Shown: positions 1-64,000, counted from the stretch's first letter. The stretch: 64,000 nucleotides of DNA from Bacteroidales bacterium (GCA_014800605.1 JAAVFS010000122.1:373-64372), one strand, 5' to 3'. Notes: generated from the sequence alone by a model not told the origin. Numbers and translations: made by a program.

Positions 1-1
1 C

Positions 2-220
2 GGGTATGCAAGGCTTTCTTCTATTTATAGGAGGTTCGAACTTAACGAGAACATGGCTCCTCCGATCAAATGTCTTATAATATATCCTGATCAAGATGCG
101 GATGAGGTCTTCAACTTTACCGGATTATCGGAACCTACATTTGATACTTTTAGGGAGTATGTCAGAATATATAAGATGGGAATCAGGTTGCCGGTAATTG
201 AACTGAAGGATTCGTGTTGA
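2..220 (+). CDS. C-terminal end of an unidentified CDS entering from the left edge (alternatively a 55-aa ORF from ATG 53)
   Basis: Frame 2 is open from the window edge to TGA 218-220. Composition is protein-like (..LIIYPDQDADEVFNFTGLSEPTFDTFREYVRIYKMGIRLPVIELKDSC). It is below the ORF-track size cut-off, convergent with the ROK gene, and followed by hairpin 232-264. Confidence 0.3.
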   Translation, partial: GYARLSSIYRRFELNENMAPPIKCLIIYPDQDADEVFNFTGLSEPTFDTFREYVRIYKMGIRLPVIELKDSC

Positions 221-231
221 GAGAATATGTG

Positions 232-264
232 AAGAGCTGCGGCGGGGAGACCGGCGCAGCTCTT
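232..264. terminator. Hairpin between convergent genes (10-bp stem AAGAGCTGCG/CGCAGCTCTT)
   Basis: Perfect GC-rich stem read directly. It lies between stop 218-220 (+) and stop 293-295 (-). The U-tracts are weak. Confidence 0.45.
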
Positions 265-292
265 GGTGTATATTGATAGGGGATGTGTGCGA

Positions 293-1297
293 TCAGGCGG
301 GGAGGATGGGGGCTGATGCTGCGGGAGTTGCATCGAGGTATTTGGCTTCCCAGCCGAGAGCTGATGCGCCGAGGATGGCGGCATCGGCTTCTTTGAGCTC
401 TGACAGGAGGATCTTGACTTTGCCTTTCCAGATGGAGAGCATGTTTTTCTCCATGGCGTTGCGTACGGGCTTGAGGATCAGGTCGCCGGCTTTGGCGAGT
501 CCGCCGAAGAGCACGAATGCTTCGGGTGCGGAGAATACGGTGAAGTCTGCGAGGGCCTCGCCGAGGATTTCGCCTGTGTATTCGAAGATCTCTTTTGCGA
601 TGGGGTCGCCGGCGATGGCTGCGTCGTAGACGTCTTTAGATGTGATCTCGTCGACGGGGATGTTGCGCAGGAGTGAGGGCTCGTGGCGGATTTCGAGGAA
701 TTCGCGGGCTGTGCGTGCTACGCCTGTTGCTGAGCAATAGGTCTCGAGGCAGCCTGTGCGTCCGCATCCGCAGAGTCGGCCGTTGTTGCGTTTGGAGATG
801 ACGTGGCCGAGTTCGCCTGCGAAGCCGTCATGGCCGTAGACGAGCTGTCCGTTGATGACGATGCCTGAGCCTACGCCTGTACCGAGGGTGATCATGATGA
901 AGTCTTTGAGGCCGCGGGCTACTCCGTAGGTCATTTCGCCGATGGCTGCTGCGTTGGCGTCGTTGGTGACGGCTACGGGGATACCGAATTTGTCGCTGAC
1001 GAGTTTTGCCAGGGGTATGGGGGTGGGCCAGGGGAGGTTGACGCCGTCTTCGATCATGCCGGTGAAGAAGTTGCCGTTGGGGGCTCCGATGCCGATTCCG
1101 TGTATTTTGTCGACGGTGGAGGTGGCTTCCATCAGTTTCTTGAGTTCGTGATGAAGCTCATTGATGTAGTCGTTGATGTTGCTGTGTTTGCGGGTCTTGA
1201 TTGAGTTGCTTGCAAGGACTTGTCCACGTGCGTCGACGATGCCGAATACGGTGTTAGTACCGCCTATGTCGATGCCTACTACATAAGGTTTGCTCAT
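293..1297 (-). CDS. ROK-family sugar kinase (glucokinase-like)
   Basis: 334 aa. N-terminal ATP motif VGIDIGGTN and a ROK zinc-Cys cluster (HVISKRNNGRLCGCGRTGCLE). Confidence 0.85.
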   Translation of the reverse strand: MSKPYVVGIDIGGTNTVFGIVDARGQVLASNSIKTRKHSNINDYINELHHELKKLMEATSTVDKIHGIGIGAPNGNFFTGMIEDGVNLPWPTPIPLAKLVSDKFGIPVAVTNDANAAAIGEMTYGVARGLKDFIMITLGTGVGSGIVINGQLVYGHDGFAGELGHVISKRNNGRLCGCGRTGCLETYCSATGVARTAREFLEIRHEPSLLRNIPVDEITSKDVYDAAIAGDPIAKEIFEYTGEILGEALADFTVFSAPEAFVLFGGLAKAGDLILKPVRNAMEKNMLSIWKGKVKILLSELKEADAAILGASALGWEAKYLDATPAASAPILPA

Positions 1298-1353
1298 GAT
1301 AAGTTGAGTTTTAAAGTAAGATGATATAATGTTTATTGTTGTCTGTGTTCAGG

Positions 1354-2544
1354 TTAAGCTTTGACGCCTTTTGCGCCTTTGACTCCTTTGGTGCCTTTGC
1401 CGAGGGCGAAGATGTTGGCGTCATAGGTCTGTGTCTTCTGGGCGAGCTCGCGGCGGCGCTTGAGGGCGAGGGTTACGAGGCGGTCCATCAGCTGCGGGAA
1501 TGTTATTCCGGTAGCTTCCCAGAGGTAGAAGGAGAGTGAGCCGGGGATGGTATTGATCTCGTTGACGTAGATCTCATTGGTGTCGCGATCGACGATGACG
1601 TCGACGCGGCTTACGCCATGGCAGGAGAGCACGCGGAATGTCTCGGCAGCGAGGTGCTGGATGCGTTCGGTCATCTCGGTGGGGAGTTCGGCCGGGATGC
1701 GTTTCTGTGATGCCTGCATGCCCTTGGCGCCTTTGGAGCCGCCCATGTATTTGTCTTCGTAGGTGAGGAATTCGCCTGTCTTGATGGGCTCTTCGAGTAC
1801 GGAGGCGGCGTATTCGTCGCTGTCACCGAGTACTGAGCAGTTGATTTCCTGAAGATTGCGTACGAGGTGCTCGACGATGATGCGGGTCGAGTATCGGCGT
1901 GCGTCGTTGACGCGTTCGATGAGCTGTTCGCGATCGGCGGCGGCTCCGATGCCTACGCTTGAGCCGAGGTTGGCGGGCTTGACGATGACGGGATAGTGGA
2001 GTGATGACTCGATTTTTTCGATGATGGAATCGCGTTTTGCCTGCCACTCTTTGTCGGTAAACCAGGTGTAGTCTACGACGGGGATGCCGGCGCTCTGGAG
2101 TATCATCTTCATTGTGATCTTGTCCATACCGTTGGCTGAGGCGAGGGTGTTGCATCCGGCGTAGGGGATGCCGATTGTCTCAAGGACGCCCTCAAATGTG
2201 CCGTCTTCGCCGTTTGAGCCGTGGAGCACGGGGATGACGACGTGGAGGTTGGTCAGTATGTCGGAGCCGAGGAATGGTTTTTTGGAGAGGTAGAGGTTGA
2301 AGTTGCCTGTCTCGGGACGCATATAGACCTGCCGGCAGCGTTTGATCAAGCCGGGGATGTCGCGGTAGTTGCTGACGTCGAAGAGGGCGTCGCCGGTATA
2401 CCATTTGCCGTCTTTGGCTATATAGATCGGGGTGACGTCATATTTCTGACGGTCAATGGCGTGCATGGCCTGAGATGCTGATATGACGGAAATCTCATGC
2501 TCTGTAGAGCGTCCGCCGAAAAATACGCCTATGTTGGTTTTCAT
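1354..2544 (-). CDS. ddl: D-alanine--D-alanine ligase
   Basis: ATP-grasp Ddl motifs: GGRSTEHEISVISA, HGSNGEDGTFEGVLETIGIPYAG, VKPANLGSSVGI, NEINTIPG. Unusual Lys/Gly-rich C-terminal tail (KGTKGVKGAKGVKA). Confidence 0.9.
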   Translation of the reverse strand: MKTNIGVFFGGRSTEHEISVISASQAMHAIDRQKYDVTPIYIAKDGKWYTGDALFDVSNYRDIPGLIKRCRQVYMRPETGNFNLYLSKKPFLGSDILTNLHVVIPVLHGSNGEDGTFEGVLETIGIPYAGCNTLASANGMDKITMKMILQSAGIPVVDYTWFTDKEWQAKRDSIIEKIESSLHYPVIVKPANLGSSVGIGAAADREQLIERVNDARRYSTRIIVEHLVRNLQEINCSVLGDSDEYAASVLEEPIKTGEFLTYEDKYMGGSKGAKGMQASQKRIPAELPTEMTERIQHLAAETFRVLSCHGVSRVDVIVDRDTNEIYVNEINTIPGSLSFYLWEATGITFPQLMDRLVTLALKRRRELAQKTQTYDANIFALGKGTKGVKGAKGVKA

Positions 2545-2579
2545 TTTGCTGTATTATAATATGTATGTTTTGAACGATA

Positions 2580-4178
2580 TTATTTGAATGTGTCGGGGAG
2601 GTCGTTTTCGTAGATGACGGTGTCGCCGGCGGCTGCGAATGACATCAGCAGCTGCTGTGCCTGGGTGAAGGTGTCGACGGTGTGAACGTTCTCCCGGGGC
2701 ATGGTGCCGTCGGATGCTATTCCGGCTGTCAGGGCTTCGCGATTGTATTCGCCGACAATGATGGCTATGTCGGCTGAGCGGGAGATGTGACCGCCGAGGT
2801 CGCGGTTGAGTTCAGCCTGACGCTGACCGAGTTCGATCATGCCGGGAGTGATGACGATGCGACGGCCTCCGGTAAACTGCGAAAGCACTTCCATTGCCAT
2901 GCGCGAGCCGTGGGGGTTGGAGTTGAAGGCATCGTCGATGATGGTCAGTCCGCCGGCTGTGCGACGTATCGACAGACGATGCTCGACGGGCTCTATGTTT
3001 TCTACCGCGTATCTGATTTTGTCGGCCGGGACTCCGATATAAACGGCCACGGCCACGGCTGCCGTAAGGTTGGAGATGTTGCACTCGCCGAGCAGTCGGG
3101 TGGTCAGGTCGATCGAGAAGTCATCGGGGCCGACGATGGTGAATGTTGTTCCGGCCGGGGTGTATGCTATGTCTGTGGCGCGGTATTGTGCGGTCAGGTC
3201 ATCTGGACGGGCGGTGTAGCGTATGACGGGTACATTGTCGACCTGGCGTGAGGCTATCATGGGGAAGTCGTCGTTGATGACGGCGAGGCCATCGGATGGA
3301 AGCGAGTCGACGAGCTCGAACTTGGTGCGCTGCACATTCTCGATCGACTTGAAGGATTCAAGGTGCTGCTCGCCGACGGCTGTGACAATGCCGATCGAGG
3401 GGTGTACGAGGTCGCAGATCTCGCGGATGTCGCCGAGCTGTTTGGCGCCCATCTCGACGATGAATATCTCGTTGTAGGGCTGGAGGTATTCGCGGATGGT
3501 GCGTATCACACCAAGGGTCGTGTTGTAGGAGCCGGGGGTCATCAGCGTGTCGAAGTGGCTTGACAGGATGGCGTGCAGGTAGTGCTTGGTCGAGGTCTTG
3601 CCGTAGGATCCGGTGATACCGATGATGCGGAGGTCGGGCATGGAGGCGAGTATGTCGCGGGCCTCATTGTAGTATTTGCGGTTGATGCGGGCTTCGACCG
3701 GGCGGAGCAGCAGGTTGGCTCCCAGCAGGATGAATGGTGAGGCTACCACCTCAAGGAGCACCATTGCGCAGAGATATTGCAGGCTGTAGGTCAGCAGCCA
3801 CGTACCGGCAGCCAGCAGATAGCTGATAGCGAGCATCGTGATGAAGATGCGGCGGGCGCGGGCTGTCATGACGAGCGGCTTCTTGTAGCGGCGGCGCAGC
3901 AGTGAGATCATGCACCCGACGATGATGATGGCGGCGGGGATTGCGCATACGCGGAACGGGATCTTGTAGATGAGGATGAGGAAGAGCGCTATGCAGCCGA
4001 GTATGCGGGGAAAGGTCGTGCTCTCGTTTGAAGTGGTGAACCATCTGGCATAGCGTTCGTTGCGGTATGAGTTCTGCTGAAGCATCATCAGGTCGCGCCT
4101 ATAGACGGGGATCATGTAGGCGAGGGTGATGATGAGGAGCGTGAGTCCGGTTATTAGCTGGATGTCGTGGGGAGTCAT
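2580..4178 (-). CDS. murF: MurF-like Mur ligase (UDP-MurNAc-tripeptide--D-Ala-D-Ala ligase family) with a polytopic membrane N-terminal region
   Basis: Mur-ligase P-loop GITGSYGKTSTK at about aa 188 and a C-terminal domain motif IIDDAFNSNP. The first ~165 aa are 4-5 hydrophobic helices. There is a 4-nt stop/start overlap with the upstream hydrolase gene. Confidence 0.65.
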   Translation of the reverse strand: MTPHDIQLITGLTLLIITLAYMIPVYRRDLMMLQQNSYRNERYARWFTTSNESTTFPRILGCIALFLILIYKIPFRVCAIPAAIIIVGCMISLLRRRYKKPLVMTARARRIFITMLAISYLLAAGTWLLTYSLQYLCAMVLLEVVASPFILLGANLLLRPVEARINRKYYNEARDILASMPDLRIIGITGSYGKTSTKHYLHAILSSHFDTLMTPGSYNTTLGVIRTIREYLQPYNEIFIVEMGAKQLGDIREICDLVHPSIGIVTAVGEQHLESFKSIENVQRTKFELVDSLPSDGLAVINDDFPMIASRQVDNVPVIRYTARPDDLTAQYRATDIAYTPAGTTFTIVGPDDFSIDLTTRLLGECNISNLTAAVAVAVYIGVPADKIRYAVENIEPVEHRLSIRRTAGGLTIIDDAFNSNPHGSRMAMEVLSQFTGGRRIVITPGMIELGQRQAELNRDLGGHISRSADIAIIVGEYNREALTAGIASDGTMPRENVHTVDTFTQAQQLLMSFAAAGDTVIYENDLPDTFK

Positions 4179-4975
4179 TGTACGGGAGTTTTGTCTATGA
4201 AGCTTGAAAGGACCCTGTCAAACGGACCCGGTGCATCGAGGAAGCAGTAGTGGCCGCATCGGGGGAAGGCTACCAGGCCGGTGTCGGGTATCAGGCTGTC
4301 CATTATCTTGGCGTCGGAGAGTGGAGTGGCTGTGTCATTCTCGCCCCAGAGCAGGAGGGTCGGGCAGCTGATGGCGGGCATGACGTGTCGGAGGTCTTCA
4401 TTGACTACGCGCGAAAGCACTCTTCTCATCATCGGCGATGCCTGAGCATAGTCGGCCGAGCCTTTGCGGGCGCGCATGGCGTCGATCCGTTTCTGTCCGC
4501 GCTCCTTGCCGAGCAGGGTCAATGCCAGCCATTTGGCTGTCTTGAATTTGTAGACGCGGTAGTAGTAACAGAGGTGGCGGCGGGGCTTGACGCCAGCGGA
4601 GTCGACGAGCACAAGGCGGTCGACATTGTTGCGCGAGGCATACATTATGCCGACGCGGCCGCCGAATGAGTGGCCTATCAGGATCGGGTCGGTGACCCCC
4701 TCGACTTCGACAAGTCGCTCTATCATCTGAGTGTACTGCTCGACGCCCCATGCTGAGCCGTCCGAGAGCTCAGGGGGGTCGGGCGACTGGCCGTGGCCGG
4801 GAAAGTCGACAGTCAGCACGCGATGATGGCGTGTGGCGATATCGGTTATGGATTTTATGGTCTGGCGGTTGCACCCCCAGCCGTGCATGACTATGACCAC
4901 GGGACCCGTACCGAGGTCGGTATAGGCCATTGTAGCTCCATTATGTGTCAGTTGCTTTTCCATATCCGGTTTCAT
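4175..4975 (-). CDS. alpha/beta-fold hydrolase
   Basis: HGWGCN oxyanion region, nucleophile elbow GHSFGG, and a C-terminal His (RCGHYCF). The start is uncertain: ATG 4975 or ATG 4963. The ORF-track start 5002 lies upstream of the predicted -7 box. Confidence 0.8.
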   Translation of the reverse strand: MKPDMEKQLTHNGATMAYTDLGTGPVVIVMHGWGCNRQTIKSITDIATRHHRVLTVDFPGHGQSPDPPELSDGSAWGVEQYTQMIERLVEVEGVTDPILIGHSFGGRVGIMYASRNNVDRLVLVDSAGVKPRRHLCYYYRVYKFKTAKWLALTLLGKERGQKRIDAMRARKGSADYAQASPMMRRVLSRVVNEDLRHVMPAISCPTLLLWGENDTATPLSDAKIMDSLIPDTGLVAFPRCGHYCFLDAPGPFDRVLSSFIDKTPVQ

Positions 4976-4979
4976 AAAA

Positions 4980-4987
4980 CAAAAGTA
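4980..4987 (-). promoter_or_regulatory. Bacteroidota -7 box (TACTTTTG on the minus strand)
   Basis: Matches the TAnnTTTG consensus immediately upstream of the hydrolase-murF-ddl gene string. Confidence 0.4.
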
Positions 4988-5132
4988 GCTAAAAAAGTGC
5001 ATATCCCCGCATATAAGGGGAATAAAATTTGTGATAAGCTGAGGATGCCGATTCTGACAGATGAATTTTTCAACTAAAAAATACGTTGAAAAATTTGGTA
5101 GAGTAAATTATTTAGCTGATATTTGCGTCGTG

Positions 5133-5148
5133 AACTAATTAATTAGTT
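5133..5148. promoter_or_regulatory. Perfect 16-bp palindrome AACTAATTAATTAGTT, candidate BlaI-family operator
   Basis: Perfect dyad 8 nt upstream of the blaI-like ATG (5156). It shares the half-sites AACTA/TAGTT with the three sites at 54997-55092. Confidence 0.5.
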
Positions 5149-5155
5149 TTTGAAA

Positions 5156-5557
5156 ATGGCTAAAAAAGGAAGACTTAAGATGTATATGTCGACCCGCGAG
5201 GAGGAGGTCATGCAGCTCCTGTGGGATCGAGGCCCGTCGCTCGTCAAGGAGCTCGTGGAGCAGTATCCGGATCCGAAGCCCCATGTCAACACAGTGTCGA
5301 CTGTCGTCAGAGGGCTGGAAGAGAAGGGGTTTGTGGGTCATGAGCCCGCCGGACACTCGTTTCGCTACTTTGCGCTAAAGTCACGTGAGGAGTGTGGGCG
5401 CCGATCATTCTCGCAGCTCGTCAAGGGGTATTTCAATAATAATTATCTTGGCGCGGTCTCAACGCTGGTCGAGGAGGAAAAGATTACTGTCGAGGAACTT
5501 AAGGGCTTGATTGCTATGATAGAGGGAAAGGGGGCCGCTGATGGGAGCGCTGATTAG
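5156..5557 (+). CDS. BlaI/MecI/CopY-family transcriptional repressor
   Basis: Winged-helix penicillinase-repressor pattern (EEEVMQLLWDRGP..VKELVEQYPDPKPHVNTVSTVVRGLEEKGFV). Its 3' end overlaps the BlaR1-like gene. Confidence 0.85.
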   Translation: MAKKGRLKMYMSTREEEVMQLLWDRGPSLVKELVEQYPDPKPHVNTVSTVVRGLEEKGFVGHEPAGHSFRYFALKSREECGRRSFSQLVKGYFNNNYLGAVSTLVEEEKITVEELKGLIAMIEGKGAADGSAD

Positions 5558-6857
5558 TTATACGATAGAGAGTGGCATTGTCCTGCTGGCGTGCTACCTT
5601 ATTTATAAATGGCTCTTGTCCGATCGCAATGAGCCGTCATTCAACCGATTGGTGATCCTGGGCAGCTATCTCCTGGCGGCCATACTCCCGGCTATATGGA
5701 GTCATTTACCCGCACTCCCCTCGTCGGCTTCTGCTGATATTAAGGTTGGCAAAGCGGAGTTTACGGCCCTGACCGACAATCTCACGGTGGGTGATACCGG
5801 CCGATGGGTCTTAGTGGCTCTTTGCGTGATATATGCTGCGGGAGTGGTCGTAGTCGGGCTGTCGACGTTGGTGTCATGGGTACGTATCTCAAGAATCTTG
5901 AGGCGCGGAGAGAGTCGGCTGATCGACGGTTTCGAAGTGTCGATCATCGACGATAGCCGCATTCAGGCCATGAGCCGGATGGACAGAGTGCTGATCAGCC
6001 GCACTGACTTTCAGAGCGATATCTCAGGCTACATACTCTGCCACGAGGGCGCACACATCCGCCTGCGTCACAGCTATGACTTGCTGGTTGCCCGCCTGTT
6101 TGAGGTGCTGATGTGGTATAATCCGGCCGCGTGGCTGATGGCGTCGGAGCTGCGCGCCGTCCATGAGTATCAGGCCGATGAAGCTGTCATAGCCTCCGGA
6201 GCTGATCCGCGTTCATATCAACTAATGCTTGTAAAAAAGGTTGTCGGCCGGAATTTCGAGGCCATGGCCAACAACCTGAATCATAGTAAACTTAAAAAAC
6301 GTATCACCATGATGCAAAAATCAAAATCGAGCAAGGCGAGCCGGTTGCTTGCCTTTGCAATGGTGCCGGGACTGCTGGTAGCCATGTCTGTAACACGTAT
6401 TCCTGCTGTAGCCGGCGGACTGAGTGCTATGTCAAGGGCTCTGACAGAGCTCCATTCCGACACCAAAGTTAGTGAAAAATCTGGAGAAACCACTGCGGAC
6501 GATCCTGAAAATTCTCAGTCGGGAGCCGGGGAGCGTAAGGTGTTTCACGAAAGTGAGCAGTTGCCTCAGTATCCAGGTGGCGAGCGAGCTCTCTTGGATG
6601 ACCTCTCGGCTAATCTCGTCTATCCTAAAGATGCGCCCGGAGATGGTAAAGACCTGCATCGCGTTGTATTGCGATTTATTGTCGATACCGACGGGTCGGT
6701 CGTTTCACCGGAGATTGTCAAAAGCGCCGGTGAGGCTTACGATAAAGCGGCTCTTGAGGCTGTTAAGAAGCTGAAAAAGTTTGCGCCCGGTATGAACTAC
6801 GGTCAGCCGGTAGCTGTCTCCTATGTGCTTCCCGTAAATTTCCGAACCAAGAAGTAA
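5541..6857 (+). CDS. M56 (BlaR1-like) membrane metallopeptidase/sensor with a C-terminal TonB-type domain
   Basis: N-terminal TM helices, HEXXH (CHEGAHIRLRH), conserved HEYQAD, and a C-terminal TonB_C-like segment (QLPQYPGGERALLDDLSANLVYPKDA...VSYVLPVNF). Confidence 0.85.
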   Translation: MGALISYTIESGIVLLACYLIYKWLLSDRNEPSFNRLVILGSYLLAAILPAIWSHLPALPSSASADIKVGKAEFTALTDNLTVGDTGRWVLVALCVIYAAGVVVVGLSTLVSWVRISRILRRGESRLIDGFEVSIIDDSRIQAMSRMDRVLISRTDFQSDISGYILCHEGAHIRLRHSYDLLVARLFEVLMWYNPAAWLMASELRAVHEYQADEAVIASGADPRSYQLMLVKKVVGRNFEAMANNLNHSKLKKRITMMQKSKSSKASRLLAFAMVPGLLVAMSVTRIPAVAGGLSAMSRALTELHSDTKVSEKSGETTADDPENSQSGAGERKVFHESEQLPQYPGGERALLDDLSANLVYPKDAPGDGKDLHRVVLRFIVDTDGSVVSPEIVKSAGEAYDKAALEAVKKLKKFAPGMNYGQPVAVSYVLPVNFRTKK

Positions 6858-6881
6858 TCGCATTACTTAATATTGATTGTG

Positions 6882-6909
6882 GGCCGCGTCGCTTTCGGGT
6901 GTCGCGGCC
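6882..6909 (+). terminator. Rho-independent terminator candidate
   Basis: GGCCGCG...CGCGGCC stem followed by TTATT, 25 nt after the BlaR1-like stop. Confidence 0.5.
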
Positions 6910-6967
6910 TTATTGCTGTCGAAGGGCGAACGAATGAAGAGCTCCGGACGTTTGATTTTTATAAGAA

Positions 6968-7729
6968 ATGTATAGCAATATGATAAGAAAACTTTCCGAT
7001 TGGTTTCGCCACTTCTTTCATGTGGTGTCAAATGTCCGTCCGTTGGCCTGGATCGGACTATATGTGCTGTTGGTGCCAGTCTTCGCTATAATTTACAATC
7101 TCTTGCCTGACGGCCAGTTTAGAATACCTGACGGCGGTACTACCGACTTCGGGTCATGGCTCTACTACAGCATCGTGACCATCACGACCCTCGGCTTCGG
7201 CGATTACACTCCGATGGGTGGCGGAGCTCAGGCTGTCACGGCGGTCGAGGTCATGTGCGGATTGCTCTTCCTCGGGTTCTTCCTCAATGCCGTCGGCTCG
7301 ATGAAGTCGGAGATAGATGTCCGCTCGGAGGTAGAGCGTCAGCGACTCCTCCATGAGGCTGCTGAGCGTAGCAAACTCGAGGGGATGATTCCGTCTGTGA
7401 TCAGTATACTGAATCAGTTTACATCGGCCGTAGATCTATATAAGAAGCAGTCGACAGAGACCGGGCGCCGCGGCTTGGTCAAAAAGGGGGCGCGAGTGAG
7501 CCTCTGCCTTGACGGCTTGCAGAACAGAGTAGACCTCAGTCAGTGGCCGGGACTCGTAGAGGGATGTTTTACCTTTGTGGCAGACTATCAGCTCTATATC
7601 TCGGGTGATGATGACGTGGCAGACGATACTGAGCGTGAGAGCACGTCAGATTTTGTCGACATCGCCTATCGTACTGCCCTCAATATCGAGACCACCCTTA
7701 CCTCTATCTCCACGCATCCCCAAGGATAA
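6968..7729 (+). CDS. Two-TM potassium-channel-family protein with an uncharacterised ~130-aa cytoplasmic C-terminal domain
   Basis: K+ selectivity filter TTLGFGDYTP between two hydrophobic helices. Confidence 0.75.
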   Translation: MYSNMIRKLSDWFRHFFHVVSNVRPLAWIGLYVLLVPVFAIIYNLLPDGQFRIPDGGTTDFGSWLYYSIVTITTLGFGDYTPMGGGAQAVTAVEVMCGLLFLGFFLNAVGSMKSEIDVRSEVERQRLLHEAAERSKLEGMIPSVISILNQFTSAVDLYKKQSTETGRRGLVKKGARVSLCLDGLQNRVDLSQWPGLVEGCFTFVADYQLYISGDDDVADDTERESTSDFVDIAYRTALNIETTLTSISTHPQG

Positions 7730-7734
7730 TAGAA

Positions 7735-7772
7735 GACACCCCAAAAGTCCATAAGGAAACTTTTGGGGTGTC
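7735..7772. terminator. Bidirectional terminator hairpin (14-bp perfect stem)
   Basis: GACACCCCAAAAGT / ACTTTTGGGGTGTC between convergent genes, with A/T-rich flanks. Confidence 0.65.
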
Positions 7773-7799
7773 ATCATTATTTATAGATTACACTGGAAT

Positions 7800-9155
7800 T
7801 CAGACTTTGGGCTCCCAGCCGGGCTCGTAGGTGCGACTGAACAGCTTTGTAGCTTCCGGATCGCCCAGGATGCGGCCCGTCAAGGGGTCTACGTTGAGCG
7901 AGCGGCCTACACGCTGAGAGATGTTGCCGAGCTGAACGAGCTGAGTGGAGATGCATGCATCGACAAGGCCGGAATTGAGTTTGGCGCCTTTGCGGATGCC
8001 GTCAAACCAGTTTTTGAAGTGGATGGTGTCGAGGTCTTCACAGGGGTTGAGCAGGTTACCTTCCTGGAATCCGAGCTCGCTCTTTACATCCTTGATAGTG
8101 TTGCCCTTAAGGTCGACGATGCGATATTCGTCGCCGCCGGTGATGAAGATAGTGCCTTTGTCGCCATAGAATGCTGTGCCTACGCCGGAGCCGTCGACGG
8201 GGGTGCTGTTGCATGAGCGACCCTCCCATGAGCATGTGGCTTTGTCGCCAAATTGAAAGGTCATCATCTGTGTGTCGGGGGTCTGCCAGTCGTCGTCGGT
8301 ATGATTATAGCGGCCGCCTACAGAGCTGACGAGTGTCGGATAGTCGACGTCGAGACCCCAGCGGAGGATGTCGACGAAGTGGGTGCCGTTGTTGAGCGCT
8401 TCGCCTGTGCCCCAGTGCCAGAACCAGTGCCAGTTGTAGTGCAGATAGTTGTCTTTGAAGTCGGCGACACGGGGTGCGGGGCCTTGCCACAGATCCCAGT
8501 CGAGATGGTCGGGTACGGGGACTGCTTTGCCGTTTCCGATCGACGGGCGATTGTTGACATACCACGACTTGGCGTAGTGTACGGGGCCGATTGAACCGCC
8601 TTTGATCTCCTCGATGGCGCGAATCACGTTGGGCCATGAGCGACGCTGGTTGCCGACCTGAACTACAGTGCCGTATTTTGCGGCTGCGCGCATCAGCATG
8701 TCGTTTTCGGCAGGATTGTGTGATGTCGGTTTCTCAAGATAGACATGTTTGCCGGCCTGCATTGCCATGATGGCGGCAGGGGCGTGCCAGTGGTCGGGAA
8801 GTGCGATGACTACGGCATCAACCTCGGGAGATTCGAGCACCTTACGGAGGTCTTTCTCACCCTTGGGGGCTGTTCCGGTCAGGTTTTTGATGTCGGCCTG
8901 GCAGCGCTCGAGTGCGTGAGAGTCGACGTCACAAAGATAGGTCACATCGCAACCGGGCATACGTGCGAAACCCTGGGCAAGAGCACGGCCGCGAGAGTTG
9001 ACGCCCAGGACGGCTACACGGATGCGGTCGTTGGCGCCGATTACTCGATTATTTGATTTGGCGGAAGCTGTCAGTCCGCCGGGGACGATTGACGATACGG
9101 TAAGGGTCGCTGCTGTAGCGAAGGCCTTACGAAGAAAATCTCTACGTGATGACAT
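7800..9155 (-). CDS. Gfo/Idh/MocA-family oxidoreductase with a Tat signal
   Basis: Twin-arginine signal MSSRRDFLRKAFATAATL, Rossmann motif RVAVLGVNSRG, conserved YLEKP and WHWFWHWGTGE. Confidence 0.85.
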   Translation of the reverse strand: MSSRRDFLRKAFATAATLTVSSIVPGGLTASAKSNNRVIGANDRIRVAVLGVNSRGRALAQGFARMPGCDVTYLCDVDSHALERCQADIKNLTGTAPKGEKDLRKVLESPEVDAVVIALPDHWHAPAAIMAMQAGKHVYLEKPTSHNPAENDMLMRAAAKYGTVVQVGNQRRSWPNVIRAIEEIKGGSIGPVHYAKSWYVNNRPSIGNGKAVPVPDHLDWDLWQGPAPRVADFKDNYLHYNWHWFWHWGTGEALNNGTHFVDILRWGLDVDYPTLVSSVGGRYNHTDDDWQTPDTQMMTFQFGDKATCSWEGRSCNSTPVDGSGVGTAFYGDKGTIFITGGDEYRIVDLKGNTIKDVKSELGFQEGNLLNPCEDLDTIHFKNWFDGIRKGAKLNSGLVDACISTQLVQLGNISQRVGRSLNVDPLTGRILGDPEATKLFSRTYEPGWEPKV

Positions 9156-9175
9156 GGTATGATTGATTTATAGAT

Positions 9176-9427
9176 TTATTTATGTGGTTTGCGCATCTTG
9201 CTCCATGCGAGCTTCACACCGTGGAAGATCAGCCGCAGGATCAAGATGTAGATATAAAGGGCAATGGTGATTACCACCACGAATCCCAGTTGCGAGAATA
9301 GCTCGACAGCAGGTCGGTGGAAATGAATGACGGCATATATGTTGGCTCCGAGTGCAGTCAGAAGGCAGGCGGCGAGATATCCGGATTCGCGCGCGAGGAT
9401 TGCCGGAGAAAGTGTTATCGGTTTCAT
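9176..9427 (-). CDS. Small membrane protein (83 aa, hydrophobic helices)
   Basis: Hydrophobic segments. Its start overlaps the stop of the upstream oxidoreductase by 1 nt (TGATG), which suggests translational coupling. Confidence 0.5.
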   Translation of the reverse strand: MKPITLSPAILARESGYLAACLLTALGANIYAVIHFHRPAVELFSQLGFVVVITIALYIYILILRLIFHGVKLAWSKMRKPHK

Positions 9428-10776
9428 CAGAATTTCATGTAGGGGATTTTGTATTCTTCCGGGAAGTCGATGGTAGAGCTGGTCTCCATCGCCAGATTGC
9501 CCAACAGGCAGAGGGTAGTGGCGCAGTAGGCTTCCTCAACGATGTTTTCGGCGCGTTCGCCGGTGATGCAAGCCTGGCAGAATGCGGAGAGTATCTCCTC
9601 GGAACCGTCGTGATCCACGCCCACAGTGCTCTGTCCGTGATTGACATAGGTCGGTCCGGAGAGTATGTCATGGGGTATGTAGCTGTCGGCGGTCTCGGAG
9701 CGCCATGACGGGCCGGCTGCGGGGATCACGGCAAAGATGTCGTCCTTGACCGATTTGAGCAGCTGCTTGATGCCGGAGCGGGAGTCGTCGTCTTCGAGAT
9801 AATAGAATCCCGTGGCGAGGTTCATGGTGCCCTTTGAGCCGAGAATCTGATCCTCCATACCGTTAAACTTGTTGGATATCAGGGTTTCGTAGCTGATTGT
9901 GCGGCCGTCGGAGAATTTGTAGATGACATTGCAGGTATCGTAGACTTCGCGCTCGTCGTCGGTCCAATGGATCAGGTCGCCTGTTCCGAGGATTTTCGAG
10001 GGCATCTTGCCTGCAACCCATGTGCAGACTTCAAGCTGATGGCTGGCCAACTCGGTCATAAGGCCGCCGGATGTCTCCTTGTAGAGACGCCAGTTGATGA
10101 GGCGTTCGTATTCGGGGTCGGGGCAGTCGCGTCGCCAGTCGGCGTTGCGAAACCAGTAGCAACGCATGCCGACAACGTCGCCTATCAGGCCGTCCCTGAT
10201 CATGGCTACACCCTGCACATATTTCGGGTCGAACATGCGCTGCATGCAGTAGTAGAGTACATTGTCACTTTCGAGATACTTGTCATAGACAGCCTTACAC
10301 TGGTCGAGGGTCAGGGCCATCGCCTTCTCGCAAAATACATGCTTGCCGGCGTCGAGTGCATCAAGGGTGATCGGGGCGTGCGAGCCTAAGGGGGTGGCGA
10401 TGATCACGCCGTCGATATCGGGATCATTCAGCACGTCATGGTAGTCTGTATACAGCCTTGCCTCGGGGAAGAGCTCTGAGGCTTCTTTCAGATGAGGCTC
10501 ATAGATGTCGCAGAGGGCTACGACCTCGGCGTGGGGTATGTTCTTGAGGTTGTGGAGGTGGTACTGACCGCGCGAGCCTGTGCCGATGAGGGCGATGCGG
10601 GCTCGGCGTGTCTCTCCGTCCCACTCGGCCTGTTTCTCAGCAGTCAGCGACGACAGCCATGGGGCCACTGAGACCACTCCGGCTGTTCCGGCCAGGACTC
10701 CAAGCCCTTTGAGGAATGAGCGGCGGCTCTCAGAGAGTAACTGTGACTTGCTTTGTGTGGATATATTGTTGTCCAT
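9427..10776 (-). CDS. Gfo/Idh/MocA-family oxidoreductase with a Tat signal (possibly an NAD-dependent glycosidase-like member)
   Basis: SRRSFLKGLGVLAGTAG Tat motif, Rossmann IALIGTGSRGQ, and FCEKA. The size and architecture resemble Tat-exported Gfo/Idh/MocA proteins. Confidence 0.85.
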   Translation of the reverse strand: MDNNISTQSKSQLLSESRRSFLKGLGVLAGTAGVVSVAPWLSSLTAEKQAEWDGETRRARIALIGTGSRGQYHLHNLKNIPHAEVVALCDIYEPHLKEASELFPEARLYTDYHDVLNDPDIDGVIIATPLGSHAPITLDALDAGKHVFCEKAMALTLDQCKAVYDKYLESDNVLYYCMQRMFDPKYVQGVAMIRDGLIGDVVGMRCYWFRNADWRRDCPDPEYERLINWRLYKETSGGLMTELASHQLEVCTWVAGKMPSKILGTGDLIHWTDDEREVYDTCNVIYKFSDGRTISYETLISNKFNGMEDQILGSKGTMNLATGFYYLEDDDSRSGIKQLLKSVKDDIFAVIPAAGPSWRSETADSYIPHDILSGPTYVNHGQSTVGVDHDGSEEILSAFCQACITGERAENIVEEAYCATTLCLLGNLAMETSSTIDFPEEYKIPYMKF

Positions 10777-11543
10777 TAATTGAATACGTATTCTTCTTTG
10801 ATGTCAAAATTGTCGGTGATCGCAGCTCGCATAGCGCTGTCGGCTACCAGCCACGCTGTCGAGAGTGCCTCGGCTTCAGTGGCTGAATCGACTACAACTG
10901 CGCTGAGTCGCCGCCCGGTGACGGCGTAGCCTGTTGACGGGTCGATGATGTGTCCGCGCAGGGCTGATGAGTTGCCGGAGGTAGATATGGATGTATCGGC
11001 GAGGTCGATGCATCGCAGGGTGTGTCCGCTGAACGGATCGGCGATGCTGACTCTCCAGGCGTCGCCTGCGGGATGCGTCCCGATAGCTGCGATGGAGCTT
11101 CCTCCGAAGCTGACGAAGGCGCGTTCTGTCCCGGCTTGGCGCATGATGCGGGTCATCTCGTCGACGGCTATCCCTTTGCCGATGCCTCCCATGTCGATCT
11201 TCAGCCCCTGCCGGGGGATAAGAAGATCGCCGCTATCGCTGTAGGCGAATTGCGAGCCTTGGCCGAGCGTGATGTCAAATCGGCCGTAGGTGCGGCGGCA
11301 CATATCAGCCGAGAGGTCGAGGAGGGAGCGATAGCGGTCACTGATCGAGATCATGCTTAACGGCTCGGCGCTGTTAATGCCAGATGTCTCGCTCTTAGGG
11401 TTATAGCGTGAGATGATCGTCTCGAGAGCGAGAGTCGCGTTCAGGCAGTCTGTGGAGATTGAGGAGGCGGTAGCTTCGTCGTGACCGATGATTACGATAT
11501 CGAGACGTGTGCCCATGATGTTGACGGCCGATGTATGGTGCAT
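10776..11543 (-). CDS. apbE: FAD:protein FMN transferase (ApbE family) without a recognisable signal peptide
   Basis: ApbE pattern: NIMGT, GRFDITL, DMGGIGKGIAVD, AWRVSIADP, TSISTSGNS..GHIIDPSTG. The ORF-track start 11744 overlaps the upstream gene. ATG 11543 (or GTG/TTG slightly upstream) is more plausible. Confidence 0.8.
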   Translation of the reverse strand: MHHTSAVNIMGTRLDIVIIGHDEATASSISTDCLNATLALETIISRYNPKSETSGINSAEPLSMISISDRYRSLLDLSADMCRRTYGRFDITLGQGSQFAYSDSGDLLIPRQGLKIDMGGIGKGIAVDEMTRIMRQAGTERAFVSFGGSSIAAIGTHPAGDAWRVSIADPFSGHTLRCIDLADTSISTSGNSSALRGHIIDPSTGYAVTGRRLSAVVVDSATEAEALSTAWLVADSAMRAAITDNFDIKEEYVFN

Positions 11544-11604
11544 TCGGCTTTCAGCATGGTATTCGGTGTCGTAGGTCAATCTGTTCACGGTGTTGGCTGC
11601 GGGG

Positions 11605-12879
11605 TTATTTGCTGTGTGCGCGGTCGACGGCTTCGGTGGTGAGTCGGTATTTGGCCAGTGTGTTGGCGGCGTCCCACTGCGGCATCGGTTCGCCATCGAG
11701 GCTGCGGAGGAATGAGTCGGTGACGCGGTTGAAGTGCTCCTCATGGCCAGAGCGTACGGAGTCGGGGATGATGATGCGGATAAACTCGTCTTCGGCTGAT
11801 GTCATCTCATCATCTTTGTAGATGAAGATATCCTTTGAGTATCCGGTGTTTTTGTCCTGAAGGATGTGGAGCTGGCCGTCGGTATAGCGATAGATAGCGC
11901 TGAAGGTATCGCCGGCTCCTACAGGGGCTTCAAAGTCCCATCGCACGTTGAGGCTGACAAGTATGTCTTTTATGCGGGCGAGGATGTTGCCATTGGCATA
12001 CACGCTGATCGGCTCGCTGATAGTGGCTCCTGTCGAGCGGAAATACTCTTCGGGAGTGATTATGGTCGGAGTGTGGGTGGCGTCAATGACCTCAATGTCT
12101 TTCTGCCAGTCTATGGTCTCGTTGGGAAAACACTGCCACATGATCAGGTCGATCAGGTGGGTGGTGACATCGGCGATACCTTCTCCCTGCTGCTCGACGT
12201 CGTAGTACCACTCCGGGCGCTTCAGTGGCGAGCCGGATACCTCCTTGAAGAAGTGGTGGACGCTGGTCATCTCCACAGTCGGGATCACGGAGTCGCAGAG
12301 CGGGGTACCGATATAGCCGGAATTGAGCATCTGGCGAGCAAAGATGTTGAGCGTATCGTAGCGTTCGGTCATCAGCTCGCGGATGACGAGTCCTTTTTCA
12401 TCGGCAAGGCGGTAGGCTTCGACGAGCTTCTCGAATCCTGCGGCATCGATGGCCATAGGCTTGTCGGCAAGGACATTTTTGCCGGCGCGGATGGCCTCGA
12501 GTATGTAGTCGGTCTTGTTGCGGTTATTGCCTGCGAGGACTACGATATCGGCCACGCTGTCAGCCATAAATGCCTGGAGAAAGTCGGGCGAGATGCAGCT
12601 GTCGACGGTCCAGGAGGTCGGGTTGTCGGAGCGGCTGTTGTAGCTGTCGATAAAGCCGAGATACTGACGGACTTCGGGTCCCTCGGGGGCGTAGAGATGT
12701 ATGGTGTCGGCGAGGGCGCTGACGGGCGACTTTGTCACGAGAGCGGCGTGGAAGTGACCTGGGTCGACTACTGCGAGCACGTGTGCAGTCGGCTGGGTAG
12801 CGGCGGTTTTGTCGGTAGTGCTGCAGGCTGTCGCAGCGGCTATCGCTATAAGTGACAATGCGGTATGGATGGCTTTCAT
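11605..12879 (-). CDS. Lipoprotein with a Gfo/Idh/MocA-like N-terminal domain and an oxidoreductase-C-like domain
   Basis: Lipobox AAATAC|S, a Rossmann-like region (VVLAGNNRNKTDYILEAIRAGKNVLADKP), and an STGAT motif at aa 282-286. ATGA overlap with the upstream gene. Confidence 0.7.
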   Translation of the reverse strand: MKAIHTALSLIAIAAATACSTTDKTAATQPTAHVLAVVDPGHFHAALVTKSPVSALADTIHLYAPEGPEVRQYLGFIDSYNSRSDNPTSWTVDSCISPDFLQAFMADSVADIVVLAGNNRNKTDYILEAIRAGKNVLADKPMAIDAAGFEKLVEAYRLADEKGLVIRELMTERYDTLNIFARQMLNSGYIGTPLCDSVIPTVEMTSVHHFFKEVSGSPLKRPEWYYDVEQQGEGIADVTTHLIDLIMWQCFPNETIDWQKDIEVIDATHTPTIITPEEYFRSTGATISEPISVYANGNILARIKDILVSLNVRWDFEAPVGAGDTFSAIYRYTDGQLHILQDKNTGYSKDIFIYKDDEMTSAEDEFIRIIIPDSVRSGHEEHFNRVTDSFLRSLDGEPMPQWDAANTLAKYRLTTEAVDRAHSK

Positions 12880-13892
12880 TTGGTCTTGTGAGCTTCTTTG
12901 ATGAGTTTGTCGGCTTCCTCGCGTCCGGCTTCCATTGCCTCTTTGAGGGTGACGATACGTCCGCCTTCGTCGCGGCTCATGTTGGAAGCCTTCATGAATG
13001 CGAATATTTCGAGGGTCTCCTGAGGTGAGACGGGCGCTTTTCCGGTCTTCAGATAGTCGAGGATCTGGTCGAGGAGGACCTTGTAGCCGGCATATCCTCC
13101 GGCTTCTACAGCTCCGTCGGGAGTGAATGCTGTGCCACCATAGATGGCGGGGCCTTCGGTGATTCCGCGGAAGGTGCCGATGCGACCGTCGCTCCAGCGA
13201 CCTACCACTACGTCGGCAACGCCGGGCGATGATATGCGATTGACCTCGACGCAGCCGGGACCCATCAGGGTGTAAAGGGTCTCGATACCGTGGATGCCGT
13301 AGAATCCGAAGTCGGGGTGAGTAGGCTCGACTTTATGGGGTGAGTAGCAGTCAGCTCCGAGTATGGGGCCGAATTTCCCTTCGCGAAGCTCTACGTTGCG
13401 GGGCGAGAAGCGAAGAGCAGATGATGAGAAGAGGGGGGCGCCATACTCCTCAGCAAGTTCGCAGATGGCTATAGCCTGACCGATAGTGGCACCAAGGGGT
13501 TTGTCGATGTAGACGGGCTTGCCTGAGCGGAACACTTCCTCGGCCTGCTCGAAATGAAGGCGGCCGTCGTTGGTCTCGAGCAGCACGCAGTCGACCATGT
13601 CAAGCAGTTCGGCGATGGATTCGGTGATGGTCACACCATGTTTTTTTACTTCTTCGATGTAGCCCGGGATTCGGTTGTAGCTTGACTCGATGGTCTTTGA
13701 GCCGTAGGGATAGGCTGCTACGATTTCAAATTGCTTTACGTATGGGTCGTCGCTTTCCTTGTCGTTGAGCAGCTCGGTGAATGCTGTGGAGTGGGAGGTG
13801 TCAAGACCGATGATACCGATTTTTATTTCGTCAGCGGCGGATGCCATGAGCGCTCCGGCGGTCGCGCAGAGTATGGTAAATATTTTTTTCAT
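12876..13892 (-). CDS. Exported Gfo/Idh/MocA-family oxidoreductase
   Basis: Sec signal peptide, Rossmann IGIIGLDTSHS, and conserved YIDKP. Confidence 0.8.
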   Translation of the reverse strand: MKKIFTILCATAGALMASAADEIKIGIIGLDTSHSTAFTELLNDKESDDPYVKQFEIVAAYPYGSKTIESSYNRIPGYIEEVKKHGVTITESIAELLDMVDCVLLETNDGRLHFEQAEEVFRSGKPVYIDKPLGATIGQAIAICELAEEYGAPLFSSSALRFSPRNVELREGKFGPILGADCYSPHKVEPTHPDFGFYGIHGIETLYTLMGPGCVEVNRISSPGVADVVVGRWSDGRIGTFRGITEGPAIYGGTAFTPDGAVEAGGYAGYKVLLDQILDYLKTGKAPVSPQETLEIFAFMKASNMSRDEGGRIVTLKEAMEAGREEADKLIKEAHKTK

Positions 13893-13958
13893 GGTACGGA
13901 GAGTATGTAGTATGATTGACTTTACTGAAAATGTGTTAAATTTTTAACATCATATCTG

Positions 13959-13966
13959 CAAATATA
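13959..13966 (-). promoter_or_regulatory. Bacteroidota -7 box (TATATTTG on the minus strand)
   Basis: TAnnTTTG about 67 nt upstream of ATG 13892, at the head of the six-gene oxidoreductase operon. Confidence 0.4.
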
Positions 13967-14056
13967 GCGATTTTAGCCGTCACTACCAATAGATGACGGC
14001 TTAACGTGGTTAAACTATGTTAAAATTAAGGTCGCTTGAGTGGTAGCTGCTCCTCA

Positions 14057-15160
14057 TTAATGATCGGATGAGGGAGCTGCACCGGGTTGAGTGGAGTCGG
14101 TATTGACCTGCAGGCGGACCGACTCTTCATGGATAAGGCTGAAGAGGCTGCTGATGAAGTCGCCCGGGATGCCGATCTCTTTGCCTAAGTTGATGCGGCT
14201 CTGAAGCATGTCAGCATAGCGCTCGGTCTGGATAATGGGTATGTTGTTGTCCTTTTTATATTGTCCAATCCGGCGGGAGATCTCCATTCTTTTAGCCAGC
14301 AATTCGAGCATTTCGGTATCGAGTGCGTCGATTTGCTGGCGGAGAAACTGTATCTCGGATGTCTTTGAGAATGAGCCGTCGCGATGGCATATTCCGTCGA
14401 GGATTTCCTTGAGTTGGGCGGGTGTCACCTGCTGGGCGGCATCGCTTAGCGCGCGATCAGGATCGCAATGGCTCTCGATGATGAGTCCGTCAAAACCAAT
14501 GTCTAGGGCTTGCTGAGAGAGAGGGGCTATCAGGTCGCGACGGCCGCCGATATGGCTGGGGTCGGCCAGGAGTGGAAGGGTAGGGTAGCGGCGACGCAGT
14601 TCAAATGGGATGTGCCACTGCGGGATGTTGCGATATGTGTGATGGCCGTATGCGCTGAATCCTCGGTGGATGGCTCCAAGGCGACGTGTTCCGGCTGTGT
14701 ATAGGCGCTGGAGCGCTCCTATCCATAGCTCGATGTCGGGGTTGACGGGGTTTTTGACGAGGACGGGGATGTCGCGGCCGGTGCGTGAGATGGCGTCGGC
14801 GATCTCCTGAACTGCAAAGGGGTTGGCTGATGTGCGGGCGCCGATCCAGAGGAGGTCGACTTCGGCGGCGACGGCTGCTGCGACATGGGCCGGAGTGGCG
14901 ACTTCGGTCGCGGTCAAGATTCCGGTAGCTTCTTTCGCCTCGGCGAGCCACTCGAGTGCAATCTCTCCGGCACCTTCGAAGCTTCCGGGCTTGGTGCGCG
15001 GTTTCCAAACTCCGGCACGGACTATGCGGACGCCGATGTCGCTCAGGCTTTTAGCTGTATCTAATAGCTGCGTGCGCGACTCTGCGCTACATGGTCCGGC
15101 GATGATGATGGGGGCTTTCAGTAGCGTGGGGTCATCGAAGAGCGGCTTGAGGGTGTCCAT
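14057..15160 (-). CDS. Bifunctional 3-deoxy-7-phosphoheptulonate (DAHP) synthase / chorismate mutase
   Basis: N-terminal type I-beta DAHP synthase core (IIAGPCSAES..RAGVWKPRT..DPSH), plus a C-terminal ~90-aa chorismate-mutase-like helix bundle (LRQQIDALDTEMLELLAKRMEISRRIGQYK). Confidence 0.85.
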   Translation of the reverse strand: MDTLKPLFDDPTLLKAPIIIAGPCSAESRTQLLDTAKSLSDIGVRIVRAGVWKPRTKPGSFEGAGEIALEWLAEAKEATGILTATEVATPAHVAAAVAAEVDLLWIGARTSANPFAVQEIADAISRTGRDIPVLVKNPVNPDIELWIGALQRLYTAGTRRLGAIHRGFSAYGHHTYRNIPQWHIPFELRRRYPTLPLLADPSHIGGRRDLIAPLSQQALDIGFDGLIIESHCDPDRALSDAAQQVTPAQLKEILDGICHRDGSFSKTSEIQFLRQQIDALDTEMLELLAKRMEISRRIGQYKKDNNIPIIQTERYADMLQSRINLGKEIGIPGDFISSLFSLIHEESVRLQVNTDSTQPGAAPSSDH

Positions 15161-15169
15161 TGACGGGGA

Positions 15170-15787
15170 TTAGAACATATAGGCTACGCGGACCTGCCAT
15201 GAGCGGTTACGGCCTACGAAGTCGAGGAGCTGCGTTGCTTTGATGGCATAGGTCATGCCCCAGGTGTAGGAGCCTTGTATCTGCCAGCGGCGTTTGATCT
15301 CGAAGCCGAGGCCGCACTGTATGCCGAGGTCGGCTCCGGCATATTCGAATGTGGGAACTTTGTTGTGGGCCAGGAGGAAGCCGAATGTCGGTCCGGCAAA
15401 GACGTAGGGCGCGATGTAGTCTTCCAAGCCTGACATACGTGTCCACTTGAAGCGCAGGTTGACAGGAATTTCGAGGTAGTGGAGGTAGGAGCGTGTACGC
15501 CCGATGTTAGCGCCCGACCAGATCTCACGCTGACCAAGGTCGAGTGTGGCGCCTTTCTGAGCGTAGAGGGCGGCGAAGTCGATGCCGAAGCCTATGCCTG
15601 GAAACATCATTTCGCCCTGGACACCGGCCTGATATGCGAGGCTCTGGTCGACGGTGAAGAGGTCCTGGCTAAACTTGAGTGTGGTCAGGTCTATGCCGAC
15701 TGTCGGTCCGTAGCGGAATTGTGCTGATGCCGTGTAGCTGCACGCGATGCCGAGGATGGCTATGATGGTGAGGAGGAGTTTTTTCAT
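15170..15787 (-). CDS. Outer-membrane beta-barrel protein (porin/PorT-like family)
   Basis: Signal peptide, alternating amphipathic strands, and a C-terminal aromatic residue (..VRVAYMF). Confidence 0.65.
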   Translation of the reverse strand: MKKLLLTIIAILGIACSYTASAQFRYGPTVGIDLTTLKFSQDLFTVDQSLAYQAGVQGEMMFPGIGFGIDFAALYAQKGATLDLGQREIWSGANIGRTRSYLHYLEIPVNLRFKWTRMSGLEDYIAPYVFAGPTFGFLLAHNKVPTFEYAGADLGIQCGLGFEIKRRWQIQGSYTWGMTYAIKATQLLDFVGRNRSWQVRVAYMF

Positions 15788-15791
15788 GGGT

Positions 15792-17156
15792 TTATTTTTT
15801 TAGGATGTCAATAGCTTCTTCCGGTGAAACGAGGGTCTGCTCGCCGGTCGACATATTTTTAAGTGTGAGTTTGTTTTGAGAGAGCTCTGTCTCGCCGATG
15901 ATAGCTACGTAGGGGATCTTGTGGTCGTCGGCCCATCCCATCTGCTTCTTCATTTTGGTATTGTCGGGATAGATCTCGGCTGAGATGCCGGCCTGGCGCA
16001 TCTGCTTGATGACTTTCATTGCCATAGCTGCTTCGGGAGTGCCGAGGTTGGCAAACATGATGGTGGTCGGACGTGCGCTTTCTTCGGGGAAGAGTTCGAG
16101 GGCTGTCAGCACATCGTAGATGCGGTCGGCGCCGAATGAGATGCCTACGCCTGAGATGCCTGGCATGCCGAAGACTCCTGTCAGATTGTCGTAGCGGCCG
16201 CCGCCGGTGATGGAGCCGATGGCTACATCGAGAGCTTTGACCTCGATGATGGTACCGGTATAGTAGTTGAGGCCGCGTGCGAGCGAGAAGTCAAGGTCGA
16301 GTTCGGCGTTAAGGCCGAGAGCGAGGGTTGCTGCGGTGACTTCGCGGAGCTCTTTGACGCCGAGGAGGCCTGTGGGGCTGTCGGCGAGGAGGCTCTCGAT
16401 GGTGTCAAGGCGCTCGTCGATAGAACCGGAGATTGACAGGATGGGCTGCAGGCGCTCTACGGCTTCTGGGGTCAGGCCACGCTCGATCAGCTCGGCGTTG
16501 ACCTGCTCGATGCCGATTTTGTCGAGCTTGTCGATGGCTACGGTGATGTCGATTATCTTGTCGGCGGCTCCGAGTGTCTCGGCGATGCCGGCAAGGACTT
16601 TGCGGTTGTTGAGCTTGATGGCGATGCGGATACCGAAGCGGGTGAAGACCTCGTCGATGAGCTGGAGTAGCTCGATCTCGTTGGCGAGTGAGTCGGAGCC
16701 AACTATGTCAGCGTCACACTGATAGAACTCGCGATAGCGGCCTTTCTGCGGACGGTCGGCGCGCCATACGGGCTGGATCTGGAAGCGCTTGAAGGGGAAC
16801 TGGAGCTCTGCGCGATGCTGCACGACATAGCGGGCGAAGGGCACAGTCAGGTCGTAGCGGAGGCCTTTCTCGCAGATCTGCGAGGCTACGCGCGCGGTCT
16901 CGCCGGTAGCGATCAGCTCGTGGTCGGCCTTGGCGAGGAAATCGCCGGAGTTGAGTATTTTAAAGAGGAGTTTGTCTCCCTCGTCGCCATACTTGCCCAT
17001 CAGAGTGGAGAGGTTTTCCATAGCCGGAGTCTCGATGGGGCGGAATCCGTAGAGGCGGAATACATCGCGTATGGTGTCAAAGATATAGTTGCGGCGCGCT
17101 GTCTCTAAGGGTGAGAAGTCGCGTGTTCCTTTGGGGATGGAGGGTTTCTGTGCCAT
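15792..17156 (-). CDS. hisS: Histidine--tRNA ligase
   Basis: Class II aaRS HisRS motifs ([40 protein letters not shown]). Confidence 0.95.
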
Positions 17157-17212
17157 TCGTTATCTTGTGTCTTTTGTGTGGATCCGGAGGGTTTTTACTC
17201 CGGTATCATCTG

Positions 17213-17220
17213 CAAAAATA
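17213..17220 (-). promoter_or_regulatory. Bacteroidota -7 box (TATTTTTG on the minus strand)
   Basis: TAnnTTTG about 57 nt upstream of the hisS ATG. Confidence 0.4.
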
Positions 17221-17349
17221 CAAAATATTGGTGATACGGCAAATATCTATTTTGAGTTACCGAAAAATCGTGTCGGCAGAAAAACGGAATCCCGCCCTGC
17301 TGAGACTTAGTCAGCGGAGCGGGATCGGTACGTCGGTGATCCGGCTGGA

Positions 17350-18759
17350 TCAGTATGCGATGGTCACGTCAGCGACAGTCGGCATGTGGTAGCTGGCAGC
17401 TGTCGGGCGAACGTATGATTTCTTGGCAGTGACTTTGTCGGCGGGGTAGGAGAGGATGTAGTCCATCTTGGCGTCGGGCACAGGAGCGGGGAAGGTCTTC
17501 TGGTCGCCTGAGATCTCGGCGAAGCGTCCGCGCATGGTCTTCCATGAGTCGCTCTGGGGGTAGTCGTTGAGGCTTGTGCCGAGGATGCAGGGGATGCCGG
17601 CGTCGCGCAGGTGGCGTGTGATGAATTCAGCCTGATGATTGCGTGTGACGTCGTTTTCCTTGGTCAGGTCGGCAGATGCGATGTTGACTTTGATGGCATG
17701 TCCGAGGTCAAAGGTCGCTACCATGGCTGCGCAGGGAGTGTTGCGGAACTGGTTGGGGAGCACATAGCTCTTGGTCTCGACTGCGGGGCGGCGTGAAAGG
17801 ACAGCGACGCCGTTGTTGTCGCCGGCGGGAGTGTAGTAGAGATACATTCCGGCTTTGGCGGCCATTACTGTCAGGTCTTGTGAGCTCTTGACGCCCTGGA
17901 TTGTGACGAAGTCGGGATGCTCGGCAGCGATATTGGCGGCGATGGCGTCGAGGGTCTGAGCCCCGTCGAGGTTGTAGTCCATCACTCTTACGTCGACTGA
18001 CGAGGGGGTCTCGGCGAGCATCTTCTGGAGCAGCTCGGGATTGTCGGTAGTGATGAAGTCGACATCCTGGTCGATGAAGTAGGTGAAGTGATCGGCGGTC
18101 GAGGGTGTCCATACGTTGATGGGCATGCCGAGACGCTTGAACTCGGGGATGAAGTCGGTGTTTTTGTAGAATACTTCAAACTGGAAGTCGGGGCCGTCGC
18201 TACCCATCTCGACGAGCTTCTCGGGACTTGCGCCGGTCAGGTAGTAGTGGGGGACACCCTGCTTGCCGAGTTCATCATGAGCTACGGGTGAGAAGGTGAT
18301 ATAGATGGTGCGGTCAGCAAGGCCTTTCGCCTTGACCATCTCGACAGATTTCTGCACACAGAGGCGCTGGCGCTGCTCGTCGCCGATCCATTTGATCTCA
18401 TATACGAGGCCTACGTTGAGCTCTTTGGCTTTGTCAAGGTACTGCTCGGCGGTGGGGATCACTTCGCCATTGGCCAGACGCACATTTTCCTGGAGTACGG
18501 TCGAGGGGGTGTTGACGATAGTGTAGCCGCCAATCTCTGAGTCGTGATTGACTACCAGCACGTCGTCGCTTGCCAGCCATACGTCGAATTCGGCAAAGTC
18601 GGCGCCGATGGAGTCGGCTTTAACGAGTGAGCGGATAGAGTTCTGGGCTGATCCTTCGGTGTTCCAGTATCCACGGTGAGCTACTACTTTGGGGCGTTCG
18701 GCGTGGAGTGCGGCGCAACCGGCAGCCACTGCGAGCGACAGGATGATGAATTTTTTCAT
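17350..18759 (-). CDS. Exported glycerophosphodiester phosphodiesterase fused to a degenerate endonuclease/exonuclease/phosphatase (EEP)-like domain
   Basis: GDPD motifs (VVAHRGYW, AEFDVW, VNHD) in aa ~20-240. The C-terminal half is EEP-like, but the canonical motif positions read VTIQGV and SYHMPTV. Confidence 0.75.
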   Translation of the reverse strand: MKKFIILSLAVAAGCAALHAERPKVVAHRGYWNTEGSAQNSIRSLVKADSIGADFAEFDVWLASDDVLVVNHDSEIGGYTIVNTPSTVLQENVRLANGEVIPTAEQYLDKAKELNVGLVYEIKWIGDEQRQRLCVQKSVEMVKAKGLADRTIYITFSPVAHDELGKQGVPHYYLTGASPEKLVEMGSDGPDFQFEVFYKNTDFIPEFKRLGMPINVWTPSTADHFTYFIDQDVDFITTDNPELLQKMLAETPSSVDVRVMDYNLDGAQTLDAIAANIAAEHPDFVTIQGVKSSQDLTVMAAKAGMYLYYTPAGDNNGVAVLSRRPAVETKSYVLPNQFRNTPCAAMVATFDLGHAIKVNIASADLTKENDVTRNHQAEFITRHLRDAGIPCILGTSLNDYPQSDSWKTMRGRFAEISGDQKTFPAPVPDAKMDYILSYPADKVTAKKSYVRPTAASYHMPTVADVTIAY

Positions 18760-18882
18760 GATTGGAAGATATGATATAATTAGTTTACGCTTGGTGGTGC
18801 TAAGTTACTAAATTTTTTTCAGATGCTAAATTTTTATTTTTGTTGTCGCTGTGTTTTGAAATCGGGGAGGGTGAAAAGTAGT

Positions 18883-18916
18883 GACGCCCTGCGACACGGA
18901 GGTGTCGCAGGGCGTC
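18883..18916 (-). terminator. Rho-independent terminator of rpsO
   Basis: 14-bp perfect stem GACGCCCTGCGACA/TGTCGCAGGGCGTC, followed on the minus strand by ACUACUUUUC. Confidence 0.65.
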
Positions 18917-18943
18917 ATGTGGTGTTTCGGAGTATCCGGCTGA

Positions 18944-19219
18944 TTACTTGCGGATACCGAGCTCTTTCTGAGCAATGATAGCGCGGTAGCGGTTGATGTC
19001 CTTCTTGATCAGGTAGTCAAGAAGACGACGACGCTTACCTACGAGTTGCTTAAGAGCGCGAGCTGTTGTATAATCTTTGTGATTTGACTTGAGGTGTTCA
19101 GTCAAATGAGCAATACGGACTGAGAATAATGCTATCTGGGCTTCAGGTGAGCCAGTATCAGTCTTGCCCTTACCGTACTTCTCAAAGATTTCTACTTTTT
19201 CTTCAGAATTCAAGTGCAT
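18944..19219 (-). CDS. rpsO: 30S ribosomal protein S15
   Basis: 91 aa with the characteristic GSPEAQIALFSVRIAHLTEHLKSNHKDY..R.L..LVGKRRRLL.YL. Confidence 0.95.
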   Translation of the reverse strand: MHLNSEEKVEIFEKYGKGKTDTGSPEAQIALFSVRIAHLTEHLKSNHKDYTTARALKQLVGKRRRLLDYLIKKDINRYRAIIAQKELGIRK

Positions 19220-19280
19220 TGTCTTGTGAAGTATTAAGTGTTAATAAATAAAATATATGGTGTTTTGCTTAATTGCGGTG

Positions 19281-19288
19281 CAAAGTTA
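19281..19288 (-). promoter_or_regulatory. Bacteroidota -7 box (TAACTTTG on the minus strand)
   Basis: TAnnTTTG about 62 nt upstream of the rpsO ATG. Confidence 0.45.
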
Positions 19289-19314
19289 CTGAAAAATTCG
19301 TCAAACGCCAAGCG

Positions 19315-19650
19315 TCAGTCCATCGAAATTTTCTCTTTGGAGGGGTTGCGGAAGTGTATTTTGCCCTCGATGTATTCCTGAGTAGCTATGAGAGTGGGCT
19401 TGGGGAGCTTCTCGTAGTAGCGTGAGATTTCGATTTGCTCGCGGTTTTCAGAGATTTCTTCGAGGTTGTCGTTTAGTGATGCGAATTCCTGGAGTTTTTT
19501 CTCGAGGTCGTGTTTCATCTCTTCGGCGATCTGATTGGCTCGTTTAGCTATGATGCACACGGTCTCGTAGACGTTGCCGGTGTCTTTTGAAAGCTCAACC
19601 ATGTCGCGGGTGACGGTGTTGAGTGGAGCGTTGGTCTTCTTGTAATCCAT
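19315..19650 (-). CDS. RNA polymerase omega/Rpb6-like subunit (Bacteroidota type)
   Basis: 111 aa. The segment NVYETVCIIAKRANQI resembles the omega/Rpb6 core, and the position next to bamD is typical of Bacteroidales. Confidence 0.55.
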   Translation of the reverse strand: MDYKKTNAPLNTVTRDMVELSKDTGNVYETVCIIAKRANQIAEEMKHDLEKKLQEFASLNDNLEEISENREQIEISRYYEKLPKPTLIATQEYIEGKIHFRNPSKEKISMD

Positions 19651-19685
19651 TGAGAATTATCTTATATCGAGTTTCGTTTACGTTT

Positions 19686-20516
19686 TTATCTTTCTGCGTT
19701 GTCGGCTACATGGCGCGAAGCGATCTTGAATATGAGGTCGGCCTCCTTGCGATTGGGTCCGTCGGGGAAGTTATTGATGAATGAGTAGTACTCATCGATG
19801 ACGTCGCGATAGCGGTCGGTCTTCTTCTCTTCGACTGAGAGTGAGGCGATCTGATAGCGTGACTTGAGCATCAGCATCTCGAGGTCTTCCTTATACTTGG
19901 AGTAGGGGTACTCCTTGATGGCGTTGCGAGCCACGATTATAGCGCTTTCGTAGTTGTTGCCCAGGTAGGTGCCGAGGTTGTAGTAGAGCTGGGCGTTCTG
20001 GAGCTCCTTGAGTGTCAGCTTGTCCTGTAGCTCGAAGATGGCGTTTTGGGCTATTGATACTCGCTCGGAGCGGGGGAAGTAGTCGATGAATGCCTGCAGC
20101 TCCTCGATGGCGCGGATTGTGCCTGACTGGTCGAGCTGCACATCGGGCGAGTCGAGGTAGTAGCCATAGCCGCTGTAGAAGCGGGCGAGCTCGGCATACT
20201 TGCCGCGGGGGTAGCGTGAATAGTAGGTGCTGAAGTAGGTCGATGCTGTCGGATAGTCCTTGTTCTCATAGTTGGAGAGGCCGAGCAGATAGAGCGATTC
20301 TTCAGCTTTCTCCGAGCCCTTGAATACGTGGATCACCTCTTCGAGAAGTGATGAGGCCTGAGCGTATTTCTTCTCATTGAATGCGCGCTTGGCGTATTCA
20401 TACTTGACGTTGGGGTCGGAGCTTTTCAATACACGCTGATATTCGCCGCACCCGGTCAGGCCGACGAATACCAATGTTATAGCGATAAGTCCTTTAATTC
20501 TATTCTGTAGACGCAT
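19686..20516 (-). CDS. bamD: Outer-membrane protein assembly factor BamD (TPR lipoprotein)
   Basis: Lipobox LTGC and TPR repeats (YEYAKRAFNEKKYAQA...). I prefer ATG 20516 over the TTG at 20522 used by the ORF track. Confidence 0.8.
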   Translation of the reverse strand: MRLQNRIKGLIAITLVFVGLTGCGEYQRVLKSSDPNVKYEYAKRAFNEKKYAQASSLLEEVIHVFKGSEKAEESLYLLGLSNYENKDYPTASTYFSTYYSRYPRGKYAELARFYSGYGYYLDSPDVQLDQSGTIRAIEELQAFIDYFPRSERVSIAQNAIFELQDKLTLKELQNAQLYYNLGTYLGNNYESAIIVARNAIKEYPYSKYKEDLEMLMLKSRYQIASLSVEEKKTDRYRDVIDEYYSFINNFPDGPNRKEADLIFKIASRHVADNAER

Positions 20517-20526
20517 ATTCAAGCTA

Positions 20527-20534
20527 CAAAGTTA
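20527..20534 (-). promoter_or_regulatory. Bacteroidota -7 box (TAACTTTG) only 11 nt from the bamD ATG
   Basis: Exact TAnnTTTG match. It would imply a very short leader. Confidence 0.35.
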
Positions 20535-20615
20535 GTGCTTTTTTTTGCTTGCGTGCCACGCGTATGCGTGAGACTTTATTTATTTAGCAATTATTAACAC
20601 TGCTGACGGACTCGC

Positions 20616-22793
20616 TTAGCGGATTACGACCTTCAGCGAGAGGGGACGCGCGTTGGGAGTCACTGCGGTCAGCACATAGACTCCGGGAGTGGCGCTGGGG
20701 GCTTCGAGGGTGGCTTCGGCTCCTGCGGCAGCGGTCTGAGCTACGAGTGCGCCCTGCATGTTGAAGAGCTTGACGTCAAGGCTTGATGCGCCGGGGACGC
20801 TGACGGCATAGACGCCTTCGGCTGTCTTCTCGACGAAGAGCTGGCTGTCGGCGTCGGCCACGATTCCTTCGATACCTGCATTCTGGCGAGTGAGTACCTC
20901 CTTGATGCCGGCGAGGGCGTCAAGACGTCCGCCTCCCCACTGCTTCTTGGTGAGTCCGGTGGCGTTGGGGTCTACTGCGGTAGTTTTCATGATGTCGATG
21001 ACCTCGGCTACGGTCAGAGTCGGGTCGGCCTGGAGCCAGAGAGCAACGACGCCGGCTGTGTAGGGACAGGCCATCGAGGTGCCCTGCATGGGGCCCCAGT
21101 AGTTGGTGATGGTGCCGGCGGCTTCGGCTGAGGTCTCGCTGTTGCGGACAGATGCGGTCAGTGCCTGAGTGTAGTAGCGGTTGAGTGACGAGATGATGTT
21201 GGCGCCCGGAGCGCAGATGGTGGGGAGATCCACACCCTGATAGCTGGTGCCGAATGATGAGAAGGGGCTGATGGCGTCGACGCGGTAGCCGCTGTAGCGA
21301 CCGTATCCGGCGAATGTACCCCAGGTGATGCGGCTGTTGTATGAGCCGACTGCTACAATGTTGGAGCCGCAGGCCAATCCGCTGATTGTGCCGTCGGTGG
21401 TGCCGTCCTCATAGCCTGCGACGCCGTTGCGGGTGAAGGATGTATAGAGGTTGCCGTAGCCGTAGACCCAGACGCGCTGGCCTTCAGCGCCGGTGATGAT
21501 GAGGGCTACATTCTGACCTGACTGGGCGGTCTGGAATGTACCTGTGATTTCTACATGGTAGCGGTTGTTGAGTCGGTTGACCTCGGAGCGCATTCTGAAC
21601 GAACCCTTGATATATTTTGCAAAAGCTTCCTGTCCGGCTTCGGTACCGGTCGATGACTCGCTCTGACCGGCCTCGGTAGTGGTGGCTACATCTACGAGCT
21701 TGCGACGGGTGGGATCGTACATGGCGATGGTGACGGTGATGGGCTCGGCGCTGTCGGTCCAGATGTCGATGCCTGATGAATTGTTGTTGGCTACGAATGT
21801 CTTGAGCTCTGTGTCGTCAGCGGTAAATTCCTTGCCGATAAACATCTTTTCGTCGCCCTCATTGCCGGCGGCGATGCAGATGATGGCCTGGTCGCCGAGC
21901 TGTGAGATGGCTGACTCGAGTGAGCCGGTGCCGTCGTGCGGGCCGTTGTTGCTGCCCAGCGAGAGGTTGACCACGGCGGGCTTCTGCTCTTTCTGAGCGT
22001 AGGTGATGACGGCGCGAACGCCTTTGAGGATGTTCTCATTGGAGAGTGTGCCACCTGACATGACGATCTCGGAGTTGGTGGCTACACCATAGAAGGGGAT
22101 ATTGCCCTCGACTGTAGTGGCGGTAGTGGCGGTAGCGGTGGCTACGTGGCGGTATTTGCCTTCGCCCTTGTATCCGCCGGCCATGATACCGGCTACATGG
22201 GTGCCGTGAGTTTCTTCCTCATTGTCGGTGGTGAAGCGGCGGATAGCGGCAGCGGTCGTAGCGCTGACTGCTTTGTCATAGTTGTAGGCGGCGCGGACGC
22301 GGCTGTTGCCTTCGGCGTCGGTGAAGTTGATGTGGTTTGGGTCGATACCTGTATCCATCAGGCCGGTGACAACGCCTGTACCGTCGTAGGCTGCTGTTGT
22401 GCCGTTGAATTCAAATCCGGCATGAATGTCGCTCACGCCGCTTGCGGGGCGGGCATAGTCGAGGGTCGGGGTCTGGTAGCCGCCGAAGTCGATGTAGAAG
22501 ACATCCTCGAGGGCTGCAAACTCTTCGATTTTGTCGACGGGGATGTCGACGATAAGTATGGTACCGGTGATTTCCTCGACGATTGAGGCGCCGCATGCCG
22601 CGAAGCCTTCATCGCTCCAGCCTTCGGTCATGGTCACGGTAGCCTCAATGGTGGCCGGGGTCTGCGAGGTGCCTTTTGTCTTTACTTCAGTGTTGATCTG
22701 CTCGAGGACGTCGAGGCCGCTGAAGCTGATCTTGCCCTGGGCTGCAGCTGTCAAGGCTGCGAGGGCAAATGTCGAGATTATTATTTTTTTCAT
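20616..22793 (-). CDS. Secreted S8 (subtilisin-family) serine peptidase with a T9SS C-terminal sorting domain
   Basis: Catalytic triad contexts DTGIDPNH, HGTHVAGIMAG and GTSMACPYTAG. Signal peptide. The C-terminal ~80 aa are CTD-like (..LFNMQGALV...GVYVLTAV...KVVIR). Confidence 0.85.
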   Translation of the reverse strand: MKKIIISTFALAALTAAAQGKISFSGLDVLEQINTEVKTKGTSQTPATIEATVTMTEGWSDEGFAACGASIVEEITGTILIVDIPVDKIEEFAALEDVFYIDFGGYQTPTLDYARPASGVSDIHAGFEFNGTTAAYDGTGVVTGLMDTGIDPNHINFTDAEGNSRVRAAYNYDKAVSATTAAAIRRFTTDNEEETHGTHVAGIMAGGYKGEGKYRHVATATATTATTVEGNIPFYGVATNSEIVMSGGTLSNENILKGVRAVITYAQKEQKPAVVNLSLGSNNGPHDGTGSLESAISQLGDQAIICIAAGNEGDEKMFIGKEFTADDTELKTFVANNNSSGIDIWTDSAEPITVTIAMYDPTRRKLVDVATTTEAGQSESSTGTEAGQEAFAKYIKGSFRMRSEVNRLNNRYHVEITGTFQTAQSGQNVALIITGAEGQRVWVYGYGNLYTSFTRNGVAGYEDGTTDGTISGLACGSNIVAVGSYNSRITWGTFAGYGRYSGYRVDAISPFSSFGTSYQGVDLPTICAPGANIISSLNRYYTQALTASVRNSETSAEAAGTITNYWGPMQGTSMACPYTAGVVALWLQADPTLTVAEVIDIMKTTAVDPNATGLTKKQWGGGRLDALAGIKEVLTRQNAGIEGIVADADSQLFVEKTAEGVYAVSVPGASSLDVKLFNMQGALVAQTAAAGAEATLEAPSATPGVYVLTAVTPNARPLSLKVVIR

Positions 22794-22836
22794 TAGAAAA
22801 GTGTCTTATATCGTTTATTTTTGGTCATATAGCTTG

Positions 22837-22844
22837 CAAAATTA
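22837..22844 (-). promoter_or_regulatory. Bacteroidota -7 box (TAATTTTG on the minus strand)
   Basis: TAnnTTTG about 44 nt upstream of the S8 peptidase ATG. Confidence 0.45.
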
Positions 22845-22985
22845 ATGTTTTTAATCGAAAAACAAAACTGCTTTTGCGTGTTATTGCCTTGATTTCCGTA
22901 AAAATGAAACTATTTAACATATTTTGATGACATTACGATTGGTGAAATGGCTTTCTCTCCGGAGTGTTTCAGAGTGTGGTAGTTG

Positions 22986-23022
22986 TCAGCTGCAATCGGC
23001 GTCCTCTTCGGGACGCCAGGGG
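22986..23022 (+). repeat. Direct repeat copy 1 (contains hairpin GGCGTCC-N6-GGACGCC)
   Basis: About 31/37 identical to 23455-23491 by hand alignment. Confidence 0.7.
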
Positions 23023-23166
23023 GGAGTCTTATCCGCATCCCCGCACGCCGGCACGGATGTGCCTCGGCGTACAGGGTTACTTGTAAATCGATGTCCTGCC
23101 GGACATCACAATGCTGTGATACATCTCACAGGATAGCGTCGGGACGCTACCGGACGCATCTATGCT

Positions 23167-23244
23167 GCTCGCACACGCGCTGCGCGTGCGGCGGGAGGAA
23201 GAAAACATGATCCTGTGGTTTCGGTCTGCGACCTCAACCGCAGG
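23167..23244. repeat. Left arm of the imperfect ~78-nt inverted repeat
   Basis: 23167-23191 is complementary to 23422-23446 at 24/25 positions. 23215-23241 is complementary to 23372-23400 with a 2-nt bulge and a few mismatches. Confidence 0.7.
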
Positions 23245-23367
23245 CTATTATGCTTGCACCCGCCGCGCGGGTGCCGATCCATCGTTGATATGTCAGAGCG
23301 GTCAGCATGATATAATCGCAGCGAATCCCACGGGTGGCCATGCGCGGAGCGTATGGCGGCAGAGTAG

Positions 23368-23446
23368 CGTGGCGGTTGAGGTGGTAGACCGAAACCCCAC
23401 GAAGACGTCTCTATCTCCCTACCGCACGCGCAACGCGTGTGCGAGC
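23368..23446. repeat. Right arm of the imperfect ~78-nt inverted repeat
   Basis: See the left arm. The arms are separated by a ~123-nt core. Confidence 0.7.
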
Positions 23447-23454
23447 AATCAAAA

Positions 23455-23491
23455 TCAGCTACAATCGGTGTCTATTTCGGGACGCCATGGG
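23455..23491 (+). repeat. Direct repeat copy 2 (hairpin GGTGTCT-N6-GGACGCC)
   Basis: Two C>T changes relative to copy 1 keep the stem paired as G-U on the plus strand only. Confidence 0.7.
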
Positions 23492-23594
23492 TAGGGTGCG
23501 CGGTTACGGTAAATCTGCGCACTGACGGTGCGCCCTATTCATTGATAGTATGTAATTCCAGAAAGCTGTATGTCTATATTTGAATAAATAAGGA

Positions 23595-23626
23595 AGCGGC
23601 CCGGACGATGTGTCGTCCGAGCCGCT
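23595..23626 (-). terminator. Rho-independent terminator of the SusC/SusD/lipoprotein operon
   Basis: 13/14-bp GC-rich stem AGCGGCCCGGACGA/TCGTCCGAGCCGCT, followed on the minus strand by UCCUUAUUUAUU. Confidence 0.65.
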
Positions 23627-23647
23627 GTGGTTATAGGCTGATTAGGA

Positions 23648-24595
23648 TTAATCGCGTGTGATGGTGAAGTCTGCCCAGCCTTCGTAGTAGCCTTTGAAGG
23701 AAGAGAGACCTGGGTATTCAAATACACTAAGGAAGAACATTGCTCCGGGGTTCTCAAAGTCGAGAGCGACTACCTTGTTACCCTCCATTGTGGGGATAAG
23801 GGGCTCGTCGTCGCCGAGGGTTGCACCGTTGCGGTCATAGGTTGTAGCCGCGATGAATACACCCTTGAATGAGCCGAAGTTGAGTACTGACCAGCATGCG
23901 GAGGTTCCGGGTACAACTGCGAGTGACATTTCGTCATTGATCTCATCGTAAGAGTAGCTGAGAGTCATGAAGCAGTCAAGGCCGCCGTAGGGGAAGTGGA
24001 GGTAAAGTTCATGGCCATAGTAGGCAGCTTCGTCAGGATCGTTGGTATCGGGAGCTACCATTTCAGCTGCTATGTCGATGAGATTGTCACCATTTTCGAA
24101 TACACTGTAAGCTGTGATGTGCCAGCCGTCGCCGCAGAGTTTGTCGTAGGGATCCTGGTCGTTGTCGCGAAGTTCAACTACGGTAGTCTTGAGGTCGCCG
24201 AGCTGAGCGCCCTCTACCTTGGTGATGGTGAGGTTGAAGTAGCGTGAGTCATTCTCCTCCTTGTTGTCGACAGCGCAGATCTCTACTACGCCTTTTGTTT
24301 CGCCGGCGGGGATGATGATGCGATCAGAGGTTACGATGTAGTTGACATTTTCTACGGCTGTTTCGCCCTCGGTAGTGTTTTCAGAGGTCTCCACATATAC
24401 GATTACGTCGCCATTGGTCTTGCCGGTCACTGCAATGGGTACATTGAAGATTTTGGCATTCTCACGGGTTGAGAAAGTAGCATTCTCCATGTTGACGGCA
24501 ACATCGGCTGCGCTATTGAGCGAGTCATTGTCGTCAGAGCAGGCTGTCATGGCGAGCGCTGCGATGGCTATTGCTGCTAATTTATTTAGTTTCAT
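23648..24595 (-). CDS. Surface lipoprotein with an N-terminal Calx-beta-like domain (SusCD-associated)
   Basis: Lipobox LAMTAC|S. The segment AVENVNYIVTSDRIIIPAGETKGVVEICAVDNKEENDSRYFNLTI resembles a Calx-beta repeat. It is the last gene of the SusCD operon. Confidence 0.6.
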   Translation of the reverse strand: MKLNKLAAIAIAALAMTACSDDNDSLNSAADVAVNMENATFSTRENAKIFNVPIAVTGKTNGDVIVYVETSENTTEGETAVENVNYIVTSDRIIIPAGETKGVVEICAVDNKEENDSRYFNLTITKVEGAQLGDLKTTVVELRDNDQDPYDKLCGDGWHITAYSVFENGDNLIDIAAEMVAPDTNDPDEAAYYGHELYLHFPYGGLDCFMTLSYSYDEINDEMSLAVVPGTSACWSVLNFGSFKGVFIAATTYDRNGATLGDDEPLIPTMEGNKVVALDFENPGAMFFLSVFEYPGLSSFKGYYEGWADFTITRD

Positions 24596-24617
24596 AGTTT
24601 CTTCAGTTTATTCTATA

Positions 24618-26141
24618 TTAATAACCGGGGTTCTGCTGGCCTACGAGCTGAGGATTGGTGGTCATCTCGTAAGAGGGGATGGGCCATACATACTTGTAGC
24701 TGTCGGCAGCGTAGGTGATCAGACCGAGGTTGATGATGTAGCCATCCATGTCGGGAAGGTCGGTGTAGTTAGCCTCGCGTGTGAAGCCCTGCTTCCAACG
24801 ACGGAGGTCGCTGATGCGGAAGCCTTCGCCGCAAAGTTCCTTAGCACGCTCGAGCTTGATCTGCTCCAGGAGGGTAGTGCCGGTGTAGTCAACGGGCTGG
24901 AAGCCTACGATACGTGCGGCGCGGAGCTCGTTGAGGTATTTGTTGGCATCGGCTGTGTTGCTCAGGTTGTAGGCGGCTTCAGCGAGGATGAGATACTGCT
25001 CTGAAGTACGGAAGGGCTTGGGCAGGTTCTTATAGGAGTTCTGGTTGCCGGAGTTGAATGCCGGGTTGCCGGGATACTTCATGAATGCAGCAACTTCGAG
25101 TGAAGCACCGTTGTAGTCAACGAAGAATGTGGTGAAGAATGACTCCAGACGGATATCGTTGGCTGCATAAGCCTGCATGATAGCTGATGTGGGTGAGAAT
25201 TTCACTGACACGGGGTTAGCCTGATTGAAGATAGTGCCGGTAGCGGGTACGGAGCCCATCTGTGAAGAGTTGCCGAAGGGAGCGAAGATCAGCTCAGAGC
25301 CATCGTCGTCGATCCACATGTTGTAGTAGTCGTCGCCGGTAGCGAGGGGGAACTCTTTAGATGCTACTACTGACTTAGCTTTGTCGTAGGCTGTCTGGTA
25401 GTCGGCCATCGAGAGAGCTACACGAGCCTGGAGAGCGGCAACTGCGTAAGAGTTGAGATAGCCGTCATACTTGTTGAGCGAGCCATCTTTAGTCTCGGCA
25501 GCGAGAAGGCCGTCATAGGCTTCGGTGAGGTCCTTGTTGACCTGATCGAATGTAGCCTGGAGGGTGGAGCGGCCGGGGTAGGTGCTACGGTCGCCTGAGG
25601 GGTTGAAGTCGAGCACCACGGGTATACCTGTAGCAGGGTTTGAAGCAGTAGCTGCATTGTAGGTAGCGCAGTAGGTGTTGGCGAGGTTGTAGTAATAGTA
25701 GCCTCTCATGAATTTAGCCTCAGCGATGTAGCGGTTGAGGGTCACGAGCTCATCGGCAGTCAGATCATTTTCTTCGATGAAGGCGGGAACCTTTTCGAGG
25801 AAGTAGTTGAGCTGAACGATTGCGCTGTAGTAGCCTGCCCATACGCCTTCGATGTCGCTGTCGTCAGACTGGATATTGCCGGTAGTCATAGCGAGGTATG
25901 AGTTACCGTTCTGCATAGTGCCGATGAAGAGGTCGGACTGCAGGTCGGGGATTACGGCATAGCCGCCACCGCAACGACTGCGCAGGAAGGAGTAGAGACC
26001 GTCGCGCTCGGCTGTAACTTCAGCTACGGACTGCAGGCCATTGTCGAGTCCGATGGTGTTTTCGGGGGTCTCGTTCATATCACATGATGATAGGAGGGTC
26101 GCACCTAACATCAGGCCGGTGAAATATTTATTTATTTTCAT
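24618..26141 (-). CDS. RagB/SusD-family nutrient-binding outer-membrane lipoprotein
   Basis: Lipobox LLSSC|D. SusD-like TPR-rich architecture and the conserved C-terminal ERAKELCGEGFRISDLRRW..IP..E. It lies immediately downstream of susC. Confidence 0.9.
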   Translation of the reverse strand: MKINKYFTGLMLGATLLSSCDMNETPENTIGLDNGLQSVAEVTAERDGLYSFLRSRCGGGYAVIPDLQSDLFIGTMQNGNSYLAMTTGNIQSDDSDIEGVWAGYYSAIVQLNYFLEKVPAFIEENDLTADELVTLNRYIAEAKFMRGYYYYNLANTYCATYNAATASNPATGIPVVLDFNPSGDRSTYPGRSTLQATFDQVNKDLTEAYDGLLAAETKDGSLNKYDGYLNSYAVAALQARVALSMADYQTAYDKAKSVVASKEFPLATGDDYYNMWIDDDGSELIFAPFGNSSQMGSVPATGTIFNQANPVSVKFSPTSAIMQAYAANDIRLESFFTTFFVDYNGASLEVAAFMKYPGNPAFNSGNQNSYKNLPKPFRTSEQYLILAEAAYNLSNTADANKYLNELRAARIVGFQPVDYTGTTLLEQIKLERAKELCGEGFRISDLRRWKQGFTREANYTDLPDMDGYIINLGLITYAADSYKYVWPIPSYEMTTNPQLVGQQNPGY

Positions 26142-26163
26142 AGTTCTTATTTGCTGTTATAGT

Positions 26164-29100
26164 TTAGAACGATACTTCAAGACCGAACTCGAACTGGCGA
26201 GTGTTGGGGTAGAAGAATAATACGCGGTTGACTGCGGGCTCGGGATCAAGGCCTGAGTATTTGGTCACGGTGAAGAGGTTGCGACCGGTGAAGTGGAATG
26301 TCAGGTCTTTGAGGTAGAGCTTGTCAAGGATATTGCGGGGGAGAGTGTAGCTTACGGTGAGGTTCTTCAGACGCATGAATGAAGCGTTCTCGATGAAGCG
26401 TGAGTCAAACTCGATATCCTCTGTAGCAGCGGGGATGTCGGTGATCTGGCCGGGGTGGGTCCAGATGTTGAGCATCTCGACACTCTGGTTTAAGCCCTGG
26501 AGGAAGAGGTCGACGCCCTGAACGTAGCGTTTGTCGTTGTTCATGAGGTACTTCTCAAGGCTATAGTTGAAGTCGGCGCGGAGGGCGAGGCCTTTCCAGC
26601 GGGCGTTGACGCCGAAGCCACCATTCCAGGGTGCGATATAGTTCTTGCCGAGGAACTGAGCCATTGTCTCTTCGTTATAGACCTTTGAGAGGTTGCCGGC
26701 GGGGGTGTACCACATCTGCTTACCGTCGCGGGGATCGACACCTGCAAACTTCACATAGTAGTAGTCGGTAGAAGACTTGCCGATCTCGAAGCGAGTGCCG
26801 GTGTTGGGGATGGTGTAAGCGTCGAGGCCGTCGAAGAGCTCGGTGATTTCGTTCTTGTTGTAGCCGATGTTGAAGTTAGCACCTACGTACCAGTTCTTGT
26901 CGCTGTAGATGTCGGCGTTAAGGTCGATTTCAACACCGGTGTTGGTCATCTTACCTACGTTGCCGTAGCCGGAGCTGAAGCCCTGAGTGTAGCTCCAGGG
27001 GATCGACATGAGCATGTCAAAGGTAGTTTTCTTGTAGACGTCGATATCGAATGAGAGGTGCTGGAAGACGCGACCGCTTACACCGAAGTCGAATGAAGAG
27101 GTGGTCTCCCATGTCAGCATGTTGTTGCCGGGATCAGCTACACCTGAGCCTACAGTGTTGCCGGGGCCGTAAGCGGCAGTTGTGCCGAATGCGCCGAAGT
27201 AGAGGTAGTTAGGTATACCTGAGTTGCCTACCTGACCATAGTTGGCGCGAACGGAGAGCTGGTCGATAGCCTGCACTCTCTTGAGCCATGATTCGTTCTT
27301 CATGTTCCAGCGGGCGCCGACAGAGAAGAATGTACCCCAACGGTGGCCGGGAGCAAACTTAGAGCTGCCGTCACGACGGATAGCTGCGTCAACGAAGTAT
27401 TTCTCGGCATAGTTGTAGTTGACATTAGCGAAGTATGAGTTCATCACTATTCGGCTTGATGACTGTGAGAGGTCGCTGATGGTGACGGTAGTACCCTGGC
27501 TCATAGAGAGCAGACGGGGATCGGTGTGGCCTGTGGAGAGGGCACCGAAAGCGTTTGACTTCTGGATGATTGACTCCTGACCGAGAAGGATGGTCAACTC
27601 ATTGAGATTATTCTTGCCGAATGAGAAGTCGTATTCAGCAGTATTGGTGTAGGTGAACTGATAGTAGCGGGAGAATGAGTTCTGTGAAGAACCTGAGGTG
27701 TAAGAGCCTAAGGGGAGGTTGGTGCTGGGAAGCTTGTCGCCCATAGGTGTGAGGTGCACGAGGCGGGGGATAGATGCGTAGATCAGACGGCTGTCGTAAG
27801 CGTCAACTGACTGCTGAGCGCGGAGGATAAGGCCGCGGATCGGAGTGATCTGCTCGAAGATGTTGGCATTGATAGTGATGCGGTTGCGGTCGAGCTTCTG
27901 ATTATCGGTGATGTAGTCGGGGGTAACGGCGCCGGAGTAGTGGAGATACTGAGCCTTATCGCCGTAGTGGATGTTGCCGGCCTCATCGAAGGTCACGTAG
28001 TAGGGAGAGTCCCAGGGACGTGCGAAGTACTGGAAGAGTGAGGGAGTGTAGATTGAGGGACCTTCCGGGATGTTGCCGCTGTAGATGTCGTCAGACATTC
28101 CGTTGGTCTGGTACTTGGTATAACCGAGGTTGCCCTGGAAGCCGATGCGGAGCCATTTTGCAGCCTGAGTTTCCATGCTCCAGCGGAGGGTCTCACGGCG
28201 CATGCCTGACTGGTTGATGATACCTTCCTGATCGTAGTGGCCGAGTGAGAGATAGTAGCTTGACTTGTCAGAGCCGCCGCGAACTACGCCTTCGAGAGAG
28301 TAGGTGGTAGCGGTGCGGAACATCTGGTCGGTCCAGTTGGTGCTGATGCCGTAGTCGGCAACATACTGCTTGATTTCATCGGGGAAGGGCTGGCCTACGA
28401 GGTCGCCGAAGTCGAGGAGCTGCTGAGAGTTCATCATGGTCACCTTGTCGGGGAGTTTGTTGCCCCAGCCGAGGTTGGCGCGAACAGTCACCTGAGCCTT
28501 TTCGCCCATTTTACCTTTCTTGGATGTGATCACGATAACACCGTTAGAAGCGCGAGAACCGTAGAGGGCGGTAGAAGCGGCGTCCTTGAGGACGGTGATG
28601 TTTTCGATGTCAGCGGGATTGAGAGTGGTGAATACGGTCTGAGATACGGGGGCACCATCAAGGATGTAGAGAGGGGTTGTGCTCGCGTAGAGTGAGTTCG
28701 TACCGCGGATTAGGACCTCATTGTCGGTAGAGGAGGGGTCACCTGAGTTAGACCAGATGCTGAGACCTGCTACTTTACCCTGAAGAGCGTCGACGAATGT
28801 GGTGGAGGGGGTGTTCTCAAGTACGTCAGAGCTAACGACTGAAACGGCACCTACGATAGAGCCGGGCTTTTTAGCAGAGCCGTAACCGGTTACGACAACT
28901 TCGCCGAGGACATTGCTTTCGTCCTGAAGAGCGATGACGATACCGTTGGTCAGTCGGACGGTCTGTGTTTGGTAGCCGACGTAAGACACAGTGGCCTGAG
29001 TGCCTTCAGCAACATTGAGGGTGAAGTTACCGTCAAGGTTGGTTGCGACACCGGCGCCATTAGCGATAGAGACTGAGGCTCCTATCAGAGGCTCATTATC

Positions 29101-29196
29101 GCTGGCCGAAACGACTGTACCGCTGATGGTAGTGGTCTGGGCGTAAGCGGAGGCCGCCAGCATGACAGTCATTAGTAGTAGAAATAGTTTTTTCAT
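26164..29196 (-). CDS. SusC/RagA-family TonB-dependent outer-membrane transporter
   Basis: Signal peptide, carboxypeptidase-regulatory-like N-domain (ISGTVVSASDNEPLIGASV), plug (VVVTGYGS..LQGKVAGL), a 22-strand barrel length, and a C-terminal ..FEFGLEVSF. Confidence 0.9.
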   Translation of the reverse strand: MKKLFLLLMTVMLAASAYAQTTTISGTVVSASDNEPLIGASVSIANGAGVATNLDGNFTLNVAEGTQATVSYVGYQTQTVRLTNGIVIALQDESNVLGEVVVTGYGSAKKPGSIVGAVSVVSSDVLENTPSTTFVDALQGKVAGLSIWSNSGDPSSTDNEVLIRGTNSLYASTTPLYILDGAPVSQTVFTTLNPADIENITVLKDAASTALYGSRASNGVIVITSKKGKMGEKAQVTVRANLGWGNKLPDKVTMMNSQQLLDFGDLVGQPFPDEIKQYVADYGISTNWTDQMFRTATTYSLEGVVRGGSDKSSYYLSLGHYDQEGIINQSGMRRETLRWSMETQAAKWLRIGFQGNLGYTKYQTNGMSDDIYSGNIPEGPSIYTPSLFQYFARPWDSPYYVTFDEAGNIHYGDKAQYLHYSGAVTPDYITDNQKLDRNRITINANIFEQITPIRGLILRAQQSVDAYDSRLIYASIPRLVHLTPMGDKLPSTNLPLGSYTSGSSQNSFSRYYQFTYTNTAEYDFSFGKNNLNELTILLGQESIIQKSNAFGALSTGHTDPRLLSMSQGTTVTISDLSQSSSRIVMNSYFANVNYNYAEKYFVDAAIRRDGSSKFAPGHRWGTFFSVGARWNMKNESWLKRVQAIDQLSVRANYGQVGNSGIPNYLYFGAFGTTAAYGPGNTVGSGVADPGNNMLTWETTSSFDFGVSGRVFQHLSFDIDVYKKTTFDMLMSIPWSYTQGFSSGYGNVGKMTNTGVEIDLNADIYSDKNWYVGANFNIGYNKNEITELFDGLDAYTIPNTGTRFEIGKSSTDYYYVKFAGVDPRDGKQMWYTPAGNLSKVYNEETMAQFLGKNYIAPWNGGFGVNARWKGLALRADFNYSLEKYLMNNDKRYVQGVDLFLQGLNQSVEMLNIWTHPGQITDIPAATEDIEFDSRFIENASFMRLKNLTVSYTLPRNILDKLYLKDLTFHFTGRNLFTVTKYSGLDPEPAVNRVLFFYPNTRQFEFGLEVSF

Positions 29197-29321
29197 ACTA
29201 ATTAATTAATTGAACATAATATTGATTGTAATAAAATTCGTGGTTTTGGGTGTGAAATTGTTACCTGTTTGGTTCGTTTTGGTTTTAACTATTACGTTTG
29301 TATATGTTACTGAATTGTCGG

Positions 29322-29329
29322 CAAAGTTA
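29322..29329 (-). promoter_or_regulatory. Bacteroidota -7 box (TAACTTTG on the minus strand) upstream of susC
   Basis: TAnnTTTG about 126 nt upstream of ATG 29196. Confidence 0.35.
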
Positions 29330-29634
29330 AGCAAAATAGTGCAAAAATTAAAGAAAACTGATAAAAATATCTTTCTTTTAACAATTTAGGAATTATGTTG
29401 TCGGAATATGTTGTAAAACATATTTTGTAATATACAGATATACAAATAGTTGTGTGTCGGCTTTGGAGATCAGGTCCGGTGTTACAATCTTATGACGCCG
29501 CCGGTTTGATAAATGAAGAGGCTTTTGGCTGTTATGAATGATCTGTAAGTAAAATGCTAAATTTTAGTAATAAAATGTAAATACGATAATTTGCCAACTG
29601 AATTGTTGGCTGGAGATGGACTATAGGATACTCG

Positions 29635-29704
29635 GTGAAGCCGCTCCGCGGCTATTTGGTCAGATTGTTATACTGTCCGCGGGTTCTTGCAACCAGCGGT
29701 TAAC
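29635..29704 (+). repeat. 70-nt REP-like unit A (GCCGCTCCGCGGC palindrome plus a 9-bp-stem hairpin CCGCGGGTT-N5-AACCAGCGG)
   Basis: An inverted copy lies at 34743-34812. They share an identical 20-nt block and 12+9-nt blocks. Confidence 0.75.
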
Positions 29705-29711
29705 GAGGTAA

Positions 29712-29745
29712 AGCCGCTCCGCGGCATTGGTGGTTATTTTATGTA
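29712..29745 (+). repeat. REP-like unit B (AGCCGCTCCGCGGCATTGGTGGTTATTTTATGTA), interrupted by the transposon
   Basis: Near-identical unit at 34544-34581 (AGCCGCTCCACGGCATTGACGGTTATTATATGTTATGG). Its continuation TTATGG is found at 34521 after the insertion. Confidence 0.7.
29738..29745. repeat. Target-site duplication TTTATGTA (left copy)
   Basis: An identical 8-mer directly abuts the right terminal repeat at 34513-34520. Confidence 0.85.
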
Positions 29746-29768
29746 GGTAATTATATATAAAGTTACAC
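29746..29768 (+). repeat. Left terminal inverted repeat GGTAATTATATATAAAGTTACAC
   Basis: Matches the reverse complement of 34490-34512 at 21/23 positions. Confidence 0.85.
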
Positions 29769-29800
29769 AAAATAAATTTGCACCTATGTAAACTTATTCT

Positions 29801-29808
29801 TATCTTTG
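29801..29808 (+). promoter_or_regulatory. Bacteroidota -7 box TATCTTTG (with a TTTG -33-like element at 29777-29780) for the transposase
   Basis: TAnnTTTG 22 nt upstream of ATG 29830. This argues against the TTG 29806 start in the ORF track. Confidence 0.5.
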
Positions 29809-29829
29809 CATCATATAAATGATAATCGT

Positions 29830-30744
29830 ATGATTGACAAAGATTTCAATTCAATAATCGAGCTGTTTGAGACATTTCCCGACGAACAGAGTTGCATCGA
29901 CCATTTGGAATGGCTTCGGTGGCACGGTGACGTGGTAAGTCCATTCGACCCGACATCGACAGTCTACAAGTGCAAAGATAACAAATATCGCTGTAAAAAC
30001 ACAGGAAAATACTTCAATGTAAAGACAAAGACATTGTTTGACAGCTCAAAAGTTGAGTTGCGCAAATGGTTTGCCGCGATATGGCTTGTGACTTCTCATA
30101 AGAAAGGAATATCATCTGCTCAGTTGGCCCGTGACATTGACGTAACGCAGAAAACGGCATGGTTTATGTTGCAGCGCATCCGCAACTGTTTCGGTATTGA
30201 AAATGACAGCGAACTTAACAATACTGTTGAGATAGATGAAACGTATGTTGGCGGTAAGGAGAAAAACAAGCATGCGAATAAACGTACTGAAGGTTCACGT
30301 GGGCGTAGTGTCAAAGACAAAGTGCCTGTTCTCGGAATGGTAGAACGAAAAGGCAAACTTGTCGCAAAGGTTGTAGAGAATACAACATGCGCTGTCTTAA
30401 CGCCTCAAATTGTGCAATACGTTAAAGATGCTTTAATCTATACCGATGAATGGTGGGGCTATAACTCAATTAGAAAACTATTCCAACATCAAGACGTACA
30501 TCACAAGGCAAAAGAATATGCCCATGGTGATGTCTATACCAATACTATCGAGGGTTTTTGGTCGTTATTGAAGCGTGGTATCATCGGAATCTATCATTTC
30601 ACTTCCAAGCAGCACTTGCAGAAATATGTGGATGAATTTGTATTTCGTTACAATACCCGCAAGCATACGGAATCTGAGCGATTCAATCTTTTACTCGGCA
30701 ATACTGAACATAGACTAACTTATAAAGAATTGATATATGGATAA
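29830..30744 (+). CDS. IS1595-family (ISXO2-like) DDE transposase
   Basis: N-terminal zinc-ribbon/HTH region (CIDHLEWLRWHG..YKCKDNKYRCKNTGKYF..ISSAQLARDIDVTQKTAWFMLQRIR). Catalytic contexts IDETYVGG, YTDEWWGY, NTIEGFWSLLKR. Confidence 0.85.
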   Translation: MIDKDFNSIIELFETFPDEQSCIDHLEWLRWHGDVVSPFDPTSTVYKCKDNKYRCKNTGKYFNVKTKTLFDSSKVELRKWFAAIWLVTSHKKGISSAQLARDIDVTQKTAWFMLQRIRNCFGIENDSELNNTVEIDETYVGGKEKNKHANKRTEGSRGRSVKDKVPVLGMVERKGKLVAKVVENTTCAVLTPQIVQYVKDALIYTDEWWGYNSIRKLFQHQDVHHKAKEYAHGDVYTNTIEGFWSLLKRGIIGIYHFTSKQHLQKYVDEFVFRYNTRKHTESERFNLLLGNTEHRLTYKELIYG

Positions 30745-31768
30745 CAATTTATATGCAACCCATAAGGGCATAGTAAAGATTGGCGAATATAGTGTCCCAT
30801 GTGCGGTCCTAAATAATGGGAAACGTGTATTTATACAACGAGAAATAGTCGGTTTATTAACTGGTAATAAAAAAGGTGGATTAGATAGGTATCTGCAAGC
30901 TAAGACTTTACAAGAATACGTGCCAGATAAATTCAAAGGGGATGGGTTGGTCCAGAATGTCTACAAATTTAGGTTAGACAATAAAGATGCTCATGGATTT
31001 GAAGCAACTGATGTTATTGATATTAGCATGATGTATATTAATGCTAACAATGACGGCAAACTCTTGGCAAGTCAAAAACACCTTGCAGCTCAATCATTAG
31101 TAATTGTCTCTGCATTTGCGAAGACAGGCGTTATTGCTGTCATAGATGAAGCAACCGGTTACTTAAAAGAGAAGAATAGAGCTAAAGACGAATTACAAAA
31201 GTTCCTACAAAGTTTCATGAGGGAGGAAGCCGCAAAACTTGTAAAACGTTTTGAGGATTCATTCTTTGAAATGATTTATAAAATGCGTGGATGGACATGG
31301 AATTACACCCATAAACATCCCGGTGTCGTCGGTCAATGGATTAATGATTTGGTTTATGAGAGAATTGCTCCTATGGTATTAAGTGAACTTCGTAAAAAGA
31401 ATCCCACTTTGGCTAATGGACAACGTAAATACAAGCATCATCAATTCTTAACCGATGAAATTGGAATACCCAAGCTGTTGGCACATATATCTACATTAGA
31501 GGCTTTTGGTCGTGCGTCTAACTACGATTGGAATATGTTTTTAGATATGGTTGATAGGGCTTTCCCTAAACAAAATCAACAGTTACGTATTTTTTTTGGG
31601 GATATTTATTTAGAGGATAAAAAAGAGGTAGAGTCTACCGAAAAAACGTCATCATTTAATAAACTGCTCACCCAAGCCCTCAACTATGACCCAAAGAAAG
31701 ATAAACGCAACGACAATGAGGGCAAAGAAGAAGAAGATGATGAAGATTTCTGTTGTGTTATAAAATAG
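30737..31768 (+). CDS. P63C-domain protein with an acidic C-terminal tail
   Basis: Pattern typical of the phage-associated P63C domain (..WINDLVYERIAPMVLSELRKKNP..GQRKYKHHQFLTDEIGIPKLLAHISTLEAF..). The start overlaps the transposase stop by 8 nt. Confidence 0.6.
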   Translation: MDNNLYATHKGIVKIGEYSVPCAVLNNGKRVFIQREIVGLLTGNKKGGLDRYLQAKTLQEYVPDKFKGDGLVQNVYKFRLDNKDAHGFEATDVIDISMMYINANNDGKLLASQKHLAAQSLVIVSAFAKTGVIAVIDEATGYLKEKNRAKDELQKFLQSFMREEAAKLVKRFEDSFFEMIYKMRGWTWNYTHKHPGVVGQWINDLVYERIAPMVLSELRKKNPTLANGQRKYKHHQFLTDEIGIPKLLAHISTLEAFGRASNYDWNMFLDMVDRAFPKQNQQLRIFFGDIYLEDKKEVESTEKTSSFNKLLTQALNYDPKKDKRNDNEGKEEEDDEDFCCVIK

Positions 31769-31797
31769 AATCTCAAAAAATTTCACTACATTTGCAA

Positions 31798-31823
31798 GCG
31801 GATAGGACAGAGGTCTTGTCCGC
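31798..31823 (+). terminator. Terminator candidate after the P63C gene
   Basis: GCGGA...TCCGC stem with an inner GAC/GTC, followed by TACATTTTTA. Confidence 0.4.
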
Positions 31824-32096
31824 TACATTTTTATTAACGCATAGCGTTTAATGCTATTGTACTCGATTCAGAAAACTGCCAATTTTCAACACAACGGGGA
31901 CAAAGCACTGAACGCCCACGGTCTTGTCACATCTCAAAGGTGTGGCTTGTTTGGTGGGCTTAGTGTCTCTGTATGTTGTGTGGGTATGGCAGTACCTCTG
32001 AATCGTACAAGATGCAAAAGCCCACCACTATTTTTTTATTGGTGGTGGCAGTAACTTCGGCAATATTGCAAACTAACCAATAAACTTTTCAAAATT

Positions 32097-32465
32097 ATGA
32101 AACATTTCAAACAAATTGCAACACTGCTTATCGTATTAATCAGCAGCGTAATGGTGTCATGTTCCGATGAACCACAGAACACAGCGATAGTAGGAACGTG
32201 GAAGTATGTAGTTACCGAAGAAGGATGGTCTGGGAAAAACGAAGTCGGAATAACATATACATTCACAAAAAAGGGAAGAGTTACATGTAGAATGTGGGTT
32301 TATAAGAATGGTAAAAAAACATCTGATGATGAGTATAATTTCTCATACACGTTTGATGGCAAGTCAGTAACACTTAAAGATTCAAGTGGTTCTTCTGTAA
32401 CATATAAAGTCACTATCTCTCGTAACCAAATGACGATGGATGGCAGAACATATACCAAACAATAA
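32097..32465 (+). CDS. Small lipoprotein (lipocalin-like fold suspected)
   Basis: Lipobox VMVSC|S and the GTWKYV motif common in lipocalin-like lipoproteins. 122 aa. Confidence 0.55.
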   Translation: MKHFKQIATLLIVLISSVMVSCSDEPQNTAIVGTWKYVVTEEGWSGKNEVGITYTFTKKGRVTCRMWVYKNGKKTSDDEYNFSYTFDGKSVTLKDSSGSSVTYKVTISRNQMTMDGRTYTKQ

Positions 32466-32476
32466 ACTGCTAAAAT

Positions 32477-32983
32477 ATGAAAAAATATCTCATTTTGTTA
32501 ATAGTGACAATAGTTGGAACTCTATCTTCAAGCGCTCAATCACAAGTATCTGCCAAGTATCAAGGCGAAGTCGAATTGGGTTATTCTTTTGGTGTAGGCA
32601 CATTGGCTACAGATCGGATTAATCTCCATTCGATAAATGGCGTGAAAGTGGGAGACTATTTCTCCGCAGGTATTGGACTCGGGCTTGATTATTATAGGGA
32701 ACTATATGATAAGGGAGAGCTTTTGTTGCCTATATATGTGAACGCGAAGGGATATGTGCCTGTAAATAATAAAGTCGCTCCTTTTTTATCGGTCAACTTG
32801 GGCTATGGAATAGGTCTGACTGAGGGATTAAAAAGTTGCGATGGCATGCTGTGGGCTATTGCACTCGGCGTAAAGATACAAAAGTTTAAGGTTCAACTTG
32901 GGTACACATCACAACGTATATCAGAACATGGTATTGGCATTGATATGAATGCAGTGCAATTAGGTATCGGTATAGTTTTTTGA
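32477..32983 (+). CDS. Small outer-membrane beta-barrel protein (8-strand class)
   Basis: Signal peptide ..SSSAQS, alternating Gly/aromatic strands, and a C-terminal ..LGIGIVF. Confidence 0.6.
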   Translation: MKKYLILLIVTIVGTLSSSAQSQVSAKYQGEVELGYSFGVGTLATDRINLHSINGVKVGDYFSAGIGLGLDYYRELYDKGELLLPIYVNAKGYVPVNNKVAPFLSVNLGYGIGLTEGLKSCDGMLWAIALGVKIQKFKVQLGYTSQRISEHGIGIDMNAVQLGIGIVF

Positions 32984-33021
32984 CATAATAAACACATTCC
33001 TATAACTTAAAGCTATTCAAT

Positions 33022-33543
33022 ATGTTTAGAATAAAACATTTGGCATTTACATTGTTTATAAATGGATTATTGTTATCTCTCACATCTTGTTCCACTTCCA
33101 AGACATCTTTGAGTGAAAGATACGTACATCAAAAATCATTCACTACACAGTTACCTTTTGAGCGTGTTTGGGATAACGTAATTGACCTTTTCGCGGAAAA
33201 CGGCATAGCGATCTCAAATATGGAAAAAGCAAGTGGACTTATAGTTGCAAATGGGATTGAGTATGATGACAATTATACTGTTGAGAATCCAAATAGATAT
33301 AATCCCACGGCATATTTTGTTATCCCTATGCACAAATTTGATGCTGCAAAAATTACAGCCAGCTTTAATGTGCGGGTTAGACAAAACGATGATAATACAG
33401 TTACAGTATCAATCAATCTTCCAAATCTAAAAGCAACAACATACAAAAGAGATATATGGACGGGAGTATATATTCCAAAAGTTGTAGACGTTGCATCTAC
33501 GGGTGTGTTTGAACAAATGCTATTTGATATTATTTCCAGATAG
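33022..33543 (+). CDS. Small lipoprotein, function unknown
   Basis: Lipobox LSLTSC|S. 173 aa. No recognisable domain. Confidence 0.5.
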   Translation: MFRIKHLAFTLFINGLLLSLTSCSTSKTSLSERYVHQKSFTTQLPFERVWDNVIDLFAENGIAISNMEKASGLIVANGIEYDDNYTVENPNRYNPTAYFVIPMHKFDAAKITASFNVRVRQNDDNTVTVSINLPNLKATTYKRDIWTGVYIPKVVDVASTGVFEQMLFDIISR

Positions 33544-33573
33544 AGAAAGAATAAGAAACCTCTAAATAATCAA

Positions 33574-33602
33574 AGAGCGAGATTTTGGTCTCGCTCTTTT
33601 TT
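33574..33602 (+). terminator. Rho-independent terminator of the three-gene exported-protein module
   Basis: 9-bp perfect stem AGAGCGAGA/TCTCGCTCT followed by TTTTT. Confidence 0.7.
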
Positions 33603-33688
33603 ATGAACTTTTTGTTATTTTAAATGAAAGAGCTGTTATTATTGCGCAAAATTTGTGATAAATATTTGCACATATAAAAAATCATTGC

Positions 33689-33696
33689 TAACTTTG
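33689..33696 (+). promoter_or_regulatory. Bacteroidota -7 box TAACTTTG (with TTTG at 33665-33668) for the NYN gene
   Basis: Exact consensus with -33/-7 spacing like that of the transposase promoter. Confidence 0.5.
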
Positions 33697-33770
33697 CAAT
33701 ACCTCTAATGAAACCCCATTCCCACGCGGATGGCTTAAGCCACTTTTTAGTGGCTTGTTTTTTTATTTAT

Positions 33771-34421
33771 ATGACAGTAAATTTTTATATAGACGGCTAT
33801 AATTTTTATTATGGTCTTAGGGCTGCTAAGAATAGTGACGCAAAATGGTGCAGTGCATATTGGATAGATTTTGTAGAGTTATGTCGCAAATTCCTTGGCC
33901 TAGAACAAGAACTTGGTAAGGTGGTGTATTTTACAGCTACACCCTTTCATAGAGATAAAGCAGCACGACAACGCGCATTATTGAAAGTTAATAAAGCATT
34001 ACATCCTACTGAATTTGAGGTAGTAATGGGCCGTTATCTTTCAAAAAAAATCAAATGTCCTAATTGTAATGGATGGTTTCCACGCCCCGAAGAAAAGAAA
34101 ACGGATGTAAACATCTCTGTTCGTTTACTTGGTGATTGTATGTTTAATGCTACGGATAGGGTTGTTCTTGTTAGTGCTGATTCCGACCTCGTACCTCCCT
34201 TAAATTTCATTATTCAAAACTTCCCTGATAAAAAGATTAGAGTTATGTTTCCTATAACTCTAAATTGTAAGGAAACAATTTCATTGCTTCATAAGAACTC
34301 TCTAAAAGTTGTTTTCTTAGAAAAAAATTTTGCAAGATTTAAACAATCCGTATTGCCAGATAATGTTGTCGTTGATGGAGTAGCTTACTCAATTCCTCAA
34401 AAGTGGAAAGAAAGACTATAA
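33771..34421 (+). CDS. NYN (PIN-like) domain protein with an inserted zinc ribbon
   Basis: Starts MTVNFYIDGYNFYYG (NYN first Asp strand). KKTDVNISVRLLGD and VLVSADSDLVPPL are acidic catalytic-type motifs, and CPNCNGWF is a zinc-ribbon half. I prefer ATG 33771 over ATG 33708. Confidence 0.7.
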   Translation: MTVNFYIDGYNFYYGLRAAKNSDAKWCSAYWIDFVELCRKFLGLEQELGKVVYFTATPFHRDKAARQRALLKVNKALHPTEFEVVMGRYLSKKIKCPNCNGWFPRPEEKKTDVNISVRLLGDCMFNATDRVVLVSADSDLVPPLNFIIQNFPDKKIRVMFPITLNCKETISLLHKNSLKVVFLEKNFARFKQSVLPDNVVVDGVAYSIPQKWKERL

Positions 34422-34428
34422 TAGAAGC

Positions 34429-34455
34429 AAGGAGTTGGGCAAAAACCAACTCCTT
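34429..34455 (+). terminator. Rho-independent terminator after the NYN gene
   Basis: 10-bp stem AAGGAGTTGG/CCAACTCCTT followed by a T-run. Confidence 0.65.
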
Positions 34456-34489
34456 TTATATTTCATAACACATGCTATCCCCCTACCGA

Positions 34490-34512
34490 GTGTAGCTTTG
34501 TATATAATTACC
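34490..34512 (-). repeat. Right terminal inverted repeat (GGTAATTATATACAAAGCTACAC on the minus strand)
   Basis: 21/23 match to the left repeat. Confidence 0.85.
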
Positions 34513-34520
34513 TTTATGTA
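34513..34520. repeat. Target-site duplication TTTATGTA (right copy)
   Basis: Identical to 29738-29745. Confidence 0.85.
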
Positions 34521-34543
34521 TTATGGAGCATTGTGGTATGTGT

Positions 34544-34603
34544 AGCCGCTCCACGGCATTGACGGTTATTATATGTTATGGTAAGTAAAGCCGCTCCGCG
34601 GCT
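34544..34603 (+). repeat. REP-like units (AGCCGCTCCACGGC... and AGCCGCTCCGCGGCT)
   Basis: Two further copies of the GCCGCTCC(G/A)CGGC palindrome in direct orientation. Confidence 0.7.
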
Positions 34604-34742
34604 TGCGGTGGAGTGATATAGTAACCGGTTTGAGATTAATTGGCGAGATGGTAGCGAGGATGGTTGTTACTGCCCTATAGTATCAACATGACGACAATAT
34701 TATTATTGAAATTCGGGATGAGCCCGGGACGGGCTCTATTTT

Positions 34743-34812
34743 GTTAACCGCGGGTTCTTGTAACCCGCGGACAACCGAAACTCAACAACGAGTAGCCGCG
34801 GAGCGGCTTCAC
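34743..34812 (-). repeat. 70-nt REP-like unit A, inverted copy, abutting the 3' end of the Y1 transposase gene
   Basis: The reverse complement begins GTGAAGCCGCTCCGCGGCTA and ends GCGGTTAAC, exactly as at 29635-29704. It contains the hairpin CCGCGGGTT-CTTGT-AACCCGCGG. Confidence 0.75.
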
Positions 34813-34820
34813 ATACTGAA

Positions 34821-35264
34821 CTAAATCCAATCCTGTGGATGCCAGTCAACGCCATTAGCATTGGCTAACTCTTTAGTTCCCTCAGTAAACGCTACGCCGG
34901 AATGATGTTTTTCCTGATTGATTATATAGTTCATACACTTATTAAATTCCTTTCTACTAAGTGAAAATGCATAATATCCTCTGGCCCATCCATCAAAAAT
35001 TCTGAAGTCGGGGTGTTGTTTTATCCAGTAGCTGCTTGATTGTTTTATAGTCTTGACGAGATCAGCCATGGATATGGTCGGATCTATATCCACCAGCATG
35101 TGGTCGTGATCTTCCATGCCATTTATACGATGCAATCTGCAACCTTTAGCTTTTATGATACCGTGAATGTATGCAAAGAGGTCGCGCTTGGAGGTGGCTG
35201 GAATCGTGGCTGCTCGGTTGCGAGTGCAAAATACGATATGATGGAGTGAGAGGGTCTTGCTCAT
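34821..35264 (-). CDS. IS200-like Y1 (HUH) transposase without tnpB, REP-associated (RAYT-like)
   Basis: 147 aa. HHIVFCTRNR, HUH-type HDHMLV, GYYAFS (catalytic Tyr region), and YIINQEKHH. Flanked on its 3' side by REP-like palindromes. Confidence 0.8.
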   Translation of the reverse strand: MSKTLSLHHIVFCTRNRAATIPATSKRDLFAYIHGIIKAKGCRLHRINGMEDHDHMLVDIDPTISMADLVKTIKQSSSYWIKQHPDFRIFDGWARGYYAFSLSRKEFNKCMNYIINQEKHHSGVAFTEGTKELANANGVDWHPQDWI

Positions 35265-35278
35265 GGGGGTAGGAGGGA

Positions 35279-37561
35279 TCAGAAGGGGTAGCCGATAGCG
35301 AGGTGGAAGGCGAGAGAGTTTTTGAATGAGGTCATGTTGTAGTAGCCGGATTTGCCGGTGTCATACGGGGCATGGATGCCTACGCCGAGGTCGGCGCGGA
35401 GCACAAGCATCGAGATGTCGAAGCGGAGTCCGGCGCCTGTGCCGAGGGCGAGGTCGCGGAAGAAGGTGCTACCGCGGAGCTGGCCGCCGGGTCGTTGGGG
35501 ATCGTCCTTCAGGAGCCATACATTGCCTGAGTCGAGGAAGATGGCGCCATGGAGGGGGCCGACGATGGGGAAGCGGTACTCGACATTGAATTCAAATTTG
35601 AAAGTACCGGTCTGGTCGAAGTAGGCATCGACGGCATCTTCGGGTGCATGATAGGAGCCGGGGCCGATGGAGCGGACTGTGAAGGCGCGGATGGAGTTGG
35701 CGCCGCCGACATAGAACTGCTCGGCGTAGGGCACATGCGTCGAGTTGCCGTAGGCATGGGCTGCTCCGACGGCTACGCGGGAGACGAGGTGATTGTCGCC
35801 CCAGAGGCGGCGGTTGTAGACGAGCTGGGTCGTGCCTTTGACGAATTGCGAGAACGGGGTACCGAAGAGCTTTTTCTCGCCATGCTTGCCGGCGAGTTCG
35901 TAGATGCCCCAGAAGATGTTGCCGGCTTCCTGGGCTGTAAAGCTGAAGCTGATGGAGTTGTTGCGGTCGAAGCTGCGCTCATAGGCATAGGTGTACATCA
36001 TCTGGGGGATGAACTGCGAGCGGAAACTGAGGGCAATAGCGGGATTGGCAGCTGTGATGGAGTCAAAGTCGGCGGTGGTGTGGAGCAGCTTGGTGTAGGT
36101 CAGCTTGAAGGGGGTGAATGTGGTGTAGGCATGACGCGTGGCTTGCCACTCATAGGAGTATGAGAGGTTGAACTGCGCCATCTTGAAATAGTGGGGGCGA
36201 TTGAGGAGGTCGGCATTGAGGGAGATGCGCGTCCAGTTGAGTGCGCGACGGCTTCGTGGAATGAATTTGGGCGCTATAAGGCGGGGGAAGGCGAGCGATC
36301 CGGTCAGCCCGACTTCGTAGGAATTGAAGACGGATGAGTTTTTGCCGCCGGAGTTGCCGGTCTGCCATTCGTAGGAGCCGGTAGCTGAGATGCTGAGCTG
36401 TTCGCCACCGCCGAGGAGGTTGCGATTGGTGACGGAGACGGTGGCACCGGGGCCTATGTAGGAGTTGCTTTTGGAGGAGGCGTTGACTTCGACGGTAGCT
36501 TCGAGGGGGGTGTCGAGGGTGCAGTCGACCAGGACGTTGAGACGGTTGCCTCGCAGGGAGTCGGGGGTCACTGAGATGTCAATGCCATTGAAGATACCGA
36601 GGCGGGCCAGGTAGGTCTGGGTGCGGTCCATGTCGCGCACGCGGAAGACGCGGCCACGGCGGAATGTGATGCACTCGGGGATCAGCTTGCGGTTAACGCG
36701 CGAAGGCTGCATCTGGACGAGGGTGGCGCGCTGTAAGGGGATGGTGTCGAAGCTGGTCCCGGAGCCGTAGGGGCGGTTGATTTTGACGACGATGTCGCCT
36801 GTAGTCCAGCGGCGCATGGCGAGGGGGGGAGTGTTGTCGGCGATGTCGATCTTGAGAGCTATGGCGCCGCGGGTGATGAGTGAGTCGGCCAGATACTCGA
36901 TGTATTCGGGGCGGAAATAGTAGTAGCCGCGGTTGCGCAGGGTGTTGGCGATACGCACGCGGACATCCGAGAGGGAGTCGGTCGAGAATCGCACGCCCTC
37001 CTTGAGGTAGGGGTCGATGGTGGCGAGCGAGTCTATCAGATGGTAGATTGGCAGGGTGTCGGGGAGGAGCTCGATGCGATCGATGGGATAGGCCGGGCCG
37101 GGATTGATAGTATAGGTGATGGATGCTTTTTTCGGGTTTTTGGCGGGATTGAGGGTATAGGAGGCTGAGCCGCGGAAGTAGCCGTTGTTGTCGAGGAGCT
37201 CTTCGAGCATGTGGGTGCGGATCTCGGGGCGCACGTCGGAGACAAGGACAGGCTCTTTGGCGAGTTTTTCATAGATCCAGTGCTTGAAGCCTTTGGGAGG
37301 ATTGGGCCAGTTATTGTAGACCCAAAGGCCGAGCGGGAACGGGTAGCGCCACTTGAGCAGCTTGAAATAGTTGTTGGGAGCGACATCGACCACATCGCTC
37401 AGCTCCGATGCGAGCCCCTCGGCCAGGCGGGTGCTGTCGGTCGGAGCGTTGATCACAACTTTCCTTACGCCTGTATAGAGTTGCTCACCGTCGGGGATGC
37501 GTCGGGTGGTGGAGCAGGCTGCGAGAAGGAGGAGCAGGAGGATATATAGGTAGCGTCGCAT
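35279..37561 (-). CDS. BamA/TamA-family outer-membrane protein (lipoprotein form)
   Basis: Lipobox LLAAC|S, POTRA-like N-region, a 16-strand Omp85 barrel with VGGANSIRAF and a terminal ..LAIGYPF. It lies immediately downstream of tamB. Confidence 0.8.
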   Translation of the reverse strand: MRRYLYILLLLLLAACSTTRRIPDGEQLYTGVRKVVINAPTDSTRLAEGLASELSDVVDVAPNNYFKLLKWRYPFPLGLWVYNNWPNPPKGFKHWIYEKLAKEPVLVSDVRPEIRTHMLEELLDNNGYFRGSASYTLNPAKNPKKASITYTINPGPAYPIDRIELLPDTLPIYHLIDSLATIDPYLKEGVRFSTDSLSDVRVRIANTLRNRGYYYFRPEYIEYLADSLITRGAIALKIDIADNTPPLAMRRWTTGDIVVKINRPYGSGTSFDTIPLQRATLVQMQPSRVNRKLIPECITFRRGRVFRVRDMDRTQTYLARLGIFNGIDISVTPDSLRGNRLNVLVDCTLDTPLEATVEVNASSKSNSYIGPGATVSVTNRNLLGGGEQLSISATGSYEWQTGNSGGKNSSVFNSYEVGLTGSLAFPRLIAPKFIPRSRRALNWTRISLNADLLNRPHYFKMAQFNLSYSYEWQATRHAYTTFTPFKLTYTKLLHTTADFDSITAANPAIALSFRSQFIPQMMYTYAYERSFDRNNSISFSFTAQEAGNIFWGIYELAGKHGEKKLFGTPFSQFVKGTTQLVYNRRLWGDNHLVSRVAVGAAHAYGNSTHVPYAEQFYVGGANSIRAFTVRSIGPGSYHAPEDAVDAYFDQTGTFKFEFNVEYRFPIVGPLHGAIFLDSGNVWLLKDDPQRPGGQLRGSTFFRDLALGTGAGLRFDISMLVLRADLGVGIHAPYDTGKSGYYNMTSFKNSLAFHLAIGYPF

Positions 37562-37617
37562 AGCTTCGAGTGGGGAAGATGAATGGAGTGGAATTTATTA
37601 TATATAATAATGTGCAG

Positions 37618-40600
37618 TTACTTTTCTTCGGCCGGACTTTGGGCAGGGCTTTGGGCGGATTTTTCGGAAGCCTTTTCTGCCGTTTTTTCAGCCGCGGCGG
37701 CTTTCTCAGCTGCCTTTCGCGCTATTAGCTTGCGGAAATAGCTCATCGGGCGGAAGAGGTCGAGCATATTGCGCAGCTTCCGTTTATAGACGAAGCCGAC
37801 GCCGGTCTGCGTCACCTCGCCTTCGAGGATGCTCTCATAGCCTGTGTGGCGGAAGATCTTGACATACATCGAGCCGGAGGGGGTGATGTAGTATTCGAAT
37901 GAAATGTCGTTGATGAGATTTTGCGAGAGATTCTGGTTGGCATCGTCTTCGGTAGCATAGTTGCCTCCGACGGATATCTTGAATCGGTCGTTGAAGAGCG
38001 ATTTCGACATCTTGTAGCTATAGGAGGTAGCTGTCGAGGAGGCGCCGTCGACTGTCCGGTCATACTGGTCGATGCCGAATGAGAGGTCTACTCCCTTGAC
38101 GTGATTGGCTGCCCAGCTGTTGACCTGACTCTCAAGGAATGAGTAGAGCGGGTTGCCGCTCAGGCTTGAGGATGCCTTTGTGCCGGGGCCGGTGTATACG
38201 TTGTAGAGGAGGAGGTTCATGGCCTGGTTGGCGCGCTGTTCGGGGGTCATCGACTGCAGCTCGTTGGCTACGGTGATGTCGTCCTTGGTGGAGAGATCAA
38301 ACGACACGTCGACGTTGGAGAGGGTATTGTTGATGTTGAGTATGACGTCGAAGTTGATCAGACGCGAGTTTTGTCCCTCCTGCTCGACGTTGGCTTTGAG
38401 CACATCAATAGCCTTGAAGTGGATATAGGGGTCGGTCACGTCGCCCATGAATGATACATAGCTTCCCTCCTGGAATGCGAAGTTTTTCTCCGACATGAAC
38501 GGGGGAGAGTAGCGCACATATCCTTTGTTGACATTCAGTCGGCCGGTGAGGCGGGCGTCGTTCATGTAGTTTGACGTATAGTCAAGGGTGCCTGAGGGGT
38601 AGAGTTGGATGCGGTCTTTGCCATTGGCGGAGAGCTCGACATTTATGACGGAACCTTCCTGCAGGCGAAGTATGGCGTTTATGTTAGTCAGGAGTCCTGA
38701 GGTGGCTACGGAGTCGGCGTTCTCAGAGGCAACCGTGTCAGCAAAGTTGACGAACTTGACCACATCGCCTGTCGAGCGGGATGTGAGGTCGCCTGTACCG
38801 GATGATGCCGACATCAGGTAGGTGATGTTGGTATTGGAGAGGAGCGAGAGATCGGCGTTGATGTTCAGGCGGCTGAGTGTGCCGCGGATGCCGGCGGTCA
38901 GATTGATGAATGCGTTGCCGATGATCTGGACGCCACGCCCCTTCTTCGACTTGATAGCCTGCATCTCTTTGGCACTGGCCTGGAGGTCGATCTTGACATC
39001 TTTAAGGCTACGGGCATCGACGGTACCGTTGAAAAGCAGCGGATTTTTGTTGCCGCCGAGCAGAGCGAAGTTATCGATCTTGATGACATTGGAGTCTACC
39101 GGTATCTTGGCGTCGGAGAATGTGTATGTAGTGCCGATCATCGGTACTTCGACAGCGGTCGTGTCGAAGTCGAGATATCCGCTGAATATCGGCTGGCCGA
39201 GCGATCCGGTGATGTCCATCGTGCCGTTGAGGTTGCCGCTCAGGCGAGCCATGTCGGCAGGGAGGAATGGGTTGAGGACGGTCAGCGGGAAGTGGATCAT
39301 GCGAAAGTCAAGCAGGAAGGGATTGGCGGCTGTCGAGTCGTTGAGGTTGCCGACGGCCGTTATGGTCTTGATGCTGTCGACCATTAGGGTGACGGCGGCA
39401 TGGACGGTGCCGGCCTGATTGGTGTTGAGATCGAGATCGAGGTCGAAGGTGCCGACACGCTCCTTGCCGTAGACGAGGTCGTTGATGGCGACAAGGCCGT
39501 GGCCGCCGATAGAGGTGTCATCCCACCCGAAGCGCAGGTCAGTGGAGAGACTGCCGGAAATCGGCGGCGCGAAGGGATTGACGGAGATCCACTCCTGGAG
39601 CTTGATATTGTCGATGTCAAGGATGACATCCTCCTGGGTGGAGTCGTTGGCTTCGTGATGGTCGGTATATAGATGTATGGAGCTTTCGGAGCTCTTCATC
39701 AGCAGGTTGGCATCGAGATGCTTGTGAGGTATATTGATGGCTATGAAGTTGGAGTCATTGACCACCCAGTTCTTGTAGCCTATCTTTGGCTCACGCGGGA
39801 TGACGGTCAGAGACAGATGGTCGTCGATGTAGCACGCGTCGAGTCCCAGGTGATAGCCGGTCTGCCCCTGGATGTTCTGCTGGTCAAAGAGGATGGAGGC
39901 ATGGTCGGCATCGATCTCACCGGTCGCAGTCACCTGCGCCCACTGGTCGAGGGTGCCGGGGCGATTGCCTATATGGAGGTCGAAGAGGAGCTTGGCTGCC
40001 TCCTGATGAGCCGAGATGTCGATCGTGTCAACTACGGTCGAGCCGGTAGTGAAGCTGAGAAGCTGCCCGTCGAGCCTTATCAGCGAGTCGTTGTCGAGAT
40101 TCAGGCGTATGGTGGTGAAGTCCATGTCCTGATTCTGGAGGTAGCTGTTGACGACATTGTTCTCGCCTGCCTTGAATGAGAAGTGCATCGGAGGGATGGC
40201 GTGCTGGAGCGCTTCGACGTCGATCGAGTGCATCAGTGAGGCGGAGTCAAGCACAGCCGAAGTCTTATTTAGTCGTGCTGTCACGGAGTCGAGCGGCATG
40301 GGGAGAGTCAGCAGCGTGTGGAGATCGTGGTTGCTGATCTCGGCGCGGGTGATCGAGTCAGCGGTGGCGAAGTCGACGATCAGGTCGGTCGTAGTGATGC
40401 GGCTGCTGCTCATCAGCCAGTCGACCGAATTGATGTCGAGGCGGCCGTCGACCCCCATTCCGTGGCGGCGACGTACGGCCGGGATATAGGTGATGTCGCC
40501 ATCCATGTTGACGGAGCCTTTCATCACGGAGTCTGACAGGCCCATTTGCTGCAGGTCGAGGTTGGCTATGTCAGCGGCCAACTTCCAACGCAGAGTGTCG

Positions 40601-42456
40601 CCGGCGAGGTTGCCGGATGCGCGCAGGTCGAGTCTGGCCGAAGGGTTTGGCGAGGATGCGGTGATGGTGGCATTGCCATCGGCCACGTCGGCTGTCAACT
40701 TCAGATTGTGGTACAGGCGTGAGTTGTAGCCTACTTCGTCGATGTCGACGGTAGCTTTCACGGCTGTCTTGCGGCTGAAGAAGTCGTAGCCATGGCCATT
40801 GACGTCGATTGCTGTCGTCAGGCGACGCACACCGAGGTCGGGCATGAACGCATCGATGGGAAAGCTGTCAGTCTTGAGCTTGAGGTCATACCCTTCGCGG
40901 CGGGCTCTCCAGTCGGCATCGAGTGCCAGGCGTCCGCCTTGGGTGGTAGCGTCGAGGTTGCCGCTGATCAGTCCGGCATGCATTTTTACGCGCCCCTTGA
41001 GTGCAAGAGGTGGCACGGTCACACCGCCGCCGCCAAGGGCCGGCGCCAGGAACTTATTGTCATATACATTGCCGCTGAGGGTCAGCGCTCCCTCCATTCT
41101 GTCGATGTCGGTCGGGTCAGCTACAGCGCCGACGGCACTGATGCGGAAGCATTTCGGCATCTCGATGGCGAGGGAGTTGATGTCGATGATGTCATTGCGG
41201 CCGTCGACGTCGATGTCGATATCGAGCAGCCCGGAGTCTGGGATACCGGCCAGCATCGGGATCATCGAAGGTATGGCCATACGAATGTCGGCCGGGGCGA
41301 TGTATCCGCCGCCGACAGCTCGCAAGGGGGAGGGGAGGGCGGTAGCTGAGGAGAGCCCCATGACGGCATTGAGATCGAGGTGGCTGTAGGCCGTATTGAC
41401 TACGATGTCCTTGACCTCGATTGAGTCGGAATTCATTGCAAAGAGGCCCGAGAGCTCAAGGTCGAGGCCACACCGCTCATGGGCGGCGATGCGTCGGATC
41501 GGTACACGCATATCAGATCCGCGCGAGAAGAGTGAGTCGATTCGGATATCGACGTCGGTGACCTGCATATAGTTCATGTCAAGCCCCTCCATAGGTATTG
41601 CGCCACTCACGCCATAGAGCGCTTCCTTGGCAGTGATATCGATGTTGTCGACCTCGATATGCCACGGCATGCTTGCGACAGTGTCAGTCGGCAGGGTAGT
41701 TTCGGTAGTCGGAGCCTCGGTAGTTTCGGCGTCCTTTTCAGGGGTTAGGAAGGCGGCTGTGAGATTGCCTATTGCAAGTGAGCCGACAGCTACCTGCTGG
41801 GTGGGCATTGCTACGCTTACATTATGTATAGATGTGGTCGGCACGGTGACGCCGAGCGAGTCGATACTTTCATAAATTGACATCCGATATTTCAGGTCTG
41901 ATGCACTGATCTCTTTAATGCCGATATGCCAGGGGAGTGGTTCTGACTTGGTGGTATCGACAGTTGCCGTGTCGGGGCGTAGCTGCATGTTGATGTCAGG
42001 CGATACGAGCGTAAATTTCTTAATGTCAATGTCGTCGGAGCTCAGTCTGATTCGTGCGTCGGATATGTCGGCCTTCGCCAGAGCAGCACGGAGCCACATC
42101 GCAGAGTCCGGGTGCCCGAGGTTGAGGCGCGTATCAGCGATGCCGACGTGACTTACCTTGACCTCGCCTTTGATCAGAGGAAAGAGGGCAATATGAATTC
42201 TGGCCTCTCCCACATCGGCGAGGGTGTCACCTTTCTGCACGAAGGTTGCCCCTCTGACTGTAAGTCGCAGCGGAGGGGAAAGACGAAATTTCTCGACTGT
42301 CAGTTCGGTGTCAGGATCCTTGTTTACCTTTGAAATGACCGCCTTGACTATGAGATCTTGTGTGGGAGGGAAGTATAATGTAATCAGAACTAAGACGATA
42401 AGTCCTAATATTCCGAGAATAATTCTTAACAGCCAACGGCCGATTTTCTTAACCAT
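37618..42456 (-). CDS. tamB: Translocation and assembly module protein TamB (AsmA-like, DUF490-type C-terminus)
   Basis: 1612 aa. N-terminal TM anchor, a long beta-rich repetitive body, and pairing with the Omp85 gene. Ala/Lys/Glu/Ser low-complexity C-terminal tail. Confidence 0.8.
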   Translation of the reverse strand: MVKKIGRWLLRIILGILGLIVLVLITLYFPPTQDLIVKAVISKVNKDPDTELTVEKFRLSPPLRLTVRGATFVQKGDTLADVGEARIHIALFPLIKGEVKVSHVGIADTRLNLGHPDSAMWLRAALAKADISDARIRLSSDDIDIKKFTLVSPDINMQLRPDTATVDTTKSEPLPWHIGIKEISASDLKYRMSIYESIDSLGVTVPTTSIHNVSVAMPTQQVAVGSLAIGNLTAAFLTPEKDAETTEAPTTETTLPTDTVASMPWHIEVDNIDITAKEALYGVSGAIPMEGLDMNYMQVTDVDIRIDSLFSRGSDMRVPIRRIAAHERCGLDLELSGLFAMNSDSIEVKDIVVNTAYSHLDLNAVMGLSSATALPSPLRAVGGGYIAPADIRMAIPSMIPMLAGIPDSGLLDIDIDVDGRNDIIDINSLAIEMPKCFRISAVGAVADPTDIDRMEGALTLSGNVYDNKFLAPALGGGGVTVPPLALKGRVKMHAGLISGNLDATTQGGRLALDADWRARREGYDLKLKTDSFPIDAFMPDLGVRRLTTAIDVNGHGYDFFSRKTAVKATVDIDEVGYNSRLYHNLKLTADVADGNATITASSPNPSARLDLRASGNLAGDTLRWKLAADIANLDLQQMGLSDSVMKGSVNMDGDITYIPAVRRRHGMGVDGRLDINSVDWLMSSSRITTTDLIVDFATADSITRAEISNHDLHTLLTLPMPLDSVTARLNKTSAVLDSASLMHSIDVEALQHAIPPMHFSFKAGENNVVNSYLQNQDMDFTTIRLNLDNDSLIRLDGQLLSFTTGSTVVDTIDISAHQEAAKLLFDLHIGNRPGTLDQWAQVTATGEIDADHASILFDQQNIQGQTGYHLGLDACYIDDHLSLTVIPREPKIGYKNWVVNDSNFIAINIPHKHLDANLLMKSSESSIHLYTDHHEANDSTQEDVILDIDNIKLQEWISVNPFAPPISGSLSTDLRFGWDDTSIGGHGLVAINDLVYGKERVGTFDLDLDLNTNQAGTVHAAVTLMVDSIKTITAVGNLNDSTAANPFLLDFRMIHFPLTVLNPFLPADMARLSGNLNGTMDITGSLGQPIFSGYLDFDTTAVEVPMIGTTYTFSDAKIPVDSNVIKIDNFALLGGNKNPLLFNGTVDARSLKDVKIDLQASAKEMQAIKSKKGRGVQIIGNAFINLTAGIRGTLSRLNINADLSLLSNTNITYLMSASSGTGDLTSRSTGDVVKFVNFADTVASENADSVATSGLLTNINAILRLQEGSVINVELSANGKDRIQLYPSGTLDYTSNYMNDARLTGRLNVNKGYVRYSPPFMSEKNFAFQEGSYVSFMGDVTDPYIHFKAIDVLKANVEQEGQNSRLINFDVILNINNTLSNVDVSFDLSTKDDITVANELQSMTPEQRANQAMNLLLYNVYTGPGTKASSSLSGNPLYSFLESQVNSWAANHVKGVDLSFGIDQYDRTVDGASSTATSYSYKMSKSLFNDRFKISVGGNYATEDDANQNLSQNLINDISFEYYITPSGSMYVKIFRHTGYESILEGEVTQTGVGFVYKRKLRNMLDLFRPMSYFRKLIARKAAEKAAAAEKTAEKASEKSAQSPAQSPAEEK

Positions 42457-42515
42457 CCGAGCTCTCTTAATAGTTGAATTTATGTTTGAAACGACTCTAT
42501 ATTAGGTTTTGTTTG

Positions 42516-42523
42516 CAAAATTA
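42516..42523 (-). promoter_or_regulatory. Bacteroidota -7 box (TAATTTTG on the minus strand) for tamB
   Basis: TAnnTTTG about 60 nt upstream of ATG 42456. Confidence 0.4.
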
Positions 42524-42545
42524 GTCTTAGTCTTGAAAAAAATTG

Positions 42546-42553
42546 TAATTTTG
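42546..42553 (+). promoter_or_regulatory. Bacteroidota -7 box TAATTTTG for ilvE
   Basis: TAnnTTTG 20 nt upstream of ATG 42573. Confidence 0.45.
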
Positions 42554-42572
42554 TCGTCAAAATATAACTGCA

Positions 42573-43595
42573 ATGAAAGAAAATTTCGATTGGGCAACAC
42601 TTCCGTTTGGATATGTACCCACAGATTACAATGTACGTTGCACCTATCGCGACGGCAAATGGGGTGAAATCGAAGTGACATCTTCCGATAAAATCGAGAT
42701 CCACATGGCTGCTACTGCTCTGCACTATGGTCAGGAGATCTTTGAGGGTCTCAAGGCTTTCAGAGGTGCCGACGGCAAAGTGAGAGTCTTCCGTCTGGAA
42801 GAGAATGCCCGCCGCATCCGCGAGTCAGCTAAGGGACTTCTGATGGAGCCTGTGCCCGAAGAGATCTTCATCGAGATGGTCAAGAAAGTGGTAAAACTCA
42901 ATGAGCGCTTCATCCCTCCCTACGGCAGTGGTGCTTCGCTTTATATCCGCCCGCTTGAAATCGGTATGTCGGCACGCATCGGCGTGAAACCGGCCGACGA
43001 ATATCTGTTTATCATTATGGTGTCGCCTGTCGGTCCTTACTTCAAGGAGGGCTTCAAGCCTACCAATATTTGCATCATGCGCGACTATGACCGTGTGGCC
43101 CCTCGTGGCACAGGTCGCTGGAAGGTCGGCGGCAACTATGCAGCGAGCCTTACAGCCGGCGAACATGCTCATTCACTCGGATATTCGGCTGTGCTTTATC
43201 TCGACCCCAAAGAGAAGAAGTATCTCGACGAGTGCGGTCCGGCCAACTTCTTTGCTATCAAGGATGGTAAGTATATCACCCCGGCATCTGACTCGATCCT
43301 CCCCTCGATTACCAATATGTCGCTCCAGCAGCTTGCCAAGGATATGGGCATTGAGGTAGAGTCTCGCCACATCCCCGTCGAGGAGCTGTCTGAAATCCAG
43401 GAAGCAGGTGCCTGCGGTACCGCTGCCGTGATTTCTCCCGTAGCTGAGATTCACGACCTCGATCTCGACCTCCGGTACGTGATCTCACCCGACCGCACTG
43501 TCGGCCCGATCTCCAACGCTCTCTATGAGAAGCTTCGCGGCATCCAGCTTGGCGACGAGCCTGACACTCACGGCTGGAACACCATCATCGAGTAA
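42573..43595 (+). CDS. ilvE: Branched-chain amino acid aminotransferase
   Basis: Fold-type IV PLP enzyme pattern (ALHYGQEIFEGLKAFR, RPLEIG, GGNYAASL, ACGTAAVISPV). Confidence 0.9.
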   Translation: MKENFDWATLPFGYVPTDYNVRCTYRDGKWGEIEVTSSDKIEIHMAATALHYGQEIFEGLKAFRGADGKVRVFRLEENARRIRESAKGLLMEPVPEEIFIEMVKKVVKLNERFIPPYGSGASLYIRPLEIGMSARIGVKPADEYLFIIMVSPVGPYFKEGFKPTNICIMRDYDRVAPRGTGRWKVGGNYAASLTAGEHAHSLGYSAVLYLDPKEKKYLDECGPANFFAIKDGKYITPASDSILPSITNMSLQQLAKDMGIEVESRHIPVEELSEIQEAGACGTAAVISPVAEIHDLDLDLRYVISPDRTVGPISNALYEKLRGIQLGDEPDTHGWNTIIE

Positions 43596-43603
43596 ATCCC
43601 CGT

Positions 43604-44140
43604 ATGGACTATCAAAAAATTATTGACAAATATTATCCCGCAGGCACACCCCTGCGGGATATTTATATCCGCCACTGTCGGTCGGTGGCTGATCTGGCTC
43701 TTGAGATTGCTGACCGCAAGTCGCTGCTGCTTGACAAGGCCGATATCGAGGCTGCTGCTATGCTCCATGATATCGGTATATTCCTCACCGACGCGCCCGG
43801 CATCCACTGCCATGGGACGGAGCCATATATCTGCCACGGACTGCTCGGAGCCGCTCTTTTGCGTGCCGAAGGGGTGGATGAGGCGATAGCTGCCGTAGCC
43901 CGGCGACATACCGGTGCCGGAATCAATGCTGAGGATATTGCAGAGTTGTCGCTCCCGCTCCCGCCGGGCGACTATATGCCTGAGACACTGCTTGAGCGGC
44001 TGGTCTGCTATGCCGACAAGTTCTACTCCAAGAGCGGCGATATGCAGCGCAAACCTCTCGAAAAGGTGCGGGCATCTATGGCGCGACATAGCTCTGCCAC
44101 TCTCGAGCGCTTCGAGAATCTACACCGGGAGTTTTCTTAA
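43604..44140 (+). CDS. HD-domain phosphohydrolase
   Basis: HD motif (AAMLHDIGIF) and downstream His/Asp ligands (RRHTGAG, YADKF). Confidence 0.75.
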   Translation: MDYQKIIDKYYPAGTPLRDIYIRHCRSVADLALEIADRKSLLLDKADIEAAAMLHDIGIFLTDAPGIHCHGTEPYICHGLLGAALLRAEGVDEAIAAVARRHTGAGINAEDIAELSLPLPPGDYMPETLLERLVCYADKFYSKSGDMQRKPLEKVRASMARHSSATLERFENLHREFS

Positions 44141-44159
44141 CTGATTTTGCAGTTCGGTC

Positions 44160-46463
44160 TTAGAGATGCAGTTTGAGACCGGCTGTGAGAGTGCGGGGGA
44201 GCGATGGACCGTAGATATAGCCTGAGTCACGCAGGTAGCCGCAGTCGAAGTCGTTCTGGTAGCTGTTGAAAATGTTCATAAGTCCTAAACTTACTTCCAG
44301 ACACGCGGTGTTGAACACCTTGAACTCGTATGCCACCTTCACATTGGCATCAAAGAATGATGGGGTGTTGACAGCCTGATCGATGACAGTGCCGGAGCCC
44401 TCGAGATGCTGCACGAGCATGCTGCCGGTATAGGTGCCGGATGCGGTGGCTGTCAGTCGCTTGGTTATATTATAGTTAAATGTGAAGTAGCCGTAGAGAT
44501 CCGGGCTGCGGAAAAGCTTTTTGACAGGGGCTACATCAGGATTCTCACTCCAAACTTCCGGCTCCTTGTAGCGTCCGCGCTGCCATGTCAGGCCGGCCTG
44601 AAGCTGTATTTTTGACGAGAATACGGCTTTTCCTTCCACATTCACACCAGCCACGTAGGCACCCGATCCGTTGTAGCGCTCGAGCACGGCATTGCCTTGC
44701 GCATCAGGCTCATCGAGTTTGCGTATTGCAAAGACATCGCGCAGGTCGGTATAGAAACCTTCGACCATCAGGTTGGTCATCACTGATCCGAATGTGTGGT
44801 AGAGGTCGACCGAAGCACTCAGACTGTTGCTGCTCTCTTGCTTAAGGCCGGGAGCGAGAATGGTGACTACGCGCTCACCCCCGACGATGGCCACGTGGAA
44901 GTCTTCATCGTAGGCCTGGGGCGAGCGGAATCCGGTCGAGTAGGAGAGTCGCAGATTGATGTTGTCGGTCGGATTGTAGCGGATATTGGCACGAGGCGAC
45001 ACGATGGCATTGTGGATCATAGAGTGCTTGTCTACGCGGGCTCCGATCAGGAATCCCCAGCGATCGTTTCTCCATTCATTCTGTGCATAAGCGCTGTAGA
45101 TGTTGACCTTCTGCATCTCGTCGTGGTCATAGCCGAGAGTCACGTCGTGGAGCTTGTTGTAATTGTATTCGATGCCGCTGACCAGCTCTGCGGGCATGAA
45201 CCAAAGACGATCAAATGAGTGGGTGTATTGCGAGCCGGCTGTGACTACAAGGTCGTGCGTGCGACCATAGGCGTTGGGGTCCATCTCGCTGCCGTAGTAG
45301 CTCGAGCGGCGGGTATTCTGAGTGGCGGCGTAGACATTGACGTGATTGTTGCGTGATGTCGACCACCAGTCCCAGGCGAGTTCGCCGGCATGGATGTAGT
45401 GCTCGACCTGCTCGGCCACCCATACATCATGTGCAGGCTTGTCGAGTTGGTCGCCACCGCGACGATATTCGTGGGTGGTGTGATATTCGCCGGTGATGCG
45501 GTTGTTGGCATCGGGACGCGCGAATACCCTGACGCCGAGAGTCTGAGATTTTAGTGCGGCCACTTCCGTAAATCCATCTCCGTTATGGTCATAACCGTCG
45601 CGATTGCGGCTCTGACCGTAGAGGGTCATGCCGATGCTTGTGTTGTCGTTGACCAGAGAGGCATTGAATGTCGTGTTGTTGTCCAGCGATCCCGACAGAC
45701 CTACTGAAGAGAGTGTGTGAGCAGCCTCGGCATAGTTGGTCACGGGGTCTTTTGTTATGATGTTGATTGTTCCGCCAATAGCAGAGGCGCCGAACAGAGC
45801 CGAGCCGCCTCCTCGCATGACCTCAACACGGTCTATCATGTTGGCCGGAATCTGCTCCAGGCCGTAGACGCCGGTCAGCGCTGAGAATACGGGGCGCGAG
45901 TTCATCAGGATCTGTGAGTAGTGGCCGTCCAGTCCGTTGATTCTCACCTGTGTGAAGCCGCAGTTCTGACAGTCATTTTCGACTCTGACACCGGGCTGAA
46001 AGTTTAGTCCGTCGGCAAGCGAGCTTGCGTTGACCATATTGAAGAGTTTGTCGGTCACTACATTGACCATCGTGGGGCTGAGTCGGCGTTTCTGCTCGCT
46101 CTTGCTGCCGGTGACTACCACCTGATCAAGCATAAAGGCGTCAGACTCTACGTCAAAATTCTCTTCGAGTGTCTTGTTGGCTTCTACTTTGACGGGACGC
46201 TGCTGGCTTTTGTAGCCTACCATCGTGGCTTCCAGGATATAGTCGCCGGGCTTGATGTTGCGCAGGGTGTAGTGGCCCGACGCATCGGTAACGGTGCCTA
46301 TGGCGGTGCCTACCAAGTGGATTGAATAGTAACTGAGATGCTCACCTGTCTCTGCATCTACTACGTGACCCACGATATTCGCATCGCTCAGGGTCTCTGC
46401 TTTAGATATTACTGATGAGAAGATTAGCGCAAAGGCAATAAGTATCCTATTGAAATTTGACAT
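44160..46463 (-). CDS. TonB-dependent receptor (non-SusC type)
   Basis: Signal peptide, carboxypeptidase-regulatory-like domain, plug (VVVTGSKSEQ..RVEVMRGGGSALFGASAIGGTINIIT), barrel, and a C-terminal ..TAGLKLHL. Confidence 0.9.
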   Translation of the reverse strand: MSNFNRILIAFALIFSSVISKAETLSDANIVGHVVDAETGEHLSYYSIHLVGTAIGTVTDASGHYTLRNIKPGDYILEATMVGYKSQQRPVKVEANKTLEENFDVESDAFMLDQVVVTGSKSEQKRRLSPTMVNVVTDKLFNMVNASSLADGLNFQPGVRVENDCQNCGFTQVRINGLDGHYSQILMNSRPVFSALTGVYGLEQIPANMIDRVEVMRGGGSALFGASAIGGTINIITKDPVTNYAEAAHTLSSVGLSGSLDNNTTFNASLVNDNTSIGMTLYGQSRNRDGYDHNGDGFTEVAALKSQTLGVRVFARPDANNRITGEYHTTHEYRRGGDQLDKPAHDVWVAEQVEHYIHAGELAWDWWSTSRNNHVNVYAATQNTRRSSYYGSEMDPNAYGRTHDLVVTAGSQYTHSFDRLWFMPAELVSGIEYNYNKLHDVTLGYDHDEMQKVNIYSAYAQNEWRNDRWGFLIGARVDKHSMIHNAIVSPRANIRYNPTDNINLRLSYSTGFRSPQAYDEDFHVAIVGGERVVTILAPGLKQESSNSLSASVDLYHTFGSVMTNLMVEGFYTDLRDVFAIRKLDEPDAQGNAVLERYNGSGAYVAGVNVEGKAVFSSKIQLQAGLTWQRGRYKEPEVWSENPDVAPVKKLFRSPDLYGYFTFNYNITKRLTATASGTYTGSMLVQHLEGSGTVIDQAVNTPSFFDANVKVAYEFKVFNTACLEVSLGLMNIFNSYQNDFDCGYLRDSGYIYGPSLPRTLTAGLKLHL

Positions 46464-46522
46464 AATGATTGGTTTTCCGGGATTTGCGGAACTAAATAAC
46501 CGTGTATAGCTGTTTCACGATA

Positions 46523-46530
46523 CAAATATA
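46523..46530 (-). promoter_or_regulatory. Bacteroidota -7 box (TATATTTG on the minus strand) for the TonB-dependent receptor
   Basis: TAnnTTTG about 60 nt upstream of ATG 46463. Confidence 0.4.
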
Positions 46531-46537
46531 CGAAAAA

Positions 46538-47524
46538 TTACAGAGAAAGTATGTTGCAAATTTCGCCTACGGAGTAAATGCTGTCGGAGGTGGTGATGAC
46601 TGCTTTCACGCCCTCGAGCTGTTCGAGCATTTCGATTGCGTCAGTCACGGGCATCGCCATTGTGGCGGTTGCGAGTGCATCGGCTATGGCGCAGTTGGGC
46701 GCTATGATGCTGGCTGACAGGATTCCAGTCTGTATCGGTCGACCTGTCGTCGCGGATATCGTGTGTCCGTAGCGTCGGTTGCCGGTCTCGTGGTAGTTGC
46801 GATAGTTGCCTGAGGAGGCTACCGCGCAGCCGGTCAGCTCTATTGTGGCCATACCGGTTCGTTTTGAGTCGAAATGCTCGGCAGGTGCTTCGAGCATGAT
46901 GCGCCATAGGCGTCCACGGTCATTATGCCCTCGGATAGTGATTTCTCCTCCGATTTCTACCATGCTGTTTGTCACTCCGTTGCGGCTCAGCATGTCGCTG
47001 ATAAGGTCGCAAGCATACCCCTTTGTAATAGCCGAGAAGTTGAATGTGGTTTCGGGTGTCTTTTTCGAGATAAGACCCTCCGATATATTACAGTCGGCTA
47101 TTCCTACGTGCGCGAGCGCTGAGTAGATAGCAGAATCGGTCGGAAGAGCTTGGCTGTCAGTTTTGTCGTAACCGAAACCCCACAGATTGATGAGGGGCGA
47201 GAGGGTGGGATCGAAGGCTCCTCCCGAGAGGTTGTTGACAGTCTGAGAAGTCTGGAAGATAAAGTCGATCAGCGTATCGGTCTGATCGGTCTCGTTGCGG
47301 TTGATCTGAGATATCCTCGAGCCGGGAAGGAAGGGGGATAGCGACATCTCGACGCGGCTGAATGTGGCTACGATCGAGTCGTCAAGCGAGTTGACGCTCT
47401 GGTATTTGATGGAGTAGGATGTGTTCCAGATGACGCCCTGCATAGTGTGCCAGCGGTAGTCGCGGCTGCAAGATGCTGAGATTAGAGACAGCGCGCCGAG
47501 GGCTGCGGCTGCGAGGGGCTTCAT
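46538..47524 (-). CDS. apbE: FAD:protein FMN transferase (ApbE family), lipoprotein form
   Basis: Lipobox LISASC|S. ApbE motifs (GAFDPTLSPL, FSAITKGYACD, RLWRIMLEAP, AVASSGNYRNY..GHTISATTGRP, ADALATA). ATGA overlap with the histidine kinase gene. Confidence 0.85.
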   Translation of the reverse strand: MKPLAAAALGALSLISASCSRDYRWHTMQGVIWNTSYSIKYQSVNSLDDSIVATFSRVEMSLSPFLPGSRISQINRNETDQTDTLIDFIFQTSQTVNNLSGGAFDPTLSPLINLWGFGYDKTDSQALPTDSAIYSALAHVGIADCNISEGLISKKTPETTFNFSAITKGYACDLISDMLSRNGVTNSMVEIGGEITIRGHNDRGRLWRIMLEAPAEHFDSKRTGMATIELTGCAVASSGNYRNYHETGNRRYGHTISATTGRPIQTGILSASIIAPNCAIADALATATMAMPVTDAIEMLEQLEGVKAVITTSDSIYSVGEICNILSL

Positions 47525-48990
47525 GCTTTGGGGCGTTTTAGCGTAAAGGTGAATTGCAGACCGCCGCTTTCGCGATTGGCTACAGTGATCGTGCCGCCGA
47601 GTGCATTGATAGTGCTCTTCACGATCGGCAGGCCGAGACCTGTGCCACCATTGCGACGCGAGCGCCCGGTATCTACGCGATAGAAGCGCTCAAAGAGGTG
47701 GGAGACACTTTCGGCAGGCACTCCGACACCGTCGTCATAGAATACGAATGTATAATTGTTGTCGGTGGTGTCGATGCACTTGATGTTGATTTCCGAACCC
47801 TTGGAGTAGAAAGCCGCATTCTTTATCAGGTTGTGGAGCATCGCGCTCAGGAGGGCCTTGTTGCCAATGACTGTGCAGTCAAACGGCAGAGCCATCTTAA
47901 CCTCCATCTGTCCGGCGAGTCCGCTCAGCTCTACCTCTTCGATAGTGCTTGCTACGAGCTCATGGAAGTCGACCGGCTCGGTCGAGATAGCGTCCTGCGA
48001 TTCCTCCAGACGAGTCATGGTCGACAGGTCGTTGAGCAGGTCGGTCAGACGGTTGGCCTGTTGCTGGGCTTTGGAGAGGAAGTGCTTCTGTGCGCTCTCG
48101 TCCATATCGGGAGTGTCCATTATGGTGTCGAGATATCCTTTGATGATACCGACCGGGGTTTTCAGCTCGTGTGAGATGTTGTTGGTCAGCTGGCGCTTGA
48201 GTTTGGCACGCTCTTCGATGGCGTGAAGAGCCGTGTTGTGCTCGTGCTCGCGGGCTGCATTAGCTGCGCTTCGGGCATTGTAGATATGGATGATCTGGCG
48301 TGAGATGTCGCCGAGCTCGTCATTGGGGAACTTGCTGTAGATCATGAAGTCGCGGTCATTGGCCGCACGATCGGCAAAGTCCTTGAGGAGCGTTATATTG
48401 CGAGTGATGTGGCGGGTGGTGATGTAAGCGACTATCGTTATGCCCACGAGGAAGATTCCGATGATGATCCAGAGAGCTAAGTCGGCTTTTATGGCGTTGG
48501 CCACAGAGTTATTGAATGGCATTACCGTGCGGATGACAATCGTAGAATCGGGCGACAGCATACTATTCATGTAGAACAGCTCGTCGGGCGAATAGCCTAC
48601 GAACTCCATTGTCATGTCTTCGAGATCGCTGCCGTCGATCAGTCCGTCATTGTCGATGTCGGTAGCGTCGGGCAGGTGCATGGTGTATCCTTTTTTGTCG
48701 ATAAAGGTGCCATAGTGGGCGTCATAGACGGCTACGAGCACGTCCTCAAGCGGAGTGCCTCTGAAGAAGTCCTCCATATAGTCGAGATAGTCTTTCATCT
48801 CTGACTCAGAGGTGTAGTGAGACATCAGGACGGTGTTGAACACCTCAAGCTGGGTGGTCAGCATTTCGCGTCGATATCCCTTCTCGCGTTTGTACGAGAT
48901 GATACCTACTGCTATGACTGAAATCCAAAGTAGTACGACAATCGGCAGAAAAAGCCGAGTCTGAAGGCTAAATCTCCTCTTTAAAACCAT
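47521..48990 (-). CDS. Two-component sensor histidine kinase
   Basis: Two TM helices flanking a ~140-aa periplasmic region, H-box ISHELKTPV, N/G boxes (HNLIKNAAFYS, DDGVGV, GGTGLGL). I prefer start ATG 48990 over 49035. Confidence 0.85.
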   Translation of the reverse strand: MVLKRRFSLQTRLFLPIVVLLWISVIAVGIISYKREKGYRREMLTTQLEVFNTVLMSHYTSESEMKDYLDYMEDFFRGTPLEDVLVAVYDAHYGTFIDKKGYTMHLPDATDIDNDGLIDGSDLEDMTMEFVGYSPDELFYMNSMLSPDSTIVIRTVMPFNNSVANAIKADLALWIIIGIFLVGITIVAYITTRHITRNITLLKDFADRAANDRDFMIYSKFPNDELGDISRQIIHIYNARSAANAAREHEHNTALHAIEERAKLKRQLTNNISHELKTPVGIIKGYLDTIMDTPDMDESAQKHFLSKAQQQANRLTDLLNDLSTMTRLEESQDAISTEPVDFHELVASTIEEVELSGLAGQMEVKMALPFDCTVIGNKALLSAMLHNLIKNAAFYSKGSEINIKCIDTTDNNYTFVFYDDGVGVPAESVSHLFERFYRVDTGRSRRNGGTGLGLPIVKSTINALGGTITVANRESGGLQFTFTLKRPKA

Positions 48991-49678
48991 AGCCGAATCC
49001 CAGTCGTGTGGTGATGTGAGCGCCATACTCGCCAAGTTTACGACGGAGGCGGGCTATATTGACGTCGACAGTGCGGTTGGTGACTACCGCATTGTTGGGC
49101 CATACATTTTTGAGGATGTCCTGGCGCGAATGAATGCGGTTGCGGTGTGTCATAAAGAACAGCAGGATATCGAATTCGTTGCGCGACAGAGTGACAAGCT
49201 GGCCGCCGATGTAGCACTGCTTCTCGTTGCGGTCGATGCGCAGTGTCTTGAATGTGATGTCAGGCTCGTAGTGACCCTGAGCGATGTTGGTGGCTACTGT
49301 CTGAGATATGTTGGAGCGGCGTAGTACGGCACGAACGCGTGCAAGCACGGCTCCGATGATAAATGGCTTGGTGATATAGTCGTCGGCGCCGATGTTGAGG
49401 CCCATTACGGTGTCATCCTCACCGGAGAGGGCTGAACAGAATATGATGGGTATGCGCTCCGTAGCTGCATTGTTCTTCAGCTTTTTAACAAAGTCGAAGC
49501 CGCTCAGGCGGTCCATCATAATATCCACAATCATAAGCGAATAGCTCGGCAGATCCATGGTGAGAGCTTCTTCAGCGCTCAGGGCGGTGTCTACCTCGTA
49601 GCCTTCCTTCTCGAGGTTGTACTTTAATATTTCGCAGATTGACTCTTCGTCGTCGATTACAAGTATTTTAATGCGCAT
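48968..49678 (-). CDS. OmpR/PhoB-family response regulator
   Basis: Receiver domain (ILVIDDE..DIMMDRLSG..K) plus a winged-helix output domain (LSRNEFDILLFF..VDVNIARLRRKL). Confidence 0.9.
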   Translation of the reverse strand: MRIKILVIDDEESICEILKYNLEKEGYEVDTALSAEEALTMDLPSYSLMIVDIMMDRLSGFDFVKKLKNNAATERIPIIFCSALSGEDDTVMGLNIGADDYITKPFIIGAVLARVRAVLRRSNISQTVATNIAQGHYEPDITFKTLRIDRNEKQCYIGGQLVTLSRNEFDILLFFMTHRNRIHSRQDILKNVWPNNAVVTNRTVDVNIARLRRKLGEYGAHITTRLGFGYGFKEEI

Positions 49679-49746
49679 GATTTGGAAATCTGTGTAATTT
49701 GACGCGAAGTTAATGAAAATTAACGATATTTGACCGTTAAATAGCG

Positions 49747-49989
49747 TTAAAAGTCTTCACTGATCATGTCATGGAAATCGTCATCTTCATCTGGAATGTA
49801 GCCGAATGAGTCATCCTCGAAGTCGTCAGACTTGGTGTCCCAATCGTCGACAGATGAGAAGTCGGATTCAGGAGTCGAATTTCTGTCGGATTTCACGGTC
49901 GGAAATTTGTGTGTGACTTTCGACTTCTTTTTCTCTCCAAAAATCCATCGGTAGATGATGATCTCTTCAAGCCATTCGCTGATTCTCAT
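49747..49989 (-). CDS. Hypothetical small protein with an extremely acidic C-terminal half
   Basis: 80-aa ORF with its own TACATTTG -7 box (50010-50017, minus strand). No recognisable domain. Confidence 0.35.
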   Translation of the reverse strand: MRISEWLEEIIIYRWIFGEKKKSKVTHKFPTVKSDRNSTPESDFSSVDDWDTKSDDFEDDSFGYIPDEDDDFHDMISEDF

Positions 49990-50136
49990 AGTCGCCTCTT
50001 ATTTATATACAAATGTAGGAGATTTTTTCTACATGGGAGTCGGGTGGTATGGAATATGGGTGGTTAAGTTATGTTAAATTAGTACGACGTTTGTCAACGC
50101 CCTCTTTGTGCCTATCGTTATATGAAATATAATTGT

Positions 50137-50144
50137 TAAATTTG
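50137..50144 (+). promoter_or_regulatory. Bacteroidota -7 box TAAATTTG for the thioesterase-dprA string
   Basis: TAnnTTTG 42 nt upstream of ATG 50186. Confidence 0.45.
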
Positions 50145-50185
50145 ATAATCAAACGGCTCTTTATCCCCCGTTCTCAATTATAGAA

Positions 50186-50602
50186 ATGAAACCGGAAGAT
50201 TATACTTTCAGCACCGAAATCAAGGTGCGCGACTACGAGGTCGATGTGCAGGGTATCGTCAATAATGCACGCTATCTTCACTATCTGGAGCATACCCGAC
50301 ATGAATTTTGCGAGATGGTAGGCTACACATTCCGTCAGATGCATCTCGACGGCTGTGACCCTGTGCTCAAACGCGCGGAGATAGACTATCTGACTCCGCT
50401 CGGCCTCGGCGACACTATGATCAGTTGCCTTGATATCGTGCGCAAAGGGGCGAGGTATATTTTCCGCCAGGACATCTATAAGCCTGATGGGACCCCGGTA
50501 GTCAGAGCCAGGACTACAATCGTGATAATCAGGGATGGACGCCCGACGCGTGGTGATGAGCTCGCCGAGGCCTTCGGCCCGTATCTTAAGGCCGATGTCT
50601 GA
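50186..50602 (+). CDS. Acyl-CoA thioesterase (4HBT/YbgC hot-dog family)
   Basis: Starts ..VRDYEVDVQGIVNNARYLHYLEHTRHEF, typical of 4HBT-fold thioesterases. 138 aa. Confidence 0.8.
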   Translation: MKPEDYTFSTEIKVRDYEVDVQGIVNNARYLHYLEHTRHEFCEMVGYTFRQMHLDGCDPVLKRAEIDYLTPLGLGDTMISCLDIVRKGARYIFRQDIYKPDGTPVVRARTTIVIIRDGRPTRGDELAEAFGPYLKADV

Positions 50603-51737
50603 CTCGCTGCTGACATATCGCATAGCGCTCTCGCTCCTCCCCGGTGTCGATGCTTCGACGGTCGGAGAGCTGATTGCTGTGTTCGGCTCGGAGCGGGGTG
50701 TCATCGAGGCTATGGAGTCGGAGATGAAAGCTATACCCGGTTTGCCGAAGAGTCTGGTGAGCACGCAGACGCGCTTTAAGGCTCTCGAGACGGCGCGCAC
50801 CGAAACTGAGTATCTTGCTACTACGTCAATCACACCGATCTGGTGTACCGACGAGTTATACCCCGCCAACATGCGAGGGATGGTCGGCGCACCTCTGATG
50901 CTATATACGGCGGGCAAAACCGACTTTTCATATCGCCCCGTCGTCAGCATTGTCGGCACCCGCCATGCTACCCCCTACGGCATTTCTTTCACTGAGCGGC
51001 TCGTGGCTGAGCTCGCAGAGGCTAATCCCGAGACTATCATTGTCAGTGGCTTGGCTTATGGTATTGATATAGCTGCACATAGGGCGGCGCTGAAAGCCGG
51101 CCTCTCGACAGTGGCTGTCGTGGCACACGGCCTCTCGACGATCTATCCCGCTGCTCACCGGGAGGTGGCATCGCGCATGGTGGTCGCGGGTGGTGCGGTG
51201 TTGACAGAGTATCTTCACGATATATCGCCGCTTCGACCTCACTTCCTTGCTCGAAACCGTATCATCGCCCGAGTGGCCTCGGCGGTTGTCGTGGTGGAGT
51301 CGTCGGAAAAGGGTGGGGCGCTCTCGACTGTCAGGCACGCTGTCACTGCCCACCGCCCGGTCTTTGCTCTCCCGGGGCGAGTGACCGATATGTATAGCGC
51401 CGGATGCAATAAGCTGATATCTGACGGAGTCGCCTCTCTGCTGACGTCGGCCGACACGATAATCGATGCACTCGGGTGGCCCCGCAGCGAAAAGTCGGAG
51501 GCGGCTTCCCCCTCGGCTTCTCCGCTCGACGGACTGAACGCCGAAGAGGTCGGCATCCTGCGCGCGATAGCTATGGAGCCGGCGGCTGACAATGACTATA
51601 TTACTGCTGTGACCTCAATTCAGCCTCATGTCCTTATGGCCTATCTTATCGGTCTGGAGATGAAGGGGCTGATATCATCCGTCGCCGGCAACCGTTACCA
51701 CCTGCAAATCCCTTTTGACATAAATTCTAAACCTTAA
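50595..51737 (+). CDS. dprA: DNA-processing protein DprA
   Basis: Rossmann-like DprA core (VSIVGTRHATPYG..IVSGLAYGIDIAAH..GGAVLTEY..FLARNRIIA..VVVESSEKGGALSTVRHA). ATG 50595 overlaps the thioesterase stop by 8 nt. Confidence 0.85.
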   Translation: MSDSLLTYRIALSLLPGVDASTVGELIAVFGSERGVIEAMESEMKAIPGLPKSLVSTQTRFKALETARTETEYLATTSITPIWCTDELYPANMRGMVGAPLMLYTAGKTDFSYRPVVSIVGTRHATPYGISFTERLVAELAEANPETIIVSGLAYGIDIAAHRAALKAGLSTVAVVAHGLSTIYPAAHREVASRMVVAGGAVLTEYLHDISPLRPHFLARNRIIARVASAVVVVESSEKGGALSTVRHAVTAHRPVFALPGRVTDMYSAGCNKLISDGVASLLTSADTIIDALGWPRSEKSEAASPSASPLDGLNAEEVGILRAIAMEPAADNDYITAVTSIQPHVLMAYLIGLEMKGLISSVAGNRYHLQIPFDINSKP

Positions 51738-51744
51738 TTCTGAT

Positions 51745-52620
51745 ATGGAACAGCGTATTATCCCCTCATCCGAGTTAATCATCAATTCTGATGGATCTGT
51801 ATTTCATCTTCACCTGAAGCCGGAGCAACTGACCGACCGCATCATTCTCGTCGGCGACCCGGGCCGTGTAGATATCGTTGCCTCGTTTTTCGACAGCCGT
51901 ACATTTGAAGTGTCGTCGCGCGAATTTCACACTATCGGAGGTACATATAAAGGAAAGCCCATTATGTGTCTGAGCCACGGCATAGGCCCTGACAATATCG
52001 ACATCGTCATCAACGAGCTTGACGCACTCGCCAATGTAGACTTCGCCACTCGCGAGGTCCGATCGGAGCATCGCCAGCTGACAATGGTGCGCATCGGCAC
52101 ATCGGGCGCTCTGCAGCCTGAGCTTAAACTCGGTACACCTGTCATAGCCACAAAGGCTATCGGATTTGACGGTGTGCTCAACTATTATGCAGGCCGTAAT
52201 GAGGTGGCCGATCTTGACTTTGAAAACGAATTTGTACGCCAGACAGCGTGGAACCCACTCTGGGCGCGCCCCTATGTCGTGGATGCCGATCCCGAACTCG
52301 TGGAGCGCATCGGCCGTGATGATATGGTGCGTGGCAATACCATTTCAGCAGTGGGATTTTACGGTCCCCAGGGTCGCCGGCTTCGTCTGCCCCTCGCTTC
52401 GCCCACCCTCAATCAGACTATCGAACAGTTCCGCTATGGAGATCAGAAGATCACCAACTACGAGATGGAGAGCGCTCCGCTCCAGGGACTCGGCCGCCTG
52501 ATGAGCCACAAGGCTATGACTGTCTGCTCGATCATCGCCAACCGCATGAATACCGAGGCTAATCCTAACTATAAGACCGCTGTGACAGATTTAATAGCGA
52601 CCGTACTTGACAGAATCTGA
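51745..52620 (+). CDS. Nucleoside phosphorylase (PNP/UDP family)
   Basis: PNP_UDP_1 pattern (ILVGDPGRV, HGIGPDNIDIVINEL, VRIGTSGAL, EMESAPL). Confidence 0.8.
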   Translation: MEQRIIPSSELIINSDGSVFHLHLKPEQLTDRIILVGDPGRVDIVASFFDSRTFEVSSREFHTIGGTYKGKPIMCLSHGIGPDNIDIVINELDALANVDFATREVRSEHRQLTMVRIGTSGALQPELKLGTPVIATKAIGFDGVLNYYAGRNEVADLDFENEFVRQTAWNPLWARPYVVDADPELVERIGRDDMVRGNTISAVGFYGPQGRRLRLPLASPTLNQTIEQFRYGDQKITNYEMESAPLQGLGRLMSHKAMTVCSIIANRMNTEANPNYKTAVTDLIATVLDRI

Positions 52621-53125
52621 GACGACATACTGTGACGGGCTGACCACTCAGCCATTCATCGTTGCTCCCTCCGCCCATGCTCGCGCAGCGCTCAGTCTCA
52701 GCGCGAGACGGTGGTGGGCGGTGGTGGTCTTGCCTCCGCTGGCGTGTCTTGTCGCATCGGTCTATAATCCGATGCTTATCATTGCGGCGCTGATATGGAT
52801 TCTGCAATTGGTGCCCCCGGCCATCATATTTATCTACGCCTCCGTCCTGCTTCGCCCGTCGGTGGCTGTGATGTTGCGCCCGCATGTGGTATCGTTCGGA
52901 GAGGAGTATATCGATGTCGAGTTTCCCGCTCAGGAGCAGGACGAGGATGATACTACGTTATCCCGACTTCAGCCTATCCGAATACCGAAAACATCAATCA
53001 CTGCAATTCAAGAAGTGTCGGACTATGTGGCAATTACATATCGTTATGAGGGGCACAGGTCGTTGCTTCTGCTTCCGGTAGGCTGTCTATCGCGGGAGTC
53101 ATTGATCTATCTCGCTAATCTATAA
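52607..53125 (+). CDS. Hypothetical membrane protein (two TM helices plus a small C-terminal beta domain)
   Basis: Hydrophobic helices at aa ~35-95. It overlaps the upstream stop by 14 nt. No recognised family. Confidence 0.45.
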   Translation: MTESETTYCDGLTTQPFIVAPSAHARAALSLSARRWWAVVVLPPLACLVASVYNPMLIIAALIWILQLVPPAIIFIYASVLLRPSVAVMLRPHVVSFGEEYIDVEFPAQEQDEDDTTLSRLQPIRIPKTSITAIQEVSDYVAITYRYEGHRSLLLLPVGCLSRESLIYLANL

Positions 53126-53127
53126 AT

Positions 53128-53162
53128 AAAGAGCCTCGACAGAATTGCTGCCGAGGCTCTTT
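53128..53162. terminator. Bidirectional terminator hairpin (11-bp stem AAAGAGCCTCG/CGAGGCTCTTT)
   Basis: Perfect stem with A-run/T-run arms between convergent genes. Confidence 0.6.
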
Positions 53163-53177
53163 GCGTTATATGTTTAG

Positions 53178-54617
53178 TTATTTTTTAGTTGTGATGTCAA
53201 TCCTGTTGTTTTGCTTATCGACTATTATTGCGGAAATTGATTCGGTGGGGAGGGCTTCAACTTGTTGGGTAGTCGCTTTTTCGCCATCGATATAGATATC
53301 AGGATCTCCATTGGATGCTGAGTTACCTTTCTTTATGGTAATGACATCGGCGTCACTTTTTTTGATGGATTTTACTCCGACTACTACGATTTGAGAGTCG
53401 TTGAAGAAGTTGCTGAGGTCAAAGGGGACTTCTTCGCCGTTGATGATGAGTGTGAGAGTCGGATTTTTATATTCACCTGAGAGCTTGAAGTTGGCTGTGA
53501 TTGTTGCATTGCCATCGATCAGGCTACAGTCTATCGAGTTGGCTTCAAAGGTTTTTCCGTCGGTAGCGAAAGTCGCACCTGTAACCGACAGATGATTGCC
53601 GATACCGATACCTTTGATTGTGATGGATGTTCCCTGACCATCCTTGCTGATATTGGTGACCTGATAAGGAGTGACAGCGATTTTGTCGTCAGACGCTTTT
53701 TTGCTATCTTCGCTGACTGAAATAGCGCTGTTGCTGATTGTCGAGATGGCAGCGCGAATGGCCGGCGCAGAGACAACTCCGACGGCTAAAGCGAGCATAG
53801 GCACAAGTGCAAGGGCTTTGAATCGACGCCCGGCACGACTTTTTTCTTTGTACATCATGGTGATACGTTTTTTAAGATTACTATGATTGAGGCTGTTGGC
53901 TAAGGACGGGAATCTGGAGCCAACAGCTTTTTCTATTAAAAGCATCTGATATTCCTGCGCATCATGGCCGCTGTCGATGACGGCCATATCGGCCTGGTAT
54001 TCGTGGACGAGCATCAGTTCATCGCGCATGAGCCACGCGGCGGGGTTGAACCAATTGATGATGCAGACAATCTGGGCTATGAGTAGGTCGATCCAGTGGC
54101 AGGATGCAACGTGCTTGATTTCGTGTGCGATGATAGCTGAGGAGTTTTTCCCGTAGTCGTGGCGGCTTATGACTACATACGTCATCCAGCTGAAAGGAGC
54201 ATAGCGCTCGTTGTCTGTCACTACCAATGTGTATTGGCCTTGGTCGATTTTTTGGCCTGAGCGAATGACTGTCGAAAGTCTGATCCATGTGATTAAGGTC
54301 TTGATAAGGACTATTGACATGCCTGCAATGAATATCCAGATCAGTATTGTGCCCCAGACGGGCTTGGCAGTCGGGGTTGAAATCCCGCTGAGAACCTGTA
54401 TATCATCGAAATGGATCGCATCAGTGGTGGATGCGGTGGTGATTTTTTTGATGAGATAGGTCCTTGGTATGGCAAGGAATGATATTGCATAGATCGACAG
54501 GAGTACTGCACGGTTGAAGCTATGCAGATTGTCTCTCGACAGGAATAGCCGGTAGGAGAGATACATGGCGAGCATCAGGATGCCGCTTATAATTGAGTAA
54601 GAGAGAAATGTGCCCAT
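53178..54617 (-). CDS. M56 (BlaR1-like) membrane metallopeptidase/sensor with a non-TonB C-terminal domain
   Basis: HEXXH (AHEIKHVASCH), HEYQAD, NSLNHSNLKKRITMM (same linker as the paralogue at 5541), and a distinct beta-rich C-terminal ~190 aa. Confidence 0.85.
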   Translation of the reverse strand: MGTFLSYSIISGILMLAMYLSYRLFLSRDNLHSFNRAVLLSIYAISFLAIPRTYLIKKITTASTTDAIHFDDIQVLSGISTPTAKPVWGTILIWIFIAGMSIVLIKTLITWIRLSTVIRSGQKIDQGQYTLVVTDNERYAPFSWMTYVVISRHDYGKNSSAIIAHEIKHVASCHWIDLLIAQIVCIINWFNPAAWLMRDELMLVHEYQADMAVIDSGHDAQEYQMLLIEKAVGSRFPSLANSLNHSNLKKRITMMYKEKSRAGRRFKALALVPMLALAVGVVSAPAIRAAISTISNSAISVSEDSKKASDDKIAVTPYQVTNISKDGQGTSITIKGIGIGNHLSVTGATFATDGKTFEANSIDCSLIDGNATITANFKLSGEYKNPTLTLIINGEEVPFDLSNFFNDSQIVVVGVKSIKKSDADVITIKKGNSASNGDPDIYIDGEKATTQQVEALPTESISAIIVDKQNNRIDITTKK

Positions 54618-54618
54618 A

Positions 54619-54996
54619 TCACTTACCTTTGTTCTCGACGAGTCGAAGTAACTCTTTCAGCTCGTCAGCGGAGATTTTGTCTTCGGCTACGAGGGCTGAG
54701 ACAGCTCCGTAGTAGCTGCCTCCGAAGTAGTTTTTGATAAAATTGCCGAAGCTGCGGTTACGGAAGTACTCCTTTTCAACTTTCGCGAAATATAGGAATG
54801 CACCGGCCGATTCTGAGTGATCAACAAAGCCTTTAGCCTCAAGTCGGCGTACGACAGTCGATACCGTGTTGACATGAGGTTTAGGGTCTGGATATAGTTC
54901 AACGAGTTTGCTGATCAATATCGGACCATGATTCCAGAGGAGTTGCATCAGCTCTTCTTCCTTCGGTGTGAGTTTGTCTTTTGTTGTGGTTCGCAT
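54619..54996 (-). CDS. BlaI/MecI/CopY-family transcriptional repressor
   Basis: EEELMQLLWNHGP..VELYPDPKPHVNTVSTVVRRLEAKGFV. Paralogue of the protein at 5156-5557. Confidence 0.85.
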   Translation of the reverse strand: MRTTTKDKLTPKEEELMQLLWNHGPILISKLVELYPDPKPHVNTVSTVVRRLEAKGFVDHSESAGAFLYFAKVEKEYFRNRSFGNFIKNYFGGSYYGAVSALVAEDKISADELKELLRLVENKGK

Positions 54997-55012
54997 AACT
55001 ATTTTTGTAGTT
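54997..55012. promoter_or_regulatory. Operator-like dyad AACTATTTTTGTAGTT
   Basis: AACTA-N6-TAGTT directly abutting the blaI-like start codon. Confidence 0.45.
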
Positions 55013-55029
55013 TACGGTGCAAATGTAGT

Positions 55030-55045
55030 AACTATATTTGTAGTT
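55030..55045. promoter_or_regulatory. Operator-like dyad AACTATATTTGTAGTT
   Basis: Second AACTA-N6-TAGTT copy. Confidence 0.45.
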
Positions 55046-55076
55046 GCAAACCTTACGAAGGAATTTAACTCATGTT

Positions 55077-55092
55077 AACTACATTTGTAGTT
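55077..55092. promoter_or_regulatory. Operator-like dyad AACTACATTTGTAGTT
   Basis: Third copy, with extended arms AACTACA/TGTAGTT. This is a TACA/TGTA core of the kind known for BlaI/MecI operators. Confidence 0.5.
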
Positions 55093-55209
55093 GCCGTATT
55101 TTGGAGGTAGAACTTGTCAGCATTATCGAACTGGCACTAAAGCAGCGAAGGCTGCGGTGGGGTTGTCCACTCGCAGCCTTCGGCTTGTAAACTGATCGAT
55201 GGCGTGAGC

Positions 55210-56526
55210 TTATTTCTCGCGCATAAATACGTTGATAGGGGTGCCGTTGAAGTCCCAGTTTTCACGGATCTTGTTTTCAAGATAGCGACGGTATGGTTCT
55301 TTGACCCACTGTGGAAGGTTGCAGAAGAATATAAATGTCGGTACGGGCGCTCCTTTGAGCATGGTGATATACTTTATCTTCACGTACTTGCCCTTGTTGG
55401 CTGGTGGTGGGTATGCTTCGATAGCTTCCTGCATCACGGTGTTGAGCTGTGATGTCGGCACAGTGCGTTTGCGATTTTCATATACCTTCACGGCGGTCTC
55501 CAATACTTTGAAGATACGCTGCTTGGTGAGAGCAGAAGTGAAGATGATGGGGAAGTCGGTAAAAGGTGCGAAGCGCTCGCGAATGGCCGCTTCATAGTGT
55601 TTGATAGCGGTGATTGACTTGTCTTCGACCAGGTCCCACTTGTTGACACATACGACCAGACCCTTCTTGTTTTTCTGGATGAGGGAGAAGATGTTGCTGT
55701 CCTGGCTCTCGATGCCGCGAGTGCCGTCGATCATCAGGATGCAGACGTCGCTGGCCTCGATAGCGCGGATCGAACGAATCACGGAGTAGTATTCGATATC
55801 TTCGTTGACCTTGTTTTTCTTGCGGATACCGGCTGTATCGACGAGGTAGAAGTCAAACCCGAATTTGTTGTAGCGGGTGTAGATGCTATCGCGTGTTGTG
55901 CCGGCGATGTCGGTCACTATATGTCGGTCTTCGCCGATGAAGGCATTGATCAGAGATGATTTACCTGCATTCGGTCGTCCTACTATGGCAAATTTGGGGA
56001 TGTCGTCGAGGCGCTCTTCATCGTCCTCTTTCTCGGGGAGCTTCTTGACTACTTCGTCGAGAAGGTCGCCTGTGCCATAACCGCTGACGGCCGATACGGG
56101 ATAGGGCTCACCCAGTCCCAGCGAGTAGAACTCGGCTACATTGTAGAGCCAGTCGTTGGAGTCAACCTTGTTGGCTACGAGGATGACAGGTTTCTTTGAC
56201 TTGCGAAGGATTTCGGCAACATGGTCGTCGAGGTCGGTGACGCCATTCATCGCATCGACTACAAACAGAATCTCATCGGCCTGCTCAATGGCAAGGTTGA
56301 CCTGCTTGTTGATCTCGCTTTCAAATACGTCTTCGCTATTTACTACCCAACCGCCGGTATCGACGATTGAGAATTCTTTGCCGTTCCAGTCGACTTTGCC
56401 GTACTGTCGATCGCGTGTTGTGCCAGCCGTCGGATCTACGATGGCGGTACGCGTCTGTGTCAGTCGGTTGAAGAGTGTCGACTTACCCACATTGGGTCGG
56501 CCTACTATTGCTACTAATTGTCCCAT
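55210..56526 (-). CDS. der: Ribosome-biogenesis GTPase Der (EngA)
   Basis: Two tandem GTPase domains ([12 protein letters not shown] and [12 protein letters not shown]) plus a KH-like C-terminus. Confidence 0.95.
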
Positions 56527-56571
56527 AATTATTTCACAAAGTTAAGTTAAATATGTGAAATCCGCAATAAT

Positions 56572-57462
56572 TTATTCGATGTAGCCGAATGACTTCAGCT
56601 TGTTCTCGCGATTACGCCAGTTGGCTTCGACTTTGACAAACATCTCGAGGTAGACACTCTTGCCAAAGAATTTCTCGATATCCTTGCGGGCTTCGGTGCC
56701 GACGCGCTTGAGCATAGATCCTCCCTTGCCAATGATAATGCCTTTCTGAGAGTCGCGCTCTACATAGATGACGGCCATGATGTGGATCGACTTTTCGCTC
56801 TCCTCGAACTTCTCGACGATGACTTCGGTCGAGTAGGGGACTTCCTTGTCGTAGTTGAGGAGAATCTTCTCGCGGATGATCTCAGTCACGAAGAATCGCG
56901 CGGGCTTATCGGTCAGAGCGTCTTTGCCGAAGTAGGGTTCTGATTTCGGTAGAAGCTCGACGATGCGTGCCATGAGGTTGATTACATTGAAATGCTCCTT
57001 GGCCGAGGTCGGGAAGATTTCTGCATTCGGGAGAAGCTCTTTCCAGCGGGCTACGATAGATTCGAGCTCCGACTGCTCTTTTACGAGGTCGATCTTGTTG
57101 ATTACAAGCAGTACGGGGACTGTCTCTTTAGCCACTTTTGCAAGGAAGTCGGCATTCTTGGTCGGATCCTCCACGACGTCGGTGACGTAGAGCAGGATGT
57201 CAGCATCGGTCAGCGCTCCTTCGGAATATCCGAGCATGCTTTCCTGAAGTTTGTATTTAGGTGAGAGTACGCCGGGGGTGTCGGAAAATACGATCTGATA
57301 TTCGGGGGTATTTACGATACCCATTATACGGTGGCGGGTGGTCTGAGCTTTGGATGTTATGATGCTGACGCGTTCGCCTACGAGGTCGTTCATAAGGGTG
57401 GACTTGCCTACGTTAGGGTTACCTACGATATTGACAAATCCGGCTTTGTGTTCATTTGACAT
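56572..57462 (-). CDS. era: GTPase Era
   Basis: [20 protein letters not shown] and a C-terminal KH domain (VERDSQKGIIIGKGGSMLK). Confidence 0.95.
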   Translation of the reverse strand: MSNEHKAGFVNIVGNPNVGKSTLMNDLVGERVSIITSKAQTTRHRIMGIVNTPEYQIVFSDTPGVLSPKYKLQESMLGYSEGALTDADILLYVTDVVEDPTKNADFLAKVAKETVPVLLVINKIDLVKEQSELESIVARWKELLPNAEIFPTSAKEHFNVINLMARIVELLPKSEPYFGKDALTDKPARFFVTEIIREKILLNYDKEVPYSTEVIVEKFEESEKSIHIMAVIYVERDSQKGIIIGKGGSMLKRVGTEARKDIEKFFGKSVYLEMFVKVEANWRNRENKLKSFGYIE

Positions 57463-57515
57463 AGTTGATATACTTGTATTTAGGTTATGTGATTTTTTTT
57501 TCTTCTATATATAAA

Positions 57516-57523
57516 CAAAAATA
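57516..57523 (-). promoter_or_regulatory. Bacteroidota -7 box (TATTTTTG on the minus strand) for era-der
   Basis: TAnnTTTG about 54 nt upstream of ATG 57462. Confidence 0.4.
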
Positions 57524-57546
57524 GCACCTTAAAAGATGCTATTTTT
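57517..57546 (-). terminator. Terminator hairpin downstream of fabH (AAAAATAGCA/TGCTATTTTT)
   Basis: The stem has A/T-run arms. A second hairpin, CATTGATG/CATCAATG, lies closer to the fabH stop at about 57571-57593. Confidence 0.45.
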
Positions 57547-57616
57547 TGAAATTTTCTTTAGAAAATTAGCATTGATGTCGTAGCATCAATGGCTGTAGTC
57601 TTTGGTTTTAAGGAGA

Positions 57617-58615
57617 TTACATGTCCCAGATGAGGTACATCGCGCCCCAGGTAAATCCTGCACCGAAAGCGGTGAGGAGGAGCTTGTCGCCTTTCTTGAG
57701 TTTGTGCTTGTATTCGTCGAGACACAAGGGGATAGAAGCGGCGCTGGTGTTGCCGTAATGCTCGATATTGACAAGTACCTTCTCGGGATCGATGCCTGCA
57801 CGTGAAGCTACGGCCTCGATGATTCGGAGGTTTGCCTGGTGGGGAATCATGTAGTCGATAGTCTCAACGGTGAGGTTGTTGCGGTTGAGGATGTCGACAG
57901 AAGAGGTGTACATGTCTGTAACGGCATTTTTGTAGACATAGCGGCCATCCTGGAAGAGATAGTGCTCGCCGGCGTCAAGGGTCTCCTGAGAAGTGGGTTT
58001 TACAGAGCCACCTGCAGGCATGACGAGGTGTTCGAGTCCTTTACCGTCGACGTGGAATACAGCATCCATTACGCCGGTCTCTTCTTCAGTTGGCTCAACG
58101 AGTACGGCAGCTGCACCATCACCAAAGAGGGGGCAGGTGGCTCGGTCGTTGTAGTTGACCATTGAAGACATCTTTTCGGCGCAGACTACAACTACCTTTT
58201 TGCGGAGGCCGGACTTGATGTAGGCGGCAGCATCTTCGAGAGCTACGATGAAGCCTGCACAAGCAGCCTGGATGTCATAGGCGTAAGCGCCGGTGAGGCC
58301 GCATCCTTCTACGATAACAGATGCTGTAGAGGGGAAGCGATAGTCGGGGTTGGAGGTTGCGCAGATGAGCAGCTCGATTTCTTCGGGTTTTACGCCGGTT
58401 GATTCAATGAGACGGTTGACAGCCTGAATGCCGAGGTAAGATGAGCCGGCACCTTCTTTCTTGAGGATGCGGCGCTCTTTGATGCCTACGCGAGTTGTGA
58501 TCCACTCGTCGTTGGTATCAACCATCTTAGAGAGCATTTCGTTGTCAAGTATGTCATCGGGCACGTATGAAGCGATGCCGGAAATTCTTGCGTGTAGCAT
58601 ATCTTGGAAATTCAA
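57617..58615 (-). CDS. fabH: Beta-ketoacyl-ACP synthase III
   Basis: Active-site contexts AACAGF (Cys), PHQANLRI (His) and GNTSAASIPL (Asn). 332 aa. Confidence 0.9.
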   Translation of the reverse strand: MNFQDMLHARISGIASYVPDDILDNEMLSKMVDTNDEWITTRVGIKERRILKKEGAGSSYLGIQAVNRLIESTGVKPEEIELLICATSNPDYRFPSTASVIVEGCGLTGAYAYDIQAACAGFIVALEDAAAYIKSGLRKKVVVVCAEKMSSMVNYNDRATCPLFGDGAAAVLVEPTEEETGVMDAVFHVDGKGLEHLVMPAGGSVKPTSQETLDAGEHYLFQDGRYVYKNAVTDMYTSSVDILNRNNLTVETIDYMIPHQANLRIIEAVASRAGIDPEKVLVNIEHYGNTSAASIPLCLDEYKHKLKKGDKLLLTAFGAGFTWGAMYLIWDM

Positions 58616-58730
58616 TTCTTGATTGGGGTATGTCTATAAATGGCAAAACATCTCCATCGAGCCGTTAACTGACTTGTCTGTCGGCTCTTGGAGGTGTTAT
58701 TGCTTTTGCTGCTCACTCTGGAGCCGAAGC

Positions 58731-58916
58731 TTAGACGGCAGCAGTCTTCTCGATAGCGAGTTTGCCACGATAGTAGCCACACTCACCACATACGCAGTGA
58801 TATACATGCCATGCGCCACAGTTGGGGCATACTGCCAAAGTGGGCATTGCAGCCTTATCGTGAGTTCTACGCTTTGCGGTGCGGGTCTTTGATTGTTTGC
58901 GTTTAGGATGTGCCAT
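58731..58916 (-). CDS. rpmF: 50S ribosomal protein L32
   Basis: MAHPKRKQSKTRTAKRRTH.. and a CPNCG..H..C..CG zinc ribbon. Confidence 0.95.
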   Translation of the reverse strand: MAHPKRKQSKTRTAKRRTHDKAAMPTLAVCPNCGAWHVYHCVCGECGYYRGKLAIEKTAAV

Positions 58917-58934
58917 GGTTGCTTTTAGTTATGT

Positions 58935-59522
58935 TTAATTATTTTCTTTTAAATCTTTAAGTTTATCCCAGCGGGGATCAGTCGAGCCGGTCTCAGTGTC
59001 CTGAGCGTCCATGGAGTCCATCTCGTCGATGAGTTCTTCCTGAAGGGCGGCATCTTCATCGTTAGCGGCAGCCGTGCGATGCTTGCGGAGCAGAGCGCTC
59101 ATGGCGCGATTGCATTTGCCCATGGGGTGAACATGCTTGATGGGGATTGCCAGCGAAACGGTGTCATACATCATGTATGCGATATTGAGATAGGCATCGC
59201 TTTCGGGAATCTCGAGGATGTCGTCATTGTCGTCACGATAGTCGTCGCCATATTTTACGAGGATATGGTAGTCAGTATCGATCGGCAGGATGAGGTCGTC
59301 GAGGCAGCGGTCGCACAGAAGAGTGACTTCTCCGTCAAATTTGAATGAAAGAGCATAGGTGTCACCCTTATGGTCTACAACGAGTTTTACCGCAACATTT
59401 GCGTCGCGGATATCGCTGCTCTCCATGTCGGTAAAGAACTGCTTGCCAAGTGTGTACTCAAATTCGTGAGTGCCGGCAGGCATGCTTTTGAGAGGTAGTT
59501 TATATGCTGTAAATTTTCCCAC
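58935..59522 (-). CDS. yceD: YceD/DUF177-family protein (upstream of rpmF)
   Basis: Conserved position before rpmF, CDRCLDD motif, acidic C-terminus. I prefer GTG 59522 (VGKFTAYKL) because the -7 box 59550-59557 lies inside the ORF-track extension. Confidence 0.75.
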   Translation of the reverse strand: MGKFTAYKLPLKSMPAGTHEFEYTLGKQFFTDMESSDIRDANVAVKLVVDHKGDTYALSFKFDGEVTLLCDRCLDDLILPIDTDYHILVKYGDDYRDDNDDILEIPESDAYLNIAYMMYDTVSLAIPIKHVHPMGKCNRAMSALLRKHRTAAANDEDAALQEELIDEMDSMDAQDTETGSTDPRWDKLKDLKENN

Positions 59523-59549
59523 TGCAGTATAATACTTGCAAAAACTTTG

Positions 59550-59557
59550 CAAAGATA
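59550..59557 (-). promoter_or_regulatory. Bacteroidota -7 box (TATCTTTG on the minus strand) for yceD-rpmF-fabH
   Basis: TAnnTTTG 28 nt upstream of GTG 59522. Confidence 0.45.
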
Positions 59558-59626
59558 GATATTTTTTTCGATAATTTCAAACGATGCTCACTAAAAAAAT
59601 CGTCAAACTACTATAAAACAAAATAC

Positions 59627-59657
59627 AAGACCCTCAGGCGCGGTGCCCGAGGGTCTT
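59627..59657 (-). terminator. Rho-independent terminator of the large T9SS cargo gene
   Basis: 9-bp stem AAGACCCTC/GAGGGTCTT, followed on the minus strand by GUAUUUUGUUUU. Confidence 0.6.
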
Positions 59658-59695
59658 TCGTTTATGCTCCTTCGGAGCGGTTTGTGACTGTTGCC

Positions 59696-62600
59696 TTATT
59701 TGAGGTGTGCCTTGACGGCGCGCTCAGGTGTGGCGACGATGTAGATGCCCGGTGTGAGGTGCTTGCGGTCGATCTTTATGCCGGAGAGGTTGTAAATGGT
59801 CTCGGCGCCGGTCAGAGAGTCGATTGTGATCTCTTCGATTCCTGATACGGTGACAGTGACTGTGGTGTGTGTGGCGCGGGCTGTGCCATGATTGTAGACG
59901 GGGACTACTGCGTATTCATGGTCGAATGTGCCTGGCTTGTCAGTGGGGAGTGTGTCGACGAATATGGTGTCGTTGACGGGCTCCGAGGAGATCTGCTCGC
60001 CATTGCGGAATACGTGGTAGCCGGTGATTTCAAGATCTTCGGGCACGGCTGATGTGCCTTGGTAGGTGACATCATCTACGAAAAGGGCGCATGAGTCGTA
60101 AGCGTCGTGGCAGATGGCGAAGTAGGTTGCACCTTCGGGGAGCTTGTAGCTGTAGAGCATCCACTCTTCGGAGAGGTTGTCGGTAGCAAGACCTGTTACT
60201 TCGGTGAGAGCCTCGGTGAAGCAGTCGACGGTGTTGCCGGTGGTAGAGTAGTAGACTGTGAATGACTCCGGCCATGCGATGCTGAAGCCCTTTGCCCAGA
60301 AGGTGATGGTCTGCTCACGGCCTGAGAGGCGGGGTGAGATGAGCCAGTTGTCGTTGAGGGCGCTCTGTGCGCTGGGTGCGAGCATGAAGCTGTTGCCGCT
60401 GTGAGGAGCTGCGTCCTCCCAATACTGATCGGGCACTTCGGCTATTACTCGGTTGAAGAGCTGGAATGCCATGGGAGCGGTCTGGTAGGGGTTGACGAGT
60501 TCGCGGAAGATGTTGTAGGTCTTGGTCTGGTCGCCATCGTAGACGGTCCATTCGCCGGGACCGGAGATGGTAAGCGGGGTGTAGTCGTCGCTCTCGAAGT
60601 CATCCTCGATGGTCACGGGCTCCTTGAGGTGATCCCAGTTGGGAGCTGTCCATGAGAGTGTCACGGTGTTGTCGCCGTTGGGTTCGCCTGCGAGCTCGGT
60701 TACAGAGGGATAGATCGGGTAAACGACTTCGACGGTTGCTGAAGTGACGTATGCGGCGTCGGTGGCTACACCCTCGGCAGAGAATACGATCCTGAAGTCA
60801 AGTTCGTCGTCGGCAAACAGGGGTACGTTGTAGTCGAATTCGACAGTGGCGAGTGCGCGAGAATCAAGAGCTGCGAGTTCTTTTGAGTCAATCATTTCGT
60901 CGCCTAAGAAGAGCTGAGCTACAGGCGAGATGGCAGTCTTACCGATATTCTCGATCTGGGCTGTGAGCTTGATGTCAGATCCGGGGGTTGCCTTGGCTGG
61001 GGCGTTGACGGGGAAGACGCGGAGTGAGTTGCCGGCAAGGTCGCGGATGCAGATGTTGTCGAGGGGTATGCTCCAGGTGTGCTCGTCGTCATTGTGGTTG
61101 GCGAGCATCCGTATTTCAAACTGAATGGCACCCTTAGCTTTGTAACTGTCGAGGGGGATTTGGGCGAGAGTCCAGTCTGTAGCGGGATTTTCCTTGAGGT
61201 CGATGGTCTTCGCAATTTTGAGCGAGTCGGTTCCACCGGCGATGAGTACATCAATGGTGCTACCTTGACCCTGATACCAGAATTCGAGAACGGGCTCGGT
61301 AGCTTTGGAGATGTCTGTGCGGACAGAGATGAGTCCAAGCAGAGCGTCTTTGTCAACCGGGAGCCAGAAGAAGAAGCCGTTGTCGCCGTCGCGTGATTTC
61401 AGTGGCTTGGGTGCGTCGGGATCCTCAGGGTCAATCAGAGATTCGAAGTAAGAATCGTCCATTGTACCATACTGCTGGAGCAGGTTCTTTCCGTCAGACT
61501 CTGACATCCAGATGCCATCATAATATCCGTCAACGAAAGATTCTGAGAAGGGCATGGGAGCGGGCTCACCGGCTGTGATGATATTGGAGACGCCTTCAAG
61601 TGAGTAGTAATCGCCTACACCGGCAGTCACCTGATAAGCGAAGAAGTCCTGCTCGCTCAGGTCGCTATAGTTGATAGTGTAGGAGGTTTCGGATGTGGTG
61701 CCGATAGCGGGATCGTAGTATGTGCCGAATGCATCGAAGATGTAGTATGTGATACTGTCAGTATCGACATATCCACCGTTTTCGCCGACCTCGCCGGGTG
61801 CGTTCCAGGTCAGTGTGGCTGATTTGTAGTCATCGGCTACTGTTAGGGTGACATCGGTAGGAGCAAGAGGAGAGTCGGGACCGCAGAAGATGCTCTTGTA
61901 TTCTACTACCTCGCCGGCTACGTCTGCGACATAGGCCACTGCGGTAAAGCGGTTGTTATAGCCGGCATACATGTCGACTTCCTGGGTAATGACCTGTCCG
62001 GGAGTCACTTCGTCAAAGGTGTAGGTGTCGACACCCCAGCGTGAGGTAAGCACGACCTTTGTGATCTCTTTCAGGTCATCGCCTGAGACGGTCTTGGTAG
62101 GAGCTGTATAGGTCAGGGTAGCTTTCAGTTCGCCCTTGGGAGCTACGACCCATGAGAGCTCACCGGCTGCCGGTGGATCGATTTTAACGATCTCGCCTGC
62201 TGTGACGCTCAGTTTGTGGAGCTTAACGGTGGCCTTCTGCTCTTTAGTGGTCAGATTGTGGAGACCGATATAATAGTAGCCGTCATGGGGGATTGCACAG
62301 GGATACTCGTAGGTAGTGCGATCCTTGGTGGTGATTACGGTGGTGGGAGCGATCTCGGCAATCATACCTTCGACGGTCGGAGCGGTACCCAGCTTTAGCT
62401 CGACAGTCATGCCGGTAGCGCCGGTGCCGATGTATGAGAGGTCGGCAGCTACCGTATAGTCGCCGGCAGTCATGTAGACGGGTACGGTAATGATCCAGTC
62501 GTCAGCAGATTCGATTTCGTCGGTATTGGGCAGCATGCAGGGAGTGTAGTCGCTCATTCCGGCGGGTTTCCAGGTGCGGCTATCGGCGTTGGCATCGATT

Positions 62601-63358
62601 ACGGTGTAGTTACTTACAACAGCTACGTCAGACCCGCTTTTGCCCATGTCGTGGCTGAAGGGAGCTTTGATGGCATTTTCGGGAGCCTTGTCGACCGACA
62701 GGTTGAAATACTTCACTGTGCCGTTCTGTGCCTTGGTGGTCAGATTGTGGAGGCCTATATAATAGTAGCCCTCGGCAGGAACGTCGACTGCGAATGTATG
62801 TTTTGTCTGGTCTTTCGAGTCTTGATTGATGACGGGGGAGACCTCCATGGTCATGGCTTCGACAGTGGGAGCAGTGCCCATCATCAGCTGTGTGGTGATT
62901 CCGGTAGCCGAGGCACCCATGATGCCCAGATCGATGGATATATTATATGTACCCTGCTGGAAAAGCACGGGTACTGAGATCATCCAGTCGTCGGATGCCT
63001 CTACACCCTCGGCGTTTGGGGGCATACAAGCCGAATAGTTGTTGACAGTAGCGATTTTCCAAGAGCGGTCGTCGCCGTTGGCATCAATAAATGTGTATTT
63101 TTTTACTGTTTCGACATCGGCGCTGTTCCTTCCTAAGTCGTGGCTAAAGGGTGCTGTGACAGTATTTTCGGGAGTCTCATCTTCAGCCAGAGTGTTAACA
63201 CGGACCTTCGCAGGCATCAGTGAATTGCGATGCGACTCTACGTTGAGCTGTTTAAGCGCGCGGTTGCTGCTGCGTGATGAGCGTGTGGCCGCTTGTTGCG
63301 CCGATGCAGAAAGGCAGAGTGATGCAAAAAGAGTTGCAAATAGTAACGATTTTTTCAT
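59696..63358 (-). CDS. Large secreted multidomain protein with a T9SS C-terminal sorting domain (adhesin/binding-protein-like)
   Basis: Signal peptide MKKSLLFATLFASLCLSASAQ (ATG 63358), two tandem ~160-aa repeats, beta-rich middle domains, and a CTD-like end (ETIYNLSGIKI..GIYIVATPERAVKAHLK). Confidence 0.8.
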   Translation of the reverse strand: MKKSLLFATLFASLCLSASAQQAATRSSRSSNRALKQLNVESHRNSLMPAKVRVNTLAEDETPENTVTAPFSHDLGRNSADVETVKKYTFIDANGDDRSWKIATVNNYSACMPPNAEGVEASDDWMISVPVLFQQGTYNISIDLGIMGASATGITTQLMMGTAPTVEAMTMEVSPVINQDSKDQTKHTFAVDVPAEGYYYIGLHNLTTKAQNGTVKYFNLSVDKAPENAIKAPFSHDMGKSGSDVAVVSNYTVIDANADSRTWKPAGMSDYTPCMLPNTDEIESADDWIITVPVYMTAGDYTVAADLSYIGTGATGMTVELKLGTAPTVEGMIAEIAPTTVITTKDRTTYEYPCAIPHDGYYYIGLHNLTTKEQKATVKLHKLSVTAGEIVKIDPPAAGELSWVVAPKGELKATLTYTAPTKTVSGDDLKEITKVVLTSRWGVDTYTFDEVTPGQVITQEVDMYAGYNNRFTAVAYVADVAGEVVEYKSIFCGPDSPLAPTDVTLTVADDYKSATLTWNAPGEVGENGGYVDTDSITYYIFDAFGTYYDPAIGTTSETSYTINYSDLSEQDFFAYQVTAGVGDYYSLEGVSNIITAGEPAPMPFSESFVDGYYDGIWMSESDGKNLLQQYGTMDDSYFESLIDPEDPDAPKPLKSRDGDNGFFFWLPVDKDALLGLISVRTDISKATEPVLEFWYQGQGSTIDVLIAGGTDSLKIAKTIDLKENPATDWTLAQIPLDSYKAKGAIQFEIRMLANHNDDEHTWSIPLDNICIRDLAGNSLRVFPVNAPAKATPGSDIKLTAQIENIGKTAISPVAQLFLGDEMIDSKELAALDSRALATVEFDYNVPLFADDELDFRIVFSAEGVATDAAYVTSATVEVVYPIYPSVTELAGEPNGDNTVTLSWTAPNWDHLKEPVTIEDDFESDDYTPLTISGPGEWTVYDGDQTKTYNIFRELVNPYQTAPMAFQLFNRVIAEVPDQYWEDAAPHSGNSFMLAPSAQSALNDNWLISPRLSGREQTITFWAKGFSIAWPESFTVYYSTTGNTVDCFTEALTEVTGLATDNLSEEWMLYSYKLPEGATYFAICHDAYDSCALFVDDVTYQGTSAVPEDLEITGYHVFRNGEQISSEPVNDTIFVDTLPTDKPGTFDHEYAVVPVYNHGTARATHTTVTVTVSGIEEITIDSLTGAETIYNLSGIKIDRKHLTPGIYIVATPERAVKAHLK
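62204..63172 (-). repeat. Tandem duplication of a ~160-aa domain inside the T9SS cargo gene (aa 78-240 and 241-400)
   Basis: The repeats share PEN..APFSHD.G, DDW.I.VPV, LGTAPTVE, GYYYIGLHNLTTK. The shared DNA string GGTCAGATTGTGGAG recurs with a ~490-nt period. Confidence 0.8.
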
Positions 63359-63400
63359 AATAGACACTGTGATAATAGTGTGATTGGTGTGAATTTCTCG

Positions 63401-63408
63401 CAAAATTA
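63401..63408 (-). promoter_or_regulatory. Bacteroidota -7 box (TAATTTTG on the minus strand) for the T9SS cargo gene
   Basis: TAnnTTTG 43 nt upstream of ATG 63358 and inside the ORF-track N-terminal extension. Confidence 0.45.
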
Positions 63409-63410
63409 GC

Positions 63411-63446
63411 TTATTCGCATTTAAATTGCAATTAAAATGCGAATAA
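63411..63446 (-). terminator. Terminator hairpin after the glycosyltransferase gene (11-bp stem TTATTCGCATT/AATGCGAATAA)
   Basis: Perfect AT-rich stem 50 nt after the stop at 63496. Confidence 0.4.
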
Positions 63447-63495
63447 TTGTTGGAATTTATATTTCAACGGCTTAAAGAAGTATACTAATAAAGTA

Positions 63496-64000
63496 TTAGA
63501 TTAATAAGCGGTAGACGTCGGCGGTCGTGGCGGCAATGGTGTCCCAGTCATAGCTTCTGAGGTCGTAATCGACGGAACGGTAGGGGCGTTCGAGAGCGGC
63601 GATTATCTTTTCGGATAGATCGTTAGGGTTGCCGGGGGCTGCCGGCATGGGATATCCGTAGGCTGAGGGAAACAGGCGCGTGGCCGGCAGGTCGGTCGCA
63701 ACGATGGGGAGCCTGTAGGTCATGGCCTCAAGCAATGCGATGGGAAATCCCTCGTTGACGCTCGACATGACGAAAAGTCTCGCGTGAGAGTAGAGCTGGC
63801 GGAGGTCTTCTCCCTGAGTAAAGCCGGTGAAGATGGTTATGCCGGTGGTGTCGAGAGCTTTGAGCCTGGTGAGATACTGCTCATCATGGTCGGGCGATCC
63901 GGCGATTACGAGCTTGGTGTCGCCGGCGAGAGACTGGACGCTTTGTATTAAGTCGTCGAATCCCTTCTCGGGGGTGATTCGCCCGACGGCAAGTATATAC
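63496..64000 (-). CDS. Family-1-fold (GT4-like) glycosyltransferase, C-terminal part; the gene continues beyond the right edge
   Basis: The frame is open to the window edge. C-terminal GT-B motif ..LFVMSSVNEGFPIALLEAMTYRLPIVATD. Confidence 0.8.
   Translation of the reverse strand, partial: YILAVGRITPEKGFDDLIQSVQSLAGDTKLVIAGSPDHDEQYLTRLKALDTTGITIFTGFTQGEDLRQLYSHARLFVMSSVNEGFPIALLEAMTYRLPIVATDLPATRLFPSAYGYPMPAAPGNPNDLSEKIIAALERPYRSVDYDLRSYDWDTIAATTADVYRLLI

Follow-up and report, generated by a model that had tools for sequence, protein, structure and literature searches.

A modular IS1595-family transposon with passenger genes in a Bacteroidales genome

The 4,767-bp segment at positions 29746-34512 of the analysed stretch of Bacteroidales DNA (64 kb in all, hereafter the window) is, with a probability that we put at roughly 93%, a modular and recently inserted transporter IS (tIS) of the IS1595 family. 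This category was defined on the IS1595 family by Siguier et al. 2009 (as cited in PMC3129680 and PMC11891212), and its members have been described as IS-like ends and a target duplication enclosing a transposase together with genes unrelated to transposition (bioRxiv 10.1101/2021.05.26.445724). Here such ends and duplication surround a transposase gene and five further protein genes, and the element is an ordinary member of this known kind. A preliminary description had interpreted the segment as a cargo-carrying transposon, and this interpretation is supported, with every structural claim holding. The refuting checks that it had proposed also turned out in its favour: an empty site was found in another sample, and related elements at several sites with different duplications.

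The boundaries were observed directly. Comparison of the two 23-bp terminal inverted repeats confirmed the proposed match at 21 of 23 positions, and a search with the repeat pattern allowing up to three mismatches hit only two places in the window, both of them element ends, against an expectation of zero. The proposed 8-bp target duplication was likewise recovered, as TTTATGTA occurs exactly twice in the window, each copy abutting a repeat; the element thus shows the short terminal repeats and 8-bp duplication of the IS1595 family, and 8-bp duplications were found in at least 27 relatives. G+C measurement bore out the reported AT-rich interior, with 0.32-0.43 inside the element versus 0.53-0.57 in upstream and 0.59-0.64 in downstream flanking genes. 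Six protein genes lie within the element, transposase included, which reduces the six passengers originally counted to five, and the suggested three transcription units are plausible from promoter and terminator motifs (Table 1). A composite transposon was rejected on the single transposase gene and the two repeat matches in the whole window, and an integrative island, IME or ICE on finding no recombinase, relaxase or integrase domain in the six proteins.

Table 1 Features of the element and its target duplication (window coordinates)
Feature	Position	Strand	Basis or remark
Left TSD copy, TTTATGTA	29738..29745	none	single copy in empty site L083
Left terminal inverted repeat, GGTAATTATATATAAAGTTACAC	29746..29768	+	relatives end in same motif
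Bacteroides-type promoter motif TTTG-N20-TATCTTTG, upstream of transposase gene	29777..29808	+	motif only
IS1595-family DDE transposase, 304 aa, intact	29830..30744	+	PF12762, NF033547
ORF2, P63C-domain protein, 343 aa	30737..31768	+	PF10546 90.8 bits; phrog_2384 E 7e-78
Coding region of conserved ORF2 C-terminal tail SSFNKLLTQALNYDPK, residues 305-320	31649..31696	+	alignment
Putative -7 promoter box TACATTTG (TAnnTTTG)	31787..31794	+	alignments; directly upstream of leader
Structured leader RNA, about 275 nt	31797..32073	+	conservation, folding, covariation
Lipocalin-like lipoprotein, 122 aa, lipobox VSC	32097..32465	+	PF13648 26.7 bits (cutoff 22.4)
168-aa protein resembling a small outer-membrane beta-barrel, with signal peptide and C-terminal Phe	32477..32983	+	
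Lipoprotein, 173 aa, lipobox LTSC, no family	33022..33543	+	translation, profile searches
Terminator-like hairpin after three-gene cargo unit	33572..33599	none	reported on minus strand
Second Bacteroides-type promoter motif TTTG-N20-TAACTTTG, upstream of NYN gene	33665..33696	+	motif
NYN-domain protein, HEC-09 homologue	33708..34421	+	PADLOC HEC-09, PF01936
Terminator-like hairpin after NYN gene	34429..34455	+	hairpin search
Right terminal inverted repeat, reverse complement GGTAATTATATACAAAGCTACAC	34490..34512	-	repeat-pair comparison
Right TSD copy, TTTATGTA	34513..34520	none	directly abuts right repeat

An allele lacking the element was found in L083, a metagenome contig from another sample that is 99.3% identical to the flanks and carries a single TTTATGTA. 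Its alignment to the intact window splits at 29745/34513 with an 8-nt overlap, while removal of 29746-34520 from the window yielded a one-piece alignment of 1806 nt at 99.3% identity, so that this empty site lacks all 4,767 bp and differs from the window by exactly the element plus one 8-mer. The REP-like unit that the preliminary description had reconstructed by deleting the element does resemble its neighbour (88% over 33 nt with the unit at 34544-34576), and the empty allele that it had proposed to seek in related strains thus exists. The source of the window is a metagenome-assembled genome, which leaves room for an assembly or binning artefact, and an islet integrated by a site-specific recombinase was weighed alongside; both have a negligible probability, given identical sequence and junctions in three independent records (the NCBI MAG, ENA ERZ27267594 and Logan SRR11425465), the exact empty site in a fourth sample, and an element interior with no integrase, recombinase or relaxase. 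The window transposase was seen in exact form at this locus only, with a best match of 82% among species-representative genomes. The window holds one copy of the element and no identical copy was found at a second site, so that it is the empty site which shows this very sequence to be mobile.

The transposase could be assigned directly, scoring 151.6 bits against PF12762 (cutoff 27) and 209.2 bits against the NCBIfam model NF033547 "IS1595 family transposase" (cutoff 75), which confirmed the family first proposed for it. D136, D206 and E241, which would form the catalytic triad, are unchanged in all 52 relatives aligned, and K248 lies seven residues past E241. C22 and C55 show little or no variation among relatives, the NF033547 match begins at residue 72, and Pfam Zn_Tnp_IS1595 gave no match in the N-terminus at E ≤ 0.01. 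The gene was also said to have its own promoter, and a putative Bacteroides-type motif is indeed found upstream of it; this motif was found seven times in the window, where 0.5 occurrences are expected, and two of the seven lie within the element. We take the ISNwi1-type subgroup of ISfinder to be defined by ends reading ggnnatTAT and a DDE-K motif, and the window element, with ends reading GGTAATTAT and a D-D-E-K motif, fits the consensus so assumed; its size presumably lies at the upper end of the range of that subgroup.

Searches for copies at other sites, as the preliminary description had proposed, recovered more than 30 delimited insertions of relatives that share the end motif and whose 8-bp duplications are AT-rich and differ, among which 27 have perfect duplications, all different, and sizes of 2.08-5.76 kb. 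The sister element L084, with a transposase 91% identical and the same 23-bp ends, occupies a different site with the duplication TAAATAAA. Whole-unit mobility was observed directly in relatives: an identical cargo-bearing element of 3,586 bp lies at two loci (L099 and L100; duplications TTTTTCAA and AAAAAATA), and another of 3,099 bp at four loci (L117-L120; TGAATTTT, TAAACAAG, TAAAATAA and ATATTTAT). Cargo had been regarded as unusual in a family of mostly simple IS elements, but tIS were already known, and in this clade cargo is the norm. The smallest relatives, of 2.05-2.3 kb, consist of transposase and ORF2 only, and no delimited element of the clade is below 2.0 kb. These minimal forms would agree with a one-off capture, in which a 2.1-kb IS of transposase plus ORF2 once mobilised adjacent chromosomal DNA through a chance distal repeat without becoming a stable composite unit. 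We consider such an event very improbable, because the window contains no internal repeat-like sequence with three mismatches allowed, the right end matches at 21 of 23 positions, AT-richness is uniform throughout the interior and sets it apart from the host, the layout of leader and exported proteins is common to sister elements, and cargo-bearing relatives move repeatedly as units. Comparison with sisters revealed a mosaic with a conserved backbone and a replaced ORF2 body and cargo, in which homology picks up again roughly 100 nt ahead of the ORF2 stop and extends through the leader.

The first of the supposed passengers, the P63C gene (ORF2), is translationally coupled to the transposase gene, and its product bears a C-terminal motif found throughout the clade. 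This product probably acts as an accessory protein and is not part of the cargo. The two reading frames share 8 nt where ORF2 begins and the transposase gene ends (ATGGATAA), an arrangement present in 45 of 80 relatives, and the tail motif occurs in 42 of 54 ORF2 proteins regardless of head family. Next to transposases 90-92% identical to that of the window, the ORF2 slot is filled by P63C, KilA-N+BstA_C or RhuM proteins. The AlphaFold2 model of ORF2 (mean pLDDT 83.6) places the tail in a short helix behind a low-confidence linker.

The classical view of a tIS would instead treat ORF2 and all else beyond the transposase gene as passive cargo, with tail and leader kept as backbone by descent and module-swapping recombination happening to break upstream of both. 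We regard this as rather unlikely, although several observations agree with it: the point at which sister homology resumes, and its span across the leader, are what simple inheritance predicts; 8 of the 33 delimited relatives have duplications despite lacking a recognisable tail-bearing ORF2, so ORF2 is not strictly required in cis; and the window P63C ORF2 gave neither a PADLOC hit nor a fold match to the PDB that would point to a function. Against it, the amino-acid sequence of the tail is conserved across phyla, while variation is greatest at third codon positions (entropy 1.59 vs 1.05 and 0.80). Four unrelated head families carry the tail, as does an ORF2 of just 91 aa, and the P63C homologues of phages and prophages lack it. 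The tail variant changes together with the repeat variant in six of six cases, tracking repeat and backbone rather than head family, and the overlap of ORF2 start and transposase stop across relatives likewise speaks against passive cargo. Recombination breakpoints upstream of the tail could nonetheless be a partial cause of its conservation. With ORF2 read as an accessory protein, a coupled ORF2 with a clade-wide tail may be an exception to the rule that tIS passengers play no part in transposition. The combination of a swappable head and a conserved C-terminal peptide may be new, as no description of a coupled ORF2 with such a motif was found in the literature searched.

Downstream of ORF2 lies a structured leader RNA. 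It comprises a 5' hairpin with a U-run (31797-31824), two further hairpins, of which one is small and the other long and imperfect, and a hairpin at the 3' end. Its nucleotide identity is 78-88% in L084-L087 and L090, where the neighbouring genes differ, and the TAnnTTTG box stands at the same place in L084, L085, L086, L087, L003 and L064. Folding gave a minimum free energy of -112.1 kcal/mol (z = -8.8), and across the nine sequences on which the RNA evidence is based, nine pairs show compensatory changes versus 2.5 in shuffles (0/500). Rfam covariance models had no match at E ≤ 1 over 29400-35300, and the leader region on its own returned only two chance snoRNA matches at E ≤ 10 (E 4.6 and 9.3). 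This RNA may also be new, no description of it having been found in the literature searched.

The cargo encoded downstream of the leader is always an exported or outer-membrane protein. In the window, the lipobox of the 122-aa lipoprotein was read from the translation. The 168-aa protein scored 21.4 bits against PF13505, under the cutoff of 28.7, and the barrel call is therefore weak; in L084, L087 and L112 homologues of this protein likewise follow the leader. The hairpin that closes this unit reads AAAGAGCGAGATTTTGGTCTCGCTCTTTTTT on the plus strand. The promoter motif beyond it repeats the transposase promoter region in direct orientation and precedes the NYN gene, whose product matches PADLOC HEC-09 (E 5.4e-42, profile positions 4-203 of 203) and PF01936 (27.4 bits). 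The family matches begin at residues 24-26, and the true start is probably 33771 rather than 33708.

These genes raise the further possibility that the element serves mainly to carry conflict genes that benefit its host, with ORF2 and the NYN protein protecting against phages, the leader-driven lipoproteins and barrel altering the cell surface, and selection on such traits, not on transposition, keeping the modules. It is consistent with the full-length HEC-09 match, with the exported or outer-membrane protein always found behind the leader, and with sister L090, whose transposase is 92% identical and whose ORF2 slot holds a KilA-N+BstA_C protein, BstA being an experimentally demonstrated abortive-infection defence (Owen et al. 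2021, PMC8585504). IS-borne versions of BstA are candidate defence proteins; BstA itself is prophage-borne and not known to carry the tail, and the window has a P63C protein in that slot, for which PADLOC found nothing. Moreover, HEC-09, a candidate NYN RNase defence gene, protected against no phage its authors tested and was defined as embedded in Hma systems (Payne et al., bioRxiv 10.1101/2024.01.29.577857), whereas the window homologue lies on a transposon behind its own promoter motif. A BSAP-5i immunity protein (NCBIfam NF053773) was rejected for the 122-aa lipoprotein at 26.4 bits against a cutoff of 150 (18-20 bits for the related lipoproteins of L084 and L087), and TIR_2 and HipA_C genes initially taken for cargo of L103 proved to lie outside that element. 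A primary role in conflict is therefore doubtful.

For the modular tIS, we infer the following route of transposition. The DDE transposase, expressed from its own promoter as the first module, would presumably recognise both 23-bp inverted repeats, which in this clade read GG(T/C)AA(T/C)(T/G)ATATA...TTACAC, and the whole 4,767-bp unit would insert into an AT-rich 8-bp target and duplicate it. In this Bacteroidales genome, which is Muribaculaceae-like, the target lay within a REP-like unit that has a SusC gene on one side and a Y1-transposase gene on the other. The coupled ORF2 would form a second module, with a swappable head (P63C here) and a C-terminal helix that may serve as an element-specific interaction peptide. 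A promoter with the leader RNA would make up the third, variable cargo behind the leader (here two lipoproteins and the small barrel) the fourth, and the separately transcribed gene of a putative HEC-09-like NYN nuclease the fifth.

Like known tIS and ISNwi1-type elements, the window element combines a single IS1595 DDE transposase, short GG-starting repeats, an 8-bp duplication and additional genes between its transposase gene and the right end, and its cargo set is specific to it. MTnSag1 is a small unit whose single passenger is an antibiotic-resistance gene. With this ISSag10/MTnSag1 of Streptococcus agalactiae (lnu(C)) the window element shares an IS1595 transposase and downstream passenger in one unit, but it has five genes and an RNA and no resistance gene (ISSag10 is listed next to LnuC in PMC10782964). 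In the Streptococcus relatives (L018, L022-L028) the coupled ORF2 is short and bears the tail as well. The 3,099-bp element of Bacteroides uniformis at L117-L120 has the architecture of the window element, with a transposase, a P63C ORF2 that overlaps it and bears a variant of the tail, a single additional gene and AT-rich 8-bp duplications, but differs in its ends (GGCATTTATATAC...), in an ORF2 48% identical to that of the window, in having no leader RNA and in a different cargo gene on the opposite strand. It turns up very often in human gut data, its ORF2 being listed in 1,753 collection blocks.

The outer limits proposed for the block, an IS1595-family transposon with an 8-bp duplication, were confirmed. 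Its terminal inverted repeats, GGTAATTATATATAAAGTTACAC on the left and, as reverse complement, GGTAATTATATACAAAGCTACAC on the right, match at 21 of 23 positions, and searching the 64 kb for the repeat pattern with ≤3 mismatches returned the two end positions only, with 0 expected. The 8-mer TTTATGTA occurs exactly twice in the window, each time abutting a repeat, and the interior is indeed AT-rich (G+C 0.32-0.43 versus 0.53-0.64 in neighbouring genes). The empty site, which the preliminary description had reconstructed from the window itself, was found in another sample. Exact-protein look-up of the flanking Y1-transposase gene retrieved a 1,806-bp contig (L083, ENA ERZ23500226) that opens at the SusC gene start, crosses the REP-like units and Y1 and ends within the gene of a BamA/TamA-family outer-membrane protein, and at the insertion point it reads ...GGTGGTTATTTTATGTATTATGGAGC..., with a single TTTATGTA. 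Compared with the window minus 29746-34520, this contig gave one alignment of 1,806 nt at 99.3% identity; compared with the intact window, it gave two pieces, 29090-29745 and 34513-35667, overlapping by 8 nt, which is the pattern left by a recent insertion that duplicated 8 bp. The sequence of the occupied site does not differ between the NCBI MAG and two further assemblies, from ENA and Logan, and is therefore no assembly accident. The proposed interpretation is supported as well: this is a true transporter IS (tIS) of the IS1595 family that inserted recently, with IS-like ends enclosing a transposase and passenger genes. Exact look-up of the transposase sequence returned the same locus only, in two other assemblies, and thus no independent insertion.

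The target lies inside a cluster of five REP-like hairpins (AGCCGC-TCC-GCGGCT) adjoining a lone IS200/IS605-type Y1 transposase, which is RAYT-like. These hairpins (AGCCGCTCCGCGGC) occur in the window only around this locus (0.04 expected), and the insertion point is inside one such unit. The 90% cluster of the host SusC protein includes Muribaculaceae MAG proteins.

Features of the element and its flanks
Feature	Window position	Remarks
REP-like hairpins (five)	29635-29725 and 34539-34812	
8-bp duplication, left	29738-29745	
Whole element	29746-34512	4,767 bp
Left inverted repeat	29746-29768	
IS1595-family transposase	29830-30744	PF12762 151.6 bits; NF033547 209 bits; D136, D206 and E241 invariant in 52 relatives
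ORF2, P63C-domain protein	30737-31768	start overlaps transposase stop by 8 nt
ORF2 tail, coding region	31649-31696	residues 305-320
TAnnTTTG box	31787-31794	
Leader RNA	31797-32073	
Lipocalin-like lipoprotein	32097-32465	
Small outer-membrane-barrel-like protein	32477-32983	weak match, below Pfam cutoff
Lipoprotein without family	33022-33543	
NYN protein	33708-34421	probable true start 33771; PADLOC HEC-09 over full length, E 5e-42
Hairpin and T-run before NYN gene	33736-33757	
Right inverted repeat	34490-34512	
8-bp duplication, right	34513-34520	
Y1 transposase	34821-35264	minus strand
BamA/TamA-family protein	35279-37561	

The delimited element is of use for annotating Muribaculaceae-like and Bacteroides genomes, in which its genes are currently annotated "hypothetical". 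An IS1595-type transposase is present as described, and the promoter ascribed to it corresponds to a Bacteroides-type motif just upstream of its gene; the count of six passenger genes needs correction, there being five protein genes besides the transposase. The motif TTTG-N18-22-TAnnTTTG was counted seven times in the window (0.5 expected); the transposase and NYN genes each have one a short way upstream, and a terminator-like hairpin stands after P63C, after the three-gene unit and after the NYN gene. Because the promoter motifs and hairpins are placed accordingly, the earlier division into three transcription units is plausible at the level of motifs. A sigma-70 promoter scan was uninformative (19 sites versus 19 expected). 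The true start of the NYN gene is probably the ATG at 33771, since family matches begin at residues 24-26; with that start, a hairpin and T-run fall in its 5' UTR directly after the promoter motif, an arrangement also seen where the leader RNA begins. HEC-09 is a candidate NYN RNase defence gene that gave no protection against any phage its authors tested (bioRxiv 10.1101/2024.01.29.577857). An identity as BSAP-5i, an NCBIfam immunity-protein profile, was dropped, the match being far below cutoff and, in relatives, mostly in the signal peptide.

The concept of IS-like elements with passenger genes came with the description of the family (Siguier et al. 2009, cited in PMC3129680 and PMC11891212), and ISSag10 with lnu(C) is a named tIS example (PMC10782964). 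Since tIS are already described for this family, the element belongs to a known kind, of which it is a clean textbook case with an empty site, and is in itself not surprising. Its ends (GGnnATTAT) and DDE-K motif would fit the ISNwi1 subgroup of ISfinder, in which elements with passengers are up to about 4.7 kb long; a literature search for "ISNwi1" returned only unrelated genome papers.

Scanning one genome per species yielded 80 loci with transposases 48-82% identical to that of the window, and no copy above 82% identity in these species representatives. Many of the relatives have the ends GG(T/C)AA(T/C)(T/G)ATATA...TTACAC. The 27 delimited elements with perfect 8-bp duplications, the window's included, are 2,081-5,758 bp in size, and their duplications are AT-rich and all different; neither a delimited element <2 kb nor a "bare" ~1.1-kb IS with repeats and duplication was found in this clade. 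The search for copies at different sites, proposed earlier as a check, recovered related elements. Scanning metagenomes with the repeat sequence turned up a 3,368-bp sister (L084, also among the 27) with identical 23-bp ends, a transposase 91% identical to the window's and the duplication TAAATAAA. Among cargo-bearing relatives, a 3,586-bp element is inserted at two loci (TTTTTCAA and AAAAAATA), and four loci hold a 3,099-bp element of Bacteroides uniformis (TGAATTTT, TAAACAAG, TAAAATAA and ATATTTAT). Transposases are identical within each set although the sites differ, and cargo-bearing members of the clade therefore move as whole units. The clade is very abundant in gut Bacteroidales, with the ORF2 of one relative present in 1,753 blocks of the collection.

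The gene coupled to the transposase (ORF2) is probably not ordinary cargo. Of the 80 loci, 45 have a following ORF that begins within the transposase gene, 1-11 nt ahead of its stop, and 26 share the 8-nt overlap of the window; among 47 coupled ORF2 proteins, Pfam recognised RhuM heads in 14, P63C in 12, KilA-N in nine and Bro-N in one. Even transposases 90-92% identical to the window's are followed by KilA-N+BstA_C (L090) or RhuM (L092), not P63C; BstA is a proven abortive-infection protein (PMC8585504). Between sisters, nucleotide homology breaks off precisely where the transposase gene stops and is regained ~100 nt ahead of the ORF2 stop. Irrespective of the head, 42 of 54 ORF2 proteins, from Bacteroidota, Proteobacteria and Streptococcus, end in the tail S-D-F-D/N-x-x-L-K-K-A/G-L-N-Y-N-P-K, which in the window reads SSFNKLLTQALNYDPK, and in its coding region third codon positions vary the most. 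Another form of the tail (...LKGLLSVPP) was seen exclusively together with the end variant GG(C/T)AA(C/T)GATATA (six of six cases); the heads that bear it are RhuM, P63C or others. The P63C homologues of phages and of one prophage have no tail; three IS-linked ones have it. In an AlphaFold2 model of ORF2 (mean pLDDT 83.6) the tail forms a short helix after a low-confidence linker, and a Foldseek search of the PDB with this model returned nothing better than E 0.1 (TM-scores ≤0.15). We infer that the tail may be an element-specific docking peptide. A recognisable tail protein is absent from eight of 33 delimited elements, so the tail is not strictly required in cis.

Short coupled ORF2 proteins of 145-152 aa in Streptococcus (L018, L022-L028 and L032) still carry the tail (SDFDKKLWIAMNYNPR), as does one of 91 aa (L048), and the head can therefore be very small. 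MT839392.1, a 4,319-bp "Bacteriophage sp." record with a 44%-identical P63C gene, was suspected to be a mis-filed element or circle; it carries neither repeats nor a transposase nor the leader and is a true fragment of a phage.

The region that separates the P63C stop from the first cargo gene is 78-88% identical in five related contigs (L084, L085, L086, L087 and L090), conserved though the flanking genes differ. Single-base indels among the copies show that it is not a reading frame, and a TAnnTTTG box stands directly upstream in every version. The plus strand folds at -112.1 kcal/mol (z = -8.8) versus -92.2 for the minus strand. When three more divergent copies (L112, L003 and L064) were added, 96.3% of cells in the alignment pair, and compensatory changes appeared at nine pairs versus 2.5 ± 1.3 in shuffles (0 of 500) and 1-3 with the partners slid; the strand is fixed by the many G-U pairs. 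L112 and L003 carry the RNA together with its downstream gene in inverted orientation, and the downstream gene always encodes an exported, lipo- or outer-membrane protein. There was no match in Rfam and no copy in PLSDB plasmids, GenBank phages or IMG/VR viral contigs. We read the region as a putative promoter and structured 5' leader for cargo.

A tentative reading, to which we give a probability of roughly 30%, is that this IS1595 clade is a three-part platform of transposase, coupled accessory protein and leader-RNA cassette, not a transposase with random passengers. The conserved C-terminal helix of ORF2, in its main form and two variants, would anchor the protein to the transposase or the transpososome, and the head would be freely exchanged among phage-type DNA-binding, antirepressor and abortive-infection modules (P63C, RhuM, KilA-N/BstA-like and Bro-N). 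The promoter with its ~275-nt undescribed RNA would be a portable cassette, for expression or regulation, that serves exported and outer-membrane cargo in one gut Bacteroidales sub-lineage. Such a platform would link transposition with modules for phage sensing or DNA targeting and with remodelling of the cell surface. Between strains, the clade shuffles surface proteins, a candidate nuclease of the NYN type and phage-type proteins, BstA-like ones included. The parts most worth following up are the ORF2 tail and the leader RNA, testable handles on how small transposons recruit and express cargo and on whether a transposase-adjacent "passenger" is really a partner.

L086 and L087 have the same 23-bp end (at 654-676 and 98-120, respectively) and leader RNA with transposases only 51-53% identical; two ORFs on the minus strand take the place of a coupled ORF2, and the backbones are apparently chimeric. 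In L103, TIR_2 and HipA_C downstream of a RhuM ORF2 were rejected as defence cargo, the element ending at 8135, before them. A homologue 49% identical to the window's 168-aa barrel protein (L064, 555-1049, minus strand) is located just outside the left end of an element (1198-4300), not within it. One of the four B. uniformis copies is split by a ~1.4-kb nested insertion with Transposase_mut (IS256-type) fragments (L120, 5017-6409). The L090 sister (6917-10072; transposase 92% identical, KilA-N+BstA_C ORF2, leader RNA) has perfect 23/23 ends and no target duplication (AACGATTG versus TTTGTGAA), and a Logan contig (L091) consists of exactly this 3,156-bp element, which together suggest several copies and recombination between them.
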